This document shows positions 1 through 48,901 of a stretch of 48,901 bases of DNA, piece after piece. The stretch lies in contig CAYMBX010000002.1 of assembly GCA_964388785.1 (NCBI GenBank), positions 1 to 48,901 of the forward strand. Direction: 5' to 3'. Below the pieces are notes generated by a model. It made no database searches. It was given only the letters and a program-made list of their open reading frames with translations, and was not told the DNA's origin. This DNA is from an uncultured Gammaproteobacteria bacterium (GTDB lineage: Bacteria; Patescibacteriota; Patescibacteriia; UBA9934; GWF2-40-263). Numbering within the stretch: the first letter of the stretch is position 1; each line of letters opens with the position of its first letter. The translations under genes were made by a program, and so were the position numbers.

Positions 1-2
1 AC

Positions 3-473
3 ACGCTCAAATCGTTTGTGGGACTGCCTGGACGGCAACAATTGCTTGGGGAGATTGAGGGAGTGATGTATGTCAATGACACCACCGCGACCTCACCGGA
101 GGGGGTTATGGCCGCGCTCAAGCGTTTTGGCAATGGAGGAAACATTATTTTGATCGCCGGTGGTTCTACGAAAGGGTTCACGTTTGAGGAAATGGCCGAG
201 CTTGTGCGAAAGGAATGTCGATTGGTTGTGTTGTTTGACGGAACGGCATTTGCTGATTTGTCAACCGCCATCGGAACCAGTACACCGATTATCCGCGCCA
301 CGTCAATGGAGGAGGCGATGAAGGCTGCAACCGCCGAGGCAAAACTCGGGGATGTTGTGCTCTTGTCGCCCGGCACGTCGAGTTTTGGTATTTTTAAAAA
401 TGAATTTGACCGCGGAGATCAGTTTAACGCGGCTGTTGAGGCACTCAAAAAGAACGCGGGAGTCCGTGTATGA
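3..473 (+). CDS. murD: UDP-N-acetylmuramoylalanine--D-glutamate ligase (MurD), C-terminal part; 5' end is outside the window
   Basis: The reading frame stays open to the window edge. Motifs YVNDTTATSPEG, IILIAGGSTKG and LLSPGTSSFGIFKNEFDRGDQF are typical of the MurD central and C-terminal domains. ATGA overlap with the next Mur ligase. Confidence 0.8.
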   Translation, partial: TLKSFVGLPGRQQLLGEIEGVMYVNDTTATSPEGVMAALKRFGNGGNIILIAGGSTKGFTFEEMAELVRKECRLVVLFDGTAFADLSTAIGTSTPIIRATSMEEAMKAATAEAKLGDVVLLSPGTSSFGIFKNEFDRGDQFNAAVEALKKNAGVRV

Positions 474-1753
474 TCAAGACGTTTATTCGTCGATTCGTTC
501 CGGAGCCGCTCATCTCGCTCTATCATCTCGCACTCGCGCATATAGCTGCGATTCTGTACGGACATCCAAGCGAGCGCTTAATCGTGGTGGGGGTGACCGG
601 GACAAACGGAAAATCTTCGACCGTCCAGTACATTGGCCGCATCCTTGAACAGGCGGGATATCGGGTAGGTTGGACGACAACTGTGGGATTCAAAATAGGA
701 GAGCGGGAATGGACGAACGACAAAAAAATGACCATGCTTGGCCGGTTTCAAACACAGCGTTTATTGCGTCGCATGGTGGACGATGGGTGTACGCACGCGA
801 TCGTGGAAACTTCCTCGCAGGGAATCTCCCAATTCCGTCATGTCGGAATTCATTATGACGTGGGGGTGTTCACGAATTTGACACCCGAACATGTGGAAGC
901 ACACGGAGGATTCGAAAATTATAAGCGCGCAAAAGGAAAATTGTTTGAGGCGATCGCGCATGCGAGAGAGAAGGTGATTGACGGGACACTCGTGAAGAAA
1001 GCAACGATTGCAAACGCCCTTGATCCACACACACCCTATTTCGCTTCTTTTCGTGCGGGCGAGTTGTTTCTGTTTGGGCGCGAGGCACAGGACATCGAAA
1101 TGAACGCGTCGGGAACGCAATTTTCCATACAGGGTGTTCGTTTTTCATTTGCACCGATCGGCCGATTCAATTTTGAGAATGTCCTCGCGGCGATCGCAAC
1201 ATCCCAAGCTCTTGGATTGTCGATTAAACAAATCGCACAAGCCGTTTCTCAGCTGCAACCGATTCCGGGACGGCTTGAGTCGATTGATGAGGGACAGCCA
1301 TTTCATGTTATCGTTGATTATGCCCCGGAGCCGGCCGCACTTCAGGCGGTTTACGATGCGATGGATCTCATTGGATATGCTCGTTTGATCCATGTGCTCG
1401 GTTCCACCGGAGGAGGGCGCGATGTGGCGCGGCGGGCCGTGCTCGGGAAAATGGCTGCGCAAAAAGCCTCGTCTGTCGTTGTGACCAACGAAGATCCGTA
1501 TGACGATGATCCGATGGAAATTATCAACCAGATTGCGGATGCGTGCGTGGCTGAGGGGAAGCAGGACGGCGTAAACGTATTTCGTATCCTCGATCGCCAA
1601 GAGGCCATTCAAAAAGCCGTTTCGCTTGCTCGGGCAGGGGACGCGGTGTTACTCACAGGTAAGGGATGTGAACCCGTGATGGCGGTTGCGCATGGGCGTA
1701 AAATACCCTGGGACGATCGCGAGGCGGCCCGCCAAGCGCTTCGGAAGTTGTGA
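470..1753 (+). CDS. murE: Mur ligase, MurE-like (UDP-MurNAc-L-Ala-D-Glu: diamino acid ligase) with a short N-terminal domain
   Basis: GVTGTNGKSST P-loop, VETSSQGI and TNLTPEHVEAHGGFENYKRAKGKLF. The C-terminal TNEDPYDDDP sits where mDAP-type MurE carries DNPR. 4-nt overlap with murD. Confidence 0.75.
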   Translation: MIKTFIRRFVPEPLISLYHLALAHIAAILYGHPSERLIVVGVTGTNGKSSTVQYIGRILEQAGYRVGWTTTVGFKIGEREWTNDKKMTMLGRFQTQRLLRRMVDDGCTHAIVETSSQGISQFRHVGIHYDVGVFTNLTPEHVEAHGGFENYKRAKGKLFEAIAHAREKVIDGTLVKKATIANALDPHTPYFASFRAGELFLFGREAQDIEMNASGTQFSIQGVRFSFAPIGRFNFENVLAAIATSQALGLSIKQIAQAVSQLQPIPGRLESIDEGQPFHVIVDYAPEPAALQAVYDAMDLIGYARLIHVLGSTGGGRDVARRAVLGKMAAQKASSVVVTNEDPYDDDPMEIINQIADACVAEGKQDGVNVFRILDRQEAIQKAVSLARAGDAVLLTGKGCEPVMAVAHGRKIPWDDREAARQALRKL

Positions 1754-1830
1754 CCTTCTCCCTCTTCGTCAGCGACTGTCGAACAAGTGGTGAGTGATGG
1801 ATGGGCAACGAAGATGACCAACGTTTGGTG

Positions 1831-1877
1831 GGTGATAAAGGCTTGTTCTGCGAGCTCTCGAACAAGCCTTTATCACC
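1831..1877. repeat. Perfect 18-bp-stem hairpin (GGTGATAAAGGCTTGTTC / GAACAAGCCTTTATCACC) with an 11-nt loop containing a CGAG-CT-CTCG mini-palindrome
   Basis: Arms 1831-1848 and 1860-1877 are exact reverse complements. Intergenic, downstream of murE. Confidence 0.9.
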
Positions 1878-1921
1878 GTGTCAGGTTGGGTGTCAGGGAT
1901 CACTAAACCGTTCATCCTGAC

Positions 1922-1972
1922 GGACAGTGATTCTCTCAGTCGAGTGCTCGCAGACTGAGAGAATCACTGTCC
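1922..1972. repeat. Perfect 20-bp-stem hairpin (GGACAGTGATTCTCTCAGTC / GACTGAGAGAATCACTGTCC) with an 11-nt loop containing CGAG-TG-CTCG
   Basis: Arms 1922-1941 and 1953-1972 are exact reverse complements. Same architecture as the hairpin at 1831-1877 but a different stem sequence. Confidence 0.9.
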
Positions 1973-2040
1973 ACCCAACGTGAGTCGTTCATCCAGCTAG
2001 CAACCGCCTCACCTCTGAGAGAGGGAGAGAAGAAAACGTT

Positions 2041-2547
2041 ATGAAACAACCCGTGTTTGATCTCAAACCACATGAAGAAATTTTGGCTGTCGTTCGACAG
2101 TCGCTGATCCCACTTTTTTGGAAATTTTTGTTGTTCACGTTGTGGTTGATCATCCCGTTTTTCTTTCTGTTTCCCCTTTTCAGAGAAGGTGTGTGGGGCG
2201 TGGTAGTTTTCTTTGCGCTGGTCATTTCAGGATTTGCGCTCCTCCTGCGTCAATATATGCGATGGCATGGTACGACGTTTATTGTCACGGACAGACGCGT
2301 GGTCGATATCGATCAAAGAGGATTCTTTGATCGGATTGTCACAGAAGCGCCCTACTCACAGATTGACGAAGCGAGCTATCGAGTGAAAGGATTTTGGGCG
2401 ACGGTCTTTCGGTATGGTTCCATCCGTCTGGATCTCGCCGGATCCGCGGCGGATATTAAATTCGAACGCGTCTACCGTCCTGCCCGCATCCACAATTTGA
2501 TTAATGATCTGAGAGAGGAATCAAGAAACCCAACACCTCACACCTAA
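2041..2547 (+). CDS. Membrane protein with a bacterial PH-like (bPH_2/DUF304, YdbS/YdbT-like) domain
   Basis: Two N-terminal hydrophobic helices, then FIVTDRRVVDIDQRGFF...YGSIRL, the usual bPH_2 pattern. Confidence 0.55.
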   Translation: MKQPVFDLKPHEEILAVVRQSLIPLFWKFLLFTLWLIIPFFFLFPLFREGVWGVVVFFALVISGFALLLRQYMRWHGTTFIVTDRRVVDIDQRGFFDRIVTEAPYSQIDEASYRVKGFWATVFRYGSIRLDLAGSAADIKFERVYRPARIHNLINDLREESRNPTPHT

Positions 2548-2558
2548 CACCTTTCCTC

Positions 2559-3026
2559 ATGCCCCAACCACGCGTTACCGTGTTTCAACGATTAATCCGA
2601 TGGCGATTTCTCTTTGTCGTCAATGTGCTGATTTTGTTTTTTTTGGGGATGACGTTTGGAAGGGAATATATTCGAACACGTGAGATTCAAAAGGAAATCG
2701 AGCGACTTGAAGCCGAGGCGAATGAACTCGCGAGCCGCAACATTTCACTCAGCGAGCTGAAAACTGCTGTGCAAACGGAATCGTATATTGAACGCGAAGC
2801 GCGGTTGAAACTGGGTATGAAAAAACCTGGAGAGGAAGTAGTGGTGATTCAAGAGATCGGTGCAGGAATAGAGGAAGGAGAACAAGGGGAGACAACACAA
2901 GACAAAACAGATCCGCTCGGACTTGTTTCGATGAAGAATATCAACGATCCACAAGTTGCGAATGCGACAAAATGGTGGTATTACTTCTTCGACAAAACCG
3001 CTTTTAACGGACTGCGTGAAAAATAA
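2559..3026 (+). CDS. Septum formation initiator family protein (FtsB/DivIC-like)
   Basis: Single TM (FLFVVNVLILFFLGM), a coiled coil (EIQKEIERLEAEANELASRN), then the ESYIEREARLKLGMKKPGEEVVV signature. Confidence 0.7.
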   Translation: MPQPRVTVFQRLIRWRFLFVVNVLILFFLGMTFGREYIRTREIQKEIERLEAEANELASRNISLSELKTAVQTESYIEREARLKLGMKKPGEEVVVIQEIGAGIEEGEQGETTQDKTDPLGLVSMKNINDPQVANATKWWYYFFDKTAFNGLREK

Positions 3027-3030
3027 AACT

Positions 3031-3924
3031 ATGCAAGTTGAAAAAGAAGATGTGACACCCGTTCAGGAACAACCGTCGAATTCGATACAACCAAAAACAA
3101 ACAGGCTTCCCAAGCCGTTTATTATTTTGTCGGTCTTTGTCGCTCTTGCCATCACGGTCACCCTGTTGGCCTATCAGCTTCCGATTACCAACCCTGTCGC
3201 ACGTTCCATTGTTCGTCTCATCCCATATCCCGCCGCGATGGTGAATGGGAGTATGATCAGTATGGAAAGTTATGCGAATGAACATGATGCGTTATTGCGG
3301 TATTTGGAATCGACCGGATATGAAGAATTGCCATCCGAAGAGACGGTACGCCAAACAATTCTGGACGCGCTCGTGAATAAAGCCGTCATTCGTGAACTTG
3401 CGTTTCGTGCGGGGATGAAAATTGATGAAGAACGCGTCGAAGCGTTTTATCAGGATGTGATTGAGGGGGAAGGAAGTGAGGAGGCGTTTATTGAGGAATT
3501 ACGCGAAACGTTCGGATGGACAAAAGAAGAGTTTAAAACGCGCATTATTGAATCGATCGTACTCGCACTCCAAATGAGTGAATATGTCCTTGCTGATGAA
3601 GAACTCCAAGCGGAAGCGCGTACGCAAATTGAGACGGAACTTGCAAACCCGGGAACAATACCCGAAGCAGATCTCGGAGTCGTGAGTGTGGCGAACGTTC
3701 CGGAGGCGTGGACAGAAATTCTCCAGCTTCCAGACGGCGAACGTTCCGGTATTCTTGAAACCAGTTTTGATTTTGCTATTGTGAAGGTTCTTGATCGAAC
3801 GGAAGATACCGAGACGGGCGAAACGCAGTTGCATCTTTCGGGTGTCGTGGTTCCAAAAACGACGCTTGAAGATTTGGTGGAGAACTATCTGGCAGATGCG
3901 CGTGTACGGTATTTTGTGAAATGA
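3031..3924 (+). CDS. Membrane-anchored SurA-N/PpiD-like chaperone-domain protein (no clear rotamase motif seen)
   Basis: ATG at 3031 chosen because the 2956 start overlaps the previous gene. One TM, then ILDALVNKAVIRELAFRAGMKIDEERVEAFY...FKTRIIESIVL, resembling SurA N-terminal domain proteins. Confidence 0.45.
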   Translation: MQVEKEDVTPVQEQPSNSIQPKTNRLPKPFIILSVFVALAITVTLLAYQLPITNPVARSIVRLIPYPAAMVNGSMISMESYANEHDALLRYLESTGYEELPSEETVRQTILDALVNKAVIRELAFRAGMKIDEERVEAFYQDVIEGEGSEEAFIEELRETFGWTKEEFKTRIIESIVLALQMSEYVLADEELQAEARTQIETELANPGTIPEADLGVVSVANVPEAWTEILQLPDGERSGILETSFDFAIVKVLDRTEDTETGETQLHLSGVVVPKTTLEDLVENYLADARVRYFVK

Positions 3925-3964
3925 TTGACCCTCCGGCCGTTTTTTGGCATGATACTGGCGCCTT

Positions 3965-4040
3965 GCCGATGTAGCTCAGCTGGCAGAGCAATGCTTTCGT
4001 AAAGCAGAGGTCGCGGGTTCAAATCCCGCCATCGGCTCCA
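3965..4040 (+). tRNA. tRNA-Thr (anticodon CGT), CCA encoded
   Basis: Manual cloverleaf: GCCGATG/CATCGGC acceptor, GCTC/GAGC D stem, anticodon loop TTCGTAA, GCGGG-TTCAAAT-CCCGC T arm, discriminator T plus CCA. Confidence 0.9.
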
Positions 4041-4044
4041 GAAA

Positions 4045-4073
4045 AGAAAACCGACTTCGGTCGGTTTTCTTTT
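4045..4073 (+). terminator. Rho-independent terminator after tRNA-Thr
   Basis: AGAAAACCGAC-TTCG-GTCGGTTTTCT stem-loop followed by a T run. Confidence 0.75.
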
Positions 4074-4081
4074 AAAATCGA

Positions 4082-4110
4082 TTGACGCAATCATCATTTA
4101 TCGCTACGCT
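4082..4110 (+). promoter_or_regulatory. Sigma-70-type promoter for the efflux operon
   Basis: TTGACG (4082-4087), 17-nt spacer, TACGCT (4105-4110). Confidence 0.45.
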
Positions 4111-4133
4111 TAAGCCGTTATTGACCTAAATTT

Positions 4134-5732
4134 ATGAAAAAGAAACACGTGATTTGGGGGAGTATTGGGCTGGTCATCGTATTGATTATTGCGGCGATCG
4201 TTTTTCGTCCAAAACCGGATCCACTTGCCAAATACGAATTTGAACCCGCGTCCGTTGACGATCTTACCCAAACGGTCAGTGTCACGGGAACCGTGGTGCC
4301 CGCATCCGATGTTTCACTTGCGTTTGAATCCGGCGGGAGGATCGGATACATCGTCGGTCCGGTCGGAACGCAGGTGTGGCAGGGGATGGTCCTTGCCTCG
4401 CTCATTTCCGCAGATCTCGCTTCGGATCTCGTGAAGGCGCAGGCGGCGGTGACAAGCGCGGAAGCGTCGTATGCTCAGCAGGAGGCGGCGGTCGAAGCAC
4501 AGTATGTGAAATTGGCCGAACTGGAAAAGGGCGCACGTCCTGAAGAGATCCAAATAAAGGAAACGGAACTGGCACTCGCGAAAGAAAAACTTTCTCAGTT
4601 GCAGTCCACACAGACGAACCTGCTGCTCAACGCACAGTTGCAGGCCGAGGATGCAATCAACCGACTGACCGATGATTTTTTTGACAACGACCAATCAAAT
4701 GCCGTGGATTTTCGATATCAAATCGGCGGGTCTGTCAGTCCTGACACGCTGGAATCGCAGCGCGTCTATATTCGCAATCTGCTTCTTGATTTTAATGCAC
4801 AAGACATCGGGTTTGCGAAAGCACAGCTGCTTGAGATCAAAGCCTTTCTTTCACTGCTCTCCGGTGCGTTTGATTATGTCATCAGTTATAAAGATGGTTC
4901 GCCTGTGTCAAGCACCACAATCGAAACAAATAAAACATCTTTGAAAACGGCGCTCGCAAACGTGCAAACGTCGATTGATACGTTGACGGATCGCCAGAAT
5001 GCGATTGCGAGTCAAAAATTAACGATCAAACAAATCGAACAGGAGTTAGCTCTCAAGAAAGCACCGCCGACGGCTGAACAAATTGCGGCCCAGAAAGCCG
5101 CGATCAAGCAGGCAGAAGCGTTTCTGCTTGTTCAGCAGGCGAGTATCGAACAGGCAAAGGCGGCCGTCCAAAGTATTCAGACGCAGTTTGCGAAAAAGTC
5201 GATCATCGCTCCATTCAGTGGTGTTATTTCCAAGCAAGACGCCAAGGTGGGCGAGATTGTTGCCTCCAGCAGTCCTGTGCTTTCTTTGATTTCCGCGTCG
5301 GCGTTTCAAATTGAGGCAAACGTCGCGGAAGTCGATATCGGACTTGTCGAGGTTGGGCAGACGGCAGCGATCGAGGTCGATGCATACCCGGAAGAGCGTT
5401 TTACCGCGCGTGTTATCAAAATTGATCCGGCAGAAACGGTAGTCGAAGGCGTTTCAACCTATCTTGTTCGTCTGGAATTTCAACAAGCAGATGAACGGCT
5501 CAAAAGTGGAATGACCGTTGACATTGATCTTGTCACGGATGAGAAATCATCCGTCTTAAGCATCCCGGTGCGTGCGATTGTCACTCGGGAAGGAAAGACC
5601 TTTGTTCGTGTCAAAGCCGGAGAAGGAATTGAAGAACGTGAAGTCAAAGCCGGAATCCGTGCGGGCGGACGTGTGGAGATACTCTCCGGTCTTGTGGAAG
5701 GGGAGGAGGTTGTCGTGAGAGAAACCAATTAG
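4134..5732 (+). CDS. HlyD/MacA-family periplasmic adaptor (membrane fusion) protein
   Basis: N-terminal TM, long alanine/glutamine-rich coiled-coil hairpin, barrel-sandwich and beta-barrel motifs (IIAPFSGVISKQDAKVGE, VKAGIRAGGRVEILSGL). Followed by ABC ATPase and permease genes. Confidence 0.8.
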   Translation: MKKKHVIWGSIGLVIVLIIAAIVFRPKPDPLAKYEFEPASVDDLTQTVSVTGTVVPASDVSLAFESGGRIGYIVGPVGTQVWQGMVLASLISADLASDLVKAQAAVTSAEASYAQQEAAVEAQYVKLAELEKGARPEEIQIKETELALAKEKLSQLQSTQTNLLLNAQLQAEDAINRLTDDFFDNDQSNAVDFRYQIGGSVSPDTLESQRVYIRNLLLDFNAQDIGFAKAQLLEIKAFLSLLSGAFDYVISYKDGSPVSSTTIETNKTSLKTALANVQTSIDTLTDRQNAIASQKLTIKQIEQELALKKAPPTAEQIAAQKAAIKQAEAFLLVQQASIEQAKAAVQSIQTQFAKKSIIAPFSGVISKQDAKVGEIVASSSPVLSLISASAFQIEANVAEVDIGLVEVGQTAAIEVDAYPEERFTARVIKIDPAETVVEGVSTYLVRLEFQQADERLKSGMTVDIDLVTDEKSSVLSIPVRAIVTREGKTFVRVKAGEGIEEREVKAGIRAGGRVEILSGLVEGEEVVVRETN

Positions 5733-5740
5733 CGGACACT

Positions 5741-6469
5741 ATGGAAGAACGTCCACTCATTCGCACACAGAATATCCGAAAAGTTTACGGAGTTGGGGAA
5801 GGCCAAACCGTCGCGCTTGACGATGTGTCTCTGGCGATTCGGCGCGGAGAGTTCGTTGCGATCATGGGTCCTTCCGGATCGGGAAAATCAACCCTCCTTC
5901 AGATTTTAGGGTTTCTCGACAAACAAACATCGGGCATATACGAATTTGACGGAACCCTTTCGGATCAATATTCCGAAGATGCATTGGCAAAATTGCGCAA
6001 TGAACAGCTGGGTTTTGTGTTCCAGTCATTTAACTTGCTGCCAAAGACCAGTGTATATGAGAACGTCATGCTTCCTCTTGTCTATTCCCGCGTGCCGCAA
6101 AAAGACTGGAAGGCACGTGTGGAACGTGCGATCGAGTCTGTTGGGCTTTCTCATCGGACACACCATGAGTCGGGCATGCTTTCCGGAGGAGAAAAGCAGC
6201 GGTGTGCGATCGCACGTGCATTGGTGATGAATCCGGTGCTACTCTTTGCCGATGAACCAACAGGAAATTTGGATTCCGCATCCGGACAGATGGTGATGCA
6301 AATTTTGCAAAACTTACATGATGCGCATGGTCACACGATTGTGCTCATCACTCATGAACAACAAACAGCCGAGCATGCTCAGCGCATCATTCAGATCAAA
6401 GACGGTCGCATTGAACAGGATCGCCTTGTTGAGAAGCGTAAACGTGCTCAAGATGGATTCCAGAAATAA
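5741..6469 (+). CDS. ABC transporter ATP-binding protein, MacB/LolD type
   Basis: Walker [10 protein letters not shown], signature LSGGEKQR, Walker [14 protein letters not shown]-loop ITHE. Confidence 0.9.
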
Positions 6470-6475
6470 AGCCTT

Positions 6476-7714
6476 ATGCAAATCACGCATGCACTGACCA
6501 CGGCTTATCGCGGCATCGTCCGAAAAAAATCGCGCAGTGCGCTGACGATTTTGGGAATTGTGGTTGGCGTGACATCGATCATGATGGTTCAAGCGACCGG
6601 CAAGGGGGCAGAACAGCTCATTTTGGGACAGATCGCAGGATTAGGGAGCCGAACGATCGCGATCGAACCAGGACAGGAACCGCAAGGCCCGTCGGATTTT
6701 GCTTCATTTTTTCTTGATTCGCTTACTGAGCGTGATGTGGAAGCACTTCTTGATCCTGACAATGTTCCGGATTTGGAGGGGCTTACGCCGGAAGTGTTTG
6801 TACCCGGGTCTGTGAGTTATGGGGCGGAAACGGTTGATGCCACCACGCTTGGAGCTTCCAGTCTGTTCGGTGAGATTTTGGGGATCCTTCCGGATCAGGG
6901 GAGTTATTTTTCCGACACGGATATTCAAGCGCGTGCGTCTGTCGCGGTCATCGGCGATGAAATTCGAAGGGAGTTATTCGGTGCCTCTGATCCCATGGGC
7001 CAGAAGATTAAAATCAAAAATCGTCCATTTGAAGTGGTTGGAGTCTTGGCCAAAGCGGGGCAGGTGACCTTTTTTGATGTGGACCATCTCATCGTGATTC
7101 CGTACACGACTGCACAGGAATATTTGCTGGGGATCGATCACTATCACGAACTGTTGGCGCAGGCAAAGACCGAAGAGTCTGTAGGTGCGGTTGTCTCGGA
7201 TATCGAAGCGACATTGCGGGAAACACATCGAATTTCCGATCCGTCGAAAGACGATTTTCACGTCATGACGCCGGCAGATGCCGCGGAGCGTGTTTCGACG
7301 ATTACAGGTGTTCTGACGATTTTACTCAGTGCTGTTGCGGCCATCTCTCTTGTCGTGGGTGGAATCGGTATCATGAATATTTTGCTGGTCTCTGTTTCAG
7401 AGCGAACACGTGAGATTGGGCTGCGAAAGGCTGTCGGTGCCAGAAACAGTGACATACTTTTCCAATTTTTGTTTGAGTCTTTGCTGTTGACGTGCGTAGG
7501 CGGAATCATCGGCATTTCGCTCGGCGCCTTTCTTTCGTTTTTGGTCTCGCTGATTTTAGATCGGTTTGTGCCGTTTGGATGGGAATTTGCTTTTCCGTTT
7601 TCCGCTGCGCTGATCGGGATCGCAATGGCCGCGTCCGTGGGTTTGATTTTCGGCATGTATCCCGCGCGCCAAGCATCAAAAAAGAGCCCAATCGAAGCGC
7701 TGCGTTACGAGTAA
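6476..7714 (+). CDS. ABC transporter permease, MacB/FtsX-like family
   Basis: N-terminal TM, about 230-aa periplasmic domain, three C-terminal TMs. ERTREIGLRKAVGA and PARQASKKSPIEALRYE are typical of MacB-type permeases. Confidence 0.85.
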   Translation: MQITHALTTAYRGIVRKKSRSALTILGIVVGVTSIMMVQATGKGAEQLILGQIAGLGSRTIAIEPGQEPQGPSDFASFFLDSLTERDVEALLDPDNVPDLEGLTPEVFVPGSVSYGAETVDATTLGASSLFGEILGILPDQGSYFSDTDIQARASVAVIGDEIRRELFGASDPMGQKIKIKNRPFEVVGVLAKAGQVTFFDVDHLIVIPYTTAQEYLLGIDHYHELLAQAKTEESVGAVVSDIEATLRETHRISDPSKDDFHVMTPADAAERVSTITGVLTILLSAVAAISLVVGGIGIMNILLVSVSERTREIGLRKAVGARNSDILFQFLFESLLLTCVGGIIGISLGAFLSFLVSLILDRFVPFGWEFAFPFSAALIGIAMAASVGLIFGMYPARQASKKSPIEALRYE

Positions 7715-7725
7715 TAAAATAAGTA

Positions 7726-7769
7726 TCCCGCCTCCGGGCCAAGTGACTATCGCACTTGTTCCCTCCGGC
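7726..7769. repeat. 44-bp repeat, copy 1 (inverted partner at 15158-15201; 42/44 identical)
   Basis: TCCCGCCTCCGGGCCAAGTGACTATCGCACTTGTTCCCTCCGGC equals the reverse complement of 15158-15201 except at 2 positions. It lies inside a longer hairpin (7722-7732 pairs with 7767-7777) that is followed by a T run. Confidence 0.9.
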
Positions 7770-7804
7770 GTGATACTCATTTTTTGTTTACACACATCAT
7801 TTGA

Positions 7805-7878
7805 TGGAGCGGGATACGGGAATCGAACCCGCGTCTCAAGCTTGGGAAGCTTGCATACTACCATTGTACTAATCCCGC
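7805..7878 (-). tRNA. tRNA-Gly (anticodon CCC), CCA encoded
   Basis: The reverse complement folds as GCGGGAT/ATCCCGC acceptor, anticodon loop TTCCCAA, GCGGG-TTCGATT-CCCGT T arm. Confidence 0.9.
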
Positions 7879-7928
7879 GTCTGGAAAACCGTCTCTTGTT
7901 CATCGTCGCAGCGCAGGGTATCATAGAG

Positions 7929-8714
7929 ATGGATGCTATGACAAGATTCTCTACGCGCGCTTTCTTCATTCTTATTTTGTTCCTGTTGTCCCCTCAGATC
8001 ACTCAAGCAGAGTCTCCGGAGGTGGTTGTCTCAACGCAATTTGATGCGCAGACAATCGTCAAGGGATTCACGCTGGAATCTTCGGATCAACGGATGCGCT
8101 TGGGCATTCGTCCGGGCACGCTCAATGTTGCAACTCGTGTGGACGTCAAGACGCTGGATGATTCCTTGATGGAAGAGACCCTTCCTAAGGACAAACAACT
8201 CATCGGAAACGTCTATCTGTTCGACATTCTCAATAAGTCCAGTTACGACGGGAAAGATTTTTTCTTTCTTGAGATCAAGTATCCGGAGGAGAGCGATACC
8301 GACTCCAAATTGCATGGCCGCCGGAGGATTTATTTCTACAACAAACCGAAATTGCAATGGGAGGAATTGCCATCTGTCGACAATGCCGAAACACAATCGG
8401 TGCGCTCATTGATCCATTTGCCCTACGCGCGCCTCGCGATTTTTGAGGAAACGATTCCGGAAATTGGGAAGGCGAGTTGGTATGGATATAAAAATTGCGA
8501 TTGTGCAGCATCACCGGATTATCCGAAGGGTACTCTGCTTGTCGTGACGCGCGCAGATGATCCGACAAGAACAGTTACGGTGAAAGTGAATGATTATGGT
8601 CCTGATCGTTCCGTTCATCCCGAGAGAGTGATTGATCTCGATAAAGTGGCGTTTCAGAAATTGGGATCGCTTGGAGCCGGAATACTCGACGTTCGTGTCC
8701 AACTCCTACAGTAG
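7929..8714 (+). CDS. Secreted RlpA-like double-psi beta-barrel (DPBB) protein
   Basis: ATG 7929 gives a signal peptide (FFILILFLLSPQITQA). The C-terminus GKASWYGY...GTLLVVTRADDPTRTVTVKVNDYGPD...VIDLDKVAFQKLG is the RlpA/DPBB signature. The upstream part of ORF 7743.. overlaps tRNA-Gly and was discarded. Confidence 0.75.
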   Translation: MDAMTRFSTRAFFILILFLLSPQITQAESPEVVVSTQFDAQTIVKGFTLESSDQRMRLGIRPGTLNVATRVDVKTLDDSLMEETLPKDKQLIGNVYLFDILNKSSYDGKDFFFLEIKYPEESDTDSKLHGRRRIYFYNKPKLQWEELPSVDNAETQSVRSLIHLPYARLAIFEETIPEIGKASWYGYKNCDCAASPDYPKGTLLVVTRADDPTRTVTVKVNDYGPDRSVHPERVIDLDKVAFQKLGSLGAGILDVRVQLLQ

Positions 8715-8731
8715 CTTCTCCACTTCTTTCC

Positions 8732-9412
8732 ATGATCACGTTTAAACACGTTTCAAAAATTTATCCTCCCAACATTGTGGGAGTGGAGAGCGTCAGCTTG
8801 CATATCGAGCCCGGCGAATTTGTTTCGATTGTGGGACAAAGCGGAACGGGGAAATCGACCCTTGCAAAATTGTTGTTTGCGGAAGAGAAACCCTCGCGCG
8901 GAAAAATCGAAATAGGAGGGTGGGATATTACGACGATCCGTGAACACGAAATTCCGTTGCTTCGTCGGCAAATCGGAGTTGTGTTTCAAGATTTTAAGCT
9001 GCTCCCACGAAAAACCGTTTACGAAAACGTGGCGTTTGCGCTTCAAGTGGCCGGAGCCGCGCCACGTCGTGTGCGGGAAGTCGTGCCGCTCGTGCTCGGC
9101 ATCGTCAATTTGGAAGACAAAACCGGCCGATACCCGCACCAACTTTCGGGAGGTGAGCAGCAGCGTGTGGCGATTGCACGCGCGCTTGTGCACCAGCCAA
9201 AAGTGGTTGTCGCTGATGAACCAACAGGAAATTTGGATACGTTGAATGCCCGTGAGATTTTGGAACTGCTAAAGAAAATCAATGAATTTGGAACGACGGT
9301 CGTGCTTGTGACACACGATCGAGATCTTGTGAATCGTCTTAAACGGCGGGTGATTACGCTTGAGGGCGGAAAAATTGTTTCGGATGTGGAGGAGGGGAGA
9401 TATAAAATTTAG
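8732..9412 (+). CDS. ftsE: Cell division ATP-binding protein FtsE
   Basis: [35 protein letters not shown]. Immediately upstream of an FtsX-like permease. Confidence 0.85.
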   Translation: MITFKHVSKIYPPNIVGVESVSLHIEPGEFVSIVGQSGTGKSTLAKLLFAEEKPSRGKIEIGGWDITTIREHEIPLLRRQIGVVFQDFKLLPRKTVYENVAFALQVAGAAPRRVREVVPLVLGIVNLEDKTGRYPHQLSGGEQQRVAIARALVHQPKVVVADEPTGNLDTLNAREILELLKKINEFGTTVVLVTHDRDLVNRLKRRVITLEGGKIVSDVEEGRYKI

Positions 9413-9417
9413 CTGCT

Positions 9418-10335
9418 ATGCTGTTCGTTTCATCTTATCGCGTGACAAAATTTGCAGTGCAGAATTTCTGGAGGAATTTTTGGTTGTCTTTCATCACGAT
9501 CACCATGCTTGTATTAACCTTGCTCACGGTGAATATTCTTCTTGTTTTGAATTTTGTGACGGATCAGGCTATTCAGGCGGTGGAAGATCGCGTGGAAGTT
9601 TCGGTGTATTTCCACGCCACAGCGCCGGAGACTTCCGTACAAAATGCCGTTAGTTATTTGCGCTCGCTCCAGCAGGTGCGTGATGTCCAAACGATCACGG
9701 CGGACGAAGCGTTCGAACAATTTGTCACCCGACATCAGGAGGATGAAACGATTATGAAATCGATTGAAGAAATCGGGACCAATCCATTTGGGCCGTCGTT
9801 GATCGTGAAAGCCCATGAGGTTGCCGATTTTGAACTTGTTCTTGAGGCGCTCGAAAATCCTCAATTCAGAGATGACATTCGCGAAAAAGATTTTTCCAAT
9901 TATGAAGAGATCGTTTCTCGAATCAAAGAAACAACCGATCGTATCCGTGCATTCGGGATTGCCTTATCCGGAATTTTTCTCTTTATTGCCATTTTGATTG
10001 TATTTAACACCATGCGTATGAGCCTGTTCATCCATCGGGAGGAAATTGGCATTATGAAATTAGTGGGAGCATCCAACTGGTTTGTACGTGCCCCGTTTTT
10101 GCTTGAAATTATTCTGCTCAGTTTGATCGCCTTGGCCGCAACGTTGATCATTATCTATCCAACGCTCGCCGTGCTTGAGCCGAAATTCGGATTTTATTTC
10201 GGCGGAGAAACGATCGGGCTTATTGATCACTTCGAACAAAACGGCTGGCGTATTTTTGGTCTCCAACTTGCCGGCCTGGTCGTGTTGACTCTCTTTTCGA
10301 CGTGGATGGCCATGCGCAAATATTTGAAAGTGTAG
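9418..10335 (+). CDS. ftsX: Cell division permease-like protein FtsX
   Basis: One TM, an extracytoplasmic domain, then three TMs, with EEIGIMKLVGASNWFVRAPF (FtsX box). Confidence 0.85.
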   Translation: MLFVSSYRVTKFAVQNFWRNFWLSFITITMLVLTLLTVNILLVLNFVTDQAIQAVEDRVEVSVYFHATAPETSVQNAVSYLRSLQQVRDVQTITADEAFEQFVTRHQEDETIMKSIEEIGTNPFGPSLIVKAHEVADFELVLEALENPQFRDDIREKDFSNYEEIVSRIKETTDRIRAFGIALSGIFLFIAILIVFNTMRMSLFIHREEIGIMKLVGASNWFVRAPFLLEIILLSLIALAATLIIIYPTLAVLEPKFGFYFGGETIGLIDHFEQNGWRIFGLQLAGLVVLTLFSTWMAMRKYLKV

Positions 10336-10337
10336 GT

Positions 10338-10619
10338 ATGGATTTTGTGTCTTTCGGATTGATTGTGCTGAACGTGGCGACATTTGCCCTGGTGCTCATC
10401 GACAAATTATTTGCTCAGTGGCGTGTGCGACGGATTCCGGAGCTTGTGTTTTATGTATCCGGTTTTTTGGGTGGTTCAATCGGTGTGTTGCTTGGGATGT
10501 TCGCATTTCGCCATAAGACGCGCAAAACGTCCTTTCAGTTTGTGCTCGGGATGCTCATTTTGATTCAACTGTTGCTTGTCTGGTGGTTAACAGAGAAGGA
10601 GCTATTGAAATTTGGATAA
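10338..10619 (+). CDS. DUF1294-family small membrane protein
   Basis: DKLFAQWRVRRIPELVFYVSGFLGGSIGVLLGMFAFRHKTRKTSFQ matches the DUF1294 consensus. ATG 10338 chosen (no overlap with ftsX). Confidence 0.7.
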   Translation: MDFVSFGLIVLNVATFALVLIDKLFAQWRVRRIPELVFYVSGFLGGSIGVLLGMFAFRHKTRKTSFQFVLGMLILIQLLLVWWLTEKELLKFG

Positions 10620-10658
10620 CAAAAAACGGCTGCATGCGTTGCTGGCCGTGAGTTGGGT

Positions 10659-11540
10659 CTACTGGAGGCCACCGGGGTCCTTCCAGGAGTCGTAGTCGAG
10701 CCACGCGGTGTACAGCGGCTCGGTCACACCGTCTCGCTCGATCCAGAACAGGAACGGGCGATCGATGCGGTAGTCGTTGGGGATGCTCAGCGTCCTCATG
10801 ACGATGGTCGCGGCGCTCTGCGCACGCACCCCCTCTTCGTTCATGCGCAGGCGGTTCATCTGGACCGCGCGCACGACCGAGGTGGGCTGGTTGCCGGCGA
10901 GGGCATTGTGAGTCCACAGGCCGATCAGCCACTCGAGCTCCCGCTCCTCCTCCAGGTGGATCATGGGGAAGATGAGCGAGTCGTACCAGCGACCACTCTG
11001 GCGCCTGCTCTCGCTGAGCGCTCGGGCCGTCTCGATGAGGCCGAACTCGCCTTGGGGTTCTTGGTCGAGCATGGCCAGGAAGACCTTGGAGCGATCGTCC
11101 TGGGTCGGCACCTGGACGATGATGCCGTCGTTTGGTCCTCCGGGGAAGCGCGTCTCGTAGTACTGGACCGGGCCGCGCATCTTCACGCCGGGGTAGCGGT
11201 TGCGGTCGTGGCCGAAGGTCTCCGTGCGCTCCGCCGTCCCTTCGAGCCACTTGAGCAGCACGTCGAGCACGCTCGCGGCGCCGAACTCGTTGGGACCGAA
11301 CGGCTCGATCTGGATGTTGAAGCTGCGCTCCGCGAGCCAGCGCATCACCTCGTTGGCGCTCCTCGAGGACATGGCCTCGAGCACGTCGAGTGGCACACCG
11401 CGCGTCCTCGCGAACGGTCCGTTGAGGAAGTGGGTTTGTGTCTCGGTCACCGGGGACCAGACACGGTCAGGACCGACGAACTGCTCGGCGGCTACGAGGC
11501 AGCCGGTGATCGGCCATGTACACTGGGCTCTGCTTCCCAT
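10659..11540 (-). CDS. Serpin-fold protein, N-terminally short (293 aa), no signal peptide; predicted reactive-centre P1-P1' Leu-Ser
   Basis: The hinge and RCL plus C-terminus, NEEGVRAQSAATIVMRTLSIPNDYRIDRPFLFWIERDGVTEPLY, align without gaps to alpha-1-antitrypsin [43 protein letters not shown]. Upstream s3A/s4C-like IIVQVPTQDDRSKVFLAML and SLIFPMIHLEEERELEWL. G+C-rich. Confidence 0.75.
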   Translation of the reverse strand: MGSRAQCTWPITGCLVAAEQFVGPDRVWSPVTETQTHFLNGPFARTRGVPLDVLEAMSSRSANEVMRWLAERSFNIQIEPFGPNEFGAASVLDVLLKWLEGTAERTETFGHDRNRYPGVKMRGPVQYYETRFPGGPNDGIIVQVPTQDDRSKVFLAMLDQEPQGEFGLIETARALSESRRQSGRWYDSLIFPMIHLEEERELEWLIGLWTHNALAGNQPTSVVRAVQMNRLRMNEEGVRAQSAATIVMRTLSIPNDYRIDRPFLFWIERDGVTEPLYTAWLDYDSWKDPGGLQ

Positions 11541-11625
11541 TGAGGTTCCTCTTTCTTCCAGTTGGAGTTCTCATTGGCGCTCATCTGACACAGATGTAGG
11601 TGTAGGCAAACACCAAAGAGACGTC

Positions 11626-11654
11626 AATGTAGCCAATGAGACGTTTTTTGTCAA
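11626..11654 (-). promoter_or_regulatory. Sigma-70-type promoter for the serpin gene
   Basis: On the minus strand: TTGACA, 17 nt, TACATT. AT-rich spacer flanking the G+C-rich CDS. Confidence 0.5.
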
Positions 11655-11750
11655 TCATTGCATTGACTTTTTAGACCATTCGTTTACTATGAGTTCCTAC
11701 CTCATGTTCAGACATCGAATGAATCGATGCGCGAGGTAGGGGGGGACAAG

Positions 11751-11903
11751 ATGACGATGATGGAACGTCTGAAGTCGGTGGTGCGAATCGCCATTGCCAT
11801 CGTGTGTGGCGTCGTGCTGCTCGATCATGTCCTATTCGCGGGGCGCAAGCTGGTCCCGAAGGACTGCGAGTGCACCTGCACGCCCAAGGAGGTTCGTGAA
11901 TGA
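11751..11903 (+). CDS. 50-aa membrane peptide with a Cys-rich tail (not in the supplied ORF track)
   Basis: ATG 11751 is preceded by a purine-rich AGGTAGGGGGGG. Translation MTMMERLKSVVRIAIAIVCGVVLLDHVLFAGRKLVPKDCECTCTPKEVRE. The TGA stop overlaps the ATG of the next ORF (ATGA at 11900-11903). Confidence 0.45.
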   Translation: MTMMERLKSVVRIAIAIVCGVVLLDHVLFAGRKLVPKDCECTCTPKEVRE

Positions 11904-12154
11904 ACGACAACGTACTCCCACCCAGATGGATCCTGATCTTCATCTACGTCATGGCGGCTGTCGTCCTCGTTCTCGGGGTTCTCGCGAGGATCGACCACAA
12001 TCGTCACTACGTCGCGGAAGAGGCACATCGTACAGCGATGAAAGCCTACCAGACGACAGAAGTTGCACGCTGGGAGCAGGCTTGCGGTCACTACCGGTGT
12101 GAATCCGGAAACCGTTGTGTGCTCACAGAGCGTGGCGCTGCGTGCCTCAAGTAG
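11900..12154 (+). CDS. 84-aa single-TM protein with a Cys-rich C-terminus
   Basis: TM segment WILIFIYVMAAVVLVLGVLA, then a tail with 4 Cys (CGHYRCESGNRCVLTERGAAC). Translationally coupled to the 50-aa ORF and followed by a terminator. Confidence 0.5.
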   Translation: MNDNVLPPRWILIFIYVMAAVVLVLGVLARIDHNRHYVAEEAHRTAMKAYQTTEVARWEQACGHYRCESGNRCVLTERGAACLK

Positions 12155-12166
12155 GGCACTGAATAC

Positions 12167-12192
12167 AACGACCTGAACACGGTCGTTTTTTC
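12167..12192 (+). terminator. Rho-independent terminator
   Basis: AACGACC-TGAACAC-GGTCGTT followed by a T run. Confidence 0.7.
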
Positions 12193-12202
12193 TTTATTAA
12201 GA

Positions 12203-12231
12203 TTGACAAAAATGATTTTTTGATATATCGT
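12203..12231 (+). promoter_or_regulatory. Sigma-70-type promoter for the 96-aa membrane protein gene
   Basis: TTGACA at 12203-12208 and an extended -10-like TGATATATC about 15-17 nt downstream. AGGAGGAG SD before ATG 12296. Confidence 0.45.
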
Positions 12232-12295
12232 TCCGTTCTTCCGGATCCACGAGGGATGCCGGTTGCCGCAGAACGTTTGATCTCAGGAGGAGATC

Positions 12296-12586
12296 ATGGA
12301 CACCCTTCTGGCACTGTTCGCTGGTTCCTTGTTCGTGCAACTCGGCGTGGTGGTGATGATGACCGTGATCGCGATCATGCGGACTTCGCGGGTCGCGGGC
12401 GTGATGACCATGATCAGCCTGACGGCCATCGGGGTCTTCGCGCGTACCCACCTGGCCATGCCAGGCATGACCCTGAGCTGGGCCGGCTATCTGATCCTGG
12501 CTCTGCTCACACTCATGTTTCTGACCGTCCTGGCGTCCATTTACGTAGGGCGTCAGGCAGAAGCCGAAGCGCGGCTCTCGACCTGA
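12296..12586 (+). CDS. 96-aa polytopic (about 3 TM) membrane protein, unknown function
   Basis: Strong SD (AGGAGGAG), three hydrophobic segments, own promoter and terminator. G+C-rich. Confidence 0.55.
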   Translation: MDTLLALFAGSLFVQLGVVVMMTVIAIMRTSRVAGVMTMISLTAIGVFARTHLAMPGMTLSWAGYLILALLTLMFLTVLASIYVGRQAEAEARLST

Positions 12587-12597
12587 ACGTTCTTCAT

Positions 12598-12622
12598 ACG
12601 ACCATCAAGGTCGTTTTTATTT
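12598..12622 (+). terminator. Rho-independent terminator
   Basis: ACGACC-ATCAA-GGTCGT followed by TTTTATTT. Confidence 0.7.
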
Positions 12623-12694
12623 AATTGACCAATAAGATCACTGTAGATTGTCTAAAGGATAAATCACAGACAATTTGGCGACCGATGGTGTTAC

Positions 12695-12734
12695 CCAATA
12701 TAAAACTCCAACCGATGTTGGAGTTTTATATTGG
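12695..12734. terminator. Perfect 18-bp hairpin abutting the 3' end of tRNA-Gln (likely tRNA terminator)
   Basis: CCAATATAAAACTCCAAC-CGAT-GTTGGAGTTTTATATTGG. The right arm overlaps the CCA end of the minus-strand tRNA. Confidence 0.6.
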
Positions 12735-12805
12735 TTCCCGGGCAGGGATTCGAACCCCGATACTCAGGACCAAAACCTGATGTCCTGCCGTTAGACGACC
12801 CGGGA
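12732..12805 (-). tRNA. tRNA-Gln (anticodon TTG), CCA encoded
   Basis: Reverse complement: TCCCGGG/CCCGGGA acceptor, anticodon loop TTTTGGT, CGGGG-TTCGAAT-CCCTG T arm. Confidence 0.9.
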
Positions 12806-12882
12806 TTGCGACGACATCATAGCGTCCAACAAAAAAAGAATCAAGTCATATCGATAAACAAAAAATCCGTCTATGCAACGGA

Positions 12883-13470
12883 TTAAGCACGCAGGAAGAG
12901 AAGGAGGAGCATAAAGGACAACGAGGCGAACGCGCGGAACGCGTAGAGAATCGCGAGCCTATCGCGCGCGAGTATGGCCGAGGAGAGCGCAAAAGCTCCG
13001 CCGAGCCATCCAATCATCCAACTGGTCATCGACTCCGGCATTCCCGTTGCTGTAAGCAAACTGTAGAAAGTTGGGAGATATGCCACAACCATGACGATCT
13101 GAATGGCGATGTTGGCCACGGTATGCTTTCCGCTCATCCGCCACCCAAGCAGGATCGCAAACGACGCGATCAGGCAGAGCATGTCGATGAGTCGGAAGAG
13201 ATGACCACTTTGTGTCCCCAGAGCCATGAGACAGACGAGAATGCTCCATGTGAGGATAAGGTCGACGGTATTCGCGATGTTTCCCGCGAAGCTGTGCATT
13301 TCTGTGGACCAGTAGGTCCAAAAGCTCAGCGAGCACGCGATACTAAACAAAAGCCATGTAGACAGCGTCGGCTGGATGGTGCCAAGTGCGGTAAGCACGA
13401 TGTAGTGCACTCCGAAGGCACTCATGCAAAGAACGGTGAGCAATGCGCTTATGCGTTTTAGCCTTTTCAT
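12883..13470 (-). CDS. Polytopic membrane protein (about 6-7 TM), unknown function
   Basis: ATG at 13470 (MKRLKRISALL...) follows GGGAGAAAAGA. Hydrophobic throughout, with no motif I recognise. Confidence 0.55.
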   Translation of the reverse strand: MKRLKRISALLTVLCMSAFGVHYIVLTALGTIQPTLSTWLLFSIACSLSFWTYWSTEMHSFAGNIANTVDLILTWSILVCLMALGTQSGHLFRLIDMLCLIASFAILLGWRMSGKHTVANIAIQIVMVVAYLPTFYSLLTATGMPESMTSWMIGWLGGAFALSSAILARDRLAILYAFRAFASLSFMLLLLFLRA

Positions 13471-13493
13471 TCTTTTCTCCCGCGCAGGTGGAG

Positions 13494-13522
13494 ATCTCAC
13501 TCTTTTTTCTCTGAATTGTCAA
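13494..13522 (-). promoter_or_regulatory. Sigma-70-type promoter for the 12883-13470 gene
   Basis: Minus strand: TTGACA, 17 nt, TGAGAT. Confidence 0.4.
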
Positions 13523-13546
13523 TGCATTATTACATGTGGGTTTACA

Positions 13547-13575
13547 TTGACAAAATGCCCATTTTGTGCTATATT
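13547..13575 (+). promoter_or_regulatory. Near-consensus sigma-70 promoter
   Basis: TTGACA (13547-13552), 17 nt, TATATT (13570-13575). Divergent from the promoter at 13494-13522. Confidence 0.6.
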
Positions 13576-13601
13576 TGGTTGTTCAATGACAACAATCAAT
13601 T

Positions 13602-14108
13602 ATGAAGAATATCAACAAAATTGGGCTTATTGTTCCGTCCCTAATGCTTCTCTTGGTTGTGGCTGTGCCGGTTGATGCACAGACGAAACAAGCAAAGGAA
13701 CGCCTTGTAAAGTGTGAAAATGAGGCAACGATTTATTCGGTGATCGATGACAAAACCGCAAAGGCGTTTCCGGATGCACAAACGTTTTATTCCTACGGAC
13801 ATGAATTTACGAAGGTCGAGACTCTTCCATGTGAGACGGGACTTCCGTTCAAGATGAACGGAAAGATGCAAAATAAACACGGAAAGGGATTCCGTCTTGT
13901 GAAAAAGATAGGCGATCCGGCGGTGTTTCAATGCGCATACAAAAATTCCTATTTCTTGTGCGACAAGGTTGCAAATGAACAGGAAGCCGAAAAACAATTT
14001 GGAAAGAATTGGCCGAAGCAGGTGTACGAAACGCAGGCTTCGACCATGGATATGCTTGTGTGGCACTGGAAAAAACAAAACATAGTTACTGCCGCGGCAA
14101 CAAAATAA
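13602..14108 (+). CDS. Secreted Lys-rich protein with 4 Cys, unknown function
   Basis: Signal peptide MKNINKIGLIVPSLMLLLVVAVPVDAQ. Backbone-like composition, own promoter and terminator. Confidence 0.6.
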   Translation: MKNINKIGLIVPSLMLLLVVAVPVDAQTKQAKERLVKCENEATIYSVIDDKTAKAFPDAQTFYSYGHEFTKVETLPCETGLPFKMNGKMQNKHGKGFRLVKKIGDPAVFQCAYKNSYFLCDKVANEQEAEKQFGKNWPKQVYETQASTMDMLVWHWKKQNIVTAAATK

Positions 14109-14117
14109 TCATGAATG

Positions 14118-14149
14118 AAAACCGTCCTCGCATTGGCAGGACGGTTTTT
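14118..14149 (+). terminator. Rho-independent terminator
   Basis: AAAACCGTCCT-CGCATTGGC-AGGACGGTTTT followed by T. Confidence 0.75.
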
Positions 14150-14157
14150 GCTTTCCC

Positions 14158-14186
14158 TCGACAAATATTTAAGTCAATGCTATTTT
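14158..14186 (+). promoter_or_regulatory. Sigma-70-type promoter for the SDR gene
   Basis: TCGACA, 17 nt, TATTTT. GGAGGTGA SD before ATG 14215. Confidence 0.4.
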
Positions 14187-14214
14187 TACCCGGCCACTAA
14201 ACGGAGGTGAGAGT

Positions 14215-15081
14215 ATGTCAGGTGCACCGGCAGTCACGGCGGTGGCTGCAGTTCTGGAAGGGGCAGAGGTTACTGAACCGCGGTCGACGCATACGGCGAC
14301 GGCGGAGAGTGATCACGCGATCATCATCGGAGGAACGTCCGGTCTGGGGCGTGCGCTCGCCCTCGAGTGCCTACGTAGTGGAATCACGCCGATCGTGATG
14401 GGACGGAGCGTGAATCGCCTCCACACGGATCCGGAGCTGGGTCGCGTACCGACCTTCAACCTCGACCTGTACGATCCACGCTCGTTCTACGCCCATCGTG
14501 CCCGCTTCCACCGTCTGCTCGGAACAAAGCCGATCTCGCACGTGTTCTGGGTCGCGGGCAAGCCCCAGCAGAAGCCGTTCCTCGAACTCGAGACGCTCGA
14601 GATCGCGAACCTGCTGGGCGTTCATCTCGAGGGGCCGCTGCTCGTGCTCAAGCATATCTTCGAGCTCCTCATCGTCCGCGGTCAGCCCGTGCACTTCGTG
14701 GTCATCTCTTCCACTTCGGCGTACAAGCTGCGCGAGGGCGAGGAGATCTACGCAGCCGTGAAGGCCGCCAAGGCGATGTTCGCTTACCAGATGGCCGGCA
14801 CGCTGCGCGACCGGCTGCCCGGCAGCGAGGTCACGCTCATCCTGCCCGGTGGCATGGACACGCCGTTCTGGGAGGGAAGTGACCGCATGGCCGGGGTTCG
14901 TCTCATGGATCCTGCCGCGGTCGCCGGCATCATCGCCGCACAGACCATCGGAACGGATCGACGGATCGACGTGCACTCCAACTTCCGCTCGCTCGCGATC
15001 GAGCGGGATGCGGAAGGTCAACCGATCCTGAAGCGACGGGTCCCCTCGGACCGGCGCTTGCCCTCCGACCTCATCTACTAG
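14215..15081 (+). CDS. Short-chain dehydrogenase/reductase (SDR) family oxidoreductase
   Basis: Cofactor motif IIIGGTSGLGRA, catalytic SSTSAY...YAAVKAAK (Ser and YxxxK). G+C-rich with a 30-aa Ala/Thr-rich N-terminal extension. Confidence 0.75.
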   Translation: MSGAPAVTAVAAVLEGAEVTEPRSTHTATAESDHAIIIGGTSGLGRALALECLRSGITPIVMGRSVNRLHTDPELGRVPTFNLDLYDPRSFYAHRARFHRLLGTKPISHVFWVAGKPQQKPFLELETLEIANLLGVHLEGPLLVLKHIFELLIVRGQPVHFVVISSTSAYKLREGEEIYAAVKAAKAMFAYQMAGTLRDRLPGSEVTLILPGGMDTPFWEGSDRMAGVRLMDPAAVAGIIAAQTIGTDRRIDVHSNFRSLAIERDAEGQPILKRRVPSDRRLPSDLIY

Positions 15082-15100
15082 CCCTTCTGGGCTTTTTTTG
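15080..15100 (+). terminator. Rho-independent terminator
   Basis: AGCCC-TTCT-GGGCT followed by TTTTTTT. Confidence 0.7.
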
Positions 15101-15157
15101 TTACCCTGTTTCCGTCTCTCTAGTGAATAATTTATTGAACAAAAGACACTGTTTCCT

Positions 15158-15201
15158 GCCGCAGGGAACAAGCGCGATAGTCACTTGGCCCGGAGGCGGG
15201 A
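15158..15201. repeat. 44-bp repeat, copy 2 (inverted partner of 7726-7769)
   Basis: The reverse complement matches 7726-7769 at 42/44 positions. Embedded in a roughly 16-bp helix (15145-15160 with 15195-15211) whose outer part differs in sequence from the outer helix of copy 1. Confidence 0.9.
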
Positions 15202-15226
15202 ACACGGTGTCTCCCCGAATTAAATT

Positions 15227-15712
15227 ATGAAATCCACCTGTCTTTTCATTGGCCGCTTCCAACCCTTTCATATTGGTCATCTTATGGTCGTACAAGGCAT
15301 GACAAAAGTATGCGGTCGTATTGTGATCGGTATTGGAAGCGCCGATCAAAAGGGCACGAGTGAAAATCCTTTTTCGGTTGCGGATCGAAAAGAAATGATT
15401 CAGCGTGCGCTCCAGGAAGTCGATATTATTCCGATGTTTGATGTTGAATTTATCGAACTGCCTGATCATGCGGAAGACGAAGAGTGGACGAAAATGGTTC
15501 TTGAAAAGGCCGGCAACGTCGATAAAGTTTGGACCGGGAACGAGCAAACAAAAGCTTGCTTTGAAGGCAAGGTCGAAATTCAATGGATCAAAGAAGTTCC
15601 CGGATTTGATGGGACTGAGATTCGCGAGATGATGAAGAAGGGTGGTTATTGGGAAGAAAAAGTGCCGGATGAGGTCGCGAGCTATCTCAAGCAGAATAAT
15701 TTATTGAAGTAG
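15227..15712 (+). CDS. Nicotinamide-nucleotide adenylyltransferase, archaeal/NadM type
   Basis: CLFIGRFQPFHIGHL (the GRFQPxHxGH motif), IVIGIGSADQKGTSENPFSVADRKEMI. Backbone composition. Confidence 0.75.
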   Translation: MKSTCLFIGRFQPFHIGHLMVVQGMTKVCGRIVIGIGSADQKGTSENPFSVADRKEMIQRALQEVDIIPMFDVEFIELPDHAEDEEWTKMVLEKAGNVDKVWTGNEQTKACFEGKVEIQWIKEVPGFDGTEIREMMKKGGYWEEKVPDEVASYLKQNNLLK

Positions 15713-15720
15713 GCAGTGCG

Positions 15721-15749
15721 TTGACAAAAATGAAATCTCGGTCTATTTT
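15721..15749 (+). promoter_or_regulatory. Sigma-70-type promoter at the left edge of the large G+C-rich island
   Basis: TTGACA (15721-15726), 17 nt, TATTTT (15744-15749). Confidence 0.55.
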
Positions 15750-15750
15750 G

Positions 15751-15774
15751 AGCCCTCGGTTTATGCCGAGGGCT
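15751..15774 (+). promoter_or_regulatory. 5'-leader stem-loop (stabiliser or attenuator candidate)
   Basis: AGCCCTCGG-TTTATG-CCGAGGGCT followed by TTCGTTTCC. Lies between the -10 element and ATG 15804. Confidence 0.4.
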
Positions 15775-15803
15775 TTCGTTTCCTTCCACCCGCGAGAACG
15801 GAG

Positions 15804-17030
15804 ATGAAGAAATTGGCCGCTTCGCAAGACGTCATTGGTGCCGTACGCGCGCTGCGCGATACTGGCAAGCTCATCTACGTCGCAACTACAGGTGCGATCG
15901 GAGGTCTCATGGAGAACCTCTGGCTCGTGCCGGGCGCTTCCGAGAATATCCTCGGCTCGATCTTCTGCTACAACCGCCGCGCGCTCGTTGATTTTCTGGG
16001 CTTCGAGCCTGTGTCGTTCTGCAGCTCGACGACTGCCGAAGAGATGGCGGCCCGTGCGTATTGGCACGGCATGGAGCTTGCGCGTCGTGACGGTCGTGAG
16101 AATCCCGACGTGATCGGCATCGGCATGACCGCCGCAGTGGCAACCGGTCGCGATCGCAAGGGCGCCGAGCGCGTGCACATCTGCGTGTACACACCCGACC
16201 GCGTCGAGAACCGATCGCACACGTTCGACAAGGAGCCGCCGGGTGCGAACGATGACAGTCGTCTCGCCCTGCGCGAAGGGCAGGGGCAGGCGTGCGACAT
16301 GATGACGCTCAACGCGCTTCTGTCGTTCGTGGGGATCCCGACCGTCGGCGTCTGCGCCGAGCTCGAGCGCACCGACGGCTCCGTGCTCTACCACCTGAGC
16401 GCATATGTGACCGGCAGCCGGTTCCCGTTCGGGCTGGTCGCCTGGAACGGGCGGGAGCCGGAAAGCGAACGTCAGGCATTCGACGAGATGCACTACCGTC
16501 CGTCACTCGACAAAGTGGCGGATCAGGTCATTCTCCTGCCCGGCTCGTTCGATCCGCTCCACCACGGCCACATCGGTCTCGCCGAGATGATCCAGAAGAT
16601 GACGGAACGTCTGGTCGTCTACGAGATGACCAACACCCATCCCAACAAGGGGATCATCTCCGCAGATGAGCTCGGTCGGCGTATGGAACAGTTCCGCGCA
16701 TTCGCGCCGGTCATCGTCGACGACAATGCGCCGCTCTACATCGACAAGGCCCGCCTGCACAAGGGTGTGCCGATGGTCATGGGTGCCGACGCTGCGCTCG
16801 AGCTCCTGGATTCACGGCACTACGGCGGGGACATCATGGAGCTCTACAAGGTGCTCGCTGAGTTCCAAGAGCTCGGCACCATGCTCTACGTGGTCGGGCG
16901 TCTGGTGAAGCGAACGGGCGCGTTCATGACGCTTAGCGATCTGCCCATCCCAGACCGCTTTCGCTCGATCTTCCGCGACGTCAGCTTCCGCGAAGACGTC
17001 GCCTCCTCGGACTTGCGCCTGGTCGCATAG
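15804..17030 (+). CDS. Fusion protein: divergent CinA/PncC-like (NMN deamidase fold) N-domain plus NadD-like nicotinate/nicotinamide-nucleotide adenylyltransferase C-domain
   Basis: N-domain: YVATTGAIGGLMENLWLVPGASENILGSIFCYN...IGIGMTAAVATG...RVHICVYT parallels PncC (TTAESCTGG...GSS...GFVTYSNEAK...ISGIAGP). C-domain: LLPGSFDPLHHGHIGLAEMI (HxGH) and a terminal VASSDLR (ISST-like). Confidence 0.6.
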   Translation: MKKLAASQDVIGAVRALRDTGKLIYVATTGAIGGLMENLWLVPGASENILGSIFCYNRRALVDFLGFEPVSFCSSTTAEEMAARAYWHGMELARRDGRENPDVIGIGMTAAVATGRDRKGAERVHICVYTPDRVENRSHTFDKEPPGANDDSRLALREGQGQACDMMTLNALLSFVGIPTVGVCAELERTDGSVLYHLSAYVTGSRFPFGLVAWNGREPESERQAFDEMHYRPSLDKVADQVILLPGSFDPLHHGHIGLAEMIQKMTERLVVYEMTNTHPNKGIISADELGRRMEQFRAFAPVIVDDNAPLYIDKARLHKGVPMVMGADAALELLDSRHYGGDIMELYKVLAEFQELGTMLYVVGRLVKRTGAFMTLSDLPIPDRFRSIFRDVSFREDVASSDLRLVA

Positions 17031-17037
17031 TTCCACT

Positions 17038-17062
17038 TCACAGGTTTGTCCTGTGATTTTTA
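17038..17062 (+). terminator. Rho-independent terminator
   Basis: TCACAGG-TTTGT-CCTGTGA followed by TTTTTATTT. Confidence 0.7.
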
Positions 17063-17070
17063 TTTATTCT

Positions 17071-17187
17071 GTCATCCTGAGGCCAGCTGAGCTGGCCGAG
17101 CGAGCGTTTGTCATTTCGCCGAGGGAACTCCAAGTTTCTCGGGATCCCTCCACTCACCGGTCATTTGACCGGTTCGGTCGGGATGAC
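17071..17187. repeat. Composite palindromic element bounded by GTCATCC / GGATGAC
   Basis: Outer arms at 17071-17077 and 17181-17187. Internal perfect hairpins GGCCAGC-TGA-GCTGGCC (17081-17097) and ACCGGTCA-TT-TGACCGGT (17156-17173). Begins with the GTCATCCTGAG motif also seen at 39948 and 39972. Confidence 0.7.
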
Positions 17188-17200
17188 AACAAAGTCACAT

Positions 17201-17224
17201 AAAAAAAGAAGGGCAGGATTGCCC
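17201..17224 (-). terminator. Rho-independent terminator of the lipoprotein gene
   Basis: Minus strand: GGGCA-ATCC-TGCCC followed by TTCTTTTTTT. Confidence 0.6.
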
Positions 17225-17547
17225 TAGTTGGTGTTGCGCGAGCCGCCGAAGATGGGTGCCACGGTCGGCTTGCAGCCACTCGTCGTGTCCGCAATCGATC
17301 CGTTGGCGCACTGGAGTGCCTTCTCCATCGACGGACCTTCCTGCGTCTCGCGAACGTTCGCGTTGCACGAGATGTAGCCATCACCGTCGGAATCGGAGCC
17401 CGCACAGCTTCCGCCGATGTAGATCCAGCCCATCTCCTCCACGTACTTCTTCATCTCCTTCTGTGCGTGCTCCTTGGAGCCGCGTCCACAGCCGGTCGAG
17501 ACCAGAACGGTAATCACGAGCCCGATGAGTATGAGTCCTTTGCGCAT
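17224..17547 (-). CDS. Small lipoprotein (107 aa) with 5 Cys beyond the lipobox, unknown function
   Basis: ATG 17547 is preceded by AGGAGG. Lipobox LVSTGC. Mature part is Asp/Gly/Cys-rich (GGSCAGSDSDGDGYISCNANV). Confidence 0.65.
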   Translation of the reverse strand: MRKGLILIGLVITVLVSTGCGRGSKEHAQKEMKKYVEEMGWIYIGGSCAGSDSDGDGYISCNANVRETQEGPSMEKALQCANGSIADTTSGCKPTVAPIFGGSRNTN

Positions 17548-17592
17548 GGCGGATAGCCTCCTTCTGGTTTGAGTACACCAACACGCGGCTGG

Positions 17593-17621
17593 ATTCTTGC
17601 AGTTTTTCCTGAAAATGTCAA
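17593..17621 (-). promoter_or_regulatory. Sigma-70-type promoter of the lipoprotein gene
   Basis: Minus strand: TTGACA, 17 nt, AAGAAT. Confidence 0.5.
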
Positions 17622-17641
17622 GGAATATGTGATAGGCTGGC

Positions 17642-17670
17642 TTGACCAAAAGAGAAGTTTAATGTACGTT
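17642..17670 (+). promoter_or_regulatory. Sigma-70-type promoter, divergent from the lipoprotein promoter
   Basis: TTGACC, 17 nt, TACGTT. Confidence 0.45.
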
Positions 17671-17736
17671 CATTCCTCAGGATTTTCTTGAGGCCGAGCA
17701 TGGCGGCTGTCCGTGCGGGTGAGGTCGAAGGACGTT

Positions 17737-18105
17737 ATGCATTCTGATGATTCGACTCTGTTTGACGAGGTAGGAACACGGTTGGTACAGGGGAGGCTGT
17801 TCCTCCGACCGGTCCCTCCCGTCCCCGGACGTGAAGATATGCCCCGCACGCTCATCATGGGAGTCGTCGTAGGCGAACAGCTCGTCCTTGATCCCGATGT
17901 CGAGGAGATGATCGAAGTCGAGGTTGAACTACGCGTCAGAAGGCGATTTCGCGACACCATGAGACAGTTCATCGAGCACAGCCACGGCAGCGTGCTGATG
18001 GAATACAACGACGAGCAGCGCTACGGCCAGGTCTGTGAGGCTGACGGCAAAGTGCTGACCGAACGCAAGCCTCGCCAGAGAGGTTCCCTCAAGAAACAAG
18101 CCTGA
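17737..18105 (+). CDS. Hypothetical acidic protein (122 aa from ATG 17737; GTG 17713 is an alternative start)
   Basis: G+C-rich ORF with GAAGGA before ATG 17737 and its own terminator. No motif recognised. Confidence 0.45.
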   Translation: MHSDDSTLFDEVGTRLVQGRLFLRPVPPVPGREDMPRTLIMGVVVGEQLVLDPDVEEMIEVEVELRVRRRFRDTMRQFIEHSHGSVLMEYNDEQRYGQVCEADGKVLTERKPRQRGSLKKQA

Positions 18106-18110
18106 CACGG

Positions 18111-18132
18111 TCGTCCAAAAGGACGATTTTTT
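18111..18132 (+). terminator. Rho-independent terminator
   Basis: TCGTCC-AAAA-GGACGA followed by TTTTTT. Confidence 0.7.
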
Positions 18133-18163
18133 AAAAGCACCTTCACAAAGGAAGGAGATAGCA

Positions 18164-18889
18164 ATGGGAATTGACCTGATTCTGACCCCGTTTAGTCAGA
18201 CGGACGAAGGCGGACGCCTGCTGGATTTGGCGGATCGACTGGCCGAGAAGATCGGGGTTGGTTCGTTCGCACTCGCGGACGTCCCGCTCGGGGAACGAAC
18301 ACAAGAAGTCGTCAAGCGCATACAAGCCCTTCGTGGGTTACGAGTCGTCTATGGCCGCGCCTCAGCGGTTCCGGCAAAGTCCGGGACGCTGTTCATCTCC
18401 AGCGATCCGGTCGACCGTGACGATCTTCTGATCTTAACGCCGGCGGGAGAAACCGAGATCATCCTCTCCTCGGATCGTTGCATGATGATCCCGTTCGGTT
18501 CCCGTGAATCGGGACAGTTCGCGGCGAGACACGCGCTTCCAATCGCCCGACAGATGCGCTTACCGGTTCTCTTTTACCACACCACTTGGAGGAATCCCTC
18601 GGTCGCGGAGCGCCAGCCGAATGCTCATATGGATCCTGGCGCGCGTGCGGTCCTCACAGAGATCACAGAACAGGCAAGTCGTCATCGCGTGAACAGTCGT
18701 GTCGTGGTTGAGTTCGCGGACGATGTCGTCTACGGGATCATCCTGGCGGCCATTCGCGAACGGGCGTCCGTGATCGCTACCGCGCGGGGACTGGAAGTCG
18801 AGCGCGGAAGCTATGCGGAGCGTCTCGTCCGTATGAGCCCGGTGCCGGTTCTGACGGTTGGTCGCAACATCAAGGAGGAGACGCGATGA
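18164..18889 (+). CDS. Two-domain protein with a C-terminal universal stress protein (UspA)-like domain
   Basis: AAGGAGA SD. The C-terminal half (MMIPFGSRESGQFAARHALPIARQMRLPVLFYHT...ASVIATARG...GSYAERLVRMSPVPVLTV) follows the Usp pattern. ATGA overlap with the next gene. Confidence 0.5.
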   Translation: MGIDLILTPFSQTDEGGRLLDLADRLAEKIGVGSFALADVPLGERTQEVVKRIQALRGLRVVYGRASAVPAKSGTLFISSDPVDRDDLLILTPAGETEIILSSDRCMMIPFGSRESGQFAARHALPIARQMRLPVLFYHTTWRNPSVAERQPNAHMDPGARAVLTEITEQASRHRVNSRVVVEFADDVVYGIILAAIRERASVIATARGLEVERGSYAERLVRMSPVPVLTVGRNIKEETR

Positions 18890-20106
18890 AAGGCTTCTTC
18901 CAGAATCCGTACACCGTCATGGGTGTTGTCCTCGCCATGTACGCCGTGAAGGTGGCGGTGAAGCTCATCGTCGGCCACGAGATCAACTCGCCGGTTTTGA
19001 TCGGTGACGGCTTCCACAACGCCGCAGACATCTTCGAGGCACTGCTGGTAATCGCCACGATCTTCTTCTCACGCCTGCCGGATAGCACCCGCTATCCCTT
19101 CGGACGCAAGAACATCGAAAGTCTCTTCTCAGTGGCGGTCGGGCTCGGTCTGTGTCTCATGGCTCTGCGTATTTCACTCGACTCGATCGTTATCCTGGGT
19201 CGACTCGGCGCTTATTGGATCGGTTTTGCCGAGCAAACGGTGAACATCCCGCTCAAGATGGGTGGTCCCTACGGCTGGCTTGCGGCCGGCGTCATGCTCG
19301 GAAGCGCACTGCTTTCCATAAACGTAAGCGCGTATCAGGTACGCATTGGCCGGAAGACCGGGCACCAAGCCTTGGTCGCGGACGGGGAAGAGACGCGCAG
19401 CGACGGCCTCATCGAGACCGCGGCGTTTGCCGGCATCTGCGGCCAATACCTCTTTGGCGTGGCTTGGATGGAGTACGTGATCGCGCTGGTGATCGCCGGC
19501 TTCATGGTTCGGACCGGATGGGAGATCTTCCATCGAGGTCTCGGCGCGCTTCTCCAACGCTCAATCGGGGACGAACACGAGGCGGCGATCCGACAGATCG
19601 TTGAGCGTGTCCCGGGCGTTCGGTCTGTGGCTCAGATCAAGACCTTCCAGACCGGCGAGAAAGTAATCATCATTCTGAAGTTGATCACCATGTCCGACGC
19701 GCATGCCCAGCGCCTGCTCAAGCATGGCATGGTTCCGCTCATCGCCGGATACTTGGCTGAGCAGGAGTTCAGAGACGGGGAGTTTTTTATCCGTTTCGAC
19801 CGACCGGATGCAAAGCGATATCGCACAGCGATCGCACTGCGTAAGGTCGGGGACGGATACGAGATCGCTGACGGCATCGCAGACGCGACACACGTCGCGG
19901 TCTGCGACCATGAGTTCGGAAAGATCGTTCGGGTGACCATACACCCGGCGTATCTCCAGCTCGACGACCTCGTGCGTTTCCTTGCGGTGAAGCGTGTCCG
20001 CACGCTTTTCGTCTTCAACCCAGAGCTCGATCAAGATCGGATTCCAAACACCGACATCGAGCTCGCGATGGCTCTTTCTTTCGTTCCCGCTTCACTTGGC
20101 ATGTGA
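18886..20106 (+). CDS. Cation diffusion facilitator (CDF) family transporter with a roughly 110-aa extra C-terminal domain
   Basis: Six TMs, with SPVLIGDGFHNAADIFEAL and RYPFGRKNIESLFS typical of CDF/FieF. Cytoplasmic domain (IRQIVERVPGVRSVAQIKTFQTGEKVIIIL) followed by an unassigned extension. Confidence 0.7.
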   Translation: MKGFFQNPYTVMGVVLAMYAVKVAVKLIVGHEINSPVLIGDGFHNAADIFEALLVIATIFFSRLPDSTRYPFGRKNIESLFSVAVGLGLCLMALRISLDSIVILGRLGAYWIGFAEQTVNIPLKMGGPYGWLAAGVMLGSALLSINVSAYQVRIGRKTGHQALVADGEETRSDGLIETAAFAGICGQYLFGVAWMEYVIALVIAGFMVRTGWEIFHRGLGALLQRSIGDEHEAAIRQIVERVPGVRSVAQIKTFQTGEKVIIILKLITMSDAHAQRLLKHGMVPLIAGYLAEQEFRDGEFFIRFDRPDAKRYRTAIALRKVGDGYEIADGIADATHVAVCDHEFGKIVRVTIHPAYLQLDDLVRFLAVKRVRTLFVFNPELDQDRIPNTDIELAMALSFVPASLGM

Positions 20107-20119
20107 GCGGGATTTTTGA

Positions 20120-20148
20120 TTGACAAGCAGAGCTTTTTCCTGTACATT
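20120..20148 (+). promoter_or_regulatory. Sigma-70-type promoter of the TPM-domain gene
   Basis: TTGACA, 17 nt, TACATT. Confidence 0.5.
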
Positions 20149-20216
20149 TTTTCCTCTTTTGCACGTTCGTGCATGAGGGAAAACGCACCATTTACTGGTA
20201 CAAGGAGATCGAGTCC

Positions 20217-22772
20217 ATGAGAGCTTTCTTGGCGATACTGAGCCTGCTGGCCGTTGTTTCGACGGCTCAGGCCGGCCCGCTTCCCGCGCCACAGGTTCAC
20301 CCCGGTCGGTTCGTCTACACGATCCCCGGGCATTTCGATCCACCGCTCATCGGACGTGACGGGATCGAAGAGATCCAGGCCGCGCTTTCGGATCTGCACT
20401 ATCCGTACTACGTGGTGCTGGTCGATCGCATTCATGGACCAACCGACGAGCATGCCGCACAGGCGATCGACGGGCTGGTCGAGGACTGGCAGACACAGCG
20501 CGGTTTCGATGTCGCGAAGTCCTCCATCTTCCTGCTGGCTTACGGACCGGAGCGCAAATACCGCTTCTTGGCAGGTGGACGATGGAAGTCGGAACTCGGT
20601 TTCGAGCGCGAGGCTCACAGACCCTACACGCGCATCTTCGAAGAAGCTGTGAAGGGAACTCCCAAAGATCCCAAGGGCGGCATCATCCGCATGGCTCGTG
20701 CCGTGGACGCCTTCCTCTTCGACCAGACCGATCCGGTCCGGATCGCAGAGCGCAGGGCACAGGCCGAGCGTGAGGCGCGTGAACGACAGCAGCGCGAAGC
20801 GCGAGCTGCGCTGGGAGAGCAGATCGGTCGGATGGAACGTCTGCTCAAGAAGACCGATGCGCTCCCCGCGGATGTGAGTGCTCAGAAGGGCGCTCTCGCG
20901 CATGCCCGAGAGATCTGGAACACCGATGACACGGTTGCGATGGGTAACGAGGCCACTGCCTTCAAGCCCGTCGTCGACGAGCTTGATCGTCTCGTGACTG
21001 CCAAGGAGCGGGAGCTGTTCTGGCAGGGTTTCTGGAACTTCGTGTTTTGGTTGACGATCGTTCTGATCATTCTGGGGCTGGTCTTTTGGCTGGTCCTACG
21101 AAGTCGCAAACTCGGGCGTCTGCGTTCAGAGCTCGAGAAGACGCTCGAAACTTGGCGCACGAAGATTCAACGTGCGAGTGCTCGCTACGTCGAGTTCTTC
21201 GGCGAGCGGGACGACATCATGCTGCTACATGATCAGGCAAAAGGCGAGACCGCCGCGCTGCTCAAGAGCGTCACCGATCAGGTCAACAGCATCTTCGTCG
21301 ACGTCCAAGCAATGGAGCAGCACATCACTGAAATCGCCGGGAAGGCGGCGGCTGCGCATTTATTCAACCACGCCCCGCTCATTGCTGCCCTGACGGACCT
21401 GGATGAGCCCTTCGACTTCGACACTGGAGTTCTCAATCCCCACGATCTGTTCGGGGCCGAGACGAAGACCGTCCGCGTGTCGCCGTCCGGGCTTGAGCGT
21501 GATCTGCAGAAGCGATTCGAGAAGGCGATGGAAGGTTGGGGGGAGCTCAAGCAAGCCGCCGAGCTTCAGAGCACGATCGCCGAGGATCATCTCACTCAGG
21601 ATGAGCTCGATGAGCTGTTTGCACAAGCCGACCGCAACGGGATCCCGCGGCGCTGGCTACGTGAGCATCCGCTCTTCGGGGACGATCAGGCCGACGCGGT
21701 CTTCTACGAGCAACTGAACGCGTTGCGCCTGACCGATCCGCTCAAGTTCAAGCGCGAGATCAGTCGCTTCGATGCACTGGAGGAACAGATCGGCGAGCGT
21801 CTCGATGCCTTCTGCAACCTGCTCGCGCAGGTGCGCGAAGTGAAGCGAGATCGGTTCGAGAGTTTGGGGGTGGTGATCGGGAGTGATGACGACCCGAACC
21901 TTACCCTGGATCAGGCACGAACGGCCGAGGACGAACTCGCGAGTGTGCTTCACACGAGTGATACACCCGATGACGTGTACCTGCAGATTCGCCGTGTACA
22001 CGAACTCTACAAGAAGGCGATCGCGCAAGACGCAGCGATTCGTAGCGCGATCGAGCGTCTTGACGGAGTGATCCAGTCGGCGGAGGAGGTGCTTGAGACG
22101 GCACAGACCGACGCGAGAACGGCACAGGACACGCACGAAGCCGCGGTGAAGATCCACAGCAAGGTGGAGTCGCAGTCGTCCATCACGGCCGGCAACGAGA
22201 AGATCGAGACGGGCAGACGCCATCTTGTCCGTGCTCGTGAGCTCAGAAGTACCTCACGTCTGCTCGATGCACTGCGTGCGGCCGAGTCGGCTAAGGTGTC
22301 CTTTGCGGATGCCACCAAGCAGTTCAGCCTCGCAGTCAAGCACTGTGAAGGTCTGGACAAGAAGAAGGCGGAGTTCGAGAAGGAACTCAAGCGGATGGCC
22401 GCAGTGCGCGAGGAGGCGGAGCGCAAGATCCGGGGCTACGGAGGGGTGACCTCTCGTCTCGAAACGTACAGCTCGCCGACGATCAACGGCGTGGCCAACT
22501 ACGCACTGCTGTACGCGGCCATCGAAACGCAGCAGCGGCAGTGGGACGACGAGGTGCGCAGCGCCAAGCGGGCGCACGAAGAGCGTGAAGCCGCGAGGCG
22601 CCGCGCGGAGGAGGAAGAGCGGCGTCGCGAAGCTGCACGTCGACGCGAAGAGGAGCGCCGGCGGAGCTCCTACTCGTCTTCCTCTGGGAGTTCCTGGGGC
22701 GGGGGCGGTAGCTCTTCGTCCGGCGGCTCCTGGGGCGGGGGCGGCAGTTCTTCTTCCGGAGGAAGCTGGTAG
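20217..22772 (+). CDS. Large bitopic protein: signal peptide, TPM-like domain, TM, about 560-aa coiled-coil region, Arg/Glu-rich stretch and Gly/Ser/Trp repeat tail
   Basis: ATG 20217 after AAGGAG. Signal peptide MRAFLAILSLLAVVSTAQA. TPM-like YYVVLVDRIHGPTDEHAAQAIDGLVEDWQ...SSIFLLAYGPERKYRFLAGG. TM at FVFWLTIVLIILGLVFWLVL. Tail SSSGSSWGGGGSSSSGGSWGGGGSSSSGGSW, as in YgcG-type TPM proteins. Confidence 0.6.
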   Translation: MRAFLAILSLLAVVSTAQAGPLPAPQVHPGRFVYTIPGHFDPPLIGRDGIEEIQAALSDLHYPYYVVLVDRIHGPTDEHAAQAIDGLVEDWQTQRGFDVAKSSIFLLAYGPERKYRFLAGGRWKSELGFEREAHRPYTRIFEEAVKGTPKDPKGGIIRMARAVDAFLFDQTDPVRIAERRAQAEREARERQQREARAALGEQIGRMERLLKKTDALPADVSAQKGALAHAREIWNTDDTVAMGNEATAFKPVVDELDRLVTAKERELFWQGFWNFVFWLTIVLIILGLVFWLVLRSRKLGRLRSELEKTLETWRTKIQRASARYVEFFGERDDIMLLHDQAKGETAALLKSVTDQVNSIFVDVQAMEQHITEIAGKAAAAHLFNHAPLIAALTDLDEPFDFDTGVLNPHDLFGAETKTVRVSPSGLERDLQKRFEKAMEGWGELKQAAELQSTIAEDHLTQDELDELFAQADRNGIPRRWLREHPLFGDDQADAVFYEQLNALRLTDPLKFKREISRFDALEEQIGERLDAFCNLLAQVREVKRDRFESLGVVIGSDDDPNLTLDQARTAEDELASVLHTSDTPDDVYLQIRRVHELYKKAIAQDAAIRSAIERLDGVIQSAEEVLETAQTDARTAQDTHEAAVKIHSKVESQSSITAGNEKIETGRRHLVRARELRSTSRLLDALRAAESAKVSFADATKQFSLAVKHCEGLDKKKAEFEKELKRMAAVREEAERKIRGYGGVTSRLETYSSPTINGVANYALLYAAIETQQRQWDDEVRSAKRAHEEREAARRRAEEEERRREAARRREEERRRSSYSSSSGSSWGGGGSSSSGGSWGGGGSSSSGGSW
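22691..22769 (+). repeat. In-frame tandem repeat (36-nt unit, about 2.2 copies) encoding SWGGGGSSSSGG
   Basis: TCCTGGGGCGGGGGCGGTAGCTCTTCGTCCGGCGGC, then TCCTGGGGCGGGGGCGGCAGTTCTTCTTCCGGAGGAAGC. Confidence 0.9.
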
Positions 22773-22789
22773 TCCACCAGCAGCAACAT

Positions 22790-22817
22790 CCAGCGACAAT
22801 ACGGTCGCTGGTTTTTT
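22790..22817 (+). terminator. Rho-independent terminator of the TPM-domain gene
   Basis: CCAGCGAC-AATACG-GTCGCTGG followed by TTTTTT. Confidence 0.7.
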
Positions 22818-22835
22818 GATGTAAATGGCATGCGA

Positions 22836-22865
22836 ATAAAAAACGGACAAGAGTCTACTTGTCCG
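22836..22865 (-). terminator. Rho-independent terminator of the minus-strand four-gene operon
   Basis: Minus strand: CGGACAAG-TAGACT-CTTGTCCG followed by TTTTTTAT. The stem includes the last codons and the stop of the vWA gene. Confidence 0.65.
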
Positions 22866-23862
22866 GAAGAAGAGAGTGGGTGCCGGGGCCGTGCGGCGTT
22901 GTGAGAGATCCTTTGTCCTCTCCGATCAGGGCGATGCTCGCGAGCACGCTCTGGACGTTTGCGGCTCCGTGTCGAGTCGGGAGCTGACGCGATTTCAGAT
23001 GAGAGGTGAACAGATCGAGCTGCCCCGTCTTTGCAGCGATCGTTCCGAGCATGACGTCGACGATGCGTCGTGCGTCCGAGATTGGCACGATCGATTCGTC
23101 CCGCGAAAGCATGTGTTCCCAGTAGGGACGGATCTGTGCGTGTTCGGGACGTCCTTTGTAGGCGTTGGTCTCGAACAGAAGGGTCAGCACATGCATCCGT
23201 CGTTCGAGGGCCCGGAAGACCGCCTGTGCCTGGCTGTACTCCGCATCGAGTTCGAGATCCAGCCAACGCTTTGTCAGTCGCGGATCGACGTGTGCGCATC
23301 CCGCTTCGTCTGTGATGAACCAGACGTAAGCGTGCTGGGCCGTGCGCGTGTCTACCTGCTTGAGCAAGTAGTAGGCAACCAGTTCAGGCGTCTCCGAACC
23401 CTGGCCGCCGCCTCCGCAGTTCAGCGAGAACGACGTCAGTATGCCATCGAGTTCGGCCCCGCGGCCGAAGCGTGCGATCTGTACTGCGTGTTCGTCAGTG
23501 CGAGCGTCTCCGAAGACGATGAACAGAATTTCTGTGTCATCGCTGCCCAGGTATGTGCACGCTTCCTCGTACATGAGTGGAAGACGACGGAAGATTTCTT
23601 TGGGATTGTCGCCCATGGAACCGGTCACATCCGTGATGACGATCAGGACGTTTCGTGCGCTGCTCTTCAGGGTGTGTGTTGCCGTCGGGATCGACTGGAT
23701 CCCCGTCTGATGTGTGGCCTGCGCAAAGCTCACGCGCGACGGTTGCGGTGTGGCCGGCCGTTGGTAGATATTTTTGGCGTCTGAGAATCCACCCATCGCT
23801 GTATGACGCGTTGGCGCGCTCTGATTGTCATCGTTTCTGGCCCAACCAAATGCTCCACTCAT
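22855..23862 (-). CDS. von Willebrand factor type A (vWA) domain protein
   Basis: MIDAS-like VLIVITDVTGSMG (DxTxS), later GGGGQGSETPE and WFITDEAG. About 70-aa low-complexity N-terminus. Start overlaps the kinase stop (ATGA). Confidence 0.7.
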   Translation of the reverse strand: MSGAFGWARNDDNQSAPTRHTAMGGFSDAKNIYQRPATPQPSRVSFAQATHQTGIQSIPTATHTLKSSARNVLIVITDVTGSMGDNPKEIFRRLPLMYEEACTYLGSDDTEILFIVFGDARTDEHAVQIARFGRGAELDGILTSFSLNCGGGGQGSETPELVAYYLLKQVDTRTAQHAYVWFITDEAGCAHVDPRLTKRWLDLELDAEYSQAQAVFRALERRMHVLTLLFETNAYKGRPEHAQIRPYWEHMLSRDESIVPISDARRIVDVMLGTIAAKTGQLDLFTSHLKSRQLPTRHGAANVQSVLASIALIGEDKGSLTTPHGPGTHSLLPDK

Positions 23863-24647
23863 GAGGTTACTCCTCGAAGCCGAAAGGCTTCCGTTGATTG
23901 TGTTCTTCCAAACGCACGTTGGCGTATCTGTGTTAGTTGCCGATTGAGTACGCGCGCATCCTGGGGGCGTGCGAGCGGATCGCGTCGAATCATCGAAGCG
24001 ATCAATGCACGAAGATCGGTATGCATGTCCGTAGGCAAACTTCCGTTAAGAATGTTGCCACCGGAGATGAACACAGCCGTCATTCCGAGCGAGTAGAGAT
24101 CGCTCGCCGGAATCGGGGGAAGGGATTGTTGGAATTCTGGTGGAAGATAGAACGGTGTTCCGCCTTTGGCTTGCGAACGGGCGTTCGGGTCCTGGAGCGA
24201 AAGACCGAAGTCGACGAGCACCGCGTTGTGGACGGGAATATCAAGGACGATATTGGCCGGCTTGATGTCGCAATGGACAATCCGATGGAAGTGCAAATAG
24301 CTCAATGCATCCAACACGCGCTGGAGGATCCAACAGATGTGTTCATCGTCGATCGCTCCTTGTTCGCTCACGATCTTTTGCAGATTGTCACCCGCAATGA
24401 ATGACATGACGGCAACCGCGCCGTAATCAGATGTTTCTAGATACTCCTTGAGGGTGGGGAGAGAGGCGTGGTGGATGTTCCAAAGAAGCTTGGCTTCCTC
24501 GCGGAAGAGCCGAATATACGTGGGATTACCGGTTTTTTCTTGCTTGATGCAGACGGGTTCACGCAGGAGTCGGTGTCGTCCTAGAAACGTCCGACCGAAC
24601 GCCCCTTCCGTGATTTTGTGTTCAACCGTGTAGGATCCGATGTTCAT
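23859..24647 (-). CDS. Hanks-type Ser/Thr protein kinase, catalytic domain only, non-RD (HCD)
   Basis: ITEGAFGRTF (Gly loop), VCIKQ (catalytic Lys), HRIVHCDIKPANIVL, VDFGLS, GTPFYLPPE. 262 aa with no TM or sensor domain. Confidence 0.85.
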   Translation of the reverse strand: MNIGSYTVEHKITEGAFGRTFLGRHRLLREPVCIKQEKTGNPTYIRLFREEAKLLWNIHHASLPTLKEYLETSDYGAVAVMSFIAGDNLQKIVSEQGAIDDEHICWILQRVLDALSYLHFHRIVHCDIKPANIVLDIPVHNAVLVDFGLSLQDPNARSQAKGGTPFYLPPEFQQSLPPIPASDLYSLGMTAVFISGGNILNGSLPTDMHTDLRALIASMIRRDPLARPQDARVLNRQLTQIRQRAFGRTQSTEAFRLRGVTS

Positions 24648-25246
24648 GCTTGTCTCCGAAGCCGTTTGATCGAACGTGTGAGATTGCGCTTTGCGCGCGC
24701 CTCCAAACGATTGTGTAGATCTTGTGTGTGGAAAATCGGATCACGTGCCAGAAAGCGGCTGAGGATGCAGAGCCGGGCTTCACGGAATTGATCATCCGGG
24801 ACGAAACCGTACTCTTTGCGGATGTTGGTTTCGTAGCGACCGAACGTACGCACATCAGCGCCGAGAATCGACAGATCTATGTCGATGAGTAAACGTGTGT
24901 CCGACTGTGCCGGAACGCCCGTGTGCATCGTCGCCATAATGAGCGCGTATACCCGCGGCGACTTCAGGAGTGTCTGGGAGAGTTCTGCACTCCGTTGTTC
25001 GTTGTCGTGTCGGCTGGGATCGTAGATCGCGTCGTGGAACCACCAGGCGAGCTCGAGCAGATCCGGTGCTTTTGCGAGATGACGAATTCGATCGAGTTCT
25101 GTCAGCCCATGTTCGATATGTTCGAATGTATGGTAGTGACGGTGGGACTCGCGGTAGTGTTCGACAAGTCGGCGAAACCACGTATGCGCATCACCACTTA
25201 GACCCAGTGCACACCACAGTCGAATCCATCGTTGTGTCATGTTCAT
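24644..25246 (-). CDS. HD-superfamily metal-dependent phosphohydrolase (COG4339-like)
   Basis: WIRLWCALG...LVEHYRESHRHYHTFEHIEH...LAWWFHDAIYD is the pattern of the small predicted HD hydrolases often mis-annotated as an NMDA receptor subunit. Confidence 0.6.
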   Translation of the reverse strand: MNMTQRWIRLWCALGLSGDAHTWFRRLVEHYRESHRHYHTFEHIEHGLTELDRIRHLAKAPDLLELAWWFHDAIYDPSRHDNEQRSAELSQTLLKSPRVYALIMATMHTGVPAQSDTRLLIDIDLSILGADVRTFGRYETNIRKEYGFVPDDQFREARLCILSRFLARDPIFHTQDLHNRLEARAKRNLTRSIKRLRRQA

Positions 25247-26418
25247 AGAACCTCCAGGGTGGGGAATAGGGTTGTACGAATGGTCGTGAGTAGTTGCGCG
25301 ATTCGATCGTGGGCGTCCACAGAGACACGGTTATCAAATGTCAGAATCTGACCGTGGCCGTTCGCATCCACATGTCGCTGTAGCTGGTTGACCTTCCGCT
25401 CCACGCTCCACTGCAGTTCGGCCATTCGCGCCAGCTGCTGTACCTCAATGCCGCGACGCTCTGCGAGTTGGGCGCGATCGCTTGACTCAACTACGAGGAC
25501 ATTGTGGTTAGTCCAATGACTCACGTGCATCTCGGCAAGCTGCGCCCATTCGATCAGGATCAGACCACGGGCGTTCGACAGTGCGGTTCGTTGCAAACGT
25601 TGCACGTGCGGTCGCACGTGCATTTCCACCTGTCTGCGCAATTGGCTTGGTGTCTGGGGATCGAACAGGACGGAAGCCATTGCTGTGCGATCGATCTCAC
25701 ATCCATTCGCCGTCAGGATTCTTGGTCCTAACAGGCGTCCCAGTTCTTCGCGCAATCGTTGAGCCCCCGGCGTCTGTTCGCGGTATAGATCACGGATGAG
25801 CTGGTCCACATTGATCAAATGGACGGGAAGACCGACCGCTCGTGCTTGTTCTGCAAGTTGTGCACAAACCCAGGTTTTCCCTGTAGCGATTTCACCGGTG
25901 ATACCCAATTTGAACTGTTTGTGCATGCGTTCCTCGATTGCTTGCTTCACAAACACGGGTACCATCGTCGAGATGTCTGCGTGGTGGCTCGCAAAGGCTT
26001 TGACGAGTGTCGAGGAAATGTGACGAAAATCCGGTGCAGAAGGCAGATAGACTACTGCATCCGCGAGCGAAGGGTGGATCATTGTGTGATAGCTCATTTG
26101 TTCTTCTTCATAACGTTGATCCGATTCATTGCGGATACCGCGATAGAGGACGTCGCATCCCTGCTCCAGAAAGACATCAACTAACAGTCCGCGCGAACAC
26201 ACGACAGACACCGTGGGCAGGTGTGCGGTCGCGCGTGCTGCCATGGCCATTCGTTCCTCCAGAGAAAAGAGATACGTGCCTTTCTTGTTGTCATTGTTTG
26301 CGATGAGGACAAGAAGTTCTCGGCAGCAATGTCGTGCCGAGTCAATCAGATGGAGATGACCGTTCGTGATCGGATCGGCGGAAAGGACGACTAATCCTTT
26401 GTGGTGATCGGCGCTCAT
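25243..26418 (-). CDS. Fusion protein: phosphopantetheine adenylyltransferase (CoaD-like) plus dephospho-CoA kinase (CoaE-like)
   Basis: N-domain VVLSADPITNGHLHLID (HxGH class) and HISSTLVK (ISST). C-domain LGITGEIATGKTWV P-loop in CoaE context (INVDQLIRDLY...). First gene of the overlapping operon. Confidence 0.75.
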   Translation of the reverse strand: MSADHHKGLVVLSADPITNGHLHLIDSARHCCRELLVLIANNDNKKGTYLFSLEERMAMAARATAHLPTVSVVCSRGLLVDVFLEQGCDVLYRGIRNESDQRYEEEQMSYHTMIHPSLADAVVYLPSAPDFRHISSTLVKAFASHHADISTMVPVFVKQAIEERMHKQFKLGITGEIATGKTWVCAQLAEQARAVGLPVHLINVDQLIRDLYREQTPGAQRLREELGRLLGPRILTANGCEIDRTAMASVLFDPQTPSQLRRQVEMHVRPHVQRLQRTALSNARGLILIEWAQLAEMHVSHWTNHNVLVVESSDRAQLAERRGIEVQQLARMAELQWSVERKVNQLQRHVDANGHGQILTFDNRVSVDAHDRIAQLLTTIRTTLFPTLEVL

Positions 26419-26534
26419 GATGCCTCCAGGTTGTAAGGAGCTAATCGCAGCATAAATCGAATAGCAAAATTGAGGGCGTTATCTGCTCATTTCAATTGAC
26501 TTTTTTTCAAATCGTTGGACTTTTTGTTTAAATT

Positions 26535-26554
26535 TTGACGAAAATTTTCGTCAA
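26535..26554. promoter_or_regulatory. Perfect 20-bp palindrome TTGACGAAAATTTTCGTCAA (candidate operator, also a -35-like TTGACG)
   Basis: Exact self-complementarity. Lies 8 nt upstream of the TrmB-family regulator start codon. Confidence 0.6.
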
Positions 26555-26561
26555 CAGTAGC

Positions 26562-27320
26562 ATGTTCTCTATGCCCACTTCCGTAGAAACACTTCTGAAG
26601 GATCTGCACCTGACCGAAAAAGAAACCACGGTGTATCTCGCTTCTTTGCATTTGGGTGAAGCGACGATTCAACAGATCGCACACAAGGCGAAGTTGCCAC
26701 GTACGACCGTCGCCAGTATTTTGAGTCGTCTCAAAGAGTTGGGATATGTGACCGCGCACCGATCAAAAGGGAAGTTGATGTATTGGATCGAAGATCCGCA
26801 TGTGCTTGTGGAACAGGAACGTGCGAGGTTTGACGTCGTTGAACAACTTGCCGCTCAACTCCACACGCAGTACCACAGTGCAGATAAAACACCACAGGCA
26901 TTTGTCTACGATACAAAAGAGGCACTGACGAATATGATCGTGAAAGTAGTCGATGAACTGAATAAAGGCGACGAAATTCTTGTATTTGAAGCACCAGCCG
27001 GGGAACATTATCAAGCGGTCATCTCAGACGAACTTTTTCGATCGCTTGCGGAAAAGAAGATGAAGCGTGGCGTTCGTACGCGTGCACTGATCCCTGGGGC
27101 ACAGAAATCGTTTGTTCGTGCATGGACACCCAAATATAACGTCTTTCTTCGGACACTTCCGGCCGGATTAGGATTCGATTTCTCCCTATGGATTTTTCAC
27201 AACTCCATTGTGTTATTTTCAGGAACACACACGTTTGCCGTTCGTATCAATCATCGTCACATGAAAGAGAGCATGGCCTCTTTGTTCGAACATTTTTGGG
27301 AAATAGCGGGACCTGTTTAG
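26562..27320 (+). CDS. TrmB-family transcriptional regulator
   Basis: N-terminal wHTH: LLKDLHLTEKETTVYLASLHLGEATIQQIAHKAKLPRTTVASILSRLKELGYV. ATG 26562 preferred over TTG 26535, which lies inside the palindrome. Confidence 0.7.
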   Translation: MFSMPTSVETLLKDLHLTEKETTVYLASLHLGEATIQQIAHKAKLPRTTVASILSRLKELGYVTAHRSKGKLMYWIEDPHVLVEQERARFDVVEQLAAQLHTQYHSADKTPQAFVYDTKEALTNMIVKVVDELNKGDEILVFEAPAGEHYQAVISDELFRSLAEKKMKRGVRTRALIPGAQKSFVRAWTPKYNVFLRTLPAGLGFDFSLWIFHNSIVLFSGTHTFAVRINHRHMKESMASLFEHFWEIAGPV

Positions 27321-27428
27321 CGTTTTACTGTCTGTTCGACATTTGTTCGTGTCATGTGTTATGATATTGGCACAACAAATCTGATCCCACCCCTAGGGTA
27401 GAACAACCCGAGGGGACATTCTGGTTTT

Positions 27429-29435
<2,007 letters not shown>

Positions 29436-29438
29436 GAT

Positions 29439-31952
29439 ATGCATGACAAAATCACCATCAAAGGGGCACGGGAACATAATCTCAAAAATATTTCGCTTGA
29501 GCTGCCGCGCAACAAGCTGATTTGCATAACAGGCGTCTCGGGTTCAGGCAAATCCAGTTTAGCCTTCGATACGATTTTTGCGGAAGGACAACGTCGTTAT
29601 GTGGAATCATTATCCGCGTACGCGCGGCAATTTTTGGGACAGATGGAAAAGCCGGATGTCGATGAAATCGAAGGATTGTCGCCTGGGATTTCGATCGACC
29701 AAAAAGCGCATTCCAACAATCCTCGATCAACCGTGGCAACCATTACCGAGATTTATGATTATTTGCGCGTGCTCTACGCCCGTGTCGGACAGCCGCACTG
29801 CGTGAAATGTAAATCCGTGATTCAGAAATTGACGAACGAAGAAATGGTGGATGTGGTGCTGGAGGGAATAGAGAGTAGACAAGCGGTAAAGGGAGGAAAA
29901 GGAAATATCAAAATTCTTGCGCCGGTGGTGCTTGGACGCAAAGGGGAGTATTACCAACTGCTTTACGATCTGTATAATAGCGGTTTTGCGCGCGTGCGTA
30001 TCGACGGAAAAGAACATCGGTTAGATCAGTCGATTAAACTTGCGCGTTATCAACAGCATACGATTGAGGTGGTGATTGACACGATTCCCATTGGACAAGA
30101 CAAGGCGTTTCGTCAGCGATTGGCTGAGGCGCTGGAAACAGCAGTGGAGCGAGGGAACGATGTCGCGACCATTGTCTATCCGGATGGGATCGAGCAGATG
30201 CTTTCCTCAAAATTCAGCTGCCCTAAGGACGGATTTTCCTTTCCGGAAATCGAACCACGTCTGTTTTCGTTCAATTCTCCTTATGGAGCTTGTTCGCAGT
30301 GTACGGGGCTTGGAACGGCAGAATTGTTTAGTGAAGAATTGTGTGGAAAGTGTTCCGGCGCTCGGCTTCGCGAGGAAGCGTTGCATGTTTGGTTGCCGAC
30401 CGCCGTTTCGATTGTCGATGTCACAAAGATGTCCATCGATGAGGCGGGAACGTATTTTCAATCCATCACGCTGACAGAAAAACAAAGAGAAATCTCGAGT
30501 TCTATCCTCAAAGAGATTCAAAGTCGCCTGCAATTTATGCTGGACGTGGGCTTGCACTATCTCACACTCGACCGTATGGCCGGTACGCTTTCAGGCGGGG
30601 AAGCACAGCGGATTCGTCTGGCGTCCCAAGTTGGGACGCGGCTCGTCGGCGCAATGTATGTACTCGATGAACCGACCATTGGCTTACATCAGCGCGATAA
30701 TGATCGTCTCATCCAAACACTCGAACAACTGCGTGATGCCGGGAATACCGTCATTGTCGTCGAGCACGATGAAGATACCATTCTTGCGTCTGACTATATG
30801 GTTGAAATCGGGCCGGGTGCCGGAATTCACGGCGGACAGGTGATTGCGGCCGGGACAACACCGAAAATTTTTGAAGACAAGAAATCGCTTACCGCTGCCT
30901 ATTTGCGTGGAGATGAAAAGATCCCTATTCCAGCAGAACGTCGAACTGTCGGGAAAGATGCGATTAAAATAAAGGGTGCGTCCCAGAATAACCTGAAAAA
31001 TATTGATGTCGAAATTCCACTTCGTCGGTTTGTGTGTGTGACCGGCGTGTCTGGATCCGGGAAATCAACATTGGCTTACGAAACAATGTATAAAGCGATC
31101 GCCAAACGTCTGTACGGAAGCAAACATACTCCAGGAACTCACAGGTCACTTCTAGGAATTGAATATATCGACAAAGCGATTCTCATCGACCAATCGGCCA
31201 TTGGAAGAACGTCTCGATCCAATCCGGCAACGTACACGGGTGCGTGGGGACCCATTCGAGAACTGTTCGCCGCAACGGCCGAAGCGCGATATCGAGGGTA
31301 TAAGCCGGGTCGTTTCAGTTTTAATAGACCTGGCGGTCGATGCGAACATTGCGAGGGGCACGGCGTCATTGCGATTGAAATGCACTTTCTCCCGACGGTG
31401 TATGTGAAATGCGATGTGTGCAAAGGTCGGCGATTTGATCGTGAAACGCTTGAAATAGAGTACAAAGAAAAAAATATCTACCAAGTGCTAGAAATGACGA
31501 TTGAAGAGGCGGCGGAATTTTTTAAAGATATTCCTTTTGTCTATGACAAACTTTCCACTCTCAATGAGGTCGGTTTATCGTATGTAAAACTTGGGCAGCC
31601 TGCACCAACACTTTCGGGCGGGGAAGCGCAACGCGTCAAATTGGCGACAGAACTCGCTAAGCGTCAAACGGGTCGTACCCTCTACTTACTTGACGAACCA
31701 ACGACAGGTTTGCATTTTGCAGACGTTAAAAAATTGCTTGAAGTTCTGCATACGCTCGTCGACAAAGGAAATAGTGTGATTGTGATCGAGCATAACTTGG
31801 ACGTGATTAAAACCGCAGATTGGCTCATTGATCTTGGGCCGGAAGGTGGGGATTTGGGAGGGAAGGTGGTCTATGCCGGCACGCCGGAGGAAGTGGCGCG
31901 GCATGCAAAAAGTTATACAGGACAATATCTCAAGCGAATGCTGAAAAAATGA
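29439..31952 (+). CDS. uvrA: Excinuclease ABC subunit A, short form (837 aa) lacking the insertion domain
   Basis: Two ABC modules ([12 protein letters not shown]; [12 protein letters not shown]; LSGGEAQR twice). UvrB-binding region present. Only 9 residues (TAELFSEEL) separate CSQCTGLG from CGKCSGARL, where E. coli UvrA has over 100 aa. Confidence 0.9.
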
Positions 31953-31962
31953 ACGTGGAACA

Positions 31963-32523
31963 TTACTTCACCACCAGTGTTCCTTCCATCCCTTGCGCCC
32001 GGTGTGAACCGATGTCGCAATAAAATGGATATGTCCCCGGTTCTTTTGGAGCGGTGAATGACAGGGCCTCGCCTTGCTTTACCGCATGTTTAAGACTAAT
32101 TTCATCGATCACGAATGTGTGAAATCCCACATTTTTTGTGAACATGATTTGGACTTTCTCTCCGGCGTTCACTTCAATGTTTTTTGGGGAGAAGGAGAAG
32201 TTTGTGGCTTCCATGTCGATTTTTGTCTTCGCATCCCCAAGAACGAAATCAACTACAGGAACATCCGCATCTTCTTCCGCAGAAACAGATTCTTCCGTTT
32301 CCACGATAATTTCGGCTCCTTCATCGGTCTTGATCGTCGTTTCCGTTTTCAACCCAGCTTTTGTTTCCACGGACGCATCCGGATACTCGGCAACCGCTTC
32401 TTCACCACCGTTGTCTGCCGTCGTATCCGTTGATTCTGTCTTGAGATCGGTTTGAGAAATCGTCTTTGCCGTACAGCCAGCACCCGCGAGGATCAGGAGG
32501 AGAAAGAGGGCAAGATATTTCAT
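31963..32523 (-). CDS. Cupredoxin (plastocyanin/azurin-like blue copper) lipoprotein
   Basis: Lipobox LAGAGC, acidic linker, then the type-1 Cu site pattern GFHTFVI...YPFYCDIGSHRAQGMEG. Confidence 0.75.
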   Translation of the reverse strand: MKYLALFLLLILAGAGCTAKTISQTDLKTESTDTTADNGGEEAVAEYPDASVETKAGLKTETTIKTDEGAEIIVETEESVSAEEDADVPVVDFVLGDAKTKIDMEATNFSFSPKNIEVNAGEKVQIMFTKNVGFHTFVIDEISLKHAVKQGEALSFTAPKEPGTYPFYCDIGSHRAQGMEGTLVVK

Positions 32524-32528
32524 AAAAG

Positions 32529-32560
32529 AGGTTTTAGGTGATAGGTTTTAGGTGATAGGT
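32529..32560. repeat. 14-bp tandem repeat AGGTTTTAGGTGAT, 2 copies plus a partial third
   Basis: Units at 32529-32542 and 32543-32556, then AGGT. Each unit contains an SD-like AGGTGAT. Lies in the divergent spacer between the cupredoxin gene and uvrC. Confidence 0.85.
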
Positions 32561-33895
32561 AAATTAGCATATGTCATGATTCCCGCCAACGTACAGATCA
32601 AAAATCACCATTTGCCCGATGAGCCCGGGGTGTATTTTTATTACGACCAAAACGGCGTACTTCTGTATATTGGGAAGGCGACTTCACTGCGGTCGCGCGT
32701 GGGTTCCTACTTCACCAAAGCTCACGAGAACCGTATTGCAGAGATGGTTTCCCAAATCGCGCACATTGATTATCTCGTGACCCCAACCGTCATCGAGGCG
32801 TTGGTACTTGAAGCAAACCAGATCAAAGCGAAAAAACCCAAATACAATATTTTAATGCGGGATGACAAGAGTTTTTTATATCTTGTGATCACCAATGAAG
32901 ATTTTCCGCGCCCGCAGTTGTTGCGTGGCCATGAGCTCGAACGAATGGGAATCGATCCGTTTCGTCCAACACTGACAAAACAGACGGCAAAAAAATTTGT
33001 GCGCGTTTTTGGGCCTTATACAAGCAGCGCGTCGCTTAAAAAAGCCATGGATCTTATCCGGCGTGCGATTCCTTGGAGTGAGTGCGAGCCACCCGAAGTG
33101 AGCGGACGGACGCGTCCCTGTTTCAATGCTCATATCGGGAAATGTCCTGGTGTGTGCACGGGGAAAATTTCCAAGGCTGCCTATCGCGCAATCATGCGTC
33201 AGTTTATATTGTTTTTTGAAGGTAAAAAGGCACAATTGGTGCGTTCGATGCGAACACAGATGCAACGCGCGGCGAATGAACTGCGTTTTGAAGACGCGGC
33301 GGTGATTCGGCGCCATGTGTTTGCGCTCGAGCATATCCAAGATGTCGCCTTGATTTCAAAAGAAGATGTGGTGCTTCCGTACGCGTCCGTCAGGACGGAG
33401 GATTTGATCGATTTGAACGGACGCATCGAGGCATATGACATCAGCAACATTTCAGGAACGTCCGCGGTCGGATCGATGGTCGTGTTTGAAGAAGGGAGGC
33501 CGGCAAAAGCCCAATATCGAAAATTCAAAATCAAAACCGTTCAAGGATCAAATGATGTGGCGATGCTCGCTGAAGTGATCCGTCGGCGTCTCGCGCGCGC
33601 GCAGCGTTTTCCGATGGCGTGGCCGTTGCCTCAACTGCTGGTGATTGACGGAGGAGAAGGGCAAGTGAATCGCGTGCAAGAGGTGCTTGATGAACTGGAA
33701 GTTGATTTGCCGATCATTGGAATTGCAAAAGGGTTTGATCGCAAACAAGATCGGCTTGTGTTTGATCGAGGAAATCTTGAATTATTGCGTGTGGCAAAGC
33801 GAGGAAAAGAGTTATTTCAGCGGGCTCGAGACGAAGCGCACCGTTTTGCGGTACAATATCATCGTAAATTAAGATCAAAGCATTCGTTGGGGTGA
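32552..33895 (+). CDS. uvrC: Excinuclease ABC subunit C, short form without the C-terminal (HhH)2 domain (alternative start ATG 32576)
   Basis: GIY-YIG (PGVYFYYDQNGVLLYIGKATSLRSRV), UVR motif (ELRFEDAAVIRRHVFALEHI), endonuclease domain (IEAYDISN...). The protein ends just after ARDEAHRFAVQYHRKLR. Confidence 0.85.
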   Translation: MIGKLAYVMIPANVQIKNHHLPDEPGVYFYYDQNGVLLYIGKATSLRSRVGSYFTKAHENRIAEMVSQIAHIDYLVTPTVIEALVLEANQIKAKKPKYNILMRDDKSFLYLVITNEDFPRPQLLRGHELERMGIDPFRPTLTKQTAKKFVRVFGPYTSSASLKKAMDLIRRAIPWSECEPPEVSGRTRPCFNAHIGKCPGVCTGKISKAAYRAIMRQFILFFEGKKAQLVRSMRTQMQRAANELRFEDAAVIRRHVFALEHIQDVALISKEDVVLPYASVRTEDLIDLNGRIEAYDISNISGTSAVGSMVVFEEGRPAKAQYRKFKIKTVQGSNDVAMLAEVIRRRLARAQRFPMAWPLPQLLVIDGGEGQVNRVQEVLDELEVDLPIIGIAKGFDRKQDRLVFDRGNLELLRVAKRGKELFQRARDEAHRFAVQYHRKLRSKHSLG

Positions 33896-34170
33896 GAGAA
33901 AAACTAATTCTCTGTTCTATGCTCTCAAAAAACAAACACGCCCTCGTCGAGGCGCTTGGGTGGTATGGAGTTGGGGCGATTTTGGTTGCGTACGCACTGT
34001 TAAGTTTCAACATTCTTTCGGCGGATGAACCAATGTATCAACTGCTCAACCTCTCAGGAGCACTCACGATTATTCTTGATGCCTGGGTCGATCGCAATTA
34101 TCAGCCGGTCGTGCTGAATGTGATCTGGTTGGCCATTGCGCTCATTGCGCTCGCCCGTATTTTTCTGTGA
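33892..34170 (+). CDS. Small (about 83-92 aa) three-TM membrane protein
   Basis: Hydrophobic segments WYGVGAILVAYALLSF, LLNLSGALTIILDAW and VVLNVIWLAIALIALARIF. Start uncertain (GTG 33892 or ATG 33919). Confidence 0.45.
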   Translation: MREKLILCSMLSKNKHALVEALGWYGVGAILVAYALLSFNILSADEPMYQLLNLSGALTIILDAWVDRNYQPVVLNVIWLAIALIALARIFL

Positions 34171-34817
34171 TACGTAATTTTTTTCCACGCATTTCGTTTC
34201 AAACAGCGAGCGACTTTCTCGGCTGGTGTTTGTTGGCGGTGGATTTGCTCGGAGGGGTGACCCGTGTTCCTCAACAACAGGCAACGGAAGACGATCTTGC
34301 CGTGCGAATGTCGCGTGGGGATGATCGGGCATTTGAAGAATTATACGGACGCTATTTTGATCCGATCTACGGTTTTGTGAAACGGCGCGTGGGGACGCAG
34401 GAAATCGCAGAAGATCTCGTCTCAACGATTTTTTTAAAAGCGTTTGCTTCGCGGTCGCGTTTTACCAGAGGTTCTTTCAAGGCATGGCTTTATTGTATTG
34501 CAAATAACACGATCATTGATTATTACCGAACTAAGAAGACTTGTTCCATGCCTTCGGATGAACTTCCCGATCTTCCCAACGGGGAGCCATTCGTGTCAGA
34601 CACGATCGACAATCAACATCTCCGGTCCATCCTTGAAACCGCAATCGCGCGTTTGGACACACGCTCTCAACGTGTGCTGCAACTGAAATTTTTTTCGGAA
34701 CTTACGAACGATGAAATTGCGGTGGCTCTGAAGATTTCGACAAATCATGCAGGCGTCCTGATCCACAGAGCACTGAAGAAATGTGCGAAATTTCTTCCAA
34801 AAAGCATCACACTATGA
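34167..34817 (+). CDS. ECF-type RNA polymerase sigma factor (true start probably downstream of 34167)
   Basis: Region 2: DRAFEELYGRYFDPIYGFVKRRVG...AEDLVSTIFLKAF...FKAWLYCIANNTIIDYYR. Region 4: SQRVLQLKFFSELTNDEIAVALKISTNHAGVLIHRALKK. Confidence 0.8.
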   Translation: MIRNFFPRISFQTASDFLGWCLLAVDLLGGVTRVPQQQATEDDLAVRMSRGDDRAFEELYGRYFDPIYGFVKRRVGTQEIAEDLVSTIFLKAFASRSRFTRGSFKAWLYCIANNTIIDYYRTKKTCSMPSDELPDLPNGEPFVSDTIDNQHLRSILETAIARLDTRSQRVLQLKFFSELTNDEIAVALKISTNHAGVLIHRALKKCAKFLPKSITL

Positions 34818-37800
34818 CCGACCGTAATGAAAAATTTGAAGAATCGTTTCAGAAGGCAAGCGAGGCGTTAACTCGCATGTCTCATGATTCAGATTCGCCG
34901 TCGCGGCCGGGATTTAAAGAAGCGCTTAAGCAGCGCATCCTGGACGCTCGGCAACAACCTGCTATGTCTGCATTTTCTTGGATCAAAGCTATCCCGCCAA
35001 AATTGACGGCGGGCGGGACGATCGCGCTGGTTGCGGTCGTCATCCTCATGCTCGTATTGAATCCGTTCTCGTCTTCCATCCCGGTCGTGTATGCGCAAAA
35101 CAACTTTACGCTTGTGGCGGAAGAAGAAGATTCCCTCGGTGTTGATCCCGAAACGAGTTTCATTTTGGAAAGTCGCGAGCCGCTCGACCTGAATTTTGTC
35201 AAAGAATACCTTCGTTCCGATACCAATCGATCGTTTGAGATCGAACGGATTGATGAATTTCGCGCGCGGATCGTGTTTAAAGAAAAGCTCTCCAGCGGGC
35301 AATTGGTTCGATTCCTTTTGCCGACACAAGCCGAACAATCCGACGGGACACTGAAAGATCGTCCATACGCCTGGGCGTTCCAAGTGAAAACTCAGTTTCA
35401 TGTTTTACATTCCATTCCGGGAAACGAAACCGCAAATGTTCCTCTTGATGCGGGGATCGAAATCGTCTTCAGTCATGAAAACGTCGATCCCGTCGATTTT
35501 GAGCGCGCGTTTTCCATTGAACCGGCCCTGACGGGTCATGTCGAAAAAAACCGCAGAAGTCTTGTGTTTGTCCCGGACAAACTTGAACCTTCTACGGTCT
35601 ATCGTGTGACAATCGATGAAGATTTGCATCCAGCAAATTCAAGTGAGTCTCTTGGAGAAGATTACGTCTTTCGATTTGAGACAGACGATGCTCTTCAACG
35701 AGGGAGTGATATGCGATTTTTGAAGACGTTTCTCACCACGATTCCCAACGAATTCGCACAGTTTCAGATGTCTTTCGATTACAGCAACCGCATTCCGGAT
35801 GAAACTTCCGCGTTCACCGTGTACCGTTTCCCAAATTTTGAGAGTTTCAAATCCAGCTTTGAACAATCGATCGTCGATGCTTGGCGGGATACACGTCCTC
35901 TTAGCAGTTATGTTTCTGTCGATACACTTTCTTCTGTCGGAACATTTAAACCGAATGTCATAGAATCCGGATATTATCCCGTGTACCAGGTTCCATTTGA
36001 ACTGGAAGAAGGCTATTACGGTATTTTGGTGGAATGGCAAGGACAGCAAGCGTTTGCGTTTCTTCAGTCCACGACGGTGAGCGCCACACTGGTTGAGGCG
36101 GAAGGTACATCTCTTGTATGGGTTCACGACACATCCACGAAATTGGCGGTGAATGGGGCACAGGTCAAAACGGATTCCGTGAGCGCAAACACAAACCAAG
36201 AGGGGATCGCACGCATCACGCTTCCTGAGACGTTTGAAGCTCTGGAAGTCCGTTCAGGAAATCACGTCCTCCTTTTGCCAAGCACGGATGGCTCGTATCT
36301 TTATGAAGGATTCGGTGGTTGGTGGGGGAACCGTACGTCTGTGGACGAAGATTATATTGGATATGTCTATTCCGATCGTCCGGTTTACAAACAAGGTGAC
36401 ACCGTTCACCTTTGGGGATTTTTGTCACATCGTGACAAACAGCCGCTTCCGTCGGAGGTGACAGTGCGTATGACTACGTCCGTTTACGGATATGCATACG
36501 GTGGAAAGTATCAGGATGTGGAATATGTCCGTGTTCCGGTCTCCATTTCAGGCAACGGGATTTTTTCCGTCAATTTCAAGCTTCCGGATGCGGCGACGGG
36601 ATATTACCGTATCGGTTTGCATCTCGGCGACAAAGAGGTCCTTTCACGGTCGATCCAACTTCAAGAATATCGCAAGCCGGTTTATTTCATGGAGCTTGAT
36701 GTGACGGAAAAAGCCGTGATTGAGGGTGATTCAGTTCATTATCGCGTGGCGACAAAGTATTTTGATGGAACGCCTGTTGTGGGAAAAACAATCGTCGTTT
36801 CCGCGGGTTCTTCTTCTCAAACAATCACTCTGGATGAAACCGGTGTTGCGAACGGAACGATTCCGGTCTCTGGAGGCTATTATGCCTATGGATTCGTGCG
36901 TGCAGAACTTGATGAGCCTGGGTTTGAACCAATTGGAGCAACTGAATATTTAACCGTCTATCCTTCCGCCATTCATATCAACGGCGAATTGACGATTGAA
37001 AATGGGTCGGGAACCGTTGCCATTGAAACAAAAACAGTTCACATCACAAACGGAGATGATCGATCTGAAGATCTCAAAACGATTCGTCCGGGCACGTCCG
37101 TGAACGTACAGGTGATCGAGTCATATTACGAAAAAATTTCCGAAGGGACCTCTTACGATTTCATTCGAAAAATCGTGCGGGAAAATTATCAGTATGTGCA
37201 CCGTGAACGTACGGTTGATCAACAGACAATCGTGACGGACCAAAGCGGAAAGGGAACGTTTTCCTTTGCGGCGCCAAATACGGAATCTTGGTATCGCGTT
37301 GAACTTTCAAGCATCGATGATCAAGGTCGGAAGGTGCTGACAACCGCGTATCCAAAATGGACGGGAAACTTGGGAGGATTCCGCTACGACAGTTATGACA
37401 GTACGCTGCATCTCGCCATCAAAAATCGGGAAGAAGACGGAAGTGAAAAAACCCAGTTTTTGGAAGGAGAGCAGGTGCAGATTGAAGTGCAGCAATACGG
37501 CGAACGGTTCCAAATGGTTCAAAACGGCTCGTTCCTTTTCGTGCAAGGACAACGAGGGATTCAAGAATATAAAACCGTCAACACGCCGGAATACGCTTTT
37601 CCGTTTGAGAGCCGCGATATCCCGAATGTGTACTTGTACGGCGTGCTGTTTACTGGCGAGGGATATGTGATCGTAAGCAGTGATGCGTATTGGACATCCG
37701 GAAAGTTTGTAGGGTTCAAAACTGAATCTCGGAAATTGCAGGTGGAGATTGAAACGGACGCGGCGCAGTACCGGCCGGGCGGGGAGGTCGATGTGAACGT

Positions 37801-39889
37801 GTTCGTAAAAGATGTTGAGGGCAAACCGGTCGAATCTTCCGTTAACGTCAGTGTTGTCGATGAAGCGTTTTTTGCGCTTTATCCGGACACGCCGGATCCC
37901 ATTGGTTCTCTCTACCACTCATTGAGTAGCGGCATTCACGACATTATTTCAAGCCACGAAACGAAGGTTATGGCGCTTGGGGCGGAAGGTGGAGGAGGAG
38001 GAGATGGAGAGGTGCGCAGCAATTTTGTCGATACGGCTGCCTTTATGAATCTGACGACCGGCCGCAATGGGCAAGGGAACGCGCGTCTTAAACTTCCTGA
38101 TAACGTGACCTCTTGGAGACTGACCGTGCACGCGCTCGATGACCAACACCTCCAGGCCGGGGTGAATACGAAGAAGATTTCGGCAACGCTCCCGTTCTTT
38201 ATCAACGCCGCGATTCAGCCAACCTATTTGACGGAAGATCAGCCGGAGATCATTGTGACGGCTCAGGGAACGGGGGTACGTTTGGATGACACGATCCAAT
38301 ATCAAATTTCCGTTAAAGATACGGAGATCGGATTTTCAACCCAATCGACGGTTGGTCAGCGTGTTTCTTTGCCGTTGCCAAATCTTCCGGAAGGCGAGCA
38401 AACAATTTTAATTGAAGCGAAAACCGGAGACAAAAAGGACGCGATTTCTCAAGTGGTCCGTGTCGTCCGTTCCCGACTCACCATTCCTGTTGTGGAAGAA
38501 AAGTCTCTCGATGCGTCAGCGACATTGGTTGGGTCGGATGCGGGATTAACGTGGGTGACGTTCCTGGATGGGAATCAAGGAAAATTTTTCGGTGATCTGC
38601 GACGATTGTCGTGGCGATATGGCGATCGTGCGGATGAATCGGTTGTGCGGGTCCTGGCAACCCAGCTCATGAATGAACTGTTCGGCGCGTCGGAATTTGT
38701 GCCCGACATGGACGCCGCTAATTACCAGTCTTCGGACGGTGGAATTCGTCTGCTGTCTCATGCGGATCCGGACCCGATTCTCAGCGCAAAGATAGGTATG
38801 CTTGGCGAAACGCCGTTTGATGAAGAACGACTTTCGGCATATCTGCTTGATCGGCTGTATGCCACACAAGAAGATCGTCAACTTTCGCCAGAAGAAGCGG
38901 CGTGGGCGTATGTCGGACTCGCCGGGTTGGACACGCCAATTCTCTCGGAGCTTAAGCGGTTTGCACAGCAGCCACTTTCCGAAGAAGCGCGTGTAGCGGT
39001 GGCTATTGCACAGCTACTTTCAGGGGATGCCGAAGGTGCGCGCGCGATTTATGAACCCATGATGAAAGGCGCGAAGCGAGAAATTGGGTACGTGTGGGTT
39101 GAACGAGAGATTCCGGAAACCGCAAAAGAACTGAACGCCGCCCTCTTTCTTCTCGCATCCGGACTCAATGAAATTCAGGATCGTGATGGACTGAAGGTGT
39201 ATCTTGATCGAGAAGCGAAAGGTGAAACGTTGGTTCTCCTTGAAACCTTGAGTGGATTGAAACAATCGTTCCGGTTTTTGAAACCCGGTGAATCCGAAGT
39301 GACCTTTACGCTTCGAGACGAGACAAAATCCGTGTCTCTCGAAAAAGGTGCGCACCTGACCCTCGCGGTCAACAAGGACGAACTACGTTCTCTCAATGCG
39401 CGTGCCACGAAAGGGGATGTCTCGGTCATCACCTCCTACCAACGACCGATTGCTTCACTTCCTGAGACATACAACAAAATCCGTGTGCAGCGGAAATATT
39501 TGGGCGCGGGAAATCCCGATTCACCCGTTTTCAAAGCGAATGACTTGATTTTGGTGGAACTCACTTATACGGTGGATCCATCGCTTCCGGGTGAATACTT
39601 CCAAATTACAGATAGTATTCCTTCGGGATTGACGCCTGTGACTCAGCGAGGAGGCTCTGAGGAGTACAACACATGCATAACGTATCCGGAAACCGATACG
39701 GATCAAACGCTTTCGTTCTTCGTCTACAGTGGATGGAACTACAGCTACTGTCCGCCCAACACCATTCGCTATTACGCGCGCGTGATGAATACCGGGACGT
39801 TTAAAGCGGAACCTGCGGCGATTCGTGCGGTCAAAATTCCATCACTCGTCAATTACTCGAATGCGCAGACGGTTCAAATCACTCCGTAA
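34814..39889 (+). CDS. Alpha-2-macroglobulin-family giant surface protein with an anti-sigma-like N-terminus (cytoplasmic tail plus one TM); no thioester motif
   Basis: ATG 34814 overlaps the sigma stop (ATGA). TM GGTIALVAVVILMLVL. MG-domain motifs EYRKPVYFMELDV...YFDGTPVVGK, VSVVDEAFFAL, FVDTAAFMNLTTGRNGQGNARLKLPDNVTSWRLTVHA. YGDRADES sits where the GCxEQ thioester is expected. Confidence 0.8.
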   Translation: MTDRNEKFEESFQKASEALTRMSHDSDSPSRPGFKEALKQRILDARQQPAMSAFSWIKAIPPKLTAGGTIALVAVVILMLVLNPFSSSIPVVYAQNNFTLVAEEEDSLGVDPETSFILESREPLDLNFVKEYLRSDTNRSFEIERIDEFRARIVFKEKLSSGQLVRFLLPTQAEQSDGTLKDRPYAWAFQVKTQFHVLHSIPGNETANVPLDAGIEIVFSHENVDPVDFERAFSIEPALTGHVEKNRRSLVFVPDKLEPSTVYRVTIDEDLHPANSSESLGEDYVFRFETDDALQRGSDMRFLKTFLTTIPNEFAQFQMSFDYSNRIPDETSAFTVYRFPNFESFKSSFEQSIVDAWRDTRPLSSYVSVDTLSSVGTFKPNVIESGYYPVYQVPFELEEGYYGILVEWQGQQAFAFLQSTTVSATLVEAEGTSLVWVHDTSTKLAVNGAQVKTDSVSANTNQEGIARITLPETFEALEVRSGNHVLLLPSTDGSYLYEGFGGWWGNRTSVDEDYIGYVYSDRPVYKQGDTVHLWGFLSHRDKQPLPSEVTVRMTTSVYGYAYGGKYQDVEYVRVPVSISGNGIFSVNFKLPDAATGYYRIGLHLGDKEVLSRSIQLQEYRKPVYFMELDVTEKAVIEGDSVHYRVATKYFDGTPVVGKTIVVSAGSSSQTITLDETGVANGTIPVSGGYYAYGFVRAELDEPGFEPIGATEYLTVYPSAIHINGELTIENGSGTVAIETKTVHITNGDDRSEDLKTIRPGTSVNVQVIESYYEKISEGTSYDFIRKIVRENYQYVHRERTVDQQTIVTDQSGKGTFSFAAPNTESWYRVELSSIDDQGRKVLTTAYPKWTGNLGGFRYDSYDSTLHLAIKNREEDGSEKTQFLEGEQVQIEVQQYGERFQMVQNGSFLFVQGQRGIQEYKTVNTPEYAFPFESRDIPNVYLYGVLFTGEGYVIVSSDAYWTSGKFVGFKTESRKLQVEIETDAAQYRPGGEVDVNVFVKDVEGKPVESSVNVSVVDEAFFALYPDTPDPIGSLYHSLSSGIHDIISSHETKVMALGAEGGGGGDGEVRSNFVDTAAFMNLTTGRNGQGNARLKLPDNVTSWRLTVHALDDQHLQAGVNTKKISATLPFFINAAIQPTYLTEDQPEIIVTAQGTGVRLDDTIQYQISVKDTEIGFSTQSTVGQRVSLPLPNLPEGEQTILIEAKTGDKKDAISQVVRVVRSRLTIPVVEEKSLDASATLVGSDAGLTWVTFLDGNQGKFFGDLRRLSWRYGDRADESVVRVLATQLMNELFGASEFVPDMDAANYQSSDGGIRLLSHADPDPILSAKIGMLGETPFDEERLSAYLLDRLYATQEDRQLSPEEAAWAYVGLAGLDTPILSELKRFAQQPLSEEARVAVAIAQLLSGDAEGARAIYEPMMKGAKREIGYVWVEREIPETAKELNAALFLLASGLNEIQDRDGLKVYLDREAKGETLVLLETLSGLKQSFRFLKPGESEVTFTLRDETKSVSLEKGAHLTLAVNKDELRSLNARATKGDVSVITSYQRPIASLPETYNKIRVQRKYLGAGNPDSPVFKANDLILVELTYTVDPSLPGEYFQITDSIPSGLTPVTQRGGSEEYNTCITYPETDTDQTLSFFVYSGWNYSYCPPNTIRYYARVMNTGTFKAEPAAIRAVKIPSLVNYSNAQTVQITP

Positions 39890-41588
39890 GATCAATCCAA
39901 AAAAGGGGGCGCTGATCGGCGCCCTCCTTTTGGTTTTGGTCCTATCTGTCATCCTAAGCGAACCATTTTCTGTCATCCTGAGCGATAGCGAAGGATCCCG
40001 AAGATCAGCGAATCAGATTTACACGCTCAAAAACATTCCAAACATCCATTTTGTTCTTGATTCGGTCGGAAAAACACCACTGAATTCCCACGATCGTTTT
40101 TCTCCTGTCCACGCCGCCATTCTCCCTCACCACACGGATATTGGTCCTGACATTGATCGTTTTTGGGCGGAGATTGCCCAACACACGAAGCCGGATGTCG
40201 TGGTTGTTGTGAGTCCGGCCCATTGGGATCAGGGGCAGTCGGTACTTCAAACGACAAACGGAGAGTGGCAAACCCCCTTTGGTTCTGTAAATTCGGATGA
40301 TGCGTTCATCCATCAGCTCCGCAAAAAATCGGAAATTGCGATTGAACCCGCTTCGTTTGAAAACGAACATGGGATCTCTGTTCACACGCCGTATCTCGCC
40401 CATTATTTTCCGGAGACGCCGATTGTTCCGGTGATCGCGCAGTCAAAAGCTGGTTCTCAAGCTGCATGGGCATTTGTGAATTCGGTGCTTTCGCTCGAGC
40501 GAAACGTTCTATTTGTATCGAGTATCGACTTCAGTCACTACCAAACAAATCAGGTGATGGATCAGTACGACGAAGAAACACGACGGATCATGGCGGCGAT
40601 GGATTTGGCGCGTATTGATCAAATGGGACCGGAATATGTTGATTCTTCGTTCGCACTTCAATCTTATCTATTGTGGCATTCACTGACAGGCTGCCGTTCT
40701 CAAGAGCGTTGGCACGATCGCAATCCCGGCACGAGTTATTTTGTGTATACCTGTAGCGAACGTTCGCCGCTGAGAATAAGCGCTGTTGGTGATCTCATGC
40801 TCGCTCGCGGTGTGGGAAATGCACTTGATCGCATGGATCAGGCCGTCAAACAGGCACTCACCCGAACCAATGATTTGTTGAAGAGTACAACAGCAGACAG
40901 CGACCTGACGTTTGGGAATTTGGAAAGTGTGCTCTCAACGAAAGGCCAGGCATTGCCAAAAGCCTATGTGTTTCAAGCATCTCCCTTCGTCGTGCAGTGG
41001 TTGAGTGCGTGGCGAATGTCCGTGCTTTCCGTTTCCAATAATCACAGTGAGGATTATGGAAAAAGCGCATGGGAAGAATCTGTGGATACTCTCCGATCAC
41101 ACGGGATGACAGCTGTCGGGGGATATGCGAATGAGCCGAACGTTTCGACGGTCATCGCCGGGGGTAAAGAAATTGCGTTTCTTGCCTTCCAAACCCTCAC
41201 CGTTCCTTTCTCAGAAGAAAAGGCGAAACGTGCGATCCAAGATGCAAAGCAACGTTACGATTTGGTGGTTGTATCTCTGCACTGGGGAGAGGAATATAAG
41301 ACAACGCCCGAAGCTTCAACCGTGCTTCTCGCGCACGCCCTTGTAGACGCCGGAGCCGATTTGATTCTCGGTCACCATCCGCACGTGCTTCAACCCGTGG
41401 AAGTCTATAAAGATAAACTCATTTTTTATTCACTCGGAAATTTTGTGTTTGACCAAACAGGTGAAGCACAAAATGCAAGCATCATAGTGAACGTTGATGT
41501 GTGGGATGACGGATGGCTGACGTATGTTCCCACACCCGTCACAATCGATCGTTTCTTTCCGCGGCATGTTTTTGAACCGGCGCCGTAA
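39861..41588 (+). CDS. Fusion protein: MEMO1/AmmeMemoRadiSam-B-like domain plus CapA (PGA_cap metallophosphatase-like) domain; start uncertain
   Basis: N-domain AAILPHHTD..., ENEHGISVHTPYLAHYF, FVSSIDFSHYQ. C-domain ISAVGDLMLARG, FGNLESVLS, VSNNHSEDYG, VVSLHWGEEY, LILGHHPHVLQPVE, YSLGNFVFDQ. TM near the N-terminus. Confidence 0.7.
   Translation: MRRRFKSLRKINPKKGALIGALLLVLVLSVILSEPFSVILSDSEGSRRSANQIYTLKNIPNIHFVLDSVGKTPLNSHDRFSPVHAAILPHHTDIGPDIDRFWAEIAQHTKPDVVVVVSPAHWDQGQSVLQTTNGEWQTPFGSVNSDDAFIHQLRKKSEIAIEPASFENEHGISVHTPYLAHYFPETPIVPVIAQSKAGSQAAWAFVNSVLSLERNVLFVSSIDFSHYQTNQVMDQYDEETRRIMAAMDLARIDQMGPEYVDSSFALQSYLLWHSLTGCRSQERWHDRNPGTSYFVYTCSERSPLRISAVGDLMLARGVGNALDRMDQAVKQALTRTNDLLKSTTADSDLTFGNLESVLSTKGQALPKAYVFQASPFVVQWLSAWRMSVLSVSNNHSEDYGKSAWEESVDTLRSHGMTAVGGYANEPNVSTVIAGGKEIAFLAFQTLTVPFSEEKAKRAIQDAKQRYDLVVVSLHWGEEYKTTPEASTVLLAHALVDAGADLILGHHPHVLQPVEVYKDKLIFYSLGNFVFDQTGEAQNASIIVNVDVWDDGWLTYVPTPVTIDRFFPRHVFEPAP
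39948..40002. repeat. Two tandem GTCATCCT(A/G)AGCGA motifs (dispersed short-repeat family)
   Basis: GTCATCCTAAGCGAACC at 39948 and GTCATCCTGAGCGATAGCGAAGGATCCCGAAG at 39972. They translate as VILSEPFSVILSDSEGSR inside the annotated N-terminus of the next CDS. Confidence 0.7.
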
Positions 41589-41619
41589 TTGATATCTTGG
41601 AGTGAGTTATCCACATCAT

Positions 41620-41642
41620 CACGCGTACGCGTGTTTTTTTTC
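41620..41642 (+). terminator. Rho-independent terminator
   Basis: CACGCGTACGCGTG palindrome followed by a run of 9 T. Confidence 0.6.
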
Positions 41643-41686
41643 TTATTTTCTTGGTCTATTTCATGGAAGCAAATGGGAAAGATGTG

Positions 41687-41715
41687 TTGACCTGTGTCAG
41701 AGAGTGGAATAAAAT
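41687..41715 (+). promoter_or_regulatory. Sigma-70-type promoter of the mraZ-rsmH-ftsL operon
   Basis: TTGACC (41687-41692), 17 nt, TAAAAT (41710-41715). Confidence 0.6.
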
Positions 41716-41738
41716 GGGTGTAGGTGGAACAAAGTGGG
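41704..41738 (+). promoter_or_regulatory. MraZ operator: four (G/A)TGG(A/G) boxes at exact 10-bp phasing
   Basis: GTGGA 41704, ATGGG 41714, GTGGA 41724, GTGGG 41734. They overlap the -10 element and the transcription start region. Confidence 0.6.
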
Positions 41739-41809
41739 GATTGGAACAGAACAGTTCCAGTGCTCACTTTTTATTAAATCATCGTGAGCCTTCTACCTCG
41801 CCGCACCCT

Positions 41810-42241
41810 ATGTTCATAGGCGAGTATAAACACTCGTTAGACGACAAAGGACGCATTGCGATTCCGGCAAAGTTTCGCAAGCAACTTGCAAAAGGGGCGG
41901 TCGTGACCAGAGGTCTAGACACGTCCCTCTTCCTGTTTCCCAAGGAGGAGTGGGACAAGCTTGCCGAGAAGCTCGCAAGTTTGCCCCTGGGACAGTCCAA
42001 TAGCCGTGCATTCGCCCGTCTCATGCTTGCGGGTGCAATGGACGTTTCATTGGATAAACAGGGGAGGGTCGTGCTGCCGGAATACCTCCGAGAGTATGCC
42101 GGAATCAAAAAGAATTTGATTTTGGCCGGTTTGTTCAATCGCTTGGAGCTTTGGGATGATGAAAAGTGGGAAGCGTATAAGAAAAAAGTCGAAAGCGATG
42201 CGGATAGTGTGGCAGAGAAATTGGGAGAGTTAGGATTTTAA
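41810..42241 (+). CDS. mraZ: Transcriptional regulator MraZ
   Basis: MFIGEYKHSLDDKGRIAIPAKFR and a second DKQGRVVLPEYLR (duplicated SpoVT/AbrB-like DxxxR motif). ATG 41810 chosen; the upstream part of ORF 41651 covers the promoter. Confidence 0.9.
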   Translation: MFIGEYKHSLDDKGRIAIPAKFRKQLAKGAVVTRGLDTSLFLFPKEEWDKLAEKLASLPLGQSNSRAFARLMLAGAMDVSLDKQGRVVLPEYLREYAGIKKNLILAGLFNRLELWDDEKWEAYKKKVESDADSVAEKLGELGF

Positions 42242-42338
42242 CGTGGGCCGCGGACCGTGAAGCAAAGGAGAGTGCTTTGCCGTCGGCTGCCCACACGCTG
42301 GTAGTTGCCAGTGTGTAAGGAGGACCTGTGACCCAAAT

Positions 42339-43226
42339 ATGTCAAAACATATTCCAGTCCTCCTCAATGAGGTTCTTGAGTACCTCAAACCGGAGCCGAA
42401 CCAATCTTTCATTGACGGTACCGTGGGGCAGGGGGGACACGCCGAGATGATCCTCGAACGTGTCACCCCTGTGGTCCGTCAGTCTGCCGGACGGTTGCTT
42501 GGCATCGATCGTGATGCACGCAATCTCTCGGTCGCGAAAGAACGTCTTTCCCGCTTTGGCAATGCGGCCGTGCTTGTGCGCGACAGTTACGCAAACATAA
42601 AACAGCACGCGGCCGTGCATGGATTCACTCAAGTCCATGGAATTTTGCTCGATCTCGGATTCAGTTCCGCACATGTGGACGATCCGGAGCGAGGATTTTC
42701 CTTCCGTACGGACGGTCCGCTCGATATGCGATACGACAGATCCAGTGGGCAGACCGCAGCGGATCTCGTGAACACGGAGAGTGAAGACGAGCTTGCACGC
42801 ATCTTTCGCCAATTCGGAGAAGAAAAAAAGGCTCGCCAAATCGCGCAGGCGATTGTGGTGCAGCGACAACGTTCTGCGTTTACACGCACGTTGGAACTCG
42901 CAGAGTGTGTAGAGAGAATCGTTCCGAGAACCGGAGCGATTCACCCGGCCACGCAAGTGTTTCAAGCCTTGCGGATCGCGGTGAATGACGAGTTGGGTGA
43001 ATTGTCACGAGCTCTTCCCGAACTCGTGGAACTCTTAATTCCCAACGGACGTCTCGCGGTAATCACATTTCATTCATTGGAGGATCGCATGGTCAAAACG
43101 TTTATGAAAGAGCGTTCTGATCTGCATGTGCTTACAAAGCACGTGGTCATTCCAACTGAACGGGAAGTGAAGCAGAATCCGCGCGCCCGCAGTGCCAAAC
43201 TCCGCGTCGCGGAAAAAGTAATATAG
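42339..43226 (+). CDS. rsmH: 16S rRNA (cytosine1402-N4)-methyltransferase RsmH (MraW)
   Basis: HIPVLLNEVLEYL, FIDGTVGQGGHA, LLDLGFSSAHVD, FHSLEDRMVK, NPRARSAKLR. Confidence 0.9.
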   Translation: MSKHIPVLLNEVLEYLKPEPNQSFIDGTVGQGGHAEMILERVTPVVRQSAGRLLGIDRDARNLSVAKERLSRFGNAAVLVRDSYANIKQHAAVHGFTQVHGILLDLGFSSAHVDDPERGFSFRTDGPLDMRYDRSSGQTAADLVNTESEDELARIFRQFGEEKKARQIAQAIVVQRQRSAFTRTLELAECVERIVPRTGAIHPATQVFQALRIAVNDELGELSRALPELVELLIPNGRLAVITFHSLEDRMVKTFMKERSDLHVLTKHVVIPTEREVKQNPRARSAKLRVAEKVI

Positions 43227-43245
43227 GACGCCCCCACCGTACCCT

Positions 43246-43599
43246 ATGAATGCATTCGCTCACCAACCATCACTCTATTCTTCCCGTCGTTTTTCATTTG
43301 TCCAATGGATGCAGGTTCACAGTTCTCGTTTGAATCTCCTTTCGATTTTGTTGCTTCTCACACTGTGTTTTGCCTACATTGTCCAAGTGAATCACGCCGT
43401 TTCAAAAGGGTATCAAATTCGGGATTTGGAAACGCAAATTCATGAGCTGACTCTTGTCAATGAAAGACTGGAGGTGGAAACGCAACAGGCACAAGCGCTC
43501 ACAAACGTCGCACGTGCGACGAAAATGCTCGGACTCGTGCGCGCAGAGCAACCGGCCTATGTTCAAGGAGCCGCGCCTTCTTACGCATTAGCGGAGTAG
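43246..43599 (+). CDS. ftsL: FtsL-like cell division protein (TM plus coiled coil)
   Basis: Position directly after rsmH. Single TM (LLSILLLLTLCFAYIV), then a heptad-like region (IRDLETQIHELTLVNERLEVE). Confidence 0.55.
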   Translation: MNAFAHQPSLYSSRRFSFVQWMQVHSSRLNLLSILLLLTLCFAYIVQVNHAVSKGYQIRDLETQIHELTLVNERLEVETQQAQALTNVARATKMLGLVRAEQPAYVQGAAPSYALAE

Positions 43600-43650
43600 T
43601 GTAGTGGATAATGAGAGCGGATGTGATATACTCGATGCATTAAGGAGGTT

Positions 43651-44202
43651 ATGCTACAAGCCGCCATCATCGACACGGATCAAGCGGTACGTGTCTTTCA
43701 AAACATCAATTGGCTGCAACCGAGTTGGGACTTGTTTATTGTCCTTTTTTTTGTAATCGCGTCATTGCTTTACGGAGTCTCTCTCGGGCGTGATCGCATT
43801 ATTGTCATCCTCGTGTCCATCTACATGGCGCTCGCGATCGTGAACTACATTCCGTTCATTAATGAGTTCACGGCAAATATATCCGTCAACGATGCATTCG
43901 CTCTTCGGGTCTCTGTTTTTCTCGGTATTTTCATTTTGCTTTTTTTCTTTCTTTCGCATTCGGCGCTTCTGCGGACCTTGGGCCATGCGGCGGCCCAAGG
44001 TCCGCTTTGGCAGGTCATGATTTTTTCGTTTCTACATGTCGGTCTGCTCATTAGCGTGACTCTTTCATTTTTTCCTGCAAACCTCGCCGGCGTACTCTCT
44101 CCGCTCACGCAAGGGTTTTTCACAAGCGATCTTGCCCGTGCTGTTTGGGTTTCGCTGCCCGTGTTGGCAATGGTGATGATGGGGAGAGGCTACGATGATT
44201 GA
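43651..44202 (+). CDS. Polytopic membrane protein (about 5 TM), unknown function
   Basis: Hydrophobic profile only. Confidence 0.5.
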   Translation: MLQAAIIDTDQAVRVFQNINWLQPSWDLFIVLFFVIASLLYGVSLGRDRIIVILVSIYMALAIVNYIPFINEFTANISVNDAFALRVSVFLGIFILLFFFLSHSALLRTLGHAAAQGPLWQVMIFSFLHVGLLISVTLSFFPANLAGVLSPLTQGFFTSDLARAVWVSLPVLAMVMMGRGYDD

Positions 44203-44328
44203 GACCTCGACAAAAATCGCGATCTTTACTTTTACGGGCGCCCAGTCACCTCACTCAACGTACGTTTCAGTAGTTTCGTGAGGATGCCAGCCCGTTCAAG
44301 CAAATCTCATCGATTTTTGTCGAGGTCT
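44202..44328. ncRNA. 127-nt nested long hairpin (candidate structured RNA or palindromic element) between the membrane protein gene and cysS
   Basis: Outer 18-bp perfect helix 44202-44219 / 44311-44328 (AGACCTCGACAAAAATCG / CGATTTTTGTCGAGGTCT). Inner helices ACGGGC/GCCCGT (44234-44239 / 44290-44295) and CCTCAC/GTGAGG (44249-44254 / 44278-44283). No known RNA family recognised. Confidence 0.35.
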
Positions 44329-44400
44329 TGTGTCTAAAGCCTGGATCCTTATGGCCTGAGCTTGTCGAAGGTTATTTTTTTGTTACAATCCATGCATTAT

Positions 44401-45780
44401 ATGTCTCTTCATCTCTACAACAGCCTCACGCGAAAGAAAGAGGAATTTTCGCCGCTCAAAAATGATTCCGTTCGCGTTTACGCCTGTGGACCAACCGTGT
44501 ACTGGTTCGCCCATATCGGGAATATGCGAGCTTTTTTATTTGCCGATTTGTTGCGCAGGACTCTCACGTATAATGATTTTTCCGTGCAGTTTGTCATGAA
44601 CATTACAGACGTCGGACATCTGACAGATGATGCGGATGAGGGCGAAGATAAAATGCTTGTCGCGCTCAAACGTGAAGGAAAAACCGCTTATGAAATTGCG
44701 GAGGCGTATACGCAGGCGTTTCTGGAAGACAGCGGGCAGCTCAATATCTTGTCTGCCAATGTGTATCCGCGAGCGACCGAGCACATCCAGGAACAAATCG
44801 AAATGATTCAAGCAATTGAGCGAAACGGCTTTGCGTATCGAACGTCCGACGGCATTTATTTTGATACCTCAAAACTTCCACAGTATGGCGTTCTTTCCGG
44901 TCAAAAAGCGGAAGAAAAAAAAGCGGGGGCACGTGTGGAAATGAAAGAGAAAAAGAACCCAACGGATTTTGCGCTCTGGAAATTTTCGCCGGAAGGAGAA
45001 AAGCGTGAAATGGAATGGGAATCTCCCTGGGGAAAAGGGTTTCCGGGGTGGCACATCGAGTGTTCTGCCATGTCCAAAAAGTATTTGGAATTTCCGTTTG
45101 ATATTCACACCGGCGGCGTCGATCACATCCCGGTTCATCACGAAAACGAAATTGCGCAATCGGTTGGATGCTGCGGGGTAAACGAAGCGCGATTCTGGAT
45201 GCACAGTGAATTTTTGACAGTGAATGGTGGAAAGATGAGTAAGTCGCTCGGAAATTTGTACATCCTGCGCGATTTGATCGGAGAGGGATTTGACCCCCTC
45301 TCTTATCGGTATTTGGTGTTGGGAGCGCATTACCGATCCACGTTGAATTTTACATGGGACGCCCTCCGAGCGGCACAAAACGCCTGGTTCCGCCTTCAGG
45401 ATCTTGTGCGCGAATGGGAAAAACCGAGCGAGGTATCTGACGCGTACAATAAACGCTTTCTCAACGCCATAAATGATGATCTTAACACGCCTCAAGCGCT
45501 TGCGGTTTTGTGGGAATTGGTTGAAGACGAAGCGGTTTCAACGGCGATGAAGGCCGCGACACTTTTGAAATTTGATGCCGTGCTTGGATTTGGACTTGAC
45601 CGTTTTGTCGCGGTTCCGCTTGCGGTTCCGGAGACTGTGCGCGAACTTGTGTTAAAACGCGAGAGCGATCGTATGCAGAAAAATTGGGAAGAATCGGATC
45701 GTCTGCGGGCGGAGATTGAGGATTTGGGTTATCTCATTGAAGATACGGAGAAGGGAACAAAAATTAGAGCGAAACATTGA
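44401..45780 (+). CDS. cysS: Cysteine--tRNA ligase
   Basis: MSLHLYNSLTRKKEEF, YACGPTVYWFAHIGN (HIGH), GFPGWHIECSAM, KMSKSLGN (KMSKS). ATG 44401 chosen. Confidence 0.95.
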   Translation: MSLHLYNSLTRKKEEFSPLKNDSVRVYACGPTVYWFAHIGNMRAFLFADLLRRTLTYNDFSVQFVMNITDVGHLTDDADEGEDKMLVALKREGKTAYEIAEAYTQAFLEDSGQLNILSANVYPRATEHIQEQIEMIQAIERNGFAYRTSDGIYFDTSKLPQYGVLSGQKAEEKKAGARVEMKEKKNPTDFALWKFSPEGEKREMEWESPWGKGFPGWHIECSAMSKKYLEFPFDIHTGGVDHIPVHHENEIAQSVGCCGVNEARFWMHSEFLTVNGGKMSKSLGNLYILRDLIGEGFDPLSYRYLVLGAHYRSTLNFTWDALRAAQNAWFRLQDLVREWEKPSEVSDAYNKRFLNAINDDLNTPQALAVLWELVEDEAVSTAMKAATLLKFDAVLGFGLDRFVAVPLAVPETVRELVLKRESDRMQKNWEESDRLRAEIEDLGYLIEDTEKGTKIRAKH

Positions 45781-45805
45781 CAGTTTAGGGTGAATGGGCT
45801 ATCAT
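45777..45805 (+). promoter_or_regulatory. Sigma-70-type promoter preceding the G+C-rich secreted-protein gene (overlaps the cysS stop)
   Basis: TTGACA (45777-45782), 17 nt, TATCAT (45800-45805). Confidence 0.5.
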
Positions 45806-45847
45806 CCTCGAGCCCGGACGTCCAACCCCCGGGAAAGGAGAAGTGTC

Positions 45848-46546
45848 TTGCGTCACGTCAGATGGTTCGTACTTCTGGTTCTGGTCCTGTCGACCCCCGC
45901 TCTGGCCGAGGAGAACACCTGCGCCGAGGACCCCATCCGGGTCATGCTCGACGTGCCGGACGGCGACGTCACCTTCACCCTCGCCGAGGACAAGGGGGCA
46001 CCGACCGTGAACGTCACGGTCAAGCAGTGGATCGGCAAGGGCTACTACGGCATCGCCACCACCAGCCTCAAGCTCAAGTCCGAGACGAAGGTCTCCGCGA
46101 CCGACCGCGGTGTCGAGCTCGTCGACGGAAGCACCCGCACCGTCGTGTTGCGCGGCGTCAACGGACTGCAGTCGCTTCTGCCACACCTCGATCTGAGCGC
46201 CGCGCTCGATCTGGTCCAGAAGGGCAACGACATCGGCTTCATCCTGAACGTCCGATGGAGTTCGAAGCTCGAGCAGCTCAAGCCCACCGCGACGACCTCC
46301 TACGACGACCTGGGTCTCTCGGCCAGGTACGAGTTCAGCGCCCGCGCACGGAACGACCGGCGGGCGCGCGTCCAGCCGACCTCGTCCGAGCCGGGCTTCC
46401 AGTGGTACCTGAGCCCACTGCTCAGCGCGAAGATCGATCGCAACGCCACCCTGACGGCCGTGCGACCCTGCGTCACCGAGCTCGTCATCACGCGCAGCCA
46501 GAACCCGCCGCCCGCTCAGCCGGGTCCGCGAGCTTCTTCCAAGTAG
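45848..46546 (+). CDS. Secreted hypothetical protein, G+C-rich (probable TTG start)
   Basis: TTG 45848 lies 7 nt after GGAG and yields the signal peptide (M)RHVRWFVLLVLVLSTPALA. Predicted beta-rich, with no motif recognised. The ATG 45794 alternative adds 18 non-hydrophobic residues. Confidence 0.5.
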   Translation: MRHVRWFVLLVLVLSTPALAEENTCAEDPIRVMLDVPDGDVTFTLAEDKGAPTVNVTVKQWIGKGYYGIATTSLKLKSETKVSATDRGVELVDGSTRTVVLRGVNGLQSLLPHLDLSAALDLVQKGNDIGFILNVRWSSKLEQLKPTATTSYDDLGLSARYEFSARARNDRRARVQPTSSEPGFQWYLSPLLSAKIDRNATLTAVRPCVTELVITRSQNPPPAQPGPRASSK

Positions 46547-46560
46547 CCACCTCCTCTCCG

Positions 46561-46590
46561 CACGTCATCCCTGACGTGCATTTTCATTTT
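46561..46590 (+). terminator. Rho-independent terminator
   Basis: CACGTCA-TCCC-TGACGTG followed by CATTTTCATTTT. Confidence 0.6.
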
Positions 46591-46599
46591 CAAGAGAGA

Positions 46600-46608
46600 T
46601 GCTACAAT
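46600..46608 (+). promoter_or_regulatory. Extended -10 promoter element (TGcTACAAT) only 9 nt before ATG 46618, implying a leaderless or near-leaderless mRNA
   Basis: TG at 46600-46601, TACAAT at 46603-46608. No SD before the ATG. Confidence 0.45.
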
Positions 46609-46617
46609 AGGCCGCGT

Positions 46618-47793
46618 ATGAAACGAATCGCTATTTTTTTGACTCTTGTTGCGCTTCTCGGCGCTGGCTGCGGCAGGGGAACAACCGACACGAAAGAAAT
46701 TGGTTCTTCCCGTTTCGGGCGTCTCGTTGATGGTTCTGTCACGGAGAGTGCGATCGATGGAGGGTGGGTGCGGCCGTATCCAGGTCCGTTTTGGTGGGAT
46801 CAAATTGAAACCGAGCAAGATGTCTATGATTGGTCAAAAGCCGATGAAACGGTGAAATATTGGCAGGCGCGTAATCAGGCCATCCTTGCGACGCTGTGGC
46901 CGTTTGCGCAATGGGACCAAGCACGATGCCATGCCGGTGTGACTCCAAAAGTCAAAGATCCGTTTGGGGAAGAAGACATCTGGCTTTCAAGTGTGTGCCA
47001 TAATGAATCGTACGAAGAATGGGTGCGCAATGTGGTGGAGCGCTATGATGGGGACGGCATTGAGGACATGCCCGGACTGAAATATCCCATTACACATTGG
47101 GAAATCGGAAATGAGCCGGATCTGCAAACACAGGATTTAACGTTTTTTCAATCGTCTCCGGATGGTTATGCGGAACTCTATCGTCTTGCACATGGTATGA
47201 TCAAAGCGGCAGATTCAAACGCAACGGTTTTGTTTGGCGGCATGTCGAGCATGAGCGCACAGTCTCAACATTTCTGGAAGTTTGTGTTGCAAAGTGAGCG
47301 CGATCGAGCGGAGATTTTTAACATTCACTCACGTGCGGCATCCGAACAGTTTTTTTCCAAAGAGTATCACGAGTATCTGGATAAAACCGCGTTCCTCGGT
47401 GCTCGTTTTTGGGTCACGGAAGCGCTTGTCGGAGCCCCGTTCCAGAATTTTGACGAGGATGGAAAAGCCCAATTGACCGTTGTGTCTTACGCGCAAGCGT
47501 TTGCAAACGGCGCGGAAAAGATTTTTCACGTGGGGGGAGGGGGTCCGTCGCAAGCAGCGTTTAATCTTGTGGGAGAAATGATAGACGGATTTGAGAAGGT
47601 AGAGTGGGTTGGAACGGAAAGTATCGTGAAGTTCAGTTTTTCCGACAAAACGGTTTATGTGATGTGGGATGCCACGAAGCTGCCTTTGACGGTGACGGGA
47701 CAGGTGGAAACGGTGGGGTACGATGGTTCAAAGAAAAAGATGGATGCGCGGCAAGTGGTTGCGGAAGAACCGATGTTTGTGATGGTGAAGTAG
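46618..47793 (+). CDS. Lipoprotein, putative TIM-barrel glycoside hydrolase (clan GH-A-like)
   Basis: Lipobox LLGAGC. THWEIGNEPD (acid/base NEP motif) and ARFWVTEA (candidate nucleophile Glu). The supplied 667-aa ORF 45790.. is a read-through; only the part from ATG 46618 looks real. Confidence 0.55.
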   Translation: MKRIAIFLTLVALLGAGCGRGTTDTKEIGSSRFGRLVDGSVTESAIDGGWVRPYPGPFWWDQIETEQDVYDWSKADETVKYWQARNQAILATLWPFAQWDQARCHAGVTPKVKDPFGEEDIWLSSVCHNESYEEWVRNVVERYDGDGIEDMPGLKYPITHWEIGNEPDLQTQDLTFFQSSPDGYAELYRLAHGMIKAADSNATVLFGGMSSMSAQSQHFWKFVLQSERDRAEIFNIHSRAASEQFFSKEYHEYLDKTAFLGARFWVTEALVGAPFQNFDEDGKAQLTVVSYAQAFANGAEKIFHVGGGGPSQAAFNLVGEMIDGFEKVEWVGTESIVKFSFSDKTVYVMWDATKLPLTVTGQVETVGYDGSKKKMDARQVVAEEPMFVMVK

Positions 47794-47794
47794 T

Positions 47795-48790
47795 ATGGAA
47801 AAGAAGTACGTCGCCAACAAAGCCTTTCTCGTGAATCCGCAAGGAAAAATTTTATTGATTCGTTATGCACCAGAAGGAGATCACATTAACAGTGCGGGCA
47901 AGCTGGATATTCCCGGCGGCCGCATGGACGCACGAGAACATCCGCTTGAAGGACTCACGAGGGAAGTGAGAGAAGAAGTGGGAATTGAAATCGATCCAAC
48001 ACACGCTCGTGTTTTTCATACCGATCTATGGGGCGTACGCGGAGATATTGAGGGGGAACCGATTGTGGGGATTTTTTATTCTGTCCCGATTCGTGAAGAT
48101 GCAATCGTTCTCTCCGAAGAACATAAAGATTATGTTTGGTATGATCCGCGAACGCCCGCACCAGATGGACTCACGGCCGCCGTTCTTCATGCCCTTGATG
48201 TTTTTCGAAGCATTGAAGGAATCGTGACGTTATCGGACGACGCGATTAAAGGACGAGCAGGATTCGGGCTCATTCAGCTGTTTACGGGAAACGGGAAAGG
48301 GAAGACGACGGCGGCGCTCGGCGAGGCGATGCGTGCACAGGCGATCGGAAAAAAGGTCGCGTTTGTCTATTTTGATAAAGGAGGTTCGACGCATTACAGC
48401 GAACGAAAAATTTTAGATCAGTTGGAAATTCCGTACGTAGCTACAGGCCGTGATCGCATTGATTCGAAAACGGGCAGGTTTGATTTTTCCATTCAAGAGA
48501 TCGATAAGCAGGAAGCCCTGCGCGGATTGCAAGAGGCTGCGCGACTCCTGAGTGAATCGTTTGATTTGATCGTACTTGATGAGATCAATTCAACCACTGC
48601 GCTCGGCATGATTGCTGAACAAGATGTTCTTGCACTCCTCGACAACAAGCCGGACAAAACCGAGCTGATTTTGACGGGTCGAAGTGCCCCCGATTCTTTC
48701 ATGCAAAAAGCGCATCTCATGACTGAGATGCGCCTTCGCAAACATTATTTCTATTCGGGTGTTCCCGCAAGAGAAGGATTGGATTATTGA
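47795..48790 (+). CDS. Fusion protein: Nudix hydrolase domain plus ATP:cob(I)alamin adenosyltransferase (CobO/BtuR-type) domain
   Basis: Complete Nudix box GGRMDAREHPLEGLTREVREEVGI. C-domain LIQLFTGNGKGKTTAALGEAMRA, LIVLDEIN, ELILTGRSAP, THYSER. Confidence 0.75.
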   Translation: MEKKYVANKAFLVNPQGKILLIRYAPEGDHINSAGKLDIPGGRMDAREHPLEGLTREVREEVGIEIDPTHARVFHTDLWGVRGDIEGEPIVGIFYSVPIREDAIVLSEEHKDYVWYDPRTPAPDGLTAAVLHALDVFRSIEGIVTLSDDAIKGRAGFGLIQLFTGNGKGKTTAALGEAMRAQAIGKKVAFVYFDKGGSTHYSERKILDQLEIPYVATGRDRIDSKTGRFDFSIQEIDKQEALRGLQEAARLLSESFDLIVLDEINSTTALGMIAEQDVLALLDNKPDKTELILTGRSAPDSFMQKAHLMTEMRLRKHYFYSGVPAREGLDY

Positions 48791-48797
48791 GCGTTTT

Positions 48798-48873
48798 TGG
48801 TCGGGCCGACCAGACTCGAACTGGCGACCTCATGCACCCCATGCATGCGCGCTACCAACTGCGCCACGGCCCG
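48798..48873 (-). tRNA. tRNA-Pro (anticodon GGG), CCA encoded
   Basis: Reverse complement: CGGGCCG/CGGCCCG acceptor, anticodon loop ATGGGGT, GCCAG-TTCGAGT-CTGGT T arm. Confidence 0.9.
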
Positions 48874-48887
48874 ATGTTTCAATCGTT

Positions 48888-48901
48888 GGTCGGGCTGGCG
48901 G
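48888..48901 (-). tRNA. 3' end of a further minus-strand tRNA, truncated by the window edge
   Basis: TGGTCGGGCTGGCGG is the reverse complement of ...CCGCCAGCCCGACCA (acceptor 3' strand, discriminator and CCA). Identity cannot be determined. Confidence 0.4.

What the first reader, a model, noticed from the sequence alone, without database searches (positions are those of the whole stretch)
22855..26418. Overlapping four-gene operon: PPAT-DPCK fusion / HD hydrolase / minimal non-RD Ser-Thr kinase / vWA protein
Four minus-strand CDSs are chained by 4-nt ATGA overlaps (25243-25246, 24644-24647, 23859-23862), with one terminator at the distal end, so they form a single co-translated unit. The order is:
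(i) A CoaD-like HxGH nucleotidyltransferase (DPITNGHLHLI, ISSTLV) fused to a CoaE-like P-loop kinase (GITGEIATGKT).
(ii) A 200-aa COG4339-type HD hydrolase (HRHYHTFEHI, WWFHDAIYD).
(iii) A 262-aa kinase-domain-only Hanks kinase with HCD instead of HRD, and no TM or sensor.
(iv) A vWA protein with a DxTxS MIDAS and a low-complexity N-terminus.
vWA plus Ser/Thr kinase plus a phosphoesterase is the logic of the TerY-P triad (vWA TerY, PP2C, STK). Anantharaman, Iyer and Aravind tied that triad to nucleoside-like metabolite production and stress/conflict responses. Here PP2C is replaced by an HD enzyme and the module is welded to an adenylyltransferase-kinase fusion. I do not know a described system with this composition. 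It may be a phosphorylation-gated nucleotide/cofactor-modifying or cofactor-derived signalling module rather than plain CoA synthesis.
Basis: partly seen in the sequence, partly recalled or inferred. Interest (0 to 1): 0.78.

Follow-up and report, generated by a model that had tools for sequence, protein, structure and literature searches.

The report
CoA synthase operon with kinase–vWA pair
A small-genome (Patescibacteria) bacterium co-transcribes its two-step coenzyme A synthase with an HD hydrolase and a protein kinase plus vWA adaptor protein; that kinase–vWA pair is an undescribed module found mostly in very large phages, always next to a metabolic enzyme.

Summary
Four minus-strand genes are joined by ATGA overlaps and end in one terminator hairpin. 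They encode a PPAT–DPCK fusion, an HD-superfamily hydrolase, a 262-aa non-RD Hanks kinase and a vWA/MIDAS protein.

Comparative data change the interpretation.

- **Conserved core.** The core is fusion → kinase → vWA. It recurs in Uhrbacteria, Moranbacteria and other Patescibacteria, and in phage-like contigs.
- **HD gene.** It is not part of the kinase/vWA module. It is absent from most trio loci, yet it sits next to CoaD(E) genes that have no kinase or vWA. It is an independent partner of the CoA enzyme.
- **Kinase–vWA dyad.** The vWA family has about 1,450 clusters at 50% identity and includes Bixzunavirus gp261 (phrog_2971). All 43 distinct assessable loci have a kinase directly upstream. 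The third partner was CoaDE (22 loci) or a minimal pyruvate-kinase-like enzyme (19 loci), never both.
- **TerY-P.** Its defining features are not met.

Best reading: a bacterial COASY-like CoA salvage enzyme placed under a phage-type kinase/vWA-adaptor module, with an accessory HD enzyme. The mechanism is inferred, not shown. I found no description of this module. Interest is moderate to high.

The parts
25243..26418 (-). Bifunctional PPAT (CoaD, about aa 1-168, window 25915-26418) fused to DPCK (CoaE, about aa 169-391, window 25246-25914). First gene of the operon.
   Evidence: TIGR01510 scores 114.1 bits (cutoff 103.3) and Pfam CoaE 49.4 bits (cutoff 27). PDB matches are PPAT at 6e-26 and DPCK at 4.7e-9. 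Catalytic residues are conserved across 61 homologues.
24644..25246 (-). HD-superfamily phosphohydrolase (COG4339-like, 200 aa). An accessory, independently recurring partner of CoaD(E).
   Evidence: R36, H39, H43, H71-D72, D122 and D124 are invariant. There are 2,314 homologues. The AF2 model has pLDDT 96 and an HD-like all-alpha fold. It matches phrog_19425 'phosphohydrolase'. It lies next to CoaD(E) in loci without kinase or vWA.
23859..24647 (-). Kinase-domain-only, non-RD (HCD) Hanks-type Ser/Thr protein kinase.
   Evidence: Pkinase scores 111 bits. Best PDB matches are CaMK, AMPK and PknA. The Gly-loop, the catalytic Lys, the alphaC Glu, H[C/G]D-KPxN, DFG and GT..PPE are conserved in 44 orthologues.
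22855..23862 (-). Cytoplasmic vWA/MIDAS protein. It has an invariant N-terminal MSGxFGW peptide, a disordered linker, a helical C-terminal extension and a conserved C-terminal [TK]xxLL tail.
   Evidence: AF2 model pLDDT 87, with Foldseek matches to vWA domains. Conservation is shown. It matches phrog_2971 at 1e-17. hhalign against Bixzunavirus gp261 gives 99.7% probability.
22844..22865 (-). Terminator-like hairpin followed by a T-run, overlapping the vWA stop codon.
   Evidence: A second hairpin at 22790-22811 (+) serves the convergent gene.
26423..26443 (-). Operon 5' region. It holds a conserved motif TAGnTC(C/T)TTACAAC (26430-26443) and the GGAGG ribosome-binding site (26423-26427).
   Evidence: The sequence is. 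The motif is conserved upstream of the fusion gene in L001, L002, L008 and L010. Its function is untested.
26535..26554 (.). Perfect 20-nt palindrome TTGACGAAAATTTTCGTCAA in the divergent intergenic region. Candidate operator of the TrmB-like regulator.
   Evidence: A similar TGACGA..TCGTCA repeat occurs in L008 and L010.
26535..27320 (+). Divergently transcribed TrmB-family wHTH regulator. It neighbours the trio in cellular loci but not in viral ones. The true start is probably about 10-12 codons downstream of the listed TTG.
   Evidence: Pfam TrmB 7e-12. It lies adjacent to the trio in 15 distinct cellular loci, in two different arrangements.

Best explanation
This is a chromosomal operon of a Patescibacteria (Uhrbacteria-like) bacterium with three functional layers.

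**1. The enzyme.** The first gene encodes a catalytically intact PPAT-DPCK fusion. It is a bacterial counterpart of eukaryotic CoA synthase (COASY). It would convert scavenged 4'-phosphopantetheine into dephospho-CoA and then into CoA.

**2. The HD partner.** The HD phosphohydrolase is an accessory enzyme of that same pathway. It recurs next to CoaD(E) genes whether or not a kinase is present. It probably hydrolyses a nucleotide or phosphopantetheine-containing compound. It may supply substrate, or it may clear an adenylyltransferase by-product, as the HD enzyme YqeK does beside NadD.

**3. The kinase-vWA dyad.** The non-RD Hanks kinase and the vWA protein form an obligate two-protein module. 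The module is mostly phage-borne. I propose that the vWA protein is the kinase's adaptor or regulatory subunit. Its MIDAS face and its conserved disordered terminal peptides would dock kinase and target together. The most likely target is the co-encoded metabolic enzyme, so CoA synthesis would come under phosphorylation control. In the sister phage clade, the same dyad, with a J-domain on the kinase, sits next to a minimal pyruvate-kinase-like enzyme instead.

**Shown:** gene structure, domain and fold identities, intact catalytic residues, and co-conservation patterns.

**Inferred:** the substrates of the fusion and of HD, physical kinase-vWA association, and the identity of the kinase's target.
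For: **Fusion is a real PPAT-DPCK.** Scores pass the curated cutoffs and the PDB matches are PPAT and DPCK. Catalytic residues are conserved in both the kinase-linked and the unlinked clades of 61 fusions. The fusion stands alone in Kerfeldbacteria and other contigs.

**HD pairs with CoaD(E) independently.** It is adjacent in 7 of 24 kinase-free loci and 5 of 24 loci too short to assess. It overlaps the fusion's stop codon in L026.

**The dyad is obligate.**
- All 43 distinct vWA loci with at least 1 kb of upstream sequence carry a same-strand kinase within 3 kb. In about half of them the gap is under 20 nt.
- The kinase keeps all catalytic motifs plus the GT..PPE P+1/APE segment typical of protein kinases.

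**The third partner is a metabolic phosphotransfer enzyme.** It is CoaDE in 22 loci and PK-like in 19, never both.

**vWA as adaptor.**
- The MIDAS residues are intact. The termini are disordered and carry clade-conserved peptides.
- Some family members carry a C-terminal U-box or NUDIX domain, which suggests a scaffold for modifying activities.

**Kinase-linked fusions form one clade.** A few unlinked members are nested inside it, which points to long co-evolution with occasional loss.

**Translational coupling.** ATGA overlaps join all four genes.
Against: - There is no direct evidence that the kinase phosphorylates the fusion or the vWA protein. No kinase-linked-clade-specific Ser/Thr site was found in the fusion; His111 came closest to tracking linkage (88% of kinase-linked fusions, 12% of unlinked fusions of the same clade, none in the other clade), and the other clade-specific positions were shared with the unlinked members.
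- In some phage loci, one to five small genes separate the fusion or kinase from the vWA gene. In Bixzunavirus the dyad has neither CoaDE nor a PK-like neighbour, and its kinase looks catalytically dead. So the dyad may act on other, for example host, targets.
- Close fusion homologues work without the dyad.
- The CoaE domain scores below the TIGR00152 equivalog cutoff (41 versus 65.55).
- Whether the genome lacks other coaD, coaE or panK genes cannot be judged from a 49-kb window.
Confidence: 0.45

Rival explanations
1. The kinase-vWA dyad is an autonomous, phage-derived host-takeover or conflict module that acts on other cellular proteins. It is merely co-transcribed with CoaDE or the PK-like gene, as auxiliary metabolic genes in one expression cassette, with no regulatory link between them.
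For: - The dyad is widespread in phage-like contigs, huge phages and cultured Bixzunaviruses.
- In Bixzunavirus it has neither third partner.
- Phage kinases carry a J-domain, which suggests host Hsp70 recruitment.
- Some vWA members carry a U-box.
- The window kinase gives strong domain-level hits to the defence kinases PD-T4-6 and Mad6.
Against: - In 41 of 43 assessable distinct loci, a CoaDE or PK-like gene sits directly beside the dyad, in a fixed order within each clade.
- In cellular genomes the trio keeps stable chromosomal synteny with TrmB, uvrB and CDF genes, and its genes overlap at start and stop codons.
- Kinase-linked fusions form a co-evolving clade.
- No defence-island context is present.
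Confidence: 0.27
2. One reading: a TerY-P-like triad (vWA + STK + phosphoesterase) in which HD replaces PP2C. The adenylyltransferase-kinase fusion would make or modify a nucleotide or cofactor-derived signal rather than plain CoA.
For: - vWA and STK co-occur, as in TerY-P.
- Phage loci place the trio near NAD/ADP-ribose and RNA-repair genes: NADAR, NUDIX, PARP, RtcB and NAD kinase.
- His111 is favoured in kinase-linked fusions where the unlinked clade has Asn.
- A calcineurin-like phosphoesterase follows the vWA gene in L023 and lies near the trio in L019.
Against: - HD is absent from most trio loci and is linked to CoaD(E) on its own.
- PADLOC and Pfam give no TerY or VWA hit for the vWA protein. 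There is no PP2C, and the kinase has no zinc ribbon or OB fold.
- The CoaD domain passes the equivalog cutoff, and all PPAT and DPCK catalytic residues are kept, as in stand-alone fusions.
Confidence: 0.1
3. The Hanks-fold enzyme is a small-molecule kinase, a pantetheine or pantothenate kinase. The operon would then encode a complete three-step salvage route: kinase, then PPAT, then DPCK.
For: - The order of chemistry would match the CoA pathway.
- Eukaryotic-like kinase folds include small-molecule kinases. Weak APH, ABC1 and RIO hits are seen.
- These reduced genomes are not known to carry a PanK near the locus.
Against: - Best matches are bona fide protein kinases.
- The GT..PPE (P+1/APE), DxYSxG and subdomain XI Arg motifs typical of protein-substrate kinases are conserved.
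- The same kinase clade accompanies a PK-like enzyme and carries a J-domain in phages. That does not fit pantetheine phosphorylation.
- The model gives the obligate vWA partner no role.
Confidence: 0.06

Closest known systems
Eukaryotic CoA synthase (COASY), the bifunctional PPAT/DPCK
   Same: One polypeptide has the same two activities in the same order, PPAT then DPCK. It catalyses the last two steps of CoA synthesis and allows salvage from 4'-phosphopantetheine. COASY is also reported to be regulated through kinase signalling (my own knowledge).
   Different: Here the PPAT half is the bacterial CoaD type (TIGR01510, 38% identical to E. coli CoaD as recalled from memory). The fusion is therefore independent of COASY. 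The partners here are a dedicated operon-encoded kinase and vWA protein.
TerY-P triad: TerY-like vWA + PP2C + STK-ZnR/OB (Anantharaman et al. 2012; Gao et al. 2020, as summarised in PMC11090510)
   Same: A cytoplasmic vWA/MIDAS protein is encoded next to a Hanks-type Ser/Thr kinase. The proposed logic is a phosphorylation switch.
   Different: There is no PP2C. The kinase has no zinc ribbon or OB fold. The vWA protein does not match the TerY, VWA or PADLOC models. The gene order and third partner (CoaDE or PK-like) differ. HD is not a stand-in for the phosphatase.
Bixzunavirus (Bxz1-like mycobacteriophage) gp260 'Ser/Thr kinase' and gp261 hypothetical protein (phrog_2971)
   Same: gp261 is a true homologue of the window vWA protein (hhalign 99.7%, E 4e-26). 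It is directly preceded by a kinase-fold gene.
   Different: The phage kinase lacks the catalytic Asp and the DFG motif, so it is likely a pseudokinase. No CoaDE or PK-like gene is adjacent. Both proteins are annotated only as kinase and hypothetical, and no function is known.
PrkA/YeaG - YeaH/YhbH (DUF444) - SpoVR/YcgB stress and sporulation operon
   Same: A Ser kinase is encoded next to a vWA-like protein. DUF444 is the only Pfam family that gives recurrent, weak hits to this vWA family (12 of 42 members, best 4.3e-5).
   Different: PrkA is an AAA+/kinase-like protein, not a Hanks kinase. The DUF444 similarity is confined to about 30 residues around the MIDAS strand. No SpoVR homologue was seen.
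NadD-YqeK: an HxGH adenylyltransferase paired with an HD-domain Ap4A hydrolase (my own knowledge)
   Same: An HD phosphohydrolase gene recurs next to an HxGH-family cofactor adenylyltransferase gene.
   Different: The HD family here is COG4339-like, not COG1713. The adenylyltransferase is CoaD, not NadD. The substrate of this HD enzyme is unknown.
MoxR-vWA adaptor systems (RavA-ViaA, CbbQ-CbbO, NorQ-NorD)
   Same: A soluble vWA/MIDAS protein serves as the target-binding adaptor for a partner enzyme that acts on a specific metabolic enzyme. An AAA_5 MoxR-like gene lies beside the dyad in L096.
   Different: The partner here is a protein kinase, not an AAA+ ATPase.

Membership tests
Phosphopantetheine adenylyltransferase (CoaD, TIGR01510) | Score above the curated equivalog cutoff over the full domain | tested here: met
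   114.1 bits against a cutoff of 103.3, covering residues 13-164. Thirty-four PDB PPAT sequences match, at E down to 6e-26.
Phosphopantetheine adenylyltransferase (CoaD, TIGR01510) | (T/H)xGH nucleotidyltransferase motif, the conserved Lys and Arg residues, and the ISxT motif | tested here: met
   DPITNGH (H21), K45, R93/G94/R96 and S135-S136-T are conserved in at least 85% of both fusion clades.
Phosphopantetheine adenylyltransferase (CoaD, TIGR01510) | Enzymatic activity on 4'-phosphopantetheine | not testable with these tools
   Needs biochemistry.
Dephospho-CoA kinase (CoaE, PF01121 / TIGR00152) | Profile match above the curated cutoff | tested here: inconclusive
   Pfam CoaE scores 49.4 bits (cutoff 27) across profile positions 3-174 of 180. 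The TIGR00152 equivalog scores 41.3 bits, below its 65.55 cutoff. PDB DPCK matches are 2grj at 4.7e-9 and 2if2 at 1.9e-6.
Dephospho-CoA kinase (CoaE, PF01121 / TIGR00152) | Walker A P-loop and the catalytic Asp after strand 2 | tested here: met
   GITGEIATGKT: G175, G180 and K181 are invariant and T174 nearly invariant in the 30-sequence alignment; T174, G175 and K181 are also conserved in ≥85% of both fusion clades. D205 (INVDQL) is invariant in the 30-sequence alignment.
HD-superfamily metal-dependent phosphohydrolase | H...HD...D metal-binding motif | tested here: met
   H39, H43, H71-D72, D122 and D124 are invariant in 30 homologues.
HD-superfamily metal-dependent phosphohydrolase | Match to a curated HD profile (Pfam PF01966 or an NCBIfam model) | tested here: not met
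   No Pfam or NCBIfam hit, even at E up to 10. It matches only phrog_19425 'phosphohydrolase' at 1.9e-27 and carries source names.
HD-superfamily metal-dependent phosphohydrolase | All-alpha HD fold | tested here: inconclusive
   The model has pLDDT 96. The best PDB matches are HD-fold cyclic-nucleotide phosphodiesterases and the HD protein 2pjq, with query-normalised TM-scores of 0.5-0.6 but Foldseek E-values of only 0.09-0.5.
Hanks-type (eukaryotic-like) Ser/Thr protein kinase | Pkinase profile above the cutoff, plus Gly-loop, VAIK Lys, alphaC Glu, HxD-KxxN, DFG and APE | tested here: met
   111.1 bits against a cutoff of 31.7. EGAFGR, VCIK, EEA, HCDIKPAN, DFG and GTPFYLPPE are conserved in the family.
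Hanks-type (eukaryotic-like) Ser/Thr protein kinase | RD class (Arg before the catalytic Asp) | tested here: not met
   The motif is HCD in almost all kinases of the CoaDE-linked clade (HGD in L038/L039, HLD in L022) and HGD in all kinases of the phage clade; none has Arg, so the family is non-RD.
von Willebrand factor A (vWA) domain | Rossmann-like vWA fold | tested here: met
   AF2 gives pLDDT 87 and pTM 0.82. There are 188 PDB matches at E up to 1e-3, led by integrin beta-I, SpaC and CMG2 vWA domains. BFVD matches are VWFA proteins, at E down to 9e-12.
von Willebrand factor A (vWA) domain | MIDAS motif: DxSxS, then a Thr or acidic residue, then Asp | tested here: met
   In the 42-sequence alignment of the CoaDE-linked clade, D78-x-T80-x-S82, G151/G153/E157 and T184-D185-E186 are invariant. 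In the PK-like phage clade the first MIDAS strand and the Glu are likewise conserved, and T184 is usually Gly, giving GDE.
von Willebrand factor A (vWA) domain | Match to a Pfam VWA-clan profile | tested here: not met
   The window protein has no hit. Family members give only weak DUF444 hits (12 of 42) and VWA_4 hits (2 of 42).
TerY-P triad | TerY-like vWA protein | tested here: not met
   No PADLOC hit at E up to 1 and no Pfam VWA or TerY hit.
TerY-P triad | PP2C-like phosphatase in the operon | tested here: not met
   No PP2C was detected in the four operon genes or the three flanking genes scanned in the window, and none appears in the precomputed Pfam tables of the related loci. The HD gene is not a conserved member of the kinase/vWA module.
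TerY-P triad | STK fused at its C-terminus to a zinc ribbon or OB fold | tested here: not met
   The 262-aa protein is kinase domain only. The definition comes from PMC11090510.
PrkA/YeaG-YeaH(DUF444)-SpoVR module | DUF444 vWA-like protein | tested here: inconclusive
   DUF444 scores 0.13 for the window protein. It hits 12 of 42 family members, best 4.3e-5, over about 30 residues only. All scores are below the gathering cutoff.
PrkA/YeaG-YeaH(DUF444)-SpoVR module | PrkA-type AAA+/kinase protein and a SpoVR partner | tested here: not met
   The kinase is a Hanks Pkinase. No PrkA or SpoVR family appears in any locus table.
Known anti-phage defence kinases (PD-T4-6, Mad6; PADLOC) | Full-length match to a defence-system protein, and the system context | tested here: inconclusive
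   Kinase-domain-level hits are strong (mad6 3.8e-36, PD-T4-6 1.1e-34). Only the kinase domain aligns. No partner genes or defence-island context are present.

The most novel reading that the evidence does not exclude
The kinase-vWA dyad would be a previously unrecognised, portable enzyme-control cassette of large phages. It has about 1,450 protein clusters and includes cultured Bxz1-like mycobacteriophages. The cassette would bolt onto key ATP-dependent metabolic enzymes, CoA synthase or a minimal pyruvate kinase, and switch them by MIDAS-guided phosphorylation. Patescibacteria would have domesticated it to gate their only CoA-making step.

A more radical variant is also not excluded. The three activities would act in series on the vWA protein's invariant N-terminal Ser:
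1. The kinase phosphorylates the Ser.
2. The CoaD-like domain adenylylates the phospho-Ser.
3. The CoaE-like domain adds a 3'-phosphate.

The product would be a protein-linked CoA-like nucleotide.
Probability: 0.15. Interest if true: 0.85.

Novelty: new variant of a known kind. Interest (0 to 1): 0.62.

Why it matters
- **CoA supply in reduced genomes.** Patescibacteria depend on scavenged cofactor precursors. A single PPAT-DPCK polypeptide under dedicated kinase control would be the first indication of how such cells regulate CoA supply. It would also be a bacterial parallel to the regulation of eukaryotic COASY.
- **A new phage module.** The work defines a large kinase-vWA dyad that has no functional annotation (phrog_2971). 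It is always next to a metabolic enzyme in huge phages and is also present in cultured mycobacteriophages, so genetics in M. smegmatis is feasible.
- **A lead for an orphan enzyme family.** The widespread COG4339-like HD family has more than 2,300 members and is often mis-annotated as an 'NMDA receptor subunit'. Its recurring adjacency to CoaD(E) is the first functional lead I could find for it.

Tried and rejected
1. **TerY-P membership** was rejected on its three defining features.
2. **HD as the protein phosphatase of the module** was rejected, because HD is absent from most trio loci and is independently linked to CoaD(E).
3. **Small-molecule (pantetheine) kinase** was judged unlikely from the protein-kinase motifs and the phage contexts.
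4. **A second coaD or coaE in the window** was not found. The small CTP_transf_like genes near the trio in L001 and L004 are NMNAT-like, not CoaD.
5. **A riboswitch or other known RNA in the operon or its leader** was not found: no Rfam match at E up to 1.
6. **The convergent 867-aa coiled-coil/GS-rich neighbour as part of the module** was rejected, because it is not conserved in any related locus.
7. **A kinase-linked-only Ser/Thr site in the fusion** was not found.
8. **Context of a proteobacterial HD homologue** (Pseudoxanthomonas) was uninformative.
9. **Literature searches** for the combination, for COG4339, and for CoA synthesis in CPR found nothing relevant. The jumbo-phage survey PMC7824862 mentions only MoxR-vWA and TerF vWA proteins.
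10. **The first metagenome scan**, using the 30-sequence fusion alignment, failed because the alignment was too diverse. It was repeated with 12 sequences.
11. **Sequence-only PDB searches** for the HD and vWA proteins found nothing, so structures were predicted instead.

Full report
**1. Observation**

The window carries four consecutive minus-strand ORFs:
- 25243-26418 (391 aa)
- 24644-25246 (200 aa)
- 23859-24647 (262 aa)
- 22855-23862 (335 aa)

Each junction is a 4-nt ATGA overlap. A GGAGG lies 5 nt upstream of the first ATG. A G+C-rich hairpin followed by a T-run overlaps the last stop codon, at 22865-22844 on the minus strand.

The rest of the window is ordinary bacterial chromosome. It holds uvrA, uvrB, uvrC, CysRS, a Mur ligase, a MacB-type transporter and four tRNAs. 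The closest relatives of every operon gene except HD come from Patescibacteria MAGs.

**2. The four proteins**

*Fusion.* Residues 13-164 score 114 bits on the CoaD equivalog model, above the cutoff of 103. They match 34 solved PPATs, at E down to 6e-26. Residues 170-352 match Pfam CoaE over nearly the whole profile and two solved dephospho-CoA kinases. They stay below the stricter TIGR00152 cutoff. The PPAT residues (SADPxTxGH, K45, R93/G94/R96, D100, E104, S135-S136) and the DPCK residues (T174, G175, K181, R223, R322) are conserved in at least 85% of members of both major clades of this fusion family.

*HD protein.* No curated profile detects it. It has more than 2,300 homologues. Sources name them 'predicted metal-dependent HD superfamily phosphohydrolase', 'HD domain-containing protein' or, wrongly, 'NMDA receptor subunit'. 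The H..H..HD..D..D residues are invariant. The AF2 model has pLDDT 96 and is an all-alpha bundle. Its nearest solved folds are HD-type phosphodiesterases, but only at TM about 0.6 and with non-significant E-values. The closest homologues are about 50% identical. Those that carry an organism name are proteobacterial; the Uhrbacteria copy is 41% identical.

*Kinase.* It is a complete, minimal Hanks kinase (Pkinase 111 bits). Its best solved matches are CaMK1, AMPK, MST and PknA. An alignment of 44 orthologues shows the Gly-loop, catalytic Lys, alphaC Glu, H[C/G]D-KPxN, D[FLY]G, the GT..PPE P+1/APE segment, DxYSxG and the subdomain XI Arg all conserved. The family is non-RD throughout. These are hallmarks of a protein kinase, not a small-molecule kinase.

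*vWA protein.* It has no Pfam hit and no sequence-level PDB hit. With a 42-sequence alignment, AF2 gives pLDDT 87 and pTM 0.82. Foldseek returns 188 vWA-type PDB matches at E up to 1e-3, including integrin beta-I, SpaC and CMG2, and VWFA proteins in the viral library. The MIDAS residues (D78xT80xS82, G151/G153/E157, T184-D185-E186) are invariant. Residues 1-22 are predicted disordered, yet they begin with an invariant MSGxFGW. The C-terminus ends in a conserved [TK]xxLL tail.

**3. What is co-conserved**

I fetched loci in three ways: around vWA homologues, around fusion homologues and around distant vWA relatives. I then scored all of them by tblastn. Four results follow.

(a) *The trio.* Every one of 43 distinct vWA loci with at least 1 kb of upstream sequence has a same-strand kinase within 3 kb. 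In about half of them the gap is under 20 nt. In 22 of them a CoaD(-CoaE) gene lies just upstream, in the order fusion → kinase → vWA. These loci come from several sources:
- Uhrbacteria, Moranbacteria/Moraniibacteriota and other Patescibacteria.
- One probably mis-binned 'Bdellovibrionales' MAG.
- IMG/VR contigs of 81-536 kb.
- Phage-like Logan contigs rich in small same-strand ORFs, with RtcB, RNA ligase, NADAR, NUDIX, PARP and DNA methylases.

(b) *The HD gene.* The four-gene arrangement of the window recurs only in the Uhrbacteria GWE2_40_58 type (L002, L003, L047). Elsewhere HD lies downstream of the vWA gene (L014, L015, L018), 5 kb upstream of the fusion gene (L001), or is absent. It is absent from all CoaDE-linked viral loci. 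Conversely, HD sits directly next to CoaD(E) genes that have no kinase or vWA. This holds for 7 of 24 assessable loci and 5 of 24 short ones. In L026 it overlaps the fusion's stop codon, and in L048 it lies upstream. HD is thus an independent partner of the CoA enzyme. It is not the 'phosphatase' of a kinase/vWA triad.

(c) *The fusion alone.* The fusion occurs without the dyad in Kerfeldbacteria and many other contigs. In a neighbour-joining tree of 61 fusions, all kinase-linked ones fall in one clade with a few unlinked members nested inside. The other clade is unlinked or linked only to HD.

(d) *The regulator.* A TrmB-family regulator is adjacent in 15 distinct cellular loci, in two different arrangements, but not in viral loci. 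The divergent intergenic region carries a perfect 20-nt palindrome that has counterparts in related loci.

**4. The dyad is a large, mainly phage-borne family**

A profile of the vWA family, searched against 1.84 billion cluster representatives, found 1,447 proteins at E up to 1e-3 and 250 at E up to 1e-30. I sampled distant members: three by direct contig look-up (four contigs) and 18 IMG/VR contigs of 46-485 kb.
- All are preceded by an orthologous kinase, 37-39% identical to the window kinase, which usually carries an N-terminal J-domain.
- All are followed by a conserved protein of roughly 300-370 aa. This protein keeps the pyruvate-kinase barrel motifs KIE..G and ARGDLxxExP.
- None of them has a CoaDE gene.

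More than 140 cultured Bixzunavirus (Bxz1-like) mycobacteriophage records carry a remote homologue. It is gp261 in phage Sebata (phrog_2971, 'unknown function'; hhalign 99.7%). It lies directly after gp260, annotated 'Ser/Thr kinase', which lacks the catalytic Asp and the DFG motif.

Some family members end in a U-box or a NUDIX domain. The recurring picture is a vWA scaffold tied to a protein-modifying activity and placed beside a metabolic phosphotransfer enzyme.

**5. Most likely mechanism**

I read the fusion as a bona fide CoA synthase for 4'-phosphopantetheine salvage, analogous to COASY. I read HD as an accessory hydrolase of the same pathway. A possible analogy, from my own knowledge, is the HD Ap4A hydrolase YqeK beside NadD.

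I read the kinase and vWA protein as an adaptor-plus-kinase module. The MIDAS face and the conserved terminal peptides would bring kinase and target together. The adjacent enzyme is the most probable target.

- *Shown:* identities, intact catalytic sites and co-conservation.
- *Inferred:* substrates, complex formation and the kinase's target.

I give this reading 0.45. The chief rival (0.27) is that the dyad acts on other, host, proteins and is only co-expressed with auxiliary metabolic genes. The Bixzunavirus context and the intervening small genes in some phage loci support that rival. The TerY-P/signal-nucleotide model (0.10) and the pantetheine-kinase model (0.06) are weaker.

**6. Comparison with known systems and novelty**

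TerY-P fails all three of its defining features. The PrkA-YeaH-SpoVR module shares only the idea of a kinase plus a vWA protein, and a weak DUF444 signal. MoxR-vWA systems share the adaptor logic.

I found no paper describing the trio, the dyad or the HD-CoaD link. All the domains are known kinds, so I class this as a new variant of a known kind, namely kinase/vWA signalling pairs coupled to a cofactor enzyme.

**7. Limits**

- Only about 45 vWA loci and 72 CoaD/fusion loci could be examined.
- Pattern-based retrieval biases which loci were found.
- The viral status of the IMG/VR contigs was not independently verified.
- Genome-wide CoA gene content could not be assessed.
- No complex modelling or biochemistry was possible.

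Noticed in passing
L096-L117 (for example L096 5997-9163; L099 6002-9154): A conserved triad occurs in huge-phage and IMG/VR contigs (46-485 kb): J-domain Ser/Thr kinase → vWA (phrog_2971-like) → minimal pyruvate-kinase-like barrel protein. All 22 fetched loci (19 distinct) have this order. It appears undescribed.
   Followed up: partly
L118 (Mycobacterium phage Sebata NC_041993.1, gp260-gp261, locus 3664-5795): More than 140 cultured Bixzunavirus phage records carry the kinase-fold + vWA dyad. The 'Ser/Thr kinase' has HGA and DWC in place of HxD and DFG, so it is probably a pseudokinase. A PurA-like gene and a polynucleotide kinase lie nearby.
   Followed up: partly
P0340, P0342, P0372, P0328, P0376: Some members of the vWA family carry a C-terminal U-box (E3-ligase-like) domain, and one carries a NUDIX domain. 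Their genomic origin is unknown because the contigs are short.
   Followed up: no
L026, L048, L051-L053, L056, L065, L069, L070, L074, L075, L079, L084/L085, L089, L094: A COG4339-like HD phosphohydrolase gene recurs next to CoaD or CoaD-CoaE fusion genes in lineages without the kinase/vWA pair. This is a functional lead for an uncharacterised HD family. An HD homologue also lies 1.4 kb upstream of the PK-type triad in L116.
   Followed up: partly
window 26535-26554 and 26430-26443: A perfect 20-nt palindrome, TTGACGAAAATTTTCGTCAA, lies between the operon and the TrmB-like gene. A conserved TAGnTC(C/T)TTACAAC motif lies upstream of the fusion start. Both have counterparts in related loci. The listed TTG start of the TrmB ORF lies inside the palindrome and is probably too early.
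   Followed up: partly
window 16000-24000 versus 26000-34000: Composition is heterogeneous. The CDF transporter, the 867-aa neighbour and the vWA gene have GC 0.59-0.62 (GC3 0.68-0.73). The fusion, HD and kinase genes have GC 0.53-0.54. TrmB, uvrB and uvrA have GC 0.47-0.49.
   Followed up: no
window 20169-22772 (+): A convergent 867-aa protein has an N-terminal hydrophobic segment, a long Glu/Arg/Ala-rich, probably coiled-coil region (judged by eye, not tested) and a Gly/Ser/Trp-rich repetitive tail (SSSGGSWGGGG). It has no family match and no homologue in any related locus.
   Followed up: partly
window 15804-17030 (+); L001 3804-5036: A 408-aa protein has an unassigned N-terminal half and a C-terminal HxGH nucleotidyltransferase domain (CTP_transf_like, residues 244-357). 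A similar 410-aa protein with the same domain layout (homology to the window protein not directly tested) sits next to the TrmB gene in L001. Small NMNAT-like genes flank the trio in L001 and L004.
   Followed up: partly
L023 11325-12131; L019 5094-5942: A calcineurin-like (Metallophos) phosphoesterase gene lies directly after the vWA gene in one CoaDE-linked viral locus and a few kb upstream in another. It could be a phosphatase partner of the kinase.
   Followed up: no
window 34781-39889 and 39825-41588: There is a 1,702-aa bacterial alpha-2-macroglobulin-like protein, followed by a Memo-like + PGA_cap fusion protein.
   Followed up: no
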